Source: Oculina patagonica
Taxonomy: Eukaryota
Direction of reading: 5' to 3'
Length of the DNA stretch: 64,000 bases
Assembly: GCF_052425735.1 (NCBI RefSeq)
Contig: NC_135770.1
Location: 22,010,001 to 22,074,000 of the forward strand
Part shown: piece after piece, positions 1 to 64,000 of the stretch
How positions within the stretch are numbered: position 1 is the stretch's first letter
Layout of the letters: each line of letters starts with the position of its first letter
Program-made: the position numbers and the translations under genes
The notes under the pieces: generated by a model
Databases searched by the model: none
What the model saw: the letters and a program-made list of their open reading frames with translations, nothing else
Told to the model about the DNA's origin: nothing

Positions 1-189
1 GTATCCGCTGACCAGTATCATATGACCATATCGCGGGCTCAGTGTGTAGAACCCATGAAGGCCTCTTTTTTCAAGTTGGCCGCTGACCACTGAATGGGTT
101 TTGAATGGATCGCAGACTTAAGTTCTTATTTTTCCTTTAAATTAAAGTAAATAACCGGGGAGCTTCGCTTTTAGGCTTGGCTAAATCTA

Positions 190-402
190 TATAGCACAAC
201 GAAGTCTTAGAGACTTACGCCGGTCGTCGGTCAACATTCGAGGGTAACAGTGCACTGCCGTACTCCATACGTCATAGATTTTGCAATGTTGCCTGCTCAG
301 AGATAGACTTATGGCGGGAAACAGTTTTATGTATAACATGTGACCTCGAGGTAGCCAATAAGAGCGCGCACTATTGGGAAAAAACTTTCATGTATATAAC
401 AA
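190..402. repeat. Non-autonomous DNA-element fragment, same family as 2824-3041
   Basis: Co-linear similarity to 2831-3040 (agcac.acgaag...ggtcaacattcg...gtcatagattttgcaatg...tgtgacctcg...ccaataag.gcgcgc). Ends in tatataacaa. Confidence 0.6.
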
Positions 403-454
403 CATACGTTAAAAAATTCGAATTAATAAGTTGACACTGGCTAAAAATATTGTT

Positions 455-494
455 TTTGGACGTTTCGGCCACTACTGTTGCCTTCTTCAGCAAG
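455..494 (-). ncRNA. Minimal type I hammerhead ribozyme motif in the Penelope repeat
   Basis: Minus strand reads uug CUGAAGA AGGC aacaguagu GGCC GAAA CGUC caa. This gives the CUGANGA and GAAA cores, a GGC/GCC stem II, a palindromic ACGU stem III and a GUC cleavage triplet. Confidence 0.75.
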
Positions 495-705
495 ATAAAA
501 ATGCAAATGTTCAACGGCGTCCTGTTAAAATATGTAACGAATGTGTGAAAACTAAATGAACTTTCCGAGTGCGACAAAAGTCTCTAGAGCATTCTTAATG
601 AGTCTATGAATTCTCAATGCTATTGTAAACGTTTGGTAGCGCTATGTGTTCGTTTATGGCGTTCCTATCTCGCACAGAATGCCAAGCTTCAAGAATTAGT
701 CGTCG

Positions 706-1696
706 TTATTTCCACACCGTTGACCTGTCAACAATTTCGACGCTCTCCAAATCTATTTGATGGTCGTTAAGCATATGGTGTTTTGCCAACAAAGAGTTTT
801 CATCCAATGTTGCGATGGCCTTTGCGTGTTCTTTCATACGTGTTTTAAGCGCGCGTGATGTCTGGCCAACATAAACACAGTCGCAATCGTTACACTTGAT
901 CTTATATACAATTCCTCTGGTATCCTCTTTCTCCATCCTGTCTTTTGGTTTTTTCAGGATGTTCGAGATGGTACGTATAGGTTTATGGGCGACCTTGATG
1001 TTGAAGCCACGAAGAACGTTTGCAACTCTTTCGGAAAAACCTTTGGCGTAGGGGAGGATAACAAAACCACGATGGTCGATATCATTTGTTTGTTGTTGTC
1101 TACTCGGTTGGCGCAGATTGTGAATACGATTTGCAGGGTAGTTATTAATTAGTGGCGAGGGCTTTCGCTAATCGCTTAGTTTCCCGTGATACTTCCTCCT
1201 CGGTGGAAGGAATGTTCCTCGCGCGATCCATGAGAGTGCGAGCGACCGAGTGTTTATGCTGGGGATGGTGGTGTGATCTGAAATCCAGGTAACGATCGGT
1301 GTTGGTAGCTTTCCTGTAGACAGACACGGTGATCGAGCCATCTTCTTGTCTGGTTGTTTTGGTGTCAAGAAAGGCAATGGAACCTTCTGATTCTACCTCG
1401 ATTGTAAATTTGATGTGAGGGTTGATGGAATTTAGATGTAAGTGGAATTCATCTACGCGTTCCCTTTTTACACATACGTGGCTGTCATCTACGTATCTAA
1501 ACCACCATTTGGGAGGGTTAGGGGTCGAAGAGAGAGCCTTTTCTTCGACATGTTCCATGACGAGATTGGCCAAGATTGCGCTCACTGGGGATCCCATCGG
1601 ACAACCGAAAATTTGTTGGAAATTGTTGCCTTGGAATACAAAGAAATTGTTGTTGAGGACGAAGTGTAGAAGTGCCATGATATTTTGGATGGACAA
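706..1696 (-). pseudogene. Penelope-like RT and GIY-YIG endonuclease remnant
   Basis: RT motifs QIFGCPMGSPVS and WFRYVDDSH in ORF 1145..1834. GIVYKIKCNDCDCVYVGQTSR is the GIY-YIG motif in ORF 706..936. The frame is broken near 1145 and 706. Confidence 0.9.
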
Positions 1697-1719
1697 GTTG
1701 GCAAAAAACCATATGCTTA

Positions 1720-1945
1720 GGGACGGACCATTATTTTTTTGGAGGGGGGGGGGGGATGAAAAATATTGAAAAAAAATGTTTGCAGGGCCTGGAAAGACAA
1801 AATAAATTGTTTGCAAACACGATATGTATAACAAAAAATAGTAAGAATTTCGAAAAAAATGTTTGCAGAGGTGCGTAAACTAAAAAAAAAAGTTTGCAGA
1901 GGAAGATTTTTCATCCCCCCTCCCAAGAAAATAATGGTCCGTCCC
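1720..1945. mobile_element. PIF/Harbinger-type MITE nested in the Penelope element
   Basis: TIR GGGACGGACCATTATTT / AAATAATGGTCCGTCCC and TTA duplication (1717-1719, 1946-1948). Removing it restores catatgcttaacgacc, as in the other Penelope arm. Confidence 0.85.
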
Positions 1946-2218
1946 TTAACGACCATCAAATAGATTTGGAGAGCGTCGAAATTATTGACAGGTCAACGGT
2001 GTGGCTATAACGACTAATTCTTGAAGCTTGGCATTCTGTGCGAGATAGGAACGCTATAAACGAACATATAGCGCTACCAAACGTTTACAATAGCATTAAG
2101 AATTTATAGACTCATTAAGAATGCTCTAGAGACTTTTGTTGCACTCGGAAAGTTCATTTAGTTTTCACACATTCGTTACATATTTTAACAGGACGCCGTT
2201 GAACATTTGCATTTTTAT

Positions 2219-2258
2219 CTTGCTGAAGAAGGCAACAGTAGTGGCCGAAACGTCCAAA
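2219..2258 (+). ncRNA. Minimal type I hammerhead ribozyme motif (inverted copy)
   Basis: CTGAAGA at 2223-2229, GAAA at 2247-2250, CGTC at 2251-2254. Same sequence as the minus-strand copy. Confidence 0.75.
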
Positions 2259-2352
2259 AACAATATTTTTATTCAGTGTCAACTTATTAATTCGAATTTT
2301 TTTAACATGCCTGGGCAGCCTGGCTACAACCCGAACATTTTTAACAACATAC

Positions 2353-4744
2353 GTTGTTTCCGTCAATCTTCATGACCGGCGTCCATCCCCCATCTCCACA
2401 TCCAAACTCTCCAAAGTGACAGAGAACGGCAGTTGGTTTTGAGTCAAAGTGGAGCTTAACCAGCTGGCTTGAGTTTGACCTGTTAGAAAAAAAAGAGCTA
2501 CGATTACGCCGCGGGAGAGAAATGAGAAGTCTGTAATGCTAGAAGTCTGCATCTCTGGTTAAGGGTCTTGAGCTATCAGATTTGTGAGTGGCTAGGCTAT
2601 TTATAGGCCATAACATGCGTTTCGTCTCGTTCAGTGTTTTTTTTTTCTAAAAAAAACTCGGTGCGTCTTGTACATCCATATTTTGGAGTCAGACGAAAGG
2701 AGATGTATCACAGCCAGTCAAGGTGCTAGAAACTGCTTCCAAAACACAAATAAACAATATAAAGACCTTTTTTATATATATATATTATACACTTAATGTG
2801 TTACACTTAATGTGTAATGTGTTTTGTTATATAGCACTACGAAGGCTCAGGAAAATGGCGCTTGTCGGTCAACATTCGCGGGCAACATTAAAATGTTACC
2901 CTCTGACGTCATAGATTTTGCAATGCAAGTTGCCCGCTCAGAGACTTTTGGAGGGCAACAGCTTTCATTGTTAGATGTCATGTGACCTCGAATTAACCAA
3001 TAAGGGCGCGCTGTTGGGGAAAAATGTCTAGCTATATAAGAGATATATATTTTCACCAGTAAATAAAGAAGGAAGGCTGGCACGAGTGCAAAAAAAAAAA
3101 GAAAGAAAAAAAACGTCTTCCCTAAAGCTGTTTAAACACAGTTGAGTGTTCTAACAGTCTGCTTCAATGAGAACTCTTAAAATTTGACACGTTTTTTGGA
3201 AGAAAAAGGACGACTACAGTGAAAATTTTTGCGGCTTTAATGCTTTCTTTGTAGCATACGACACGTACGACGAGACCGAACCGTTTTTCAGCAATGCCGA
3301 ATTTTTCGAGAAAATCTCTGGTAATAGATTAATTTCAATTTATTCCAGTTGTATGAGTGTAATTTTTACAGCCTTATATTACAGCATCGAGAAGTTCCAT
3401 CGCCCGATGATAATAATTTTACTTTTTAGTGTATCATCCGAATGGTGCATTGGTTTGTTAGTGGGGCTTTGACTTACTTGAATATCACGTCATAAAGCTC
3501 CTTGCAGGACTTCGCCGCTGGCAAAGATAAAAACAAATAAGCATAGTTAACAGCGCTCTTGTGGGTGGCTCTTCTGAAACCGCTCAATAGAATTTTTTTA
3601 ACTTTGCAACAAGTTGCATCTTTACTTGCTGACCATAACTCAATTATAAAAAAATGGGGTCCCTGAGCTCGTTTTTGAGTTACGAGCCCTTAAAAATTAA
3701 GGGTGTTTTTAACAGGTAATGCTGTTGTCATGGTGACGTCATGAGAATGACCACAATTTGATCAGCATTGATTGGACACTTTTTTGATTTTATTATTGTA
3801 GCAGCGATTGATAAAGTTTTTTAGCACTGACGCATCAAAGTTAAAGAGCTGGAAAGTGCCGGAAACCGTTGCGAGCCTCCTTAAATTAAATCACTCTATT
3901 GCCCTTTTGAATTATCAAAGTCCACTTTTTACTGTAATTTGGATTGCCGCACACAGCAGAGAGCAACCAAAGAAACTAATTAAGGCAACTTAACTTAACA
4001 GCTGTGCCATCTTACAGTCTATTTACAATATTAATTAAACTTACAAAAGTTTGTTATAATGACTCTTCTACCTGTCTCGCAATATTCTCCAATGAAACCT
4101 TCCACACAGTGGCATTTGAACTTGTCGTCTTTGTAGTTCGTCACACATGTCCCTCTGTTTTGACACGGCCAGGAAGAACAGGGCGACTGAAATAAGAAGA
4201 TGTCATTGATCGTCAATTTCACATGCAGAAACTAGTTATGTTTAGAAAGAGACTATACTTACAGCAATATCTTAAAGCAATAAATTATAGGCAATAAGTG
4301 GCAATAATTTATTCGTTTAATCAAACCTTACCTTAATTGCAAAATGATGCGAAGTCTTGTTTTCTTTGTACTCTGTGAAGTTTCTGTACTTATCAGAAGA
4401 CAGCAACTCGCACCAGAATTTTCCATCGGCTCCTTTGGAGGCGGCCAGGTTCACAGAAAAGCACAAAGGATTGCTGAGGCATTCAAAGGTGCAATCAAAG
4501 ACATCGTACACGGAAACTGTTCCAACTGTTGACACGTTAAGAAAATGGAACTCGTCTTTTGAGAACTGACGCTGTTTAAAACTCTGACCGAAAGAAGTAT
4601 CGTCGCGTGGCATAATGTTTGTTTCTGGGGTGGGAACAAGAAGAATTATCACATATTTAAAATAGTTTCAAATAATAGTTTAGAATAATGTTTTCAACAC
4701 TGTCTACCTGTCTCATTAAATTGATAATCCTTTGTAAATGCAGA

Positions 4745-4776
<32 letters not shown>

Positions 4777-6208
4777 GAGTGAGTGAGTGAGTGAGTGAGT
4801 GAGTGAGTGAGTGAGTGAGTAAGTAAGTTGTCACGGCCCCCTTTCTTATCTTTTAAAACATCCATAACTAAATTAAAATCTCCTCCTATAATGATCTCGT
4901 TGCATTGAAAATAAATGGCTATATCTCTGAAAAAATCAGGTTTGTCTTCATTCGGCGCATCATCTAATCTATGTTGAATGGGTGATTTAAAATTTAGTTC
5001 TTTAAACGTAAGGGTTCTCGGAGAGGTTTCTAAACGGAAAAAAATCTTTAATTGGCTTAGGAAGAAAACGTTTTCCATATACATGCTGCACAAATGGTAA
5101 GAACATCACTCTTGGCATATCAGGGAGTCAGGGAGAAAAAGACAAATTAAACAAAACAGATAAAAATTAAAAAAAAAGGGGGGGGGGGGGCTATATAACC
5201 GGGCGGCAATCTTCCAAACAGAAACATCCTTTTGACATGCAAATCATGAAATAATATGAAAACTTAAATAAAAATATCCTTTTAACATGCCATGCAAATC
5301 ATTAGATAATATTGAAACTTAAGGTCGGTTTACACGTTACGATTTGTCGGCCTGATTTGGCCCAGATTTGATAAGAAAATGAGTGCGCATTTAAAAATCG
5401 GCCCGATTTCTAAAAAATCTGTTGCAGTGTCACAGATTTTAGAAATCAATTTCAATAGGCAAAAGCCGGCAGACGAATCGCAGTGTGTAAATTTGCGTCG
5501 AACAAATCGGGCCGACGGATCGTAACGTGTAAACCGGCCTTTACATAAAAACATCCTTTTGAGCTGAGTTTAAATGAGAACACCTGCAACTTTTTCCTTG
5601 TCACAAAGTTTTTTTTAATACCTAGGAACGTAAAGTATATAACTGACAAAGAAATCTTTCAGATAACTTTTAGCAACAGCTTTTTTTTAGTGATCGTTTC
5701 AACTCTTCCTACAAAAATAATACAAGGGCCATACTTTTTTGTTTGTATGTTTTTTAATATCTAAATTTTGACAATTTTTTATCCAACTACATTGATGTTC
5801 CTGCGTCGACTATTCTTGTACCACAATGAAATATTGCAAAGAACCATATTACAGGAGACAATGTTTCTTGCAGCTAACTTACATAATAGTTACTTCCTTT
5901 ATTCGACGATTCACTTTTCATTCAGTTTAAGCCAACACACATTATATATCAAATAACCAACTTTCGTGTTTTGGAAATACAATATATAATGGAAAAAAAG
6001 AATGTTCGAAAAGATTAGAACTAAATTTTCGAACAGATTGCTTCTATTGCGGCGTATTTTGATATTAACTGAATAAGTTCTAACACAAACACGAAGAAAA
6101 AAGGATGGTCTCGCACGTACAACAAAAGAAACAGAACTTACCTTGGGTTTCCTCGGTGATCAGAGTAAAAGCAAGGAATAAAATGGGAAAAATGAAAACA
6201 GAAAACAT
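2353..6208 (-). CDS. Gene A: secreted SP-PAN-EGF-(USOMP5-like/fibrinogen-related) protein, exons 1-5; last exon presumed left of the window
   Basis: Exons: 6142-6208 (MFSVFIFPILFLAFTLITEETQ, signal peptide), 4332-4624 (PAN-like, CTFECLSNPLCFSVN...WCEL), 4072-4186 (EGF, six Cys), 3478-3517 (AKSCKELY), 2353-2479 ([21 protein letters not shown]). All sites are GT-AG and phases 1,0,1,2,0 join in frame. Confidence 0.88.
2824..3041. mobile_element. Short non-autonomous element with TTGTTATATAGC-like inverted ends
   Basis: ttgttatatagc ... gctatataag. Related to 190-402. Confidence 0.55.
4746..4960 (-). repeat. (GTAA)n(GTGA)n microsatellite next to an L1/Tx1 endonuclease fragment
   Basis: Tetranucleotide tract at 4746-4826. 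APNEDKPDFF...IIIGGDFNLVMD...DKKGG is an APE-endonuclease motif of L1-clade ORF2. Confidence 0.7.
5322..5540. mobile_element. Harbinger-type MITE
   Basis: Inverted ends aggtcggtttacacgttacga / tcgtaacgtgtaaaccggcct with TTA flanks. Confidence 0.75.
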
Positions 6209-8073
6209 GGTAAAGGAAAATTATTCCCGCGAGAGTCTGACAAACGTGTTAACAAGTTGAATGACAACGTGAAGCTCTTGCGAGCAAACTGAGAACTTTG
6301 AAGTAAATATTACTTTTTTTCTGTGCCAATTAAGTATTAGCCATTGGGAAGAGTTTATTTGATGACACCTCACAGCAGCCATTAGTCTATGAGTGGAACA
6401 TTAGTAATTGCTCGTTCGTTTTGCATTTTGTTGTTGACAACTGAAAATTGGCAGGAGTTAAACAAGAAAGAAACTTCTGCTTCTAACTATTAATCGAACT
6501 TTCTGAACAAGAAATCGAATGTTGCATTTTAGGAAGTAAGAGTTTACTGAAGTCTCATTTCCAAGAGTGCATGTGTTAAAATCTATATTCTCACTGAAAA
6601 TATATATATAAACTTTCAAGCATGAGAGGTCGCTAGAAATAAGGAATGATCAAATTCTCACAACTAATGTCATGCTATAAGAAATGAGACAAGAAATGAG
6701 AATTTGTGTGCTGACATTAGCGCATTATTTGCTTTCTATAATGAATTTTTAATGAGTCGGATGGTAATGTCTTACTGTCTATGTGTTATTTTTGTATTGC
6801 CTCCAAGCAAACCGAACGTTCCATGTACATTAGCCAGCAGTAAACAAATTCCCGTCAAAAGCTTTGGCGTTTTAGAGCTATAAATAAATGATCAAGATCC
6901 TACGTTTTTATCTTATTTCAAGTAATATTATTGAACAGTTTTTAGTTGGGGTGTATTTGTCTTGACAAAAGAGGATAGATCATCCCCTCTTGGCCAGAGT
7001 CATTTTGTGACTTCTGTTATGTTCGAAGTACAGGCAAAACTATAGCAATCTGGCCGACCAAATTCCCATCAAGGAGAAAACGTTTTTTTTTTTTTACCTG
7101 ACAACCGCTCCACGTTTATAAGTAGCGACCTCTGTCTCACACCCCTCTGTAACAAACATGGTGAAACCTGATTGTTCACTAGGTTTTCAACAAAAACTCC
7201 ACCAGGTCAAACAAAAACCACCAAGTTTTTATTAGGGAGATCGATGATTTATCAAATCTAACCATATCGCCTTCTCCTATTTTTAACGAGCAACTGTCTT
7301 GTCACAGGGCTGTCACCGAACATCCATGAGACTTAGTGGGCAAACAAATTATATCGGCGAAAGTGTAAGGAAGAAAGGGGTCTTGAGGCATGCTTTGCCA
7401 GAAAAATTTGAAAATCTGAGCTTTCTGAAATGTCATTTCCGCAAATTCATTCTGAGTCATATTCATGCTATATTCATGGTACATTTACTAGCCAATTTTT
7501 AACAATTATCGGTAAATGCAAAACTTTCCCATTTCGCTGTCGTTTTTAGCGTTTATTGAGGCCCTGCTAGAGTAGGTGTACATGTCTACTGTCTCTATTT
7601 CAAAGCTTGTCATGTCGCTACTAAGAATGGTCCGCATGTCGCTGTCGGAATTTCGTTTTTTTGTAAGACAGACGTAAGTAGCAGAGGAGAATTTTATCAG
7701 ATATTTTAATTTCTCGACTGATTCAAAAAGACATGAGTAACCAAGGTACACAGAGCATAAGTTTCTCTGGAATTTTAAAAAGGCAATTGCTGGTTTTCAC
7801 TGTCACGCAATCAAAAAATAAATTCGAAACCATTCAACTACAGAAGCTATGAATTTAAAATATTATAGAAAATAAATAGATAAACAATTTCTCCAAGTTT
7901 CAGGTCTGTGCGGTGTACCGTTCGCGAGGTATTTGCCGAACCTTTCCACGCAAATTTATGAAGCTTAGTATGGAGATGCCATAGCGTATTTTGATATTAA
8001 CTGAATAAGTTCTAACACAAACACGAAGAAAAAAGGATGGTCTCGCACGTACAACAAAAGAAACAGAACTTAC

Positions 8074-8140
8074 CTTGGGTTTCCTCGGTGATCAGAGTAA
8101 AAGCAAGGAATAAAATGGGCCAAATGAAAACAGAAAACAT
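8074..8140 (-). other. Extra copy of signal-peptide exon 1 with upstream flank
   Basis: 67 nt, MFSVFIWPILFLAFTLITEETQ-G, donor GTAAGT. About 550 bp of upstream flank is nearly identical to that of 6142-6208. Confidence 0.85.
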
Positions 8141-8869
8141 GGTAAAAGAAAATTATTCCCGCGAGAGTCTGACAAACGTGTTAACAAGTTGAATGACAAC
8201 GTGAAGCTCTTGCGAGCAAACTGAGAACTTTGAAGTAAATATTACTTTTTTTTCTGTGCCAATTAAGTATTAGCCATTGGGAAGAGTTTATTTGATGACA
8301 CCTCACAGCAGCCATTAGTCTATGAGTGGAACATTAGTAATTGCTCGTTCGTTTTGCATTTTGTTGTTGACAACTGAAAATTGGCAGGAGTTAAACAAGA
8401 AAGAAGCTTCTGCTTCTAACTATTAATCGAACTTTCTGAACAAAAATCTAATGTTGCATGTTAGGAAGTAAGAGTTTACTGAAGTCTCATTTCCAAGAGT
8501 GCATGTGTTAATATTTATATTCTCACTGAAAAAATATATAAACTTTCAAGCATGAGAGGTCGCTAGAAATAAGGATTGATCAAATTCTCGCAACTAGTGC
8601 CATGCTAAAAGTAAGGAGAGAAGAATGATAATTTGTGTGCTGACATTAGCGAATTATTTGCTTTCTATAATGAATTTTTAATGAGTCGGGTGGTACTAGC
8701 CAATTTTTACCAATTATTGGTAAATGCAAAACTTTCCGATTTCGCTGTCGTTTTTAGCGTTTATTGAGGCCCTGTTAGGGTAGGTGTACATGTCTTCTGT
8801 CTCTATTTCAAAGCTTGTTATGTCGCTACTAAGAATGTCGCTGTCGGAATTTCGTCATTTTTTTTTAAG

Positions 8870-9790
8870 ACAGACGTAAGTAGCAGAGGAGAATTTTTTC
8901 AGATATTTTAATTTCTCGACTGATTAAAAAAGACATGAGTAACCAAGGTACACAGAGCATAAGTTTCTCTGGAATTTTAAAAAGGCAATTAATAATGTTT
9001 CTTTTAATGTCTCGACAAGGTATTAAATTGAAGACGACGTGACTTACTTTGGTACACAAAGCAGGAGTTTCTCAGGCACTTTAAATTTCGCAGCAAAAAC
9101 GGTATTTTAAACTTTTCGACCAAAAAACGACGTGACTCTAAACTTAATACACAAAACAGGAGTTTCTCGGGGACTTTAATTTCGCACTGTAAAAACGGTG
9201 TTTTGGATGACTGTTTCAACCAATTAAAAAACGACTTGACTTCGAGCAGAAGTTTTTCGGGCACTTTAATTTCGCAGTAAAAATTGGTGTTTCAAATTTT
9301 TCGACCAATTAAAAACGACGTGACACAGAGCAGATGTGTTTCGTACATTTTAAGAGAGCAGTTAAAATCAATTTAATGTAATTCTTCGACAGGTTAATTA
9401 AAAAACGACGTCTTACTTAGAGCAGGAGTTTCTCACGCATTTCATTAAGGAAGTTAAATTGAATTGTTTTAATTCCTGACTGATGGAAATTCCTCAACGG
9501 ACAAAATTAGTTCTCAATTGATAAAAAATTCTCGATCGCTAAAATGTTCTCCACTGTTTTCAGGCGGCATTAAGCTTTCTCGGGTACTTTAATTTTGCAG
9601 TAAAAAACCGTGTTTTAATTTGTCTCACCAATTAGAAAACGACATGGCTCTAAACTTAGTACACAGAGCAGAAGTTTTGCGTTCATTTCAAGAAAGTCGT
9701 TAAAATTAATTAATTTAATTCGTTGACAGATTAATTAAAAACGACCTGTTTAACATTAGTACACAAAAGCAGGAGTTTCTCGTGCACTTC
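8870..9790. repeat. Degenerate ~80-100 bp tandem repeat (also at about 19910-20830)
   Basis: Recurring aaaaacgacgtgact...tacacagagcaggagtttctcgggcactttaatttcgcagtaaaaa units. Confidence 0.75.
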
Positions 9791-10094
9791 ATTAACCCTA
9801 TCCAGAGCGAGAGGGGAGGGGGAGGGGGGGGGGGGTAGGAAGGTAAGGAATGTGCCCGCGCTGGCTTTGAACGCTTATAACTTTTTCAAGATTCAACCAG
9901 ACAACCATCGGTCAGATTTTATCTGGGAATTTCCTTCTCTCCCCCCCCCCCTCCCCACTGTATCGAATGCTTTGCAAAGACTTGTTTGTGGCCTGTTGAT
10001 ATTGTAATGTAAAGTCATTAAAAAACAAGTTATAAGGTATGTATACCACATACATTGCCATTTTTTTACGACGGCTGCACTAAATATTTTGAAA

Positions 10095-10309
10095 CTAACA
10101 ATTCTATGGCCCTCATATTCCCGATCGGATTGGAATTTAGAAGTGTTGGTTTTTGTGGAGCGAGGAAAACCGGAGAACACAGAGAAAACCCTCTGAGCAA
10201 GGACGAGAACCAAAAAGGAACTGAACCCACAGATGACGCCGGATCCGGGAATCGAGCCAGGACCACAGTGGTGAGAGGTGAGCGCTCTCACCACTGCGCC
10301 ATCCCTGCT
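10095..10309 (-). mobile_element. tRNA-derived SINE
   Basis: Minus strand begins gcagggatggcgcagtggtgagagcgctc (A box) then ggctcgattcccgg (B box). A second copy lies in the duplication. Confidence 0.8.
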
Positions 10310-12796
10310 ACGACTTATTTATCGCCAGCTGTTTCAATTTTCATGATGCTGGCAATTTAAATGAGAACTTAGCATTTCAGTTACAAATCTTTATCCCTTG
10401 TCTTTGACGGGCCGTCAAAACTAGCACCAGACAAACGATGATTTCCTCCCCATGTCGTTTTTCCTATTCCCTGGTCGAGATCTGTTGGATCGAATAAAAT
10501 ATTAAAAACTGGTTCTCGTCCTTGACACTTTCTTCAGCTTCCTTCTTTGCGACATTCAATCGCACGTGCTGCTGGCCTTTATATGACGTCACTTCTAAGC
10601 ATGGCGAGAGAAACTACCTGCAGTGGCCTGTTATAAATTAACTGACATTTTTATCCAGCTCCGCTTCGTGGAGTACAAATAACGTGCGAAACGAGTACAA
10701 ATATCTCACGACATTTTTACTTCACAAGACCGGTTTTTAAAACAGGTTCTGTGTTGTCCCCTTTTTCGTGCTAATAATTCGAAAGCTAAGTTCAGTGTGA
10801 ATACAGACAGGTTAAATAACGTAACTTGTAATACAACTCAAAGACAGTTTCCTATAATACTCAAGAAGTTATCGGACTTTTCCAGTGAACAGAAACCGTA
10901 GAGTTGTGAAAAAGTCAATTGGGACATTTTTGTGCAATTTTTCACGAACTTCCCGAATTCAGGCGCAAAAATAACTGATCTTTCATGCACGCGATTTCAC
11001 ACTGATTTTAATTAAATTCAACGGTGAATTAATGTTATTGTTAAAAAAAAACCACATTGTCCACACTTTAAAATCTTTAATATAGACTATAGAAATGACG
11101 CTATAAAATGTCAGTGGACAGGATTTGCGATGTAGTACTGTATTTTCATTTAATTGATTCCTCGAATTTTTTAATAAGTCCATCTGAAAAGCGGAAAAAA
11201 ATTCACAGGTTCACGACACACTCGAAACTACTCACATTCACTTACACACGGCAAACAACAGACAGTAACAACAACAACGACTACAAGTAGCTTTATTTAC
11301 ATGACAGCAAATTCATACAGTAACAATAAAGTTATTAGCAAAGAGGAAATGACAATATTACATTAATAACGAATTGATCCTAAAATTTTGGGTTAATCTT
11401 AGTACGAAAATGTCAAGCTCATTATCATTACTTTGATTGTCATTATCATCATCATCATCATCATCATCAATAATAATTATTTGGTGGTTTCTTTTGAATC
11501 ATTGCTTCATATTCGGTACAAATTCAGCATTTCCACACCTCCTAAAATATACTTTGTTTCAGAAAACCACAAACAAACACAGCAGATTATAACGGAAAGG
11601 ATTTTTTATAATATTTTGTGAGGCACCTGCAAAAATTATTCTAGTGACTTAACACTTATTTCTTCAACATTTGCCCGGTAACATGTACTTAACGGAATTT
11701 AAATAACCTTTTCAAAATCTCTTTTTATAATTTCGCCTTTTTTGTAGCTTTTATCCTGGTTTCAGGGAGAAAAAGTCAAATTAAACATCGCAGATAAAAA
11801 ACGTTAACAAAAACGTTATAAAACTTGGTAATCTTCCAAATAAAAACATCCTTTTGACATGCAAATCATGGGACAATACAAAAACTTAAATATAAACTTT
11901 TTTTGTTCCTTTTTGGCATGTCAAATCTTGAGATAATATGAATGAACTTATGGTCTGAAAAAGGGGAGCTATTAAAGAAGTAAAGCTATGTCACAGGGAT
12001 TTCGCAGATTTTTGGTCTAAACTGTTCTGAAATTAGTGGTAGGCAACTAATGTCATAAAAAACATTATCTTTGAACATCCAAAGGAATTTGTAACCTTTG
12101 AGGATAGAAATCCACCATACGGCTATAAACATCGATTGTTTTGACGGCGCGCGGAAACAACTTGACAACATTAGCTTAACAGTTTTCAAGTTGTATTCCT
12201 TTTCCCAATCCGAGCCATCCACAGCAAAAGATGCTCGTTAACAGTTTCAGTGCTCTCAAATAGACTTTTAGCAACTTTTTTTTTTAATAAAAATGGACTC
12301 TTATTTTTAGGTTTCCTGCGACACAAATATAAATTTTGTCTGTTCAAAAGTCCGGTCAAATCCGTGACATAGTCCTTTAAAGCACCCATTTGAAATGCCA
12401 ATTATGAGATAATATGAAAACTTACATAAAACAAACATCCTTTTGAAATGCCATTTATGAGCTGAGGTAAAATGGGAACCCCTTTTAGACGGCACTTCTT
12501 TGAAAAGGCATGCACCTGTAGATGAAAGTTGTTTCTTGTCGCTAAGTTTTTTTAATACCTAAGAACGTAAAAGTTTATAGTTGACAAAGAAATATTTCGG
12601 TTAATTTTTAGCAACAGCTTCTTAAGTGACCGTTTCAATTCTTCCTCCAAAAATAGTAAAAGCGCCATACTCTTTTGTTTGTATATATATCTTTTAACTT
12701 TAATACTTCAATTTTGACAATTTTTATCCAGCTTCATTGATGTTCCTTTGTCTACAAGGACGGTCTCTCAAAAACAACAAAAGGAACAGAACGTAC

Positions 12797-12863
12797 CTTG
12801 GGTCTCCTCTGTGATCAGAGTTAAAGCAAGGAATAAAATGGGCCAAATGAAAACAGAAAACAT
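12797..12863 (-). other. Extra copy of signal-peptide exon 1
   Basis: 67 nt, MFSVFIWPILFLALTLITEETQ-G, donor GTACGT. Followed by intron-1-like sequence (about 11760-12790, similar to 5125-5830) but no recognisable exon 2. Confidence 0.85.
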
Positions 12864-13117
12864 GGTAAAAGAATTTTTCCCGCGAGAGTAGGACATAGGA
12901 CAAACGTGTTAACAATTGCAAGTTGGCTGCCAACGTGAATCTCTTGCGAACAAACTGAGAACTTTGAAGTAAATGTTACTTTTCTCTGTACCAATAACGT
13001 AATTTCGGTTTGAGCCAATAAGAGAAGTTCAGGTGTCAACATCTTAATTTAACATTCAAACATACAGATCACTGGTAATAATTAAGGAATGATCAAATTC
13101 TCCCAACTAGTGCCAGA

Positions 13118-13457
13118 CTGTTGTGCTGGAGGTCTCGCGTTCGACTCCCAGACCGGACCAACACTGAGGAGAACTTGCTGCCTTTGCAATATGACATCTG
13201 CAAATGATATTCTAGATATTCTAGTCTTCTCAGATAAGGACGATAAACTGTAAGCACCGGCTTCTGCATATGCAGTGTTATATGGTCAGCAGGGGACGTT
13301 AAAGAACCCACACACTTATCGAAAAGAGTAGTGCACGGAGTTCCCGGTGTCGTGGTCTGTCCTTGTTTCACGGGTTGCGATGCTTCACTTAGGGTTAACT
13401 TCATTGCGCCTTTCATCCTTGGACAGGATTGTCCAAGAAAAATTACTATGATGATGA
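13118..13457 (+). mobile_element. tRNA-derived SINE with (GAT)n tail
   Basis: B-box-like gttcgactccc, body with gggacgttaaagaacccacacactt, and a (GAT)n tail. Paralogous copy at 31423-31746. Confidence 0.75.
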
Positions 13458-16071
13458 TTTTTTTTTTCTTTTTTTCTTTTTCTTTTTTTTTTAATGCAAC
13501 TTTATTATTACACACAATGCTAATTACATAGGTACTACTACATTTACAAAAAATACATACTTTTCAAACAACACTTTCAAAAGGAAAAAATAATTGTTAA
13601 TTATAATGATAACTAATTATAACTACTTCTAAACTACAATTCTTACTCACAATACAACACTGAATTATGCTAATTACATTAATACTAATAGCTTGCAATA
13701 CAAAACACTATTCACGCCACGTTACTTACTTACATACTACAAACTACAGGCTGTCACACTATGCTGTCACGCTACCGATGATGAGATAAATTTTTAACCA
13801 TGCAAAAAATCTTTCCACTTAAAATTAAAAAGACCGAGTTTATTTTTACGTAAGGCGATATACTTTTCGAGGTCTATTTTTTCTCGCACGTAGACGACAA
13901 AATCCGCAAATTGATATTTTTTGTCATTTTTAGCGCAGATGAACAGAAAAAACTTGCCTATGAGTATAAGGTGGTTGATGGTTTGAAGCGAAGATGAGCC
14001 TTTCAAGACGCCATATAATATTTCGTTTTCTGACAAGGCTGTCACACTATGCTCTTTGCATTGTGAGCGGAACCACTCGTTAAATTCGTTCCAGAAAGAT
14101 ACAGCCACTGAACAGTGCACAAATAAATGAGAGATAGATTGCTCTGTATCTGGGCAAAAAGGACAAGTAGGTGAATCGATAATTTGCATTTTGTAGAGAA
14201 GACTATTGGTGTTAAGAATATTATGTATTAATTTGAACTGAAACACAGATAGTTTGACTTCTTTTGTTACAGCAAAGGGAAGTGAGTATACTTTGCGGCG
14301 TTGCAATGGATCAAAACCACACTTGATGAGTCTTTTTTCTGCCGTAACTGGAGGGAGATTATTTCCATTAATCAGCAGATGATATATGATTTTACACGTT
14401 AGATTTTCTATAGTTGGCGTCGAGGAGGAGAGGTTTTCGGTTTGCGACTGTTTTAAAAGCTTTTTCCAAGCACTTGGTATTGCAGATAAAAGCCCATAGT
14501 ATTGTAGAAAGTTGCAGTTTATATGGAATTTTTGTTGGAAGGACTGAAAAGAAAGAAAAGATTTTTTTTGTTCATCTACGAGACTGGATACGTTTTTTAT
14601 GCCACCGTGGTGCCAGTTTTGGAAGAAAGCTGACTTTTTGTTTATTTTTATAAACTGATTATTCCATTTAATTTGCTTTAATACGTCGCTTTTCGTCTTA
14701 GGTACGTTATTAGATAACTCTTGCCAGTAAGTTATTACATCATTGTAAAATTTCGGAAGCGATTTATCTAAATTTAGGCGTTTGATATCGTAGTTGCACT
14801 CGAAAATTAGTGTGGCACCTACGCTTGATAGCAGTGAAATTGGTATAGCTATCCATGGTGCGTCATCTGTAGAACATAAGCGCTTTACCCAACATAGTTT
14901 TAGAGCTTTATCGAATACCGTGAAGTCAGTCATATTAAGACCTCCTTCTTCTTTGCATTTAATGATCGTAGATTTTTTTTATTTTAGGCTGCTTATACTT
15001 CCAAATGAAGTTGAAAATAATTTTGTTGACCTCTTCTGTAAAGCCATTAGGGGTGTCCAGCACGCTGCAAACAAACGTGAGTTTCGACAGCGCAAGTGTT
15101 TTGACTATATAATTTTGCCATAAACAGAAATGTCTCTTGATGACCAAATGTTGAGAACTTTTTTCAACGACCCGAGTTTATCATAAAAGTTTTTTTCAAT
15201 TGCGCGTTCGTCATTATATGAGAAATGAATTCCGAGCGCATATATCGGCTCTTCACTAAGTTTTAAGCTCAAGATTTTATCTTTGCGCAGACGCCATGAT
15301 CCTAACCAAAGCAGTTCCGACTTGGTCTGGTTTATTCGAAGGCCAGAAACACATTCAAATTTTTCTAGAAGGTTAAACAGATTGGTTATCGATTGAGTGT
15401 CCTTTACAAATACGGTGGTGTCATCGACATACTGAGCAAGTTTCGCAGTTTTTCCGGGTGTGATTTCAATACCTTTTATTGTAGTTGATTGTCTAATTGC
15501 ATTACCTAAGACTTCTATACCTATAATGAAAAGTAATCCCGACAAAGGGCATCCTTGCCTCACGCCTCTGGATAGCGTAAAGTGTTTACTTGCAAAACCG
15601 TTATTAAGTACGCAACTAGATATGTCGTTAATTATAGAATATTTTAACCCATTGTTGGAGTTGAGGACCAAATTTAAATATTTCAAGACATTTGTGTAAG
15701 TAATTCCATTCGATAGAGTCAAAGGCTTTTTCGAAGTCCAGGAACACTGCTGCCCCAGGCATATTTCTTTGTTTTGTGAACGACATTATATCGGAAATAG
15801 CTCTTATACATTCTCCAATGTATCTACCTTTTATATATCCTGCTTGACAAGGATGAATAATCTTTGGTAATACTTTCTCTAGACGCATTGCAATGACTTT
15901 AGTGGCGATTTTATAATCAGTATTAAGCAAGGTTATTGGTCTCCAGTTTTTCAGAAACTCTAAGTTCTTGTCTTTTTTAGGAATAAGCGATATAATTCCG
16001 AGTCTTTGAGAAATTGAAAGCTTTCCTGTTTGAAAAGCATAATTGAAACTGTCAACCATTAATTTTCCTAG
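13458..16071 (-). mobile_element. 5'-truncated L1/Tx1-clade LINE with frameshifted ORF2
   Basis: LKNWRPITLLNTDYK, FLDFEKAFDS, RQGCPLS, QYVDD, and C-terminal zf-RVT CPFCPDTEQSISHLFVHC, split across ORFs 15628..16059, 15105..15722, 14959..15147 and 13794..14933. Poly(A)-like tail at 13458-13492. Confidence 0.92.
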
Positions 16072-16076
16072 GGGGG

Positions 16077-16126
<50 letters not shown>

Positions 16127-16204
16127 CTAAAAGCAAGGAAACCATTGAGGAGAATCTGTGTGTTGACATTGGCGACTTAATTTGTTTTCTATAAAAAAAA
16201 ATTA

Positions 16205-16760
16205 ATGAGTCGCGTGGTAAAGTCTTCCGTTCTCGTGTTGTTTATGAGTCGTGGTAACATCTTCCTGTCTCGTGTTGTTTATGAGTCGTTGTGGTGTCTT
16301 CCTGTCTATGTGCTATTTTTGTATTGCCTCTAGGCAAACCGAACGTTCCAGTACATAAGCCAGCAGCAAACAAATTCCCGTTAATAGAGAGTCTGCATGG
16401 AGGTTCTTGATTCTCAGTTATCAGTTAAATTATGGCTAATTTCTCAGCTATCAGTACATTTTTCAGGTGTCGTATCTCAACCAACAGTTTAAAAAAGCGT
16501 CATTTCTAGTTTCACTTAATTTGTTTTCTACAATAAATTTTTAATGAGTCGCGTTGTCGCGTGGTAAAAACTTCCTGTCTCGTGTTGTTTATGTGTCTTG
16601 GTAAAGTCTTCCAGTCTAATGTTGTTTACGAGTCGTGGTAAAGTCTTCCGGTCTCGTGTTGTTTATGAGTCGTGGTAGTGTCTTCCTGTCTATGTGTTAT
16701 TTTTGTATTGCCTTCGGGCAAACCGAACGTTCCAGTACATTAGCCAGCAGTTAACACATT
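16205..16760. repeat. ~31-bp tandem repeats within a ~370 bp local duplication
   Basis: Repeated gtctcgtgttgtttatgagtcgtggtaaagtcttcc. About 16150-16500 recurs at about 16515-16920. Confidence 0.7.
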
Positions 16761-17003
16761 CCCGTTAATAGAGAGTCTGCATGGAGGTTCTTGATTCTCA
16801 GTTATCAGTTAAATTTTTGACAATTTCTCAGCTATCAGTTAAAATTTCAGTCTACTTATCAATTATCGGTAATTTTTTCATTTTTCATATCTCAGCCAGC
16901 AGTTAAAAAACACGTCATTTCTCAGCTGGCAGTTCAAATGTTAATCAATTCTTAGCTATCAGCGGTAAACCCTATGCTGAGCCTTGAGTTTGAGAAATAG
17001 AGG

Positions 17004-17552
17004 ATAATTATTACATGGTTGCGCGGAGATATGAAATTTATCTTCGAGTGTTCAAATCGATATCTCACGAGGGAGCGCAGCGAACGAGTAGGATATCGAT
17101 TTGATATTTGATTTGATTTTATATAAACCTACTAATTACGATGTTTTGGACGATTTTCCGAAGATTGCCGACCATTTTCCGAAGATTTCCGAAGATTGGC
17201 AAATTGTTGTCCGAAGGTCGTACGAATGTTTCCGAACATTTTCTGAACTTTTCCGAAAATTTCCGAAGATATCCGAAGATTGCCGAAGATTGCCGAGGAA
17301 GATCCGAAGATATTTCGACTTAATATCGATTTACTTTGGCCCATTCAGCATTGAAACAGGGCAAACTTGTCAGAAAATGTTTCGAAATCGATATCTTCAC
17401 ATGTGAAAATAACGTTATTTTCACGTGTGAAGATATGATTTTTTCGCGCGAAAGATTTCCTGGTATTTCACTGATGTTTATAATGGTAATTGAACTGAGT
17501 GGAGTGCAATTTGGTCTAAAATCATACGCGTGATTTCAAAATCAAACGAGCG
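17004..17552. mobile_element. Non-autonomous element with internal ttccgaaga repeats, plus an adjacent truncated element
   Basis: Hairpin-like start (atatctcacga...cgagtaggatat) and internal tandem ttccgaagat units. A different repeat begins at about 17483. Confidence 0.6.
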
Positions 17553-17640
17553 CAGAAAAGCAGAAAACAGGGTAAAAATATTTTTTCCCGCGAGAGTCTG
17601 ACAAACGTGTTAACGAGTTGGCTGGCCGATGTGAACCTCT
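17553..17640 (-). pseudogene. Broken exon-1 copy (ATG->CTG, truncated by adjacent elements)
   Basis: cagaaaacagggtaaaa...cccgcgagagtctgacaaacgtgttaac matches the exon-1 5' region. The coding part is replaced by the 17004-17552 repeats. Confidence 0.7.
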
Positions 17641-19092
17641 TAAGAGCAAAATGAAATATCACTTTTTTCTGCAACACAAAGTACTTTAATTAATGTCGGT
17701 TTTAAGAGAGGTTCATTGTTGACAGCTCACAGCAGCCATTAGTATATGAGTGGAGCATATTAAGCAATTGCTCGTTCGTCAGTTTGACTTTGTTGTCGAC
17801 AACTGAAAGCTAGTGGAACATTTTTGGCAGGAGCTAAACAGGAAAGAACATATTTTGCTTCTAATTATTTTTCGAACTCTCTGAACAGAAAATCAAATAG
17901 TGCATTTTACGTAGTAAGCTTTTTCTTGCAAAAAGTTCTCTTCATAAAGTCTCATTTTCAAGCCGTACATGTGTCAACATCTTAATTCTAAAAACATTGA
18001 ATAAACATCAAAGCATACAGATCACTAGAAATAAGGAATGATCAAATTCTCCCAATTAGTGCCATGCTAAATATATGGAGACAAGCAAGGCCGGAGAGTT
18101 TGTGTGTTGACATTGGGACTTAATTTGTTCTCTGTAATAAATTTTTAATGAGCCGTGATAACGTCTTCCTGTCCGTATGTTATATTTGTATTGCATTGGC
18201 AAAGCGAACGTTCCATGATAAGCAGTAAACAAATTCCCGTCTTTCAGCGTTTTTCGAGCAATAAATAATTAATATATTAGAATCCTGCATTTTTTATCTT
18301 ATTTCCTATAATATTCCTGTACAGTATTTCTAGTTAGGGTGTAGTTGGTTTGAAAAAATGAAGATAGATTAACTCATCCACAACTACATGTCGAGCGAGG
18401 ATCGATCGATACATTTGGTTGACTCGGCGGTCTGTCCTTATAATACGTACAACTGAAAACTCAAATCCTTGCGAGCTTCCTTTTTTTTGCGCATATTTTG
18501 TGCAGGTTATCTTAATTAGTTAATCTCTCATGGCAGCCCTTGCCTTGATTTCCGCTAGAAAGAAAAAAAGCGCAATGTTCGGATGTCTTCTATTCAGCTC
18601 AGTCAGTGTTCCATTGTGCTGTGGCAGTATTTAGCATGCATATGCCTCAATTGATCTTCAGCCCAATCCTGAGAGGGCTTCAGACTGTTTCAGTAATGAT
18701 TCTGCGCCTTTCGGGGGATCTTTCGTGATAAAGCCAGTACCGAAATATCTTATAAATATAATAATTTTACCCTATATTATTGAAGTTGGACTTTTCAGGG
18801 ACAAAAATACTTTTTATGGTGCAGTACAGGGTATATGACAACCCACAGCTAAATTTTGAGCATGTTAGTCGAAAGCTATGCTCAGTGAGAATATAGACCA
18901 TGGACATTTAATAACCTGTAGTACGAAATACAATATATAATGGAAACAAAGAATGTTCCAAAAGATTTGAACTAAATTTTCGAACAGATTGCTTCTATTG
19001 CGGCGTATTTTGATATTAACTGAATAAGTTCTAACACAAACACGAAGAAAAAAGGATGGTCTCGCACGTACAACAAAAGAAACAGAACGTAC

Positions 19093-19159
19093 CTTGGGTT
19101 TCCTCGGTGATCAGAGTAAAAGCAAGGAATAAAATGGGCCAAATGAAAACAGAAAACAT
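19093..19159 (-). other. Extra copy of signal-peptide exon 1 with upstream flank
   Basis: 67 nt, MFSVFIWPILFLAFTLITEETQ-G, donor GTACGT. Confidence 0.85.
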
Positions 19160-21143
19160 GATAAAAGAAAATTATTCCCGCGAGAGTCTGACAAACGTGT
19201 TAACAAGTTGAATGACAAGGTGAAGCTCTTGCGAGCAAACTGAGAACTTTGAAGTAACTATTACCTTTTTTCTGTGCGAATTAAGTATTAGCCATTGGGA
19301 AGAGTTTATTTGATGACACCTCACAGCAGCCATAAGTCTATGAATGGAACATTAGTAATTGCTCATTCGTTTTGCATTTTGTTGTTGACAACTGCAAATT
19401 GGCAGGAGTTAAACAAGAAAGAAACTTCTGCTTCTAACTTTTAATCGAACTTTCTGAACAAGAAATCGAATGTTGCATTTTAGGAAGTATGAGTTTACTG
19501 AAGTCTCATTTCCAAGAGTGCATGTGTTAAAATCTATATTCTCACTGAAAATATATATATATATATAAATTTTCAAGCATGAGAGGTCGCTAGAAATAAG
19601 GAATGATCAAATTCTCCCAACTAGTGCCATGCTAAAAGTAAGGAGAGAAGAATGATAATTTGTGTGCTGACATTAGCGAATTATTTGCTTTCTATAATGA
19701 ATTTTTAATGAGTCGGGTGGTACTAGCCAATTTTTAACAATTATTGGTAAATGCAAAACTTTCCGATTTCGCTGTCGTTTATAGCGTTTATTGAGGCCCT
19801 GTTAGGGTAGGTGTACATGTCTTCTGTCTCTATTTCAAAGCTTGTTATATCGCTACTAAGAATGGTCCGCATGTCGCTGTCGGAATTTCGTCATTTTTTT
19901 TTTAAGACAGACGTAAGTAGCAGAGGAGAATTTTTTCAGATATTTTAATTTCTCGACTGATTAAAAAAGACATGAGTAACCAAGGTAGTACACAGAGCAT
20001 AAGTTTCTCTGGAATTTTAAAAAGGCAATTAATAATGTTTCTTTTAATGTCTCGACAAGGTATTAAATTGAAGACGACGTGACTTACTTTGGTACACAAA
20101 TGCAAAGCAGGAGTTTCTCGGGCACTTCAAATTTCGCAGCAAAAACGGTATTTTAAACTTTTCGACCAAAAAACGACGTGACTCTAAACTTAATACACAA
20201 AACAGGAGTTTCTCGGGGACTTTAATTTCGCACTGTAAAAACGGTGTTTTGGATGACTGTTTCAACCAATTAAAAAACGACTTGACTTCGAGCAGAAGTT
20301 TTTCGGGCACTTTAATTTCGCAGTAAAAATTGGTGTTTCAAATTTTTCGACCAATTAAAAACGACGTGACACAGAGCAGATGTGTTTCGTACATTTTAAG
20401 AGAGCCGTTAAAATCAATTTAATGTGATTCTTCGACAGGTTAATTAAAAAAACGACGTCTTACTTAGAGCAGGAGTTTCTCACGCATTTCATTAAGGAAG
20501 TTAAATTGAACTGTTTTAATTCCTGACTGATGGAAATTCCTCAACGGACAAAATTAGTTCTCAATTGATAAAAAATTCTCGATCGCTAAAATGTTCTCCA
20601 CTGTTTTCAGGCGGCATTAAGCTTTCTCGGGTACTTTAATTTTGCAGTAAAAAACCGTGTTTTAATTTGTCTCACCAATTAGAAAACGACATGGCTCTAA
20701 ACTTAGTACACAGAGCAGAAGTTTTCCGTTCATTTCAAGAAAGTCGTTAAAATTAATTAATTTAATTCGTTGACAGATTAATTAAAAACGACCTGTTTAA
20801 CATTAGTATACAAAAGCAGGAGTTTCTCGTGCACTTCATTAACCCTATCCAGAGCGAGAGGGGAGGGGGGAGGGAGGGGGGGGGGGGGGAGGTAGGAAGG
20901 TAAGGAAAGTGCCCGCGCTGGCTTTGAACGCTTATAACTTTTTCAAGATTCAACCAGACAACCATCAGTCAGATTTTATCTGGGAATTCTCTCCCCACCC
21001 CTCCCCACTGTATAGGATGCTTTGCAAAGACTTGTTTGTGGCCTGTTGATATCCTAATGTAAAGTCATTAAAAAACAAGTTATGAGGTATGTATACCACA
21101 TACATTGCCATTTTTTACCACGGCTGCACTTAATATTTTGAAA

Positions 21144-21358
21144 CTAATAATTCTGTGGCCCTCGTATTCCCGATCGGATTGGAATTTAGAAGTGTTGGTT
21201 TTTGTGGAGGGAGGAAAACCGGAGAACACAGAGAAAACCCTCTGAGCAAGGACGAGAACCAAAAAGAAACTCAACCCACAGATGACGCCGGATCCGAGAA
21301 TCGAGCCAGGGCCACACTGGTGGGAGATGAGCGCTCTCACCACTGCGCCATCCCTGCT
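21144..21358 (-). mobile_element. tRNA-derived SINE (duplicate of 10095-10309)
   Basis: Same A/B-box head and body. Confidence 0.8.
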
Positions 21359-21615
21359 ACGACTTATTTATCGCCAGCTGTTTCAATTTTCATGATGCTG
21401 GCAATTTAAATGAAACCTTAGCATTTTAGTTAACAATCTTTATCCGTCAAAACCTAGCACCAGACAAACGATGATTTCCTCCCCATGTAGTTTTTCCTGT
21501 TCTCTGGTCAAGATCTGTGGGATCGAATAAAATATTATTACAAACTGGTTCTCGTCCTTGACACTTTTTTCAGCTTCCTTCTTTGCGACATTCAATCGCA
21601 CGCGCTGCTGGCCTC

Positions 21616-21706
<91 letters not shown>

Positions 21707-21976
21707 CTTTTATTAGGAAGCCTTCATTTACTATACAGTGGTTTTCAGAAAGGTCCTAACTAAGATTAAAAATACTTAATAAGACTATATACAATAAAAC
21801 GAAAAATACCTAAGAATTAAAAACTATTATTAAAAACTAACTTGAATACAAAGAAAGAATTAACTAAAAAACCTACTTATATGCGCTGTCACTTCTAAGC
21901 ATGGCGAGAGAAACTACCTGCAGTGGCCTGTTATAATGACATTATTGTCCAACTCCGCTTCGTGGAGTACAAATAA

Positions 21977-22410
21977 CGGGGGGGGGGGGGGGGGACTCAG
22001 GATTTCAAATGACGGAGATGATCGTATGGGGGCAAAAATCAAGACCCAAAAACATCCCTAGGGCTTCCAACAAAACCCAAAAAAATCCCTGGACCAAAAA
22101 TCGACCCCAAAAATTCCATTGCCGAATTTCTGACTCATATATATCCAGAGAGGGGGAATGATATAGCAAAAACAAAAACATTAGAAACACGTTTACTGTT
22201 TGTAGTCTATTCGCAGAACTATGCGGTCAAGGCACTACCACAAATCTTTAGATTGTTTTTAATAACCAAAAAACCCTTCTTAAATCAAGCCACCCGAAAA
22301 AATACTTGCCAAATTTTCCTACCCAAAAAAATTCCCGGAATCAAAAAATTTCAAACACAAAAAGATCCTTCGATCATCCCCGTCACTTGAAATCCTGAGT
22401 ACCCCCCCCC
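21977..22410. mobile_element. MITE with G/C-tract termini
   Basis: ggggactcaggatttcaaatgacgg.gatgatcg / cgatcatccccgtcacttgaaatcctgagtacccc. Confidence 0.8.
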
Positions 22411-22549
22411 CACCCTCCCCTAGGGGATTTACGATGTAGCATTTTCAATTAATTTGATTCCTCGAATTATTAAATAAGTTCATCAGAAAAATGGAAAAAA
22501 TTCGCATTTTCACGACACACTCGAAACTACTCACATTCACGCACACACG

Positions 22550-22938
22550 NNNNNNNNNNNNNNNNNNNNNNNNNNNNNNNNNNNNNNNNNNNNNNNNNNN
22601 NNNNNNNNNNNNNNNNNNNNNNNNNNNNNNNNNNNNNNNNNNNNNNNNNNNNNNNNNNNNNNNNNNNNNNNNNNNNNNNNNNNNNNNNNNNNNNNNNNNN
22701 NNNNNNNNNNNNNNNNNNNNNNNNNNNNNNNNNNNNNNNNNNNNNNNNNNNNNNNNNNNNNNNNNNNNNNNNNNNNNNNNNNNNNNNNNNNNNNNNNNNN
22801 NNNNNNNNNNNNNNNNNNNNNNNNNNNNNNNNNNNNNNNNNNNNNNNNNNNNNNNNNNNNNNNNNNNNNNNNNNNNNNNNNNNNNNNNNNNNNNNNNNNN
22901 NNNNNNNNNNNNNNNNNNNNNNNNNNNNNNNNNNNNNN
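22550..22938. other. Assembly gap (389 N)
   Basis: Run of N. Confidence 1.
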
Positions 22939-23104
22939 CATAACCACAAATCCCTACAGTAACAATAAAGTTCTTTAGGTTAAAGGAAATAACAATATAT
23001 TAACACTGAATTGACAAAATATCAAAATGTGAACTTCATTATCATTATTATTACTTTTATTGTTATCATCATCATCGTCATCATCATCATCATCATCATC
23101 GATA

Positions 23105-23698
23105 TATATTACATTAAATTTTGGCGAAACGTTTATTTCGCGATTTTGCGAAAATGTCGTATCCAAAATCACTTTAATTTCGCGATTTTACCAATAACGT
23201 TACAAGTTTCGATAATTTTCTTGTCCTTGAAAATGTAAGATGAGACGCTTTACAAGCTTCCTTATTTCAAGAGGCGCTAATGTCTTCGTAACTGTAAGAC
23301 GCATATTTCCCACGGCCACCATTTCTACAAGGAGCCGGTTTAGAGACACAAGTAGAGAAAATGGTGAGAATTGATACATCCACAAAGAACGTGGAATCTA
23401 TAGAGATGTTTTAAAAGTTTAAAGAACCAGTGAATGAACAGTTTGATGAACGCACCAAAGAAGTATTGCTTGGACATGGAAGGCAGGAGTGGTTATGAAC
23501 TTCCTTTTCTAAACGTTTTATAAGTAATAAATCCGTCCTTTCTTTAACTGATAATGGACATAATGGTCACGTCACTTAATTTTTGCGTCATCTTATGTTC
23601 GCGACACTTATTTTTCGCGACACTTTAATTTCGCGATATTTTTAAAATCGTGAAAATCGCGAAATTAAAGTGTCCCGAAAATTTCATGTAATAAGGTA
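23105..23698. mobile_element. TACCTTATT-type MITE, degenerate left end
   Basis: Subterminal tttaatttcgcg repeats; right end tttcatgtaataaggta. Absent from the paralogous site at about 35700. Confidence 0.7.
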
Positions 23699-24054
23699 TA
23701 TTCTTTGGTGGCTTCTATCAAATCATTGTTTAATGTTAGGTACCTTGTTTTCTATCTTCCTGTAAATCCCGTCCCTAAGAAATCAGTATTCAGGATAATT
23801 GAAAAGGAAAATGGCAAAAGTAGGCTTTTCCGGATATTGCGAAAAAAATAAATAAAAACAAACAAACGGTACGCTTAAAACGCGCGTAAAATAGAAGGTT
23901 AAAAACTTTCATCTTGTGATTTGTGGATTCAGTTACACGCCATAAAAAAATACGAGTGTTTTATTATTTTGTGCCCAAAACTACATCTATCTATTAAAAG
24001 TCACATCCAACACGGTTTCAAGGCCGTTTGTCTGAAAGTTCATTGCTTTTCTTG

Positions 24055-24566
24055 TCATTCCACCAAAATATATCCCATGGCTTTGATGTGTTTGTCTCCA
24101 TTATCTGGTGACCACATACAGTTGTAGCCTCGTTTCCACACGTGTTGGAGTCATCATGTCGCCCTCCTGTATGAAACCCGATTCTGGAATCACAATAGTC
24201 GCAGTCATTTTCATTGTTACCAAGGATACCGATTCTTGTTTTGGTACCCACAGCATTGAACCCTTCCTTGTTACAGTTAAGCTGTAAGGAGGCCTGTGAA
24301 CCAATCAGCGTCTTCCACGTGTTACGACTCAGTGAGGTGGCCCGGTATTGCCCGTCAGCAATCAGTGAGTACAGGGAGTTGGCCTGCTTGTTGATGACAA
24401 TGACGTTGATCTGTTGGCCGATCTTCATACCAAAGCAAATCTTGGAGAAGGATGTGTTCCAGTAGGTCGGTAACTTGGTCTCTTGTGTGTCCAACCCAGT
24501 CTCCCCTCCAGGGGGATTGTTGTCATTTTTATCACTCCAGTATCCCGAGTTGTAATGAAAGGTAGT
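24055..24566 (-). pseudogene. Extra frameshifted copy of the terminal exon (B')
   Basis: AG acceptor, then [12 protein letters not shown]...[16 protein letters not shown]...CDSRIG. The frame shifts after CGNEA, giving the aberrant tail of ORF 24018..24494. No upstream exons of its own are visible. Confidence 0.85.
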
Positions 24567-25649
24567 CTGGAAGAATTCTTCTCTTTCTAATAAAAATCTA
24601 CCGCTAAATGAATAGACTGAACTCGATATAAAATGCTTCTCTGTCTAATGTCTATAGGTGGAAATTAGAAGACCGTGAGGCGGGCACGAGGTCCTGGTGA
24701 CGTGTGCCCTAGCAAAAGATGTTTCTTTCAATGATTGTCCAAGACATAATGCGCCATCTATGACAGACTACAAAATCGTGCGTATAATAAGAGTGCGCCT
24801 GGGATATATCGCCTCCGTAAAAATGTCGGAAAGTGGGTAGGTTGGATTTTGAGACTTTTCAAGAATAGACTCTTGACCTGAAAAGGGACTAAGACTGGAA
24901 GTGGCTTTTGCTCTGCTCGATAATAATTGAACACGGAGTTTCCGGCATCGTAGCACAGCTGACTCTCTCTCGTTACCATAAGTTGGGTGGACGAGGTGAT
25001 CAGTCATTAAGTCTTTCAAGTAATAATGTGTTCTAGAACGCTTGTTCCCAGGAGGAATGAAATCGGTGTACCTAAACATAACCTTTGATAGCAGGGTAAG
25101 ATCGACAAAAAGTTCAACTCATTTGGAATTAAACTGGGGGCGCAGCTGTAGGAAAAGCGCTTTGAATCCAATGACTTAGCTCCAGCCAAGTATGACCACA
25201 TCATACTGAAGGGGTTACAGGGGTTTTTGGCATAAGGGAACATGTAGAGTTATTTCTAGGGAACTAGAAATAGATTATTTTGACTAAACAAGGGATACAA
25301 TTAACGGAGACTTTTCGCGGAAAACACTTTAGGAAACCAGTAAATTTCCCCAAGGGATAAAGGGAATATATTAACCCCACCTCCCCTCCCCCTGGGAGGA
25401 TCTGTCGCAAGGCGGAACGAATGCGTTTTGCATGCATGTATAACATCAAAATATTATTCAGACACTTGATAATTCCCAACACCAATGTTTATTTGTTCTA
25501 TTATGACCGCTGTTTCTTAAATCTATTGACAGCACATTCCGAGATACAACTAACATGCATTAGTCAGCATCTTTCTATGTTTGCAAATTATTATTTTCTG
25601 ACAACAAATATTCTGACAGCTTCTAATTTTAACGTTGTCAGTGTTCTTC

Positions 25650-28600
25650 TCACTGAACCAAAATATATCCCATGGCTTTGATGTTTTTGTTTCCATTATC
25701 TGTAAAGCAGCATGCCACGTTTCCACACTTGTTGGAGTCATCAGGATTCCCTCCTGAACCAAACCCGATTCTGGAATCACAGGTTTGGCACTCATTATTG
25801 TCACCAAGAACACCGATTCTTGCTCTAGAATAGGCACTATTAGTGCTCACAACATTGAAACCCTCCTTGTTACAATTAGTCTGTAAGGAGGCCTGTGAAC
25901 CAATCAGCGTCTTCCACGTGTTAAGACCCAGTGAGGTGGCGCGGTATTGCCCATCAGCGATCAGTGAGTACAGAGAGTCAGCCTGCTTGTTGATGACAAT
26001 GAAGTTGATCTGTTGGCCGATCTTCATACCAAGACAAATCTTGGAGAAGGCTGTGTTCCAGTAGGTCGGTAACTTGGTCTCTTGTGTGTCAAACCCAGTC
26101 TCTCCTCCAGGAAGGTTGTATTCATTTTTATCGCTCCAGTACCCCGAGGTATAATGAAAGGTGCTCTGAAAAAAAAAATCACTTCATATCTCAATATTTG
26201 AACAGATGTCTTAACGGTTATCTTATTTCAGAAATCAGGATTCTGCGCCATTAGAAAGGATGACCATTAAATGTCATTCCTTGTTTCCGTCAATCTTCAT
26301 GACCGGCGTCCATGCCCCATCTCCACATCCAAAATCTCCAAAGTGACAGAAAACGGAAGTTGGTTTTGTGTCAAAGTGGAGCGTAACCAGCTCACTAATC
26401 CTCGACCTGTTGAATATTAAAACGTCTGTTACCAAGAGATAGTGTAAAAAGAGAAACAAAAATAAAAAAAAAGTAACCAAAAACATCGACCACGGTCCAT
26501 GTTTCAAAGGCTTTCATAAGGGTCTAACGTTTCGATCACTCCGGAGATTAATTTTTATTGCTCTTTCTAATCAACTGTTTCCTAATTTGCTCCAAAATAT
26601 TTTCGAGTTTGATGTCAATGTTTCATAACAATAAACTAATCACTCAAGTCCCAGAATTCTAAGGAAGACGGATTTGCTCTTTCCTATTTGTTGCCACCTT
26701 TTTTCAACGCTAGATGTGGAAAAAACAAAAACAAAAACATGTTCGTCATTTTTAAGTAACAAATTCAATAACGAAATTTTAATTATCTAACTTTCTGATA
26801 TCAATGACCTCAACTGTTTTTGACTTACTTGTTTTCGTCATACAGTTCCTTGCAAGACTTTGCAGCTGGAAGAGGTAGAACAAAAAATATATGTTAGCTT
26901 CTTTAGAACAGAGTAGTCATTGCCACCTCGCTATAAATTCGGCTATAAAATGGGGAGGAGGGAAATTGATATTCCTTGATTTATTACCAGTTCAAAATAC
27001 CTTCATGGCAGTTTGTTCCACTGAATCCAGTGCGACAGATACAACGAAAACCTTTACTGGTGAATCCAGCTTGACAGGTGCCATTGTTCAAACATGGGCT
27101 GCTGCTACAATGATTCTGTTAAGAGAGAGAAAAAAAGAATAAGCCACTCCACTCTATTAAGGCCCCATCCCCTTCAAAGGTCTCAATAGCCCTTCTAAGG
27201 GATATGTTATTTTTTTCTTAATGTTGTTTAATAACTTACCTTATTACATGAAGTTTTCGCGACACGTTAATTTCGCGATTTAGAGGTGTACATATTTCGC
27301 GACACTTAAATTTCGCGATTTTGCGAAAATTTTGTATTTGAATCCCTTTAATTTCGCGTTTTTTAATAAGATACAATTTACATTTCCTTTGCAATATTAT
27401 TTTAAATAAAACTACTTCAAAGGAAAAATAACATCAAAATTAAGAAAACGCAAGGGCGGGACTAAATTTCGGCAGTAGCAACAACAGAGCAGTTGTCACA
27501 ATGTCTACAAACAGGTCATGCTTGTACGTGAGTTATTGTTCTTGAGTCCATTGACGACAACATCCATTTAGATTGATATTTCCTTCCTTCAGTTGAACTC
27601 AACTTCTTTCTTTCTTTATTATTGACATAATGTGAGTCACTTAATTTTTGCGTCATGTTATGTTCGCGACACTTGTAATTCACGTCACTTTAATTTCGCG
27701 ATTTTTTGAAATCGCGAAATTCGCGAAATTAACGTGACGCGAAAATTTCATGTAATAAGGTGAATGCCCCTAGAAATTTTAACCGTATACTACCTACACA
27801 ATTTAACTTTAAAGATAATGGTCTTACCATTTTATAGATGTCAAGTACGGTGCAGTTAAAGTTTATCTAGTTAGTAAACTGCCAGTTTTTGGTCAGGCCT
27901 TAAGGATCTCTTTGAAGATTGATTTTTAATGTAGCTTTGAAAAAAAAATCACCTCAGTGCCGATGTAGGTAAAGCCTGCTCGTGGTTTAAGATCTTCAGG
28001 GTGAAAAGAGTGATCCGAGTCACTCAGCTCGCATACTACTCTGTCGTTTATTGGTGGACCGATGTTGATTGACACGCAGCGACTCTCCATAACACATTGA
28101 CCTCTGCAAGGATCACGTGTCTGACCCAGTTGTAGAGAAAGGTTTTTAATCACGTGACCGTTAAGAGCGTGGCCATCTTTTTCAGTAGTAAATTTAACGT
28201 GTCGCCCGCACGTGCCTGCAAATAAAATAATAATACTATTAAAAGACAACATAAATAAACGCAGCCTTATTAACGGAGGCTGTTAGATTTACACTATGTA
28301 ACTTCATTTTTACTCGTGAATGCATAATGAACGAGTATAGTGGGGAAGTTTAGCCATCCGTCCATCCTTCCATCGTTGTTAACATTATGCAAATTAGGTA
28401 TGCTCACAGGCGCTTTCTAAATTTCGTTTCCCTCGGCTGTGAATAAAAATACAGCTTTACAAAGGTATCAGTTCAAAGAAATAAGTGTAGAAAATACTTC
28501 ACCCCTGTAAATGAGAAACAATCGTTTCCCAAACGATGAAATATTGCCTTTTCTTATACAGTATAATAATCGCGAACATTCGGAAACGATGACCAGTGAC

Positions 28601-30963
28601 TTTATGTATCTGTTATTTAAAGACTGGGAAGGTTAGAGCACGGCACGATTTATTAAAGGATAATCAGTAAAAGAGTAACGAAACTCTATACAAGACAGAT
28701 ATGAATATAATATACGTGGAAAAAAAATAAGAAGAATAAAAGAATTTTAGCCACAGGGTATGAGAGTTGATCCCGCGTCACACGCTTTAGAACGCAGAGG
28801 AGTACCACTGAGCCATCGGTTTACTAAGCAATTAAAATGATGAAAAAAGTAATTCTTATACCAAAGCGACCTGTTATGTGTTCACCCTCTTTAAATAAAG
28901 TTGATTATTATTATTAATCCCTATAATGAATATTTTCCATCGATACTGTATTGTTGAAAGGAACGATTCAAATATACCTAACGCATTCACGAGTAGGTCA
29001 TAGACCTCTTTGATATGAATACATCATCTTTTATATATATAATTGTTTTATTTGTTCCATTTTTTATTTTTACTATTATTACTGTTGCTTATCTTATTAA
29101 ACTGGCGCCTATTATTTTCAAGTTTTGTTGTTTGCTTACCGTTTGAAAATTAATATAAAATACTTTATGTATTTCACGACTTATAAAGGTGCATGCACAT
29201 GTTTGAGGACAGAACTCTGGCTCGTCGATTACAACTAGCAAAGAGTAGATTTATTGTCTAAATGAAGTAGTCCTCGTATTCTACAGACTCTATACATTGC
29301 ACGGCACGCAAAGACACTTCACAGTTTTCGACACCGAAACCCTTTGACGAAGCCACTTGCTTAACGAAATGCTTACACAAAATGCAGACAATATTGAAAC
29401 GGTGGTGTCCTCGGGTATCAAGGACACATTTCAGCTGGCATTTTTATCCAAAGACCATTAAAAACTCAATTAAAAATCCATTAAAGGTTTCTCTCCATAT
29501 ATTCTACCGCCGACGTGATCTATTTATTGCCCTCCGACTATTCTGAATACGGCGGACAAACTGCAAAATGGATGTGACATTCGTCCTTTGGGGACGACCA
29601 GGCTCACAGGTAAGCATTAAACCGTGCCTTGGAATCTTCGATGCTACTTTCGACACGCTCCGATAGTGGAATTCATTTTTTCAGTGTAAACATATCAGTG
29701 GAGGGAACCGCTGAGGTCCTCTTGCGGCAACATTTTTCACACTGGTGGGAAAAATGTGACATTTTAGTGGGCTAACTGCGGGCTATAAAGAGTGACCGGT
29801 TGGGCAGCTCAGTATTGTTAACACGCTCCCATTACGCCAGCCCAGAAGCTTCACCATTATATATATAGCATATTATTGATGACAATGGTCTTGCAATATT
29901 GTGTCGTAATTCACCATATAAATGAAAGGCAAAGCGCACGCAAACGTCGATTAGAGCATTGTGAATAATTAACATTTTTTTTCCAAAACATCTGCTCGTG
30001 GCTTGTTTTGAAAGTGACGGAGACACTTCACGTACAAAAACAAAACTAAAGTATTTTAGCACTTTAGATGTTTTGGAACACTTCATGTAGCAACTTCTAA
30101 TAGAGCAACAATATTTTAATATCGCGACTGAAACAGAATTTGATAACTTGATTTAAATCTATGTGACACAGTGGGAACTTTAACGTTTGGTTTTTCCATT
30201 TTCTTTTTAACTGTAGACAAATATTTGTTTCATAAATTTCAGTAAATTGTAAAAGAGATTCTGAATTGTTTTCTTTAAATACTTTAGGACGGACACGTAT
30301 ATGGTTGACTAAAAAATTCGTTGGAATTTATACATTTTTTAGAAAGTGTATGTTTTAGCTTTTCATAAGAAAGTAGCAAAAGTGGTATACTTTTTTCTTT
30401 CTTTGTTATATGTATATATATAAATTTTAATGCACAAATTTTGACAATTTTTATATCTAATTTCAATCCTTCGATGTTTCTTTATAGACACTGGGATGTA
30501 AATGTATGTCCTACTGAAATAACTAAAGAATCGGATAACAGGAGCCATTGTTTTTTGCAACTATGTAGTTACATAAATGTTTCTTCGACTTCTTCGACAA
30601 TTTATTTTCTATTCAGTTCTGGTTGACACCCATAGTATATCAAATAACCAGCTATTGTGTTATTAAGATACAAAATTACAGGAAACAAGGAAATAAAGAA
30701 TGTTACAAAGACAATAAACCCTTTTTTAATTTTTTATTTGCAAAACACATAGTTACATACACTACTTTAAATGAAATAGCTTTTCTAACGGATTCCTTCT
30801 AGAACAGAGTATTTTGATATCAACTGAATAAGTTATAACACAAACGCAAAAAAGCAAGAATAGCTTCGTATAAACAACAAATGGTACAGAACTTACCTTG
30901 AGTTTCGTCGGTGATCAGAGAAAGCGCAAGAAAAAAAATAGGCCAAATGAAAAGAGAGAACAT
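25650..30963 (-). CDS. Gene B: six-exon secreted SP-PAN-EGF-(USOMP5-like) protein; exon-5 donor is GA, so possibly a recent pseudogene
   Basis: Exons 30897-30963, 27953-28215 (different PAN-like type), 27001-27115 ([17 protein letters not shown]), 26829-26865, 26280-26406, 25650-26165. All are open and phase-compatible. Intron 5 starts GAATGA instead of GT. Confidence 0.85.
27237..27761. mobile_element. TACCTTATT-type MITE in gene B intron 2
   Basis: TIR taccttattacatgaa / ttcatgtaataaggt. Same family as 23105-23698. Confidence 0.8.
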
Positions 30964-31422
30964 GGTAACTGAGAAAAAAAAATATTTCCTCGGGAGTCGG
31001 ACAAACGTGTTAACAAGTTTACTGCCAACAATATCACTTTTTTTTGCCAATAAAGTATTTTAATGTCGGTTTTAGCCAATGAGAGAAGTTTGTTTGATGA
31101 CAGCGCGCAGCATCCATTAGTCACAAATGGAGCATTAGTAATTGCTCATTCGTTTTGTATTGAAATGTTGACAACTGAAAGCTAGTGTTACTCTTTTGGC
31201 AGGAGTTAAATAAGAAAAAAAACATTCAGCTTCTAGCTAGTAACTGAACTTTCTGTATAGGCAATCGAATGATACATTTTACGATGCAAGAGCTTTTTTT
31301 TTTGCAAATTTTTTCTCGCTTCAGCCTCAATTCTAAGATTGCAGGTGTCAACACCTTAATTAAACATTCAAACATACCGATCACTGGTAATAAGGATTAA
31401 GCAAATTCTCCCAACTAATGCC

Positions 31423-31746
31423 AGACTGTTGTGCTGAAGGTCTCGGGTTCTACTCCCACACCGGACCAACACTGACATCTGCAAATGGTAAGATGTTCTA
31501 GTCTTCTCGGACAAGGACGATAAACTGTAGGCCTCGTCTCCTGCATCTTCAGTGTTATATGGTCAGCAGGGGACGTTAAAGAACCCACACACTTATCGAA
31601 AAGAGAAGGGCACGGAGTTCCTGGTGTCGTGGTCTGGCCTTGTTTCATGGGTTGGTGCTTCACATAGGGTTAACTTCATTGCGCCTTTCAGCATTGGACA
31701 TGATAGTCCAAGAAGAATTACTATGATGATGATGATGACGACGATG
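31423..31746 (+). mobile_element. tRNA-derived SINE with (GAT)n tail (no LINE insertion)
   Basis: Co-linear with 13118-13457 and continues straight into gctaaaagcaagg. Confidence 0.75.
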
Positions 31747-32920
31747 CTAAAAGCAAGGAGACCATTAAAGAGAATTTGTGTGTTGATATTGGCGATTTAA
31801 TTTGTTCTCTATAATAAATCTTAATAAGTCGCGTGGTAATGGTTTCCTGTCTCGTGTTGTTTATGAGTCGTGGTAGTATCTTCCTGTGTTTGTGTTATTT
31901 TTGTATTGCCTCTAGGGAAACCGAACGTTCCAGTACATTAACCACCAGTAAACAAATTCCCTTTAATAGTTTTGGCGTTTTTGCACCGTAAATAATTGAT
32001 TATGATCCTACGTTTTTATATTATTTAAAGATATATTCTTGAACAGTATTTAGTTGGGGTGTATTTGTCTTGATAAAAGAGAATATTTCATCCCTTCTTG
32101 GACAGAGTCGTTTTTTCGAAGTACAGGCAAAACTGTAGCAAACTGGCTGACTATGCCAAACTCCCATCGAGAAGAATATGTTTTTTACCTGAAAGGCTAA
32201 ATAACATAGAAACTGGTTTTGCAGGTTAACAGCGGAAATCACATAGTCGAATATCGGTCAAGTGCTGAATGAGCGCGAGGTATCGACCGAGTATTGATCG
32301 ATACCTTCGATCAACCCTATCCAAACCGGCCGACCAAACTCCCGTCGTTGGAGTATATGTTTCATATCTGAAAACTTAATTTCAGATGACTTTAATTTGC
32401 ACACTATTTTTGTATGTCAACAGCAGTAGTTCCAGACTTTTTCGTGGAGAAAAATTCTGTAAAAGCTAGCCAATTTTAATGACGAAATCGCCAAGTCAAA
32501 TATCGGCCGAACGTCGACTGACGTATCGACCGGGTATTGATCGACATATCAACAGCTGCATGTCGGGCGAGGATCGATACAATCGGTTGACTCGGCCGCA
32601 TGTCCTAATAATACGTACAACTGAACAATCCTCACGGGCTTGCTTTCTTTTTTTGCGAATTTGTTGTGCAGGTTATCTTAATGAGTTCATCTCTCATGGC
32701 AGCCCTTGCCTTGATTTCCGCTAAAAAGAAAAAAACGCAATGTTCGGATGCAATCTATTCAGCTCAGTCTGTGTCCCATTGTGCTGTGGCAGTATTTAGC
32801 AAACCTCAAGTGATCTTCAGCGAAATCCTAGAGGGGCTTCAGACTGTTTCAGTGATCATTGGGCACCTTTAGGGGGATCTTTCGTGATAATGCCAGTACC
32901 GAGATATCTTATAAATAAAA

Positions 32921-34800
32921 TTATTATATACTCAACAAAATACCGCGTTTTTGATTGGTCAATGACGAATGCATAAATAGGTTATAGAGTGCAAATTGGG
33001 GTTATAGAGTGCAATACAGAAGTTGCTATGGAAACACCGGGGAAGCGCCAAATTTGAAAACCAAATTAAAAAATGGCGGACAGCCGGTTTGCTTTGTCAA
33101 ACCAAAATATCGTCGAGCAACTTAAGGAAAATGCGAGAAACAAAAACACGTTGAAAGCTACACAGACCTGGTTGAATGTTTGGCAAACATGGGCAACAGA
33201 GAGAAAAGTAAACCCAAAAATGGAAGAATACGAGCACGAACAACTCGATGAGATGTTGCAAACCTTCTACACAGAAATACGCACAAAAGACGGGTTTGAA
33301 TACGAACCTGAGAGTTTAAAATCCATGCTGGCAGCCCTTGACCGCTATTTAAAAGAACACGGCTACAAGTACTCGATAATTAGAGACCGAGAGTTCCACC
33401 AGTCCAAATTGGTACTTGAAGGAAAAGTGAAGTGTCTCCGACAGCAAGGAAAAGGCAAAAGACCCAACGCCGCGAACGCACTGACAACCGAGGAAGAAGA
33501 AATGCTATGGAGTGAACAAAGTCTCGGTGACTGCAGCCCAAGAGTTCTTTCCCAGACGATGTGGTGGCTCTTGACTCAACATTTTGGCCTGAGGGGAAGA
33601 CAGGAACACCACTCAATGGAAGTCGAGGACTTTAGTTTTTGTGTGGACGACAGTGGCACAGAGTACGTCACATTTAAAGAGAATCCTACAAAAACGAGGC
33701 AGGGAGGACTTAACACAAAACATCGTAGTGTTCTGTCAAAAATGTTCGCTACTGGCGGTCAGAGATGTCCCGTTGAATTGCTGAAGCAATACCTCAGTAG
33801 ACGTCCTCAAGAGCTGCGAGAAAAAGGTCCTTTTTACCTTGCCATAATTGAAAACCCCAAAACAAATGTTTGGTACAAGAAGCAGCGCCTCGGCGTAAAC
33901 AGTATCGACAACATGATGAAGAGCGTTGTAAAGAACACACCTCTGGAGAAAAGCAAGAAGAGATTGACTAACCACAGCGCAAGGAAGACGGTTGTGAAGA
34001 AACTGAGGGCAGCAAGCGTCGAGAGGCAGTCGATAATCCAGGTGACTGGACACGTAAGCGAGAAATCTCTTAACGACTACGATGAAGGTAGCGAGAAGGA
34101 ACAGCAACAACTCTCCAACATTATCAGCATGCCTCCACAGTCAGCAGCTTCGAGCAGTTTCGCAGGTGTACCCGCAATGCCGTCTTTTCCCGCTACAACT
34201 TCAAGAGGTGAACAGGTGAACACAAGCAGCCATGCTTACACCGTGAACAATTTTCACAACTGCCAAGTCACATTTAATGTGATTCAAGGACAGTGCACTT
34301 CACCTAAGTCTGTGAATCCGAATGCTATTTAGTGAGTCCGATTGAGATTAAAAACATTCAGGAACATTTGAAAAGAGATAAGTGAACCAGTATTCTTGTC
34401 GCTTTTAACAACTGAAATTTAGCTTTTTGAGTTCAGCTTGTAAGCGTATATTTTCTCAGAAACTTTTCAAAACTTCACGCTTGATTTGCCTTGTCACAAC
34501 ATGATATTTTTTGATTGGTTCAAATAAAACATGTGAGCATTTGGGAAACCATTGAAGCGTTTCATGTGGTATGCATGGCGTGCAAATAGCGCGACGCAGT
34601 AATTTTTGTTGAGTACATAATAAATAAAAAATCGTGTGAACTTGCTCGTGCATTACGTGATTTATGGTCACTCGTGATGTTTTAAAAGTTCTTAAATTGC
34701 ACTCGCCTACGGCTCGGGCAATTTTGAGAACTTTTAAAACATCACTCGTGCCCATAAATCACGTAATGCACTCGCGTTCATACGATTTCCTGTACTTATT
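32921..34800 (+). mobile_element. Crypton-type tyrosine-recombinase DNA transposon, apparently full length
   Basis: Absent from the paralogous site at 18721-18790. ttatt direct repeat at both ends. Inverted repeat 32924-32940 / 34604-34620. Long 3' hairpin at about 34625-34795. Confidence 0.88.
33073..34332 (+). CDS. Crypton tyrosine recombinase (DUF3504, related to ZMYM/KCTD1/QRICH1), 419 aa
   Basis: YEPESL box, catalytic set GLRGRQE, KTRQGG, NHSARK, TGH, LNDY. The ORF is uninterrupted. Confidence 0.92.
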   Translation: MADSRFALSNQNIVEQLKENARNKNTLKATQTWLNVWQTWATERKVNPKMEEYEHEQLDEMLQTFYTEIRTKDGFEYEPESLKSMLAALDRYLKEHGYKYSIIRDREFHQSKLVLEGKVKCLRQQGKGKRPNAANALTTEEEEMLWSEQSLGDCSPRVLSQTMWWLLTQHFGLRGRQEHHSMEVEDFSFCVDDSGTEYVTFKENPTKTRQGGLNTKHRSVLSKMFATGGQRCPVELLKQYLSRRPQELREKGPFYLAIIENPKTNVWYKKQRLGVNSIDNMMKSVVKNTPLEKSKKRLTNHSARKTVVKKLRAASVERQSIIQVTGHVSEKSLNDYDEGSEKEQQQLSNIISMPPQSAASSSFAGVPAMPSFPATTSRGEQVNTSSHAYTVNNFHNCQVTFNVIQGQCTSPKSVNPNAI

Positions 34801-35658
34801 TTACCCTATATTATTGAAGTTGGTTTTTTCAGGGACAATAATTCTTTTATGGTGCAGTACAGGGTATTTGACAACTCACAGCTAAATCTTGAGCACGTTA
34901 GTCGAAAGCTATGCTCAGTGAGAATATGGACCATGGATATTTAATAACCTGTAATGCGACTCAAGGGCAATTTCCTATAAAATTTTAGAAACTATTGTAC
35001 CTTTCCAACGGAAACCGTAGAATTGTCAAACTAAAATCAACTGGGGAATTTTTATGCAATTTTATTCAAGCGTAAAATTTAGTGATCTATCCTTTACGTG
35101 ATATGCTTGCGATTTACACTGATTTTCACACTGTTTTTTATACGGTGAATTAGTATAATGGTAAAAAAAAAAATATTTTTTTTTTTTTGGTTCTTTTTTT
35201 ATTTTATTCTCTTTTTTTTTGTTTTTTTTTTTTTTAAAAACCCCCCTTATAACGGATAAAAAAGGGGGTTGTGTTTTTTTTTTTTAAAAAAAAACAGACA
35301 AAAGGGGGAGGAAAAAAAAAAAGGGGGAAAAAAAAAAAATGGGGGGAAAAATGGGGGAGGAAAAAAGGGGGGGGGCGGGGGGGGAAACATCAGACAGATT
35401 AAAAAAAATCGCATGTTCACGACACACTCGAAACTACTCACATCCACGGCGAAACACGGCAAACAGCAGACAGAAACAACAACAACGACTACAAGTAGCT
35501 TTATTTGCATGAGCACAATTTCATACAGTAACAATAAAGTTATTAGCAAAGAAGAAATGACAATATTTAATCAATACTGAATTGATAGTATAATTTTGAG
35601 TTAATCTAAGTATGAAAATGTAAACTTCATCATCATTATCATTATTATTACTTTTATT

Positions 35659-35701
<43 letters not shown>

Positions 35702-36005
35702 ATATATTAATTCATTGGTGGCTTCTATTGGATCATTGCTTCATATTCGGTACGTGATATCCTATCTTCCTGTAAATATCGTCCCTTAAAATCAGTATTC
35801 AGGATAATTGAAAAGAAAAATAGCAAAAGTATGCTTTTTGCGGCTATTGTGGAAAACTAGGCTCAGCTTCTGGTTTGTTGTTTCTGTTAAATGCGATAAA
35901 AATCTGAAAGTGTTTTATTATTTTGTGCCCTAAACTACATCAATTTAAATGTCACATTCGAAATGGTTCCCAAGCCGTTTGTTTTAAAGTTCATTGTTTT
36001 CCTTG

Positions 36006-37815
36006 TCATTCCACCAAGATATATCCCGTGGCTTTGATGTGTTTGTTGCCATTATCTGCTAGGTGCGTTGCTTGGTTTCCACACGTGTTGGAGTCATCGT
36101 GTAGGCCTCCTGTGCCAAAGCCGATTCTGGAATCACAGCTGCGGCAGTCATTTTGCTCGTTACCAAGGATACCGATTCTTGCTTTCGAATTTGAAGAATT
36201 ACCCACAGAATTGAACCCTTCTTTGTTACAGTTGCGCTGTAAGGAGGCCTGAGAACCAATCAGCGTCTTCCACTTGTTACGACCCAGTGAGGTGGCGCGG
36301 TATTGCCCGTCAGCGATCAGTGAGTACAGAGAGCTGGCCTGCTTGTTGATGACAATGAAGTTGATCTGCTGGACGATCTTCATGCCTAGACAAATCTTGG
36401 AGAAGGGTGTGTTCCAGTAGCTCGGTAACTTGGTCTCTTGAGCGTCAAACCCAGTCTCCCCTCCTTGAAGATTGTATTCATTGTTATCGCTCCAGTACCC
36501 CGAGTTATAATGAAAGGTGTTCTGAAAAAAGGAAAAGTTCACTTCATATCTAGAATTATGAACGGACGCCTTCATGGTCATCTTATTTCAGAAATCAGGA
36601 TTCTGCGCCATTAGCAGGGCTGACCAGTAAATCTTATACCTTGTTTCCGTCAATCTTCATGACCGGCGTCCATCCCCCATCTCCACATCCAAAATCTCCA
36701 AAGTGACAGAGAATGGAAGTTCGTTTTGAGTCAAAATGGAGCGTAACCAGCTGGCTCAAGTTTGACCTGTTAATATAAGGAGATAAAGAATACGCCGCAA
36801 TAAATTGTAAAGAATTTAGTAATACTAGATCAAGAAGTCTATATACATCTCTTGAAATTGGTCTTGTGCTGACAGATTCTACAGTAGGCTATTTATGGAC
36901 GATTTTTTTTCGAGAACAACATAGACGGCGGAGCAGAAGGGCAGGGGGGGGGGGGGGGTCTGTAGCCTCCCAAACAACATTTTGGGGGGCTCAGCCTCCC
37001 CCCTCCACATTTCAGTGCCGAAAGTATTGATAGCGCAACAGAAAATTGGTTTGTCAAATGACAAATCGTTTTATCAGGATCGTGCTTGGCGTGATAATAT
37101 GGTGTAGGACTTTCAACAAAACTCCTTTCCCCAAGACGCTACTAGGGGAGGTCCGCAATCTGTTAAGATTGTATTTGACATTATTTTTTTCATCAGCCAC
37201 TTTTAGAGCATACATTTTCTGCCCTCCGACGTCTATAGAACAACCCAAAAAGCACCCTGAAGCAGGATTGTCTGAACTGCCTAGTTATGGATTGTCATTC
37301 AAAGGCTTCAAAACCGCGCAGCTCGTACCCTAATGTCTGCGAGCTATGATAGTAATTTAGATTATTTGTTGCGGACACTGGGGTGGCGAAGACTCTATTA
37401 TCAAAGATTGGAACACAAGTCTATCCTAATGTATAAAACATTACATGGTATGACTCCTGATTATCTGAGATCAAGATTCGTATATCGTGACGATGTTAGT
37501 GCTTATCGTTTAAGGAATACCGAAAACAAATTAGTTCTTCCACAACCTCGAACTGATTATCTCAAGAAAAGTTTTTCGTACAGCGGAGCTCAGTTTTGGA
37601 ACAATATACCTATAGACCTAAGAGAAGCATCTTCACTGGCCAAATTCAAATCTAAATTAAGTCGGCACAGTTTAAAGTAATATCTAAATTTTAAGTAAAT
37701 TTTAGACACGGCCTCCATGAAAAGCAGACTTTTCTTTTGTTATTTGAATTTGTTGTTATTAAATTTTTGTAGTTAGTTAGATAGGTAGATAGTCCAGTAA
37801 CTTAATTGACTGATA

Positions 37816-37847
<32 letters not shown>

Positions 37848-40800
37848 TTATCTTATCTTAATTTGGGACACACCGGACACTGTTAAAGACATTTTGGGAG
37901 GGGGGGGGGGGGGGCGCTTGGCTTGGAGAACGGTGCCCCCCCCCCCACGTTTAAAAACGCTCCGCCGCCTCTGAACTTGAAACCAATTCAGAAACCAATC
38001 GTGTTGAAGCGTTTCACCATGTGCGTTATAAAAGCTTAGTATAAATTGTTTAAATTTAATAAGGTTCTTAGCGTAAGCGCTACTGCAGAAGAAATTACTG
38101 TTGTTTGTTGATCACCATAAGGCCATCCCAATAAAATTGTTTTGTTTCCCATCACCTCTGACCAACCCTTTTTTTCGAAAAGTTTAAAAAAAATCCAAAA
38201 TCACTATTCAAAGGAGCAAGTACTCAGTTTAATTTACAAGCACACAATCTTGTTTTATTGTTGCATGTTATTAACCCGCATTTGACAGAAGTGAAACGAA
38301 GAAGTCAGTTGGCCCCCATGAAAATGTTTGGTACGCCTCGGGTAAAAATGGTACGCGTACCGTAAAAAGTGGTTCGGCACGGATAAATTTTGTCGTGTGA
38401 ACGACCTTGCCTCACCCGTCGGCCAAACCAAAATTTTACCCGTGTTCGGACCTAGTCGCGAGGTATTCCGAGCACGGATAAAATTGGTACGCGTTCCTAA
38501 AAATCTAACCCGGCTCGAATAAAATGTGTAGTGTAAACGATTAGCCGTGCTGAACCAACTATTTTCTTCTGAAACTTTGTTCAATAAGTTTTGCAAAAAT
38601 TTCACTCGATCGACATGGCGGAGTGTTAGACATGCATGTATTTTAATTACATGTAAGAAAAACAGTTGCCAAGAAAATCTCATGAACATTCATGGAAGAA
38701 CTAGCGTGACTTTCAGCAACCTTCTTTGGTCGCTTTCTCATGATTTCGTGATCATTAGTGTCCAGAGTCGCAAGCTGAAATTCTGCCTTGGAAGAACATG
38801 ATGTAAGGAGTTGCTACAAACATGCGAGGAGAATATAATAATAATACAAATAAATAATCGCCGTCGTTAATAGGGGAGGTAAAAGCCATCACTGCTGTCA
38901 TTTACTGCCGCCATTTGAACAATAATCATATACCTACACCCTTTTCTAGTCTTCTGGGAACAAGGCGAAAAGATGCGCGACTCAAGTGTGACGTTTAAAT
39001 GAAATAGCGGCATGCGAACTAAGACCGAATCGCGTACGCTGGCCAAGGTTTTGAGCCTTTTACCCGCACCAAAACATTATTTAACAAAGTTTAGCACGGT
39101 AGAAAAAAGGACGTGTAAACAGGGTATCAGTGCTATTTTTTGGTACGGGTAGCAATTTTATCCGAGCCGTGCCAAAATTTTTCTGCCGTGTAAATGGGGC
39201 TCAAATGTCTAGTTAATGCAAGTTTTCTAGTTTTTAGTGGAAGTAATCATCTGTTTCCTGACATTTAGCTTTCTGCATTTCGTTTCAAGCTATCACCCGG
39301 TTTTCATTCCTTTTTCATCAAATAACTCTGGAAACTGAAGTCAAAGTCCGAAGCGATGTACGGGGCGAGCGCTGTGTTTGAACATTGTGCTCAAAATGCC
39401 GCCGTCAAGAAGCCATGCAAGTGCAGCGCGCTCGGCCAATAAGAAACGAGGATTTTTTCTTCTCATCCAATCAGTATCATTTAATTTTGCATAAGAAAAA
39501 ATGCCCTCTGTCACAGCCAATCAGAACTCAGCAATTTTGCCCTCTATGTTATATTACAGCATACCGAGAAGTTCCATTGCCCGATTATAATAATTTTACT
39601 TTTAAGAGTATCAACCGAATGGTGCATTGGTTTGATAGTGAGATTTTAATTTGCCTTACTTGAATACTTCATACAGTTCCTTGCACGACTTCACGGCTGA
39701 AAGAGATAAAAACAAATTAGCATTTATATAGTAAGGGACTGTGCAAGGGGGCAGTAAAGCGACAGGGGTAGCACAGTGTAAACTCACAGCCTTAGAGAGG
39801 GGGTAACATGTAAATTTCTGGGAAAAGTGGGGGGGGGGGGGGGGGGCAACTGAAAAACTGACTTTAAGATTCGAATACCAAAGATATTTCACTAGACACT
39901 CATTACTATCCGGGCTGATTTAATATGAAAAAAACATGGCTTATATTACATCAAAAATAAAATAGAAAATACAGTCAGTATCTCATTCAGTGGAAGAAGG
40001 CACCTGCTAGAAAGCGAAGCAAGATGTACCGGAATGCTTTGTTTTTGAAGCTTCAAAAGAAAACTATTCCACACTGCGTCCATTATCGCACCACAATAAG
40101 ATTGGGGATAAATTTGGCTCTCGTTCCTTATAGTGTCACTCAGTTTGTTCTCGTCGACCAGGTTAACGATGGACTCCTCCCCTATACTAACCACTTCCCA
40201 TTAAAGGAGACCATCGTTAGATTCTCCAAGAAGTCAGCCCCCAAACCAAGTCATAACTCCCCAAAACTAAACCGAAACCCAGCTTTCCAAGTCTGGTAAA
40301 GGGATTATTCGCCTAACCACACAGACGCTCTTGTTCGTAAGATCTCTTCCTGGGGATGATTGCAGGGAATGCACACACAAACCGTTTCAGCTGGTTTAAT
40401 ATCCTGCCATGAACAGGACGGTTCCGTACCGATGTTTGAGGCCAGTCGAGCAGAGGCTCCCACCGGATTTAAGACTTTCGCTAACTGCATGTAGTATAGG
40501 GCTGTGTGACGCCTAGTCCAACCGACATGATCCATGATCTCGGCCAGATCCGCACCTGTAAGAGCTAAAGTGATCGTACAGCCAGAGCGGAAACCATGGA
40601 GCGTCTCGCCGTTATCTGCATTCATCTCCTTAAGGTAACCCTTTAAGCGTGATTCCGCTGCAGAAGAAGTAAAAGGGGCGTCTTTTATGCCCAAATCAGG
40701 TGTGATTGGACGAAATAGGTCTTAAACCACACGTTAAATTCACCTATATATCACGCATCACCTCCATATAACACTCGATGCCTCGAACAAGACAGATCTC

Positions 40801-43800
40801 AGTTTGCGCATTTCTCCTCACTTCAAACACGTTCTCGTTCCCATCCCTTAACGTCTTTCCCCAAATATGATTGAAAAGGAAACCGTCGTCGTTGGGGAAA
40901 TGTAGGACCTTAATCTGTCCCAAGCCCCCAGGTCGATCTCCGCTAACGAAAAATTGTTTAAAATACGCCTGATCGCGGGATATCATAAATCTGTCAATCG
41001 CTCTGCCTGAGTCTCCCAATTTTCTGTCTAGGTGTGAACATAATTGTGTTAGCTTATCAACGAAGAAAGGGGTGGCCTGCTTTGGTCTTACCCGAGCCTG
41101 TAATTGTTCCGCGGTCACCAGCCTCAAAAAATCTTTCACCGACTTGTCAGATGCTGGGTTTCCTAGGCCTAGACGCTTGTCCAACTCGCCGTCTCGTCCA
41201 ATAGAATGGTGAATAGGTCGTAGCTTCCCGATATAAGAGTCCACCGTCTTATATGATAGACGTACAAGACATCCACACGTATATCGTCCCGCTTGGCCGA
41301 TGTACTTACAGCCATTGCGGTGAACCTGAGTTTTCCCATTCTTGTCTTGAAAAACAAGGAACCGGCAAATATCCCGTGGAAACACAGTGGCTAATGTGAT
41401 ATGGCCAGGAAGGAAAACAAGAAATGTTTTAAACTCCTTTCTTAGCGAGTCCTTCTGTTTAGCATAGCTGGTAGCACGATCAATGTCCATTAGTTGACGT
41501 AAGCGCTGGTCAATGCTCTCCAGATCGATGTCAGTCTTGCCAATATTAACCGGTGTCACTATTTTTCGGTTATAACCACAACGTTAGCAGAATCTAAAAT
41601 CCTGGTCATTCGCATGGGAGCATACTGGACATCTAACAGAAGGTGTAAACAACTTGGCAACGATGGCGAGATCCTAAGTAGAGAAAGGACGAGAGACTTG
41701 TAATCTTCCAAAACACTCTTTATTCTCCTTAAATGTCAAACTTCGTATTTGCGTACCACAGGATTTTACAAAGAAGGGGGGAAAATTTCTTGTTCTGACT
41801 AAGGGATCCCCACATTCCAGGGGGTTTATTTAATTTCAATTTAATATATTGCTAGTGTTCCTGAAAAATTGTCACTGACACAGACAAGCTCAGAGCTCCA
41901 ATGGATAAACTATCTGGAAGGCCCACAAGTCCCCTGGGATCCCGCTTTCTCCGCTCCAACCTTCCTTTGAGAGTAGTAACAAGGCTTGAGAATCACCTGC
42001 ACCTGCCAGCTTCTGCGCTTTCCTAGAAAACCGTTGTAAAAGAGGCCACCAGTACTTTCTCGGGTATGTATCCAGGACCACAACTGTGCATGATTGCCTA
42101 TAAGACTGGAGGAAGCGCAAACTGAGCCGACTAGAACATTGGCGGGAAAACATACGGACGCTGCATCACTGTCGAAAACTGAGTCAAATATAGCGCTAAC
42201 AAGTTCACCCCTATCGAACCAGGCGAAGGATATGGCGTGAAATGGGAGAGAGGACGCCCCAGCCTATCAGACATGGCGTTGGAATCGAGGGCCATCAGGT
42301 CACACGAGTGGCCTTGTCCACCCCCCAAAACTCAGTTGTACTTCATTCCAGATCTCCGATGTGAGTGTATAGTCCAAAGAAGATAATCTGCGAGAAGGGG
42401 CGTCCGCCGGATTTTCTTGAGACGGAACGTACAACATGTGTTGAAGGATGTTCAGATCCATAGTGGTAAAGAACAAAGCCTTTATAGTATTGTTCAAGTC
42501 ACGACCTTTACCTCCTTAATTATTCCATGCATACATGACCGCCAGATTGTCAATCATTACATCGACGCGACAATCCTTGACAAGGTCCTTAAAGGCCTTA
42601 TCCACAGCAATGGCCTCGCTAGTCGAAACGACCAACATCATCTCATCCTTTGACCAAAAATCAGATGTTTTCTGCTTCAAAGGTGTGGAAATGACCCCTC
42701 CCCATCGAGTTTGGGAGGCTTCCGTAGCTAACTCAATCTGAAGATGTCTCTCTCCACGCCAAGGAAGGAAGTCGTCCCACTCTTCTAGAAAAAGCCAATG
42801 GGCAATTTCATCGCGCAGAGCACCCTGGACCACGATTGGTTCCAACGTGCGCATACCCATCTCCCTGGTGAACAGACGGGCAGCTGGAACCCCAAGGGAA
42901 AAGGAGACGCATTTACCCACCAATCTCTGGAGCGTCTTGACCGATACATAAAACACACAAAATAGAAGAACTTTCTGAAGAACTAAAGTTGCTGAACAAA
43001 CAAAATGACACATATGCTCAACAACTTCGATTTTTCTCTCAAAATAAAGACAGCTGTACCTTTTCATATGCAAGCCTGAAGAAAAATGAGATGAGATTTG
43101 AATATATGACTGGACTGTCTTTACGTGACTTTGATTGCTTATTTGAATGTATTGAGCCCTATTTAACAGCTATTATTTATCCTGACTGTAAAGCTCACCA
43201 CAGTGCTCAAAGAAAGCTGTCAAAGAAAACTGAACTCATGTGTTTTCTAACCATTTGTAGACACACCCTGCATCTTGGTATAATGGCATTTATAACCAAC
43301 ACAAGTGAAGCAACACAATCCAGAATATTTACTGGCTGGGCAGTTTTTCTAGCTACACTTTTTGACCAGATAGATCTTGGTCCTTGTCGTGGTGAGGTTG
43401 CTTCACTGCTGCCAAGTGATTTCTGGTCATCAGGCTTTCAGGACACAGTCTTATTGTTAGATTGCACTGAAAACTGGATTGCGTCACCTGGAAACTATGA
43501 TGTTAGCAGTGCCACATTTAACTCCTACAAAAATCATGACACCGGAAAAACCGGCATTTGGATCACCCCATATGGAGGCCTTGTGATGTGCACAGATACT
43601 TACCCTGGAGCCATAACTGACAACGAATTAACTTCGGACTCTGGTGTTCTGGATATGATCAAAGAAAAAGGCACCACTGTTTTAACTGACAAAGGATTTG
43701 GCATAGAGGATTTGTGTCTTTCGAAAGGCCTTCTACACAATAGACCACCTCTCAAATATGATTCCCAGTACGAAGAAGCAAGAACTTTGATATAGCCACT

Positions 43801-46800
43801 TTACGTATCTACAATGAGAACTATATTGGACGTATGAGGGACTGGTCGATCCTAAGCGCCTGCTGGCCAAAAAGCAGATGCGATATTCTGCGCTTTGTTT
43901 ACAAGATTTTTACTAATATTGTCAACCTACTTTTTAAGCCAATAGGTCCAAAAGAGGCAGCAACTGCACTGAAGAAATCAAATGATTTGAGCGCCCTTTT
44001 CCACTGGCAAAAACACCACCCCACCATTGTCATTTTTTATTTGATCTTGGCAACTCATTTCACAGTGCATAACATTTGATCTCTGATTTAACATTGTACC
44101 TATGTTAGTAAATATAATGGGCTGATAAGCCATGATTCAAATTTGTGACATTACGTAATGTATGCTTGATGTAATGATTTTCAAAACTTGGTGGATTTGA
44201 TTGATTTTGCAACAGAGTTTACCCAGCATGTGAAATTTCTGATATTTTCAAATGTTGGTCCAGAACCTGATAATTGCTCTACTAATTTGACAAGCCTAGA
44301 ATCTTCAAGGTATGCCCAGTGATCTGGCATTGGCTTGTTTTCATAGATATGTAACAATAAACTTATCATAATATCAGAGAAGATATAATTTCTTGAAATA
44401 GGAAAATAATTTGCTGCTCCACATTCAGGTACATAGGACATCAAGTACACTAAGCTTGTGTCAGTACATTCCATCTGCATATGACATTGGACTAGGTGGC
44501 TGCCAGTTACCTGTAGGAAACAAACATTATAGTCTTAATATGGCATTATGTTTAAAATGAGCATTGTAGATTTTAACATGAAAAAGTGACCTTACTAGTA
44601 TTTTTGGAGAAAAAAAATCAGCTCAAGTGAACTCATGCCTAATAATTCAACTAAGTTGAAAACAACAACAACAAACATCCAAAAATGATTTAATTGACTT
44701 TCATTTGAATGTAGATGAAATATTTCCAGTCATGTGTTAGTGTAAATGATTTTTTTTAAAGCAGGGAAAATAATCAAATCATTTCGGTTATCATTGATTC
44801 AGTGACTTCCTATCAGTTTGTTCTCTTACTTGTTGCAATGGAGTTTGGAAAGCTTACACTTTAACCTTCTTTTCCTCCTCGTTCATTTTTTCCATCTGTT
44901 TCTCATTGGGCATGGAGCGGGCTTTTATTTCAAGTAGCTGGTACTGTTGATGTCCACAGACTATTCCATCAGGACTAGCACCAAATCTGTTGTCTGATGG
45001 ATGTCTGAAGTATCCACACTCGACTGTTTCAAGTTTTTTTAAATAGTTTATTGCAAACAAAAAAAGAAAAAAAAAAAAGAAAAAACAGCTACATACATGT
45101 ACAATGTGTCTGAGCTTTAAATACAATACGGTACTTATCTACAGTACTTATGTATAATGCTTGCTCATGTTAATTCTTTATCAGCTAAAATTCCTGTCCT
45201 TTCAAACATTACGTTATTTACAGATGCAAAAGCTATACATTTCAGACGAATAAGTATACAAAACAGAAAAAGCGAGGTAAACAAAAAAACTTCGTGACGA
45301 GTACAAAGACTAATTACGGACAAAAGGAAGCAGAAAAAAAAAGAAATAATAAAATAAAATAAATAGATAAAATAAATAGATAAAATAAATAGATAAAATA
45401 AAGTGCCTTACGAAATTTCACCTAAAAAAAGACTTAGAGTTGAATTTGAGACTTTGAACTACTTTTTTCGATAGATATTTTATCTTTTAGAACGGCTAGG
45501 AAGGTTTCGAAGTGGTAGTTTTGTTCATCTCTCGAGGCAGTGTAGATATAATATTTAGCAATGAGTACACAGAGGTTTAAGCCAAGTCGTAAAGGAAAGT
45601 TAGTTGTAAAACCATAGATAATGTTTTTCTCGTGTAGCTCAATGGAATCGTCATGTTTGACGTTTCACCACGTAGCAAACGTATTCCAGAAAGTCTGTAC
45701 ATTCGGACAAGAGACAAAAAGATGTCTCAGGGTTTGCGTTTGCGTGCATAGGTGGCATTTATCATGGTCCTTGATTTTATCTCTGTAAAGGGTTGAATTG
45801 GTTGGTAAAATATGGTGAATAATTTTGAATTGGAAGATAGCAAGTCGAGTGTCTTTTGTTACTTTAAAAGGAATATCGTAGATAGCGCGTATTGTGCTAT
45901 CGTCCAGACTCAATTGCCTCATTCTTCTTTCTGCGGTCGGAGTTTCAAAGTTTTTGTTTATAAGAATTTTGTTTCAAAGTTAGTGTCATTACAAAACTGA
46001 GTTAGTGCATTTTTTCCTGTTGTTTACCTCTAATGAAATTGGGCAGTTTAGCACGTTTGGGATTCAATTTACTCTCATCAATTTTGTTCTTAATGGCCAA
46101 CCAGGCACTGTCAAATTCTTTTGCTCCACAAAACCCAAGTAAGGCAGGTGCTTTGCTTGCAGCTATTACACCCACCCTGAGTCCCCTCCAATGTTCACTG
46201 CATTCCTCAACTGATACATAATTCTTTCTCTGGAGCAATGGCACTTTTTGGCCTGTCATTGCTGGCTGATTGTCAACCGTGTCAGGATTACTGCTGTTGC
46301 AGCTACTTGAGTTTTTTTCAGTTACTGCATTCACTGGTTTACATACTGCTTCGGTTTTATTGGTGAACCTTGGTTTTAGAATATCAACATTATATTCCTG
46401 GTTTGCTTCTCGTTTGTCATACTCCTGTTTATATTGCAGGTGCAAGAATAGGCCAGATTTATTTTCGTACTTTGCAAAATACAGAAAAAAAAAGTGACTT
46501 CCAGGAGAAGGGGATATTGTTTTCAACTTTGCTTCCACTTTCTCTTCCATTTCTACCACATCCCTCTGATACCAGTCACTGTAATCACTTCCTTCATTAG
46601 CTGAGAAAACTTTTTTTCTTTTTTATTACATTCTTCATATCTGCTCTTGCTCCTCTAAGATTCCTTAGATATTTCAATTTTATTTGTGTTGCAGCAATTT
46701 TAGCTTTTGTCGTTCCCTTCCTGTGCCACACCTGAAAGTTTTGTGTACATGTCATATGGAGATGTAGCCTCCCACGCAGTCGTTCTTAGGGGCGATCGCG

Positions 46801-49800
46801 TTTCACTCTTTCCTACAGCACAACCGCAATAAGCTTTCACGGGAGTGTTGTCAACGAACAACATTGTAACGGGACGTGACACACTGCCAGTGAAAGATTT
46901 CAGTATATTTGCTTTAATATACAACGATCGAGGCTCTTCTTGAAAAACTTTCACTGACATAGTTCGCCTGGACGAAAACATTCTGTAGGCTTTCCTGTAC
47001 TGGCCTTTCCCTCCGGCGAATTTGCCTGTTTGATAGCATTTTTAAATAATGCTGTCATCGACTGTTGGTATATTTATATCTAAATCAAGTGGAAGAATTT
47101 TCCATTTGGCGGTGGCTGGAGGAACCTCTGACGGCGCCATTAATGTCTTAAAGCTGTACTCTTCATTTATAATTTTTACTTTTTTTGTTAATAAGTCAGG
47201 AAATTCGCCGAGTGGCCTTAACCTTTCGATCAGTTCTTTTTTGTCTCCACCGATCTTTAGCCTCAGCTCTTTACAACACTCTGTGAGATGTTCTTTACTG
47301 AGTTCTTCTAAATTTTGAATATCCTTTCTGATATGGTCGAATTTATCGCACGAATCCGGCGAAGGTTTAATGTCTTTACTGTCCGCCATCTTTGATCCGG
47401 ATTTTCAAATTGTCCGCAAAAATCCGCTAGTCTCAGTCTCCCGCGCGACATGAAATTAGGCAATGAAAGCATCGAACTCAAACTTACGGGCCGCGCGCGT
47501 TTGTGGGATACGGCATTAAAATGTTTCTCCCCAGTCCCTCAATATGACGTCACAGATCACCTGGCAAGTACTACGTGGACGATCACCTGGCTAGCGGCAT
47601 GGTTTGCGGGCGCGTGCGCCCTAGCGACGGCGACGTCGCCCAAACATGGCGGCCGTAGTCCAGAAAAAAAAAAAAAATTAGCTAAGCTGGGCAACTCGCC
47701 CTGGGTAACGTTCGTTCCACATTGGGATGAGCTTCCTCGATCAGATTCTGCGACAGTTGACAGACTTTCGCCGGGGGGATGAGAAATTAAACCGTGTTTT
47801 GCTCAAGATTTGCCATCAACGGCTTTCTACGGAGCTGGATATTTATAATTAATGAGCTTAATCACCTTGTTTAATACGAAAAAACTGGCAGCCGTTTCGT
47901 CTCTAATCATGTCTTATTTATATTGAGCTTTGCCCTGCAAGCGTTCTTTAAATACGAGGTAAGTCTAAATATATTTAAAATCTTTTTATGTAGGTTTAGC
48001 TAGTCGTTTAGGTTATACATTTAAGATCGAAATTTAAAGAGTGAAAAACAGCCCCCCCCCCCCCCCACCACCGACTGTCGGTCAACTGTTGGCCGACAGA
48101 TACCGACAGCCTCAAGCCACCTACAGTTCCCCCAAAATAATAGGGCAATAAACCTGATACAGACCGTTAAAATATTTAAAACAATTAGACGAAATAACAA
48201 AGTCGATTTTATTTTGCATTATAATCACTTACCTTTGAACGCTAAGCCATACAAAGACAAAAATAAACACAGAATAGCTTAGAAAAAAACAGATCCACTA
48301 ACGTAAAAAAATCGTAAACATATATCTTATATTTAAGATAAAATGTTTCATTTTAAACTTTTGGCTGAACTTTGCGTTTTATTTATTTAGTTTTTAATTT
48401 ATTTCTTATTTTAGTGGAGTTTGAACTGTGGCATTTGTTTGATTATAATGGGCAAATGATACCCTTTCAGGTCCCTCACAACTGAGAAGTGCTCTTATAC
48501 ATGTAAAACATGGATAACAAAGGGTGTTATGATTAAGGGAGTTTTTAGGATAAAAGTGGAAAGTGACTATGCATAAGTGATGCTGGATTGACATGGGAAT
48601 TTCTTGCTTTGCTGCCATCCAAATGCTATTTGGATGCTACTGAGATACACTGTGCATCAATCTCCCAGTATAAATAGCTAACATTCATTACACGGTATGT
48701 TTAAATGAAAAAGGGAGTTTTTTATGTTATTCATAGCCGGTGTTCAGTGGGATGTTCAAGGAAGAAGAAAGAACTACAAACATGTCTTCTGTCAGCGTAT
48801 CGGCTGTACATATAATATACATGTTCTGGATTACAATTGATCCTGGTAGGTGTTACGATCAACGTAAAGACGCCGAGGCCATGCAAACACAACAACTTTT
48901 AATGGCTGACGAACAAGACCACGCGAGACACGAGGCGCGGTTACATAACAATCTTAGTTACGTGCAAAACTTAAATATGCAAACTTATTCAATATCACAA
49001 CATCTTCCCCTTTGTAAAGAAAGTGTCTTTCACAAAGTTCTCGCACAAAAAGCGACTAAGTTCCTTAGTAATAAAAACAACAACAGTGTACATGTTCAAC
49101 AATGAATCAGAGTTCCAAATAAAAATGTCTAACAGGTCTAAGTAGTAAAGTCCTGAAAACGGGCTGGTGGTTTCACAATACGACCACTCCTTGTAACAGT
49201 CGGATTGGATGCAAGTTCCACATGCTCTGCTGCAGGTTTCACAACAGATGGGGAATCTGCTTGTGGCAATGATCGCAGTGGCTCAAATGCTGGTTGCACA
49301 ATAGTTGGAGAATCTGATTGTGGCACTGATCGCAGCTGTCGGCGATTTCGCCTGTACGTTTGGCCACCCGATACAACAACATAGGAACGTGGGCCAATCA
49401 TTTTCTTGCAAACAGCTTCTGTCCAAGTAGATTCTTTGGGCTTCTTCATCCTGACTGTCTGTCCAGGTTGCAACTCAGGCAATGCTTTTCCTTTCAGGTT
49501 GTAGTAGAAAGCCTGCTTCTGTTTAGAGTTAATCAGCTTTTCTTGGACAGCTTGTGAGGGAAGTGTGTTAGGCTGTAGTTGTTTACTTGGCAGGGGTAAC
49601 AAATTGCGTGTTCTTCTGCTGAACAGCCTTTGTGCTGGGGATGAACCAATTTCTGTGGATGTGTTGCGGTAGTCTAGAAGAGCAAGGTACGGGTCAAACT
49701 TTCCACACGCTGCCTTCTTCATTAGGTTTTCACAGATTTTCCCAGCACTCTCGACCTTTCCATTACTTTGGGGATAGCGCGGAGAGGATGTGATGTGTTG

Positions 49801-52800
49801 AAAGTGCCAGTCATTTGCAAACTTTGCAAACTCAGCAGAAGAATGCTGTGGTCCGTTGTCGGAGATTACAACCTCCGGAATTCCATGACGACTAAAATGC
49901 ATTTTCAACTTCGCAATAACTGTCCTGGAGTCTGTCATGTCAAGCTTGTCAACCTCGAAGAAAGAGGAGTAATAATTAACTGTAATCAGGTACTGACGCC
50001 CATCAAAGAAGAACATATCTGTGCCAACTTTTTGCCAAGGCCTTGATGGAATTTCATGGGGCATTAGTGGTTCTCGAGGCTGCTCTGGCTTTAAGGAATT
50101 GCAAATATCACACTTGAGAATGAAGTCTTGCAACTCAGCATTCATACGCGGCCAGTAAAACACCTCTCTAGCTCGTCTAAGACATCCTTCGATACCGAGA
50201 TGAGACGAATGAACCATTTCCATCATTTCCTTTCTTAGCTTGGCAGGTACAATAAGACGCTCAGCCTTGAACAGCAAACCATTTTGAGCTGTGATTTCAT
50301 CTCGAAACTGAAAATATGGCTTGGCCTCTGCTGGAACTTCATTGGGAGTGCTAGGACAACCTTCTAGGACAACTGACATAAGGGTTTGAAGGTTTTCATC
50401 TGAGGCTGTGCCTTCTTTGAATTCCTTTAGTCGTGCTTCTGAAATGGGAAGATCCTCTGTAAGTACTATCGCCTCTAACTCACTACAGTACTCGGTCTGA
50501 GTGGGAGGTTCATCCAGATAGGCTCGGGACAGGGGATCTGACATAACCATCGAGCTTCCTTTTTGGTACTTTACATCAAGGTTGTATCGCTGTAGGCGCA
50601 GCAGCATCCGCTGGAGACGCTTGGGAGCAGAGCTAAGGTCCTTCTTCAAAATAGCTTCTAGGGGCTGATGATCTGTTTTAACGTGTACCACATCTCGACC
50701 AAACAGGTACGTATCAAATCGCTCACAGGAAAACACGACTGAGAGAAGCTCCTTTTCAATCTGCGCTAACGACCTTCTGCTGGAGTAAGGGCTCTAGAGG
50801 CAAATGGAACTGGCTGACCCTCCTGAAGTAGGGAGGCGCCAAGTCCAGAAAGTGATGCGTCACTTTCGATTGTGACTTCCTGATTGACATCGTAAAACTT
50901 CAACACTGGAGCTTTACAAACAAAATTCTTGATACTCTGGACAGCTTCATCATGAACAGGCAGCCAACACCATTCAGTATTCTTAAGCTCCAGTCGTCTC
51001 AATGGCTCGCAGACACTGGACAGGTTTGGTAAGAACTTAGCCAGGTAAGTAACCATGCCAAGGAATCGCTTCAGGGATTTGACATCTGTCGGGGTTGGCA
51101 TGTCACGTATGGCACGAACTTTGTTTGGGTCGGTTACCACACCATCAGCTGTGAGTAGATGACCCATGAATGGTACTTGTGATAGGCGAAGCTTAACCTT
51201 ATGAAGATTAAGTGTCAGATTCAACTCACGGCATCTTTGAAGGAAAGCCGTTAAGTTCTGATCATGATCCTTTACTGCTTCATCGACAGTGTCTCCAAAT
51301 CCACAAACCAGGAAATCATCGGCGATAACTTCCACTCCTTGGAGACCCTCAATTGCTTCATGCATCTTCCGCTGCCATATCTCGGGCGCAGAACTTATGC
51401 CAAATGGCATTCTCAGCCAACGAAAGCGGCCAAAGGGGGTGTTAAAAGTGGTGTAAAAGCTTGATTGCTCAGTTAGTTTCACTTGCCAAAATCCACTTTT
51501 CGCATCAAACACACTGAACACTTTGGCACTTGTGAGACGATTTGTGACATCTTCAACTGTCGGTAAAGGGTAACGAGAGCGCTTTATGGCAGTGTTCAAA
51601 TCTTTGGGATCTAGACAAATGCGGACCGATCCATCCTTCTTGGGGACTGCTAAGACACTCGACACCCAGTCAGTTGGCTCTGTAACTGGAGTAATAATCT
51701 CCTTGGCAACCATCTTGTCAAGCTCGGTCTTCATTGCCCTTTCTTAGGAACAGGCAATCCTCGTGGGGGGTGAACAACAGGGTGAACATCTTTACTCAGC
51801 TGGATGTTGTATTCCCCGGGTAAACAGCCAATGCCTTGGAACACATCAACAAAAGGACTAAGCACAGGATCATTGGTAACATCCTCAGAAACTGCTGGAT
51901 CTTGTTTTTGGGCTTCAACTACATTATTGATAGGGGTATCAACACCAGAGACCATAATCTTGATAAGACCCATCCCCTTTGATGACTGCAAACCAAGCAA
52001 AGGTGTGACCATCTGGTCGACAATGACAAAATTCAGTTCATGCTTACTACCATTATGTTCCACTTTCAACCTTGCAAAACCAAGTGCCTTTCGCTTCGAG
52101 AGATCATGCATAACCAGTGTAATGTCCTTGGGAACAATTTTAGCTTTGCTGTGATCGTTTGTTACCCTGATGTAATCCTGCAGTGGCAAAATATTTGCAG
52201 TAGAACCTGTATCAATTTGAAATGTCACTGATGCTGAATCATTGACAGTTAGTGAAACGAGAGCTTGATCTTGACCACTGATGCTATGAATGTAAAATCC
52301 TTCTTCGACCATGTGAACTTTCGCACCTTCTGAGTTGCCGTAACACTTGACTGCAAAATGACCTTGTTTACCACACTTTTAACATTTCTGACCAGAGGCC
52401 GGGCACAATTTCCTTTCCAGTGCATGTTTACCACCACAAAACAAACACTCTTTCAGCTTGGGAGGTCCCTTGTTTGGCGACGGAAGCTTGGGAGGCGGTG
52501 TTTTCCGGCGCTTGTTTTTAAACGGAGGTTTGTGACTCACTCGATTAATATCTTCGTGTCCTGAAGATTCTTCTGAAATTTCTGTTGCTCGCTCGTGAGT
52601 AACTTGACTTGCCTTGATAGTTTCGATGGCTTTATCGAGATCGAGGTCTCGCTTTCCGAGAAGCTTTTCACGAACTCTATCATCCTTCACACGAGAATTA
52701 AGCGGTCCCGAACCAGCGATTCTCGTAACGCGCCAAAACCACATGACTTCACATGACATGAGCTTCATCAATGCAGTTATGTAATTATCAAGCGACTCAC

Positions 52801-55800
52801 TGGACAATTGCTCACGTTTGAAGAAAACATATCTTTCATAGGTTTCGTTCCGTGCGGGGACACAACGCTCTTCGAACTTTTCAAGAACCTTATCGATCTT
52901 TAGAGCGTCCGAAGCATTAGCCCATTGGAAGGTGTCGTACATGTCCATTCCTTCTTTACCGATCACATTCAACAGCGAAGCCACCCGAACTTCTTCTGGT
53001 TTCTTGTGGATGCCAGCCGCTAGCTCGTAAAACTTCCATTCACGTCGAAACGATTTCCAATTTTCACCTTGATACAAACGGTCAGTAAGATTCAGCGGCG
53101 AGGGAATTTTCGCTGTAGTACTGACAGCAGCCATGATACTTGTAATGCCACGTGCAACGAACCAAAGCAAACTCGAACGCAAACTATAGACTTCACAACA
53201 GCCTACCAATCGCGGACGAAGCGCTGGACTTGACGACTTCGAAGCTACGAAGTTATTCTGAACAGTTGGGTTAAAATCCCGCGTCTGACACCATGTTACG
53301 ATCAACGTAAAGACGCCGAGGCCATGCAAACACAACAACTTTTAATGGCTGACGAACAAGATCACGCGAGACACGAGGCGCGGTTACATAACAATCTTAG
53401 TCACGTGCAAAACTTAAATATGCAAACTTATTCAATATCACAACAGTAGGCATTAACAAGTAACCATTAGATACTATACACAAAACCCACTGTGTTCATG
53501 TGTTTAGTGAGTGTCTGTTACTCTGCAGCTATTAATATGATATGCTTTGTTTGCTTTTGGTAAGTTTACAGTCACATTGATGCAACGATGCACCACCTTT
53601 ATTGAATGGGCTTGGAATTAAACTTTTAAAAGCCATCTATAACAATGTCTGGAAGCCGTAATAGCAATTATTGCAAAAACTAGTTTTCCCACTGTTTTTA
53701 GCACCTCTTCAATCTAGCAATGCTCCTATTAAAGGGAATTTGCTCATTGGTTTTAATTTGGAGTTTGGAAAAAATAAATTATTTAGAAATCAAACAATGT
53801 ACTTTTTCTGGCTTTATATTAAGGGTCATTCAGTGAAAGTAAGTGCTGGCAACAAAATAATCACCGTTTTCCACAGTGAGTACTTCATTTCTACCCCCAT
53901 GGATGTTTCAATAGCATGGTGATGAATTGGTGTTGTTATTCCTTGATAGTTTATAAGGCTGCACAAATGACACCAGAGTTCATACACATGCTAATGTATT
54001 GGCAATACATTTTACAAGCTGTGGACTCTATAAATTTAAAACAGTTGTGTTGGTGGTGCTGTGAAAATAATAATTGCTGTATTCATGTAAATAGTATAGA
54101 GTAAAGAATCCTTAGAGTGTGTTCCAAAAAGTACACTAACGTTTAAGTAAGAGTCCATTTGCACCTGTAAATGGAAGTTTAGAAAATACAGTAAAAAACC
54201 TGCGATTAAAAACCTTATTTTTAAGAACCTGTTGGGCTAAAATTTGCCTGTTGGACGCCCCCTATATAAGAACCTCTTTAGCCTTAAATTTAGAAAAATG
54301 TTCTCATTTTCTAAAATCGATTAGAAATGTTTACCTTTAGGGAAATAAGATACGTCAATTGCATTTTGGCTTTTCTTTGGAGATGCCCAGGAGCCTTATA
54401 ATTCCAGCCGCAATGTTAATGAAAATGTTGAAAATCATAAAATATTGTTATTGATATAATGACATAAACATAAATAAAATAGTTTGCAAATTTCATATAA
54501 AGAAAAGGCTGAAGAGTACTAAAAGTGTAAATTTTTCTTCAGAAAATAAGAACCTATTAAGAACCTAAAATGCTTAAATTTGTGCTAATTACCATTTATG
54601 GTACCATTTACCATTTACCTTGTAAAATGTGAGTTTTTACTTGCAGGTTCTTACTGTAGTTATATTTGATTATAGCATTTTGTTTAACTAAACAAGAAAA
54701 AGGTAAAAGAAAACAAGACATGGTTATGGAGCTCTTAACTGACTTAGATTGTATTCCTTTCACTCAACATTTCAGTTGTTGATCTAAAGGCCTGATCTAC
54801 AGAATGTTTACTGACAAGAAAGCTCTTGGTTTCATATGATAGCATGGGAGGCACGGTGGCTTAATGGTTTGCACTGGACTCTGGATCGAGTGGTCTGAGT
54901 TCGAGCCCTGGCCAGGCACTGTGTTGTTTAATTGGGGAAGGCATTTTGCTTTCTCAAAGTGCCTCTCTCCACCCAGGTGTTTAAATCCCATGATGGACAA
55001 GCATCCCATATAGGGGTAATAGAAATACTCCTAGTTGCTTCAAGCTACTGAAACCGGGATAATCACCGTTCTGATAGGCCGTTATTGCCTTAATTCCTAT
55101 AATGGTACCATACTATACTTAATCACTAATTTATGTACAATTTATCCGGGCCAGTAATATGGGCTGATGAATAAAGTTTAAAAGTTAAGAAGCTCACAAA
55201 TGGTTGATATGCAAATGAGTGAGTATTTTTCTTCAAACAGTACAGTCTATCGTAATTATGCGACAGGTAATGACCAGGGTCCCAAAGGGGTTTAGGGCTT
55301 CAGGGCGCCGGGCTTAAAATGCAGGGCTCCAGGGCTCCAAGAAGAAAATGTCAGGGCTCCAGGGCTCCATGTCATCTGCTTTCTTGCCCCGGGCTCCACT
55401 ACTGGTCTACAATCTTGATATATAAAAATTATTTCGCTAAAGCAAGCCCGCAAATTAAAACGTCCACAATTCCGACCAGTTTTTTAAACCCAAGAGGCCT
55501 AAACATAATGCATGATTTCTAATTTTTTCACCCCTTTTTGAAGTCACGACTGTATAAAGTATGCCTTCTGTTTATGTACAGACTGCAGGCTAAAAGAGCT
55601 TAAGTGCTGTCGGTCAATTATTTCCTTTTTGATTGATCCCCTAACTGATTTTTTTTGTTTTGCTATTGTTTCTGTTTAGTCAACATAAGGAATAAAATAA
55701 ACATAAGAAAAGAACTTGGGAGCTCCGCTATTACGCTTGGCTAAATCTATTTAATGTATAATGTGTTTAGAATCCCTTGTTACCGTGGGTTTTGTCAAAG

Positions 55801-58800
55801 ACTTGGTGGTTAAGGCAAATAAGTCGCTTATTCCTCTTCGTCCCTGGTGGGACATAAGGCGCCAACGATCTGCTTCCATCGGGACCGATCTTTTGCCACA
55901 AGTTGTGCCTCACCCCAAGTCAAGCCCATTTCCTTTAGGGACAGACCATTAGAAAAGTGATGGGGGGGGGGGGGGGGATGGGGAAAATACAAAAAAATAA
56001 TTCATGCAAGGGAAAGTGCCAAGGAAAAAAAATCGTGCAAAGGGGAAGGCAAAAAAAAAAAAAAATCATGCAGAAGAACGTTACTATTAAGCACTTAAAC
56101 CATTTGTCATTTTACACTTCATGAGATGATCAACGTTTTCGACGACATATATCAGGGAGAATGCTGAAAATAGCGTTTCCGAGCCTAGAAATTTCAAACT
56201 TTTCTGGGGGAGCATGCCCCCAGACCCCCCTACAGTCTAGTGTCTCCAGTGCTTAACTTCTAGTTTCATAAAAGTAAAGTACATCCAGCCTGGCCTTTCG
56301 ACAAGCAAAACGTGTCTTCCCTTACGCCGGTGGTTATAGAAATTCACTTTCAAGTCTTGCCTTCTGGCTATTGTATAAAAACTTTGACACCAACATTAGT
56401 AAGACAATCGATATAAATTGCTGTTGACAAGTGCATAGGATGAAAAAAAGAATCAGTATAACATGGTATAAAATAACAGTACATGGCATTCGATTTTAGC
56501 CATTCTTGATATTTTTTAAAAATAATATAATGATCAAAGATGGTCTTTAAGGGACTGTTCAAAAAGTAAGGGGGGTGGTGGGCCGGAGTAGAAAGGGGGT
56601 GGGTCATATAGTTCTTAGTTTTGATCTGCACATAGGGGGTTGGACTTTAAACTGTTACAGTTACAAGAAAATCCCCAGTGGTATTCATCAGTATTAATTG
56701 ATAAATTTCTTGACACGAGCAGTTTTAGATGTATTTCTAGTGATTTCAGAAGGCCCGAATATAAAAATTTCCTGGGGGAGCTTGGATCCCCGGACCACCC
56801 TAGATGGCTTGTGATCATAACATCGGTTTTGGTGAACTCTCTCCAGCCGCCACTTTTCCAATTGCTCCAACCCACCCCCAGTGCGTATTGACCAGTTCCT
56901 AAAGGATTAAATCAATGAATAACAACATTTTTCAATACATAGAATCCGGTCTAAAGAAAACGTTTTGTCCAAAAAAAGAACATGTCAAAAAAAAAAAAAA
57001 AAAATTCGAGCAGAGGGTTTCACCTGCAAAAAAAAATTCCTGCACAAGCAATGGGCGTAAAACAAAATTCGTGCAAGCCGAAAATCCCCCACCCCTCTAT
57101 CACTTTTCTAATGCTCCGTCCCTTAGCTCGGCCATCACACTACGTCTCCAGTTTGCCTTGTGCCATCCTCGCCTCCTTTTTCCAGGTGGTGTCCATCTAA
57201 GGGCGGTCTTGGGGATACGGTCTTGGTCCATTCTGAGGACATGCCCAAGTTAACGCAACCGGCGGCGTTTGATCTCAAGTACCACACTCTGACTCTTTGT
57301 TTTCTTGTAGAGTTCTTCATTCGAGATCACGTTGGGCCAGAAAATGCGGCATATCCTCCTAGGGCAGCCATTGTGGAAGGCTAGGCAAATAGGTGTTTGT
57401 AAGTGAGCACCTAAAAACACTGTTTACGGAACTAAGCAGAATTTCACTTAGCAGTGTAGAGAAGTATTGCTCCCGCCATAACAAACACTACAGAAACAAG
57501 AACCTCCCAGATGACGTTGTTGGCGATATTTTGTCGACTGCCGTGAAAGAGGACGGTGCATTGTTTGACTTTGTATCGTTTATTGGATAAAACAAGAACA
57601 GCTGTATATGTTTTGTTTTCAACTGAATACATGTAAACTAAATAGACTGCAAAACAGTCGTTTTTTCTCTAAAAGAAATAGCGTCTCTCCCCAGTCTCAC
57701 TCACAGTTTTGACATTGGCTCCAGACCTCTCGCTCTCATTCGAAGACCGAGCGCGTTCGCAAAAGATACGACTGTTTTGCAGTCTATAACCTAAATCACT
57801 TAGCCGTGGAGTGCGTTATAATGAAGATCTCTATCCAGTAACGCAATTGTAACCGGTGGTGTTGTTGGGTGTTTCTCTTTAAAGGCAATACGCCAGAACT
57901 GTGAACAGTCCTTCCTTTTGCAAACGCTAGTATTGAAGTAAGTGTAATGAATGATGATATTTCCAAACAGAAACAAAAGCACGAAAACAACACCGACTAC
58001 GATGCATTACCGGATAAAGATCACTCCACGGCTGATCGATTGAGATTATTCAGTAACAAAACATAAATAGCTGTTCTGCTTTTTATCAAGTAAACAATAC
58101 AAAGTCAAACTACACACCGTCCTCCTTCAATGGAAGGCAGTCGACAAAATATCGTCCACAACTTCATCTGGGATGTTTTTGTTTCTGTAGTGTTTGTTAT
58201 GGCGGGAGCAACAGTAGGTAAGTGGGGAGCCCGCCGGCCCGATTATCCAGATCCTGAAATAAAAGGGAGGCCAGCTGTCGAAAATATTTTTTTTGGCCCT
58301 TCGGGCCTCAGTTTTGCCTAAAATTAGGGTGAGGGCCTGGTCCCCCCCGGGCTCCACCCCTAGATCCGCCACTGAGCAATACAATTACAAATTATACAAT
58401 TTAAAGCGGCACACAGGACACCATCGCTAGAGAGCCCCTACACAAACTACCAGTCAGGTGATCATGGCATGGTGTATCTTGGTTGCTATTACTTCCGTAT
58501 TCAATTGAATTCAACTTACATTGGCTAACAAAACTTCAGTTTATTTTTTCCATTTTTTTGATTTTACTCAAAAATGGAAAAAATAGCAAATTTAACAGAA
58601 TATACTTAATTTTCGATTTTTCCCTTTTTGGAATAAAAATGGGAAATAGAAAAAATAGAAAATTACACCATGAATATTCCATTTTATCACTTAGCTCAAA
58701 ATAACGGAAAACGAACAATGACAAAAAATCAGGTTTTCAAAGTCAACAGTATTTATATTTTTTTTGGAGTCAACTTCAAATTAGAAAAATGAAAAAAATA

Positions 58801-61800
58801 CTCTCATTTATTCTTTTTGCTGACGATACTAACATATTCTTCTCAGACAGCAATATTCATGCATTGACAAAAAATATAAATGAAAAACTTGAGAACGTTT
58901 CCAATTGGTTAAAAGGTAACAAACTCAACCTCGTTCCCAGGGCTTTTCCCTTGGTAATTTGGATGTAACAAACTATCCTTCATTATTAAAAAGACTCAGT
59001 TAGTGATATTCAAATCAAAAAACAAAAAACTTAAACAAAAAGTCAATATTAGATTAGTTGACTCAGATATTAGACAGGTAGAATCAGCCAGATTTCTAGG
59101 AGTACGTATAGATGGAAATCTTGACTGGAAGCATCAAGTAAGTCACACTTGCAACAAAATTGCCAAAACAATTGGTATATTATGCAGAGCAAGAAATTAT
59201 TTACCTCGTGTTGTTATGCGTAGTTTATATTATGTATTGATTTATCCATATCTAAGTTATGGTGACATCGCGTGGGGAAATACATACTCAGCAAGATTAC
59301 AACCAATAAGAAGATTACATAAGAAAATTAAAAGGATAACAACTTTTTCAAATTTTACAGACCATACCAGTCCTCTTTTTAAAGAATTATCAATTTTACC
59401 CCATTGCTTTGTTTTATGTTTAGGCCATTGCTTTGTTCATGTTTCGTTACTTTAATATTTTGCTACCATGCAATATATTTCCATAATTTCTTTCAAGTAA
59501 ACAAGGACATTCACAAATACAACACACAATCATTCTCCAACATTCACAAAATCCAAGCGCTGACTACCAAATACAGTCAGTACGGAATAATCTCCCAACA
59601 TCTCAAAGAAATTAAAACAACTACCTTATTCAGGAAAAAGATTAAACACATCTTCTTCTCAAACAGACAAACGAAGATTTTTAGTCAGTATCGCTTAATA
59701 AAATAAAATAATCATCATACTATATGCTTTATACTGTAACCTCCATGTCACAGCCATGTATATTTAATTTGTTACAATTGTAACCTTGTCCTGGGGCTCT
59801 CCTCGTAAAGCCCTCAAGGGCTTGCTGAGAACTCCTGCCCAGGTATATTTTTATTTTATGACAATTCTTGTAATCCACATAAAAGGGCAAATAAATGATT
59901 GATTGATTGATTGAACAACCGAATACACTAGAATTACCGATAAGCTTAACAACAACTAACAAACTGACTAAAGCACGAACAATGAATGAGTGGGGAAAAC
60001 CGAAAATAGGCAAGAAAGAAAGACAAATAAAGGGTTGCGACAAAAATAAACATATTCTACCTCAAACTCTCCGTGTTGAGATTGTCCCTCAGCTTGTTGA
60101 GGTACTTGTGCCGCGGCAGGTTGAATTTCCTGAGCCACGTGCTCGGCCGCCGGTAAAGCCTTCTGTCCGACAACTTGCTGAACTACTTGACCACCGGCCG
60201 CTTGAGCTCCATGAGCTGCTAGTTCGTCAGCTGGCTGAATTCCTTGGGAAACCGGTAGAGCGGCTTGAGCCGGAGCTCCTTGTCCCGCAGGATACTGTAC
60301 GTTCACCGTTAAATAAGAAAAGGTAACACGAGGAACGGAAAAGCGATCCACAGCGTACGGCAGTTGTTCATGTGCACTAATCTTATATATGTCGCTTTAA
60401 TGTGTGCAGTGTGAATAGCTAAAGGGAGATCATATACTACTTAGAGTATCTGAAGTTTGCTTTGCAAACAGAAAGATTGGTCAGCAGGAGTTCCTGGGAA
60501 TTGTTTTCCTGTTCCGGGTCTCAGTGACACCAGATACATTCCAAGCACAAGTGACCAAATCAACAAGCATCTCCCGAGCATACAAGTAAAGCAATTGTTT
60601 GCCTCTGGTCAACTAACTTCAAACGGTAACGAACTCCAAAAGGTGTGCCAGGAATTAATGGTTGACGAGAATGCCTGAAAAAGCTTTGTAGAACATCAGG
60701 AATTTCTCGCTATAAAGTCACCAAAGGGAGCTTCTGCAAGACACTGAAGAAACACTCTGGCAAACATTGACTGGAACAATGGGGACCATGTCAGTTCGCT
60801 GACGCACACAAGTTAAGATTGTACTTGAAGAAACACAATTTACAGGTCAGTGGGGGGAAAGCAACGCTAGTAGCTCGTGTTCTACGTTACGTTCGGACTG
60901 TTCAACAAATACTGGAACCCGAAGACAATGACGCAACTAGTGACTATGAGCTGCAATCTAGTGACTCAGAAGATCCAGATGACTTAGGAGACAATGTACA
61001 GTCAGACTCTTCAGAAATGGGCGACTTTATCGAACACAGTTATAAGGTACTCTTTGTCTCAGACATTGATTTCGAATGCGTTACAGTATAATGCAAGTAA
61101 AGGATTCAGGTATATTTACTATATTTGTAGGTGGTTGTTGGCAAGCAGGAGGGGGGGGGGGGAGATCGTCATAGTTTTTGGGAGATTTGAAGCGGGGTCA
61201 GAGCTAATTTGCCTTTGTTAAGAGGGGGTATTGTGTAATATTTCTCCTTGAGAGGCTCATTTTTCGGCCACTCCCTTGATAATAACTGCACAGTCCCTAA
61301 ACAGCGCTCTTGTGGTGGCTCTGAAACCGCTCCGTATAATGTTTTTTTTTTTTTTTGCAAAAAGTTGCATTGTACTTGCTGATCATACTCAATTATAAAA
61401 ATTGGGGTCACGTACCTCGTTTTTGAGTTAAAAGGCCTTAAAAATTAAGGGTGTTTTAACAGGTTATACTGTTGCTATGGTGACAAGTGACGTCATGAAA
61501 ATGATCACAACTTGTTCAGCAGTGATTGGACATTTGTTGATTTTGTTATTGTAATTTGTAGTACTGGCCCATCAAATTAAAAGAGCTGGAAAGTGCTGGA
61601 AACCGTTGTGAGCCTCCTTATGAAAACACTCTATTGCCCTTTTTGGGTACTACGGCCGTATTATCAAAGTACACTTTTTACTGTAACTTAGATTGCTGCA
61701 CACAGCAGAGAGAAGAAGTTAAGGAAACTGAACTTAGCAGTTTTGCCATATTGCAGTTGTCTACAGTTAAAATTGCAAAAGTTTGTAATAATGACAACCA

Positions 61801-63106
61801 ATGACTTCTACCTTGCTTGCAATATTCCCCAATAAAACCTTTGTCACAAAGGCATTCAAACGTGTCATCTTTATAGTTAGCCAGACATGTACCTCCGTTT
61901 TGACACGGCGTAGAAGAACAAGGCGACTGAAATAAGAAGAAAAAAATCTTGTACCAGAATAATTATTTTAATCCTATTGCGTTATTTTCTACCCTTTTTT
62001 AAAATCTAAAGATGTAAGTAATTATGAGTGATAATAGCAACAACAATTTCTTATCAAAGCCTGAGAAAATGAATTTCACGATGAATATGAAAACAAATGC
62101 AAGGTTCTAAACTGGAACTCTCTTCAGCATCGACGAGAGTACCTGTCCTTAGTAGAATGTTATAAAACAGTGTTCGGATTAAATGGTCTAAACTTTAACG
62201 ATTATTTCGAGTATTGTAGAAGCAAAAGCACCAGAGCTAACCATCCGTTTAAGATCCAAACGAAATCAGCAAGAATTAACGCATTCAAGTATTCCTTCTT
62301 TGTTAGAATTATTAAGGAATGGAACAATTTGCCAAACTATTTGTTCGGACACGACATTAATGTAAATATCTTTAAATCAAACCTTAAAAAGTGGATGAAC
62401 ATTCATTAATTATATGCCACAGTACCAGATATTATAGATATTTTAGATTTTAACTTTTAGATTGTAATTTTTTAGATTGTAATGCTTTTTTTAAATTTTT
62501 AAATTTTAGATTGTAATTTTAGTTAGGGGACCTAAATAGGGATGACCTCATGGTCCGCCTTTTCAGATACAATTTGTGTAATACCATTTGTGTGTTTGAA
62601 TAAAGTATTATTATTATTCTCCTATTTCTGTGGTTTTTCTATGGTTACGAGGCTCCGCTCTGCCGCCCTTCGCGCAGCTGGGGAGCTCCGCTATTGGTTG
62701 GTAATTAAACGATGCAGAAACTAGTTATGATTAGAAGGACAGCATATCTTACAGCAGGAAACAATTATTAGTGATAACTCTCTTGTGTTTTTGTTCTTGT
62801 AATCAGACCTCACCATAATGGCAAAATGATGCGACGTCTTGTTTCCTTTATACTGCGTGAAATTTCTGTATTTATCAGAAGGCAGTAATTCGCACCACAG
62901 TTTTCCATCAGCTCCTTTGGAGGCGGCCAGATTCACAGAAAAGCACAAAGGGTCGCGGAGGCATTTTAAGATACAATCAAAGTCGTCATACGCCGTGAAT
63001 GTTCCAACTCTTGACACTCTCAGATAATGAAACTCGTCCACTGAAAACAGGCTCTGTCTAAAAGTCTGACGGAAGGTGGTATCTTCGCTTGGCAAAATGA
63101 TTGTTT
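36006..63106 (-). CDS. Gene C: SP-PAN-EGF-(USOMP5-like) protein, exons 2-6; exon 1 presumed right of the window
   Basis: Exons 62814-63106 (PAN, 293 nt as in gene A), 61812-61926 (EGF, 115 nt), 39660-39696 (37 nt), 36640-36766 (127 nt), 36006-36521 (516 nt). All are GT-AG and open. Intron 3 is 22.1 kb, and its outer parts align with gene A intron 3. Confidence 0.85.
36920..37972. mobile_element. Non-autonomous TIR element containing a LINE 3' end
   Basis: Ends catagacggcggagc / gctccgccgcctctg with G/C tracts. Confidence 0.55.
37312..37860 (+). mobile_element. 3' fragment of an L2/CR1-group LINE
   Basis: LGWRRL...[13 protein letters not shown]...LRN...[19 protein letters not shown], followed by AATAAA and a (TTATC)n tail. 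Confidence 0.85.
38310..39200. mobile_element. Harbinger-type non-autonomous element
   Basis: ggcccc...tggggc ends with dispersed ggcacggataaa/ggtacg subterminal repeats in opposite orientations. Confidence 0.5.
39920..42945 (-). mobile_element. DIRS-type tyrosine-recombinase retrotransposon, 5'-truncated and decayed
   Basis: RNase H ([23 protein letters not shown]), methyltransferase-like segment (CDLMALDSN...YVFPP), then tyrosine recombinase. The left boundary is approximate. Confidence 0.85.
40305..41660 (-). pseudogene. DIRS tyrosine recombinase
   Basis: [30 protein letters not shown] motifs in ORFs 40744..41559 and 40305..40694. Stop in the N-terminal Cys cluster and a break near 40730. 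Confidence 0.88.
42989..43990 (+). pseudogene. DDE_Tnp_4 (Harbinger/ISL2EU) transposase, 5'-truncated and frameshifted
   Basis: YMTGL HTH region, [19 protein letters not shown] and LTDKGF. After a frameshift near 43780 it continues [21 protein letters not shown]. Confidence 0.88.
44181..47389 (-). pseudogene. SAP + SWIM + YqaJ (lambda-exonuclease fold) accessory gene, disrupted
   Basis: SAP-like [28 protein letters not shown]; SWIM start YCGCAVG; YqaJ motifs [35 protein letters not shown]. Contains stops, frameshifts and a LINE insertion. Confidence 0.8.
45036..45969 (-). mobile_element. 3' fragment of an L1/Tx1 LINE inserted in the YqaJ gene
   Basis: [13 protein letters not shown]...CHLC...HLFVSC (zf-RVT). 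Flanking near-repeat tgtttcaagtt (45025-45035) / tgtttcaaagtt (45970-45981). Confidence 0.85.
48851..49002 (-). repeat. 3' LTR
   Basis: Differs from 53294-53445 at two positions by eye. Confidence 0.95.
49138..53134 (-). pseudogene. Gypsy gag-pol with stops and frameshifts
   Basis: Gag with two zinc knuckles, protease FQIDTGS, RT IADD, RNase H SDAS, integrase HHCC with GTD/SDNG/KVES. Broken at about 52750, 52379, 51733 and 50766. Confidence 0.93.
53294..53445 (-). repeat. 5' LTR
   Basis: Adjacent to the PBS. Confidence 0.95.
54845..55080 (+). mobile_element. tRNA-derived SINE (third family)
   Basis: gggaggcacggtggcttaatggtt (A box) ... gagttcgagccctggcc (B box) ... gtgcctctctccacccaggtgt. 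Confidence 0.75.
55825..57385 (-). mobile_element. RTE-clade LINE 3' fragment split by a MITE
   Basis: [19 protein letters not shown]...LGHVLRM...[13 protein letters not shown] (57125-57380) continues as [10 protein letters not shown]...[10 protein letters not shown] (55828-55935). Confidence 0.8.
55938..57122. mobile_element. Harbinger-type MITE with further nested fragments
   Basis: TTA|GGGACAGACCATTAGAAAAGTGAT ... ATCACTTTTCTAATGCTCCGTCCC|TTA. Confidence 0.85.
57463..58216. mobile_element. Fold-back element with ~165-bp imperfect TIRs; nested TAG...CTA MITE at 57643-57786
   Basis: 57466-57630 is the reverse complement of about 58047-58211. Inner TIR tagactgcaaaacagtcg / cgactgttttgcagtcta. 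Confidence 0.8.
58800..59912 (+). mobile_element. Decayed L2/CR1-group LINE 3' portion
   Basis: [11 protein letters not shown] at about 58807, [32 protein letters not shown], and a (TTGA)n tail. Confidence 0.85.
60457..61091 (+). pseudogene. Decayed gene fragment ending in a SAP-like motif and acidic tail, probably transposon-derived
   Basis: [21 protein letters not shown] followed by a D/E/S-rich stretch. The upstream frame is broken. Confidence 0.45.
62107..62617 (+). mobile_element. CR1-group LINE 3' fragment in gene C intron 2
   Basis: [16 protein letters not shown]...TRANHPFK...[17 protein letters not shown], then AATAAA and a (TAT)n tail. Gene A intron 2 is only 145 nt. Confidence 0.85.
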
Positions 63107-64000
63107 CTGGCGTGAGGTTAACAAGAATGAATTTAAAAAATATATCATGTATATGTATTAAACAAATAATTCAAATATTATTTCAGCAAAAATGTTTACA
63201 ACACTATCTGCCTCTTTATATTTAAAATTTTTCATTAATACGTTTACGTCATTTACTGGAATAAGCCCCCCGGCGCCAATTAAATTTATCGCGCCTCAAG
63301 TGCGGCGCTAATTCGAGAGCGGCGCTTATTTGAAAATAGCCTCTTCTGATGATTGTCAGTCTTCGTCTCTTGCTGATGAGAGAAGTAGCGCTAGCTGTCC
63401 TGGCAAAGTACGCGGTCTTCACAACATTTACAGAATTACGTGTTATGAGAATGTTGGATACAAAACTAATGGGCGAGCGGTAAAACAGTCACTTTGAACT
63501 GCAAAACATCGCTTTTGATGGAAAGAAGTCAGCTTGTTTTGGACGTCTTAAATTCATGTCAAGACGGTCAAACAGACGATTTTAAACGCAAGGGGCCTGG
63601 CACCGACACTGGCTGCCTCCGTCTTGGTTAACTTGCATGTTGAAAAATGGCTGACATCGGGTAAAAGCTAAATATCGAGCATGATAAAACGATTTTTATT
63701 TCCGTCTAAACTGTTTTGCAGAAAAGGCAGAATTACCTAAACCTTCAGCGCTTGTCGGCGTTGAAATGGTCACGGATCTTTCCAAACTCTCATTTGCAGT
63801 TTTTTGTAGAGCCAACGTATCTAAATAATGGGCCCTAGCTCGATCTCTATTGTCACTTGAGAGCACTTGCCATTTTGATTACACACACTACTTTTGCTAG
63901 TGCTACTTTGCTTTGAGGTCAAAATATGACCATTTCTTCGCCTAGTGCGAATTTAAGTCGGTTTTTAGACGACTTGTCCGTCTATAAATGACAAAGTCGT

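Follow-up and report, generated by a model that had tools for sequence, protein, structure and literature searches.

A 21.6 kb block in the coral Oculina patagonica is closed by one pair of terminal inverted repeats (TIRs) and one TAA duplication, which raises the question of whether it is one giant transposon or a small one filled by others. The block was analysed within a stretch of 64,000 nucleotides, referred to here as the window. The initial annotation offered two readings, a giant cargo-carrying Harbinger-like element and a smaller element that became a landing pad. The second reading stands, as the family backbone appears to be only ~1.2 kb, and the first does not, as no other copy shares the interior. 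Thus, the block is a landing pad of ordinary nested-transposon biology, not a giant cargo-carrying transposon. The composite appears to occur nowhere else in the genome. Because the genome searches took the best 40 candidates per query, this and the other absence claims are lower-bound statements.

Outer boundaries and empty site

The left end of the block reads TAA followed by GGGACTGTGCA at 39732-39745, and the right end reads TGCACAGTCCC, the inverted copy of the left, followed by TAA at 61287-61300. As both termini and the TAA pair are read directly, the TIR/TAA-bounded insertion at 39732-61300 described in the initial annotation is confirmed as real. Its TIR is perfect over 11 bp only, because the left end of the window copy has a 13-bp internal deletion. 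The left TIR remnant at 39735-39746 keeps 12 nt of the ~25-bp family TIR, while the right TIR lies at 61273-61297. The parts belonging to the outer element are as follows.

39732-39734, unstranded: left target-site duplication TAA
39735-40059, plus strand: left arm, 325 bp, matching the left arms of family copies L042-L053 at 81-92%
60419-61297, plus strand: right arm, 879 bp, continuous with the left arm in family copy L046
61298-61300, unstranded: right target-site duplication TAA

Excision of the interval recovers a site like that of a paralogue, as had been proposed. When 39133-39734 is joined to 61301-61900, one colinear alignment of 77-78% is obtained with 3374-4160, uninterrupted at the join. 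The paralogous site is ATAGTTAACAGCGC and the joined site is ATAGTAAACAGCGC; the paralogue at 3545, ATAGTTAACAGC, represents the empty site for the outer element. Here ‘empty site’ refers to a paralogue in the window (3374-4160) rather than an allele. The 15-mer on the 3′ side of the right TAA is found in these two places only, with 0 expected by chance.

The insertion site is a non-coding stretch between conserved exons of a coral gene that is present in tandem copies, one of which received the insertion. One conserved exon lies at 36636-36772. On the other flank of the insertion, an EGF-like exon (about 61.8-61.94 kb, minus strand) and a PAN/apple-like exon (62721-63095, minus strand) still have open reading frames.

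The outer family and its backbone

Both outer termini are paired at 11 or more other loci, with TAA/TTA flanks and spacings of 0.36-8.8 kb. Ten of 11 other copies have a matching TAA or TTA duplication, and the remaining copy has TAA/TTA. The family TIR of ~25 bp, GGGACTGTGCAATAATTATCRGGAG, is present in all fetched copies. Its termini occur 117 times in the genome (59 forward, 58 reverse), compared with 2 in the control, and the outer family therefore has ~60 copies, mostly of 0.36-1.9 kb. The initial annotation had called the ends PIF/Harbinger-type and named their co-occurrence elsewhere with TAA/TTA duplications as a check; the TWA duplications and the ends paired at these loci, all of one family, bear out both points.

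No autonomous partner of the outer family is visible, making it an orphan Harbinger-type family in the coral genome. The larger copies L042-L045 contain no transposase, and no DDE_Tnp_4 (PF13359) match falls inside any listed TIR pair among the best 150 of 518 candidates scored. Because no partner was found, the superfamily is assigned from the duplications and TIRs only, and these support a candidate PIF/Harbinger-type, non-autonomous element.

In the window copy, matches to the rest of the family are confined to 39735-40059 and 60419-61297, and the family backbone, as judged by these matches, is only ~1.2 kb. Each arm contains one poly-G tract, and the right arm contains a relic of an ORF with a SAP domain (60771-61088). 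This ORF is found in short family copies only, where the longest open frame reaches 165 aa. No part of the interior of the window block is common to any other termini-bearing copy. The 3.2-8.8 kb family copies have interiors of different DNA, as exemplified by an LTR element in L044.

The interruption of the backbone is confined to a single point. Removal of 40060-60418 joins ...CTTCAAAAG directly to CTAAAGG..., identical to the uninterrupted copy L046, and there is no target duplication at the 40059/60419 break. Within the central 100 bp, the single-point break is read mainly from that one copy. No genomic match was found to continue through either junction between the backbone and the insert.

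Layers of the 20.4 kb insert

The insert at 40060-60418 is bounded by both ends of one tyrosine-recombinase/ALOG family of roughly 6.9 kb. It contains the following parts.

40060-42951, minus strand: near end of the tyrosine-recombinase/ALOG element, 2.9 kb, identified by Pfam, with at least 8 genomic copies at 89-90%
42952-47465, plus strand: dead, truncated DDE_Tnp_4 transposon of the PIF/Harbinger-ISL2EU kind
45034-45971, minus strand: SINE-like retroposon, 0.94 kb, high-copy (many copies at 90-95%), nested in the DDE_Tnp_4 relic
47587-48850, unstranded: left part of repeat unit U, unclassified, colinear with C3:17724667-17727543 at 76-90%
48851-53445, minus strand: Ty3/Gypsy LTR retrotransposon nested in U, identified by its LTRs, target-site duplication and domain order
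53446-55755, unstranded: right part of unit U, colinear with the C3 copy
55935-57125, unstranded: second, different PIF/Harbinger-type MITE, 1.19 kb, of a high-copy family, identified by its TIRs and target-site duplication
57467-58211, unstranded: palindromic MITE with perfect 30-bp TIRs (TTGCTCCCGCC...)
58796-59914, plus strand: LINE-like fragment, 5′-truncated, with a (TGAT)n tail and copies at 85-88%
59915-60418, minus strand: far end of the tyrosine-recombinase/ALOG element, with a 76-77% match in 8 near-end loci

On the minus strand of the near end, ORF 40308-40721 matches Phage_integrase (PF00589, E = 1.8e-5) with 25.1 bits against a cut-off of 27.1 bits, and ORF 40747-41583 matches ALOG (PF04852, E = 1.9e-18). 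The atlas neighbours of these ALOG/recombinase ORFs are recombinases. ORF 42519-43169 (217 aa), upstream of the recombinase, gave weak RNase H-like atlas leads only, and, apart from the Gypsy element, this copy gave no reverse transcriptase (RT) match in Pfam. The near-end terminus AAAACTATTCCACACTGC recurs elsewhere, and the far end closes with ...GCAGTGTGAATAG, which matches the near end in inverted orientation; this match is of 13 nt only, and long inverted or direct terminal repeats were not found in the element. The family has at least 9 copies in the coral genome and is probably a DIRS1-type retroposon.

In eight other loci, the near end is accompanied ~3.05 kb away by a same-strand match to 59922-60418/60423. 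Thus, 59922-60418, which had been taken as possible backbone of a large, undescribed element, belongs as far end to the element whose near end lies at 40060-42951. The family’s middle of roughly 3 kb is not recognisable in the window copy, and a minimum of one deletion or rearrangement therefore has to be assumed. Unassigned DNA was considered as this middle and ruled out by a colinear copy of unit U on C3 with unrelated flanks. Separately, a Crypton at 32921-34800, considered as a relative of the recombinase element, has no blastn or tblastx match to it.

The DDE_Tnp_4 relic retains residues 283-612 of its transposase (43001-43992, plus strand) and residues 1-566 of a frameshifted ORF1 (47455-44827, minus strand). 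Its left end is missing, and its right TIR ends at 47465 (…CATGAAATTAGGCAAT). This gene was considered as the outer element’s transposase and rejected, as it is truncated and has its own TIR, unrelated to the outer one. Its nearest relatives form a separate 4.7 kb family (L066-L068), apparently TA-flanked and not TWA-flanked. The SINE-like insert is A-rich at its minus-strand tail and shows the duplication GTTTCAAG / GTTTCAAAG, and related DDE_Tnp_4 copies are contiguous across its insertion point.

Unit U starts with a GC-rich hairpin. No TIR or target-site duplication of U was seen, and its left part (47587-48850) has no Pfam match. Because U is colinear on C3 with unrelated flanks, and without the outer termini, it is its own unit. 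About 440 bp at 55211-55651 is not in the C3 copy, and the right part holds internal high-copy repeats. The Gypsy element within U has 152-nt LTRs with 2 mismatches (98.7% identity) and TG..CA ends, the 5-bp duplication GTAGG on both sides, and RVT_1, RT_RNaseH, Integrase_H2C2 and rve in minus-strand order (RT - RNase H - integrase).

The second MITE (55935-57125) has 38-nt TIRs starting with GGGACAGACC and is flanked at both ends by a TTA duplication. Incidentally, a member of this MITE family hosts an outer-family copy at another locus (L047). ORF 58705-58965, which overlaps the start of the LINE-like fragment, has a weak RVT_1 match (Pfam E = 0.012).

About 1.2 kb of the interior has no family assignment (47466-47586, 55756-55934, 57126-57466 and 58212-58795). 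The other inner components have independent genomic copies elsewhere, each with its own hallmarks. Because the interior is assigned to independent elements, the ‘unassigned’ kilobases of the initial annotation are not a giant-element backbone: 47587-48850 and 53446-55755 are the Gypsy-interrupted U. Nor did Pfam recognise any of the gene relics reported there. Twenty further ORFs in the unassigned parts gave no Pfam match above threshold except the SAP relic of the backbone, which is the only conserved coding relic.

Origin of the nest and known systems

The outer boundaries, the family memberships and the order of nesting are shown by the sequence comparisons. In all probability, the nest grew in place, from a Harbinger-type element of ~1.2 kb that was hit at a single point by the recombinase element and then received further insertions. 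In such a course, the non-autonomous PIF/Harbinger-type transposon of roughly 1.2 kb would have inserted at TAA between the conserved exons. The tyrosine-recombinase/ALOG element would have entered a single point between 40059 and 60419 without target duplication, and would in turn have received the DDE_Tnp_4 transposon, unit U, the two MITEs and the LINE tail. At a third level, the SINE-like element would have inserted into the DDE_Tnp_4 copy and Gypsy into U. At least one deletion would have removed one end of the DDE_Tnp_4 copy as well as most of the recombinase-element middle. We infer both the growth in situ and a loss of mobility of the composite.

If all or most of the 21.6 kb were one mobile unit using the outer TIRs, a single TIR pair and a single TAA duplication would enclose the whole block, as they do; many DDE_Tnp_4 genes in the genome also look intact and could act in trans. 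Such a giant Harbinger-like transposon is nevertheless extremely improbable, because its interior is shared with no other termini-bearing copy, no match elsewhere spans the backbone/insert junctions, and each interior component comes from an independent family and has ends or duplications of its own. Moreover, the sole transposase inside is truncated with unrelated TIRs, and the left outer TIR lacks 13 of about 25 bp. It is likewise very hard to credit that a Harbinger transposase working in trans on the outer ends can still move the composite as one 21.6 kb piece, or could do so until recently; if true, the coral would harbour a cargo-carrying PIF/Harbinger derivative of very large size.

The 1.2 kb element could instead have arrived already carrying the recombinase element, and perhaps more, with only later layers added in place. 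Loaded copies do occur, as 3-9 kb family copies with foreign inserts exist. However, the junction between backbone and recombinase element is at no second locus, and the loaded copies L042 and L043 share flanks and are therefore a segmental duplication, not a product of transposition, so that arrival in a pre-assembled form is unlikely. A mis-join of repeats by the assembly is conceivable in a region built of repeats, where the contig check covered one 2.6 kb stretch, but there is very little chance of it. The inner junction 60418/60419 is bridged by error-free short-read contigs in three data sets (one of them under another organism label) and the outer right junction 61297/61298 by one contig, and the nesting is self-consistent with duplications intact at several levels. 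A loose end at 61297/61298, which would be a sign of an empty allele, was absent among the contig matches listed.

Growth in place leaves the current understanding of transposons unchanged. The result is chiefly a clear negative: a block of 21.6 kb with a single TIR pair and a single duplication at its ends is not thereby a giant transposon. A nest and a giant element can be told apart by comparing termini-bearing copies genome-wide, defining the backbone and looking for a single-point break. A DNA transposon of ~1.2 kb can enlarge a short non-coding stretch about 40-fold by chained insertions, with the checked exons still open.

ALOG-bearing tyrosine recombinases have been described as proteins of DIRS1-type retroposons; this class is reported, largely in degraded form, in the coral Acropora and in Nematostella (Iyer and Aravind 2012, PMC3537659). 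The element in the window resembles them in that one end of its multi-kb length encodes ALOG and then the tyrosine-recombinase domain, and in lacking a target duplication. It differs in that the window copy has no demonstrable reverse transcriptase, with weak RNase H-like leads only, and has the 13-nt inverted match at its termini where 159-bp direct repeats are described for Ectocarpus (PMC3537659). The CMITEs of Acropora (Wang et al. 2010, PMC2872659), piggyBac-type elements of about 100 bp with CCCTT-type TIRs and TTAA duplications, are like the outer family in being coral MITE families, some of them intronic, but are unrelated to it.

The outer family is closest in form to Tourist-like, non-autonomous PIF/Harbinger elements, with its 3-bp TWA duplication and ~25 bp TIRs starting with GGG, and with multiple short, transposase-less copies in genic non-coding DNA. 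Compared with classical MITEs, its copies (0.36-1.9 kb) are longer and more varied, and their number is modest (~60). Unlike Tourist-like elements, it has a backbone with a conserved SAP-domain ORF relic, and no autonomous partner with the same TIR was found.

The intergenic retrotransposon nests of maize are the classic ‘landing pads’, in which later elements lie inside earlier ones with duplications intact for each layer. In nested clusters, larger inserts are bigger targets. The window block is layered in the same way, with duplications intact at several levels. In contrast to the maize nests, its outermost layer is a small DNA transposon between gene exons, and five or more transposon classes are mixed within 21.6 kb.

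Insertion into an intron of the host gene

The outer left boundary reads TAA|GGGACTGTGCA (39732-39745) and the right boundary TGCACAGTCCC|TAA (61287-61300). The 15-mer 3′ of the right TAA is found at two sites in all, this one and 3550 in a paralogous gene copy. When the 600 bp on each side of the interval were joined, a single colinear alignment with 3374-4160 was obtained at 77-78%, unbroken through the join, where ATAGTTAACAGC in the paralogue faces ATAGTAAACAGC at the joined site. Compared with the paralogue, 39735-61297 (21,563 bp) is thus inserted DNA with a TAA duplication at its flanks, which confirms the TIR/TAA-bounded block of 21.6 kb of the initial annotation. The host gene is on the minus strand.

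Exons of the host gene
36636-36772, minus: exon, 93% conserved
~61.8-61.94 kb, minus: EGF-like exon, reading frame open
62721-63095, minus: PAN/apple-like exon, reading frame open

To the right of the insertion, very high-copy short repeats occupy 61453-61626 and 61975-62148 of the intron, with a summed contig word depth of 10,000-120,000 versus ~35 in unique DNA.

The outer Harbinger-type family and its backbone

Using 200 bp per end as query, the outer ends were found paired in matching orientation at at least 12 further loci in the 529 Mb genome of the window. Flanks of the 11 copies with both ends read are TAA/TAA or TTA/TTA, except one TAA/TTA. The TIR is ~25 bp, GGGACTGTGCAATAATTATCRGGAG; a genome-wide search for its first 20 bp with up to 2 mismatches gave 59 forward and 58 reverse matches (control, 2), which points to about 60 elements. 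In the window copy the left TIR has lost 13 internal bp, which leaves just 11 perfect bases. Judged by TSD and TIR criteria, the family is PIF/Harbinger-type and non-autonomous. Paired copies measure 0.36, 0.87, 0.96, ~1.0-1.9, 3.1, 3.2, 5.3, 7.0, and 8.8 kb, all exceeded by the window copy.

When 12 fetched copies were compared with the interval by BLAST, only 39735-40059 and 60419/60571-61297 were matched, and the copies of 3.2-8.8 kb share no interior sequence with the window copy. The true backbone is thus 1.2 kb, interrupted once. Across the break point, an uninterrupted copy (L046) reads ...AGCTTCAAAAG|CTAAAGGAAGATCAT..., and the window reads ...AGCTTCAAAAG up to 40059 and CTAAAGGGAGATCAT from 60419. 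Since the window arms rejoin as in that copy, all 20,359 bp of 40060-60418 entered at a single point without target duplication.

No autonomous partner was found among the larger copies and the DDE_Tnp_4 matches. The larger copies contain foreign inserts, an LTR element (L044), or zero ORFs, and none of the best 150 of 518 DDE_Tnp_4 matches lies between an outer TIR pair. The right arm carries a SAP-domain ORF relic (60771-61088; PF02037, 25.2 bits against a cut-off of 23.9), which shows 70-87% amino-acid identity across non-autonomous copies and is confined to short ones; its reading frame stays open longest at C7:8062948, for 165 aa, and no longer parent gene was detectable in the genome.

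Two loaded copies of 5.3 and 7.0 kb (C1:10.873-10.879 and 11.104-11.111 Mb) are 97-98% alike and have common flanking sequence, which makes them a segmental duplication ~230 kb apart rather than two transpositions. At L047:385-2437 (C13:7.23 Mb) the nesting is reversed, and an element of the MITE family of 55938-57122 is host to an outer-family copy. Variable poly-G tracts (G11-G30) occur near both outer-family ends, at 39830-39848 and 61150-61163 in the window, and also in that MITE family.

Layers of the inner insert

The listed elements account for all but ~1.2 kb of the nest.

Elements between the backbone arms
40060-42951, minus: one end of a tyrosine-recombinase element, with hits to ALOG (E = 1.9e-18) and to the catalytic region of Phage_integrase (E = 1.8e-5)
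42952-47465: DDE_Tnp_4 transposon relic, inside the recombinase element
45034-45971: high-copy SINE-like insert in that relic, GTTTCAAG duplication
47587-48850 and 53446-55755: unclassified repeat unit U, colinear with C3:17724667-17727543
48851-53445: Ty3/Gypsy element within unit U, 152-nt LTRs that differ at 2 positions, TG..CA ends, GTAGG duplication
55938-57122: high-copy Harbinger-type MITE, not of the outer family, TTA each side
57467-58211: MITE with perfect 30-bp TIRs
58796-59914: LINE-like 3′ fragment with (TGAT)n tail
59922-60418: other end of the tyrosine-recombinase element

The region 40060-42951 has at least 8 genomic copies (~2.95 kb, 89-90%). The same 8 loci match 59922-60418/60423 at 76-77% on the identical strand, 2.9-3.1 kb further on in seven and 6.7 kb in the eighth. 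Near- and far-end matches at the same loci show that both edges of the 20.4 kb insert are the two ends of one ~6.9 kb element family, a large feature that the initial annotation missed. The ends match each other over a short stretch in inverted orientation, AAAACTATTCCACACTGC ... GCAGTGTGAATAG. Tyrosine recombinases with an ALOG domain have been described as DIRS1-type retroposon proteins, in the coral Acropora among others, mostly as degraded copies (PMC3537659). Upstream of the recombinase, an ORF of 217 aa gave weak RNase H-like leads only, and Pfam scans of ORFs detected no RT in the window copy; the element is probably a DIRS1-type retroposon, with a Crypton as the alternative.

The ~3 kb middle of the family is not recognisable in the window copy. 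Its homology stops at 42951, next to where the DDE_Tnp_4 relic is truncated, which suggests that one deletion removed both the middle and the missing end of the relic.

Other copies of the recombinase family match 4-5 bp into both flanks (40055-40059 and 60419-60423), and AAA(A/C)AG also precedes three other left termini (C6:7784655, C8:3006924, C12:19514983). The overlap may be a short homology core for recombinase integration, or the terminus may be a few bp longer than drawn. The first ~65 bp of the element are doubled at C1:11325718-11325782 and 7 sister loci, ~200 bp apart (~267 bp start to start), and single in the window copy.

Where the DDE_Tnp_4 relic gives way to unit U there are two very short, unclassified high-copy repeats, 47460-47567 (~105 bp, 92-97%) and 47588-47666 (79 bp, 89-92%), of which the second includes a GC-rich hairpin (GGGCGC GT GCGCCC) at the start of U.

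Composite or landing pad

The block had been proposed to be either a giant cargo-carrying element or a small one that became a landing pad, with its termini and interior to be searched for together in the genome. The termini do recur as pairs, at the 12 or more loci, and the interior never accompanies them among the matches. Recombinase-family matches begin at 40055 and end at 60418-60423, no listed genome match crosses either junction between backbone and recombinase element, and loci with outer termini and loci with the recombinase family do not coincide among the matches listed, all of which indicates that the 21.6 kb composite is unique to this locus. With this interior in none of the 12 fetched outer-family copies, the giant element is not borne out. 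Nor is the unassigned DNA supported as the backbone of a large element: unit U has a C3 copy with unrelated flanks, and 59922-60418 is a recombinase-element end. The evidence bears out the landing pad, a small Harbinger-type element with a 1.2 kb backbone, broken once and later filled. Later movement of the composite as a unit is unlikely because the left TIR is damaged and no matching transposase was found.

Read support was judged from contigs only. Contigs with no or almost no errors span the junction 60418/60419 in three data sets, of which one is the probable source sample, one a coral metagenome and one a run labelled as another organism, so the nest, its second layer at least, is neither an assembly artefact nor private to one sample. 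The junction 61297/61298 is bridged by one contig. No empty allele was seen in the contigs, a weak test.

The nearest relatives of the DDE_Tnp_4 relic form a 4.7 kb family (L066-L068; L066:3337-8042; C11:16.02 Mb, C6:35.37 Mb, C6:25.93 Mb) at 65-72% DNA identity. Its copies are 98-99% identical to each other, so the family was probably active recently, and carry two intact convergent ORFs, one for a transposase of 623 aa and the other, ORF1, of 603 aa. The relic retains ORF1 residues 1-566, frameshifted, and transposase residues 283-612 only; one TIR is left, ending at 47465 and unrelated to the outer TIR, and the opposite end is gone. Related copies run contiguous at the SINE-like insertion point. 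The ORF1 of the 4.7 kb family matches YqaJ (YqaJ-like nuclease), SAP, and SWIM, whereas a Myb-like ORF1 is usual in Harbinger, and the flanks look TA, not TWA, resembling ISL2EU. The nest is ordinary nested-transposon biology and adds new family members of kinds already known.
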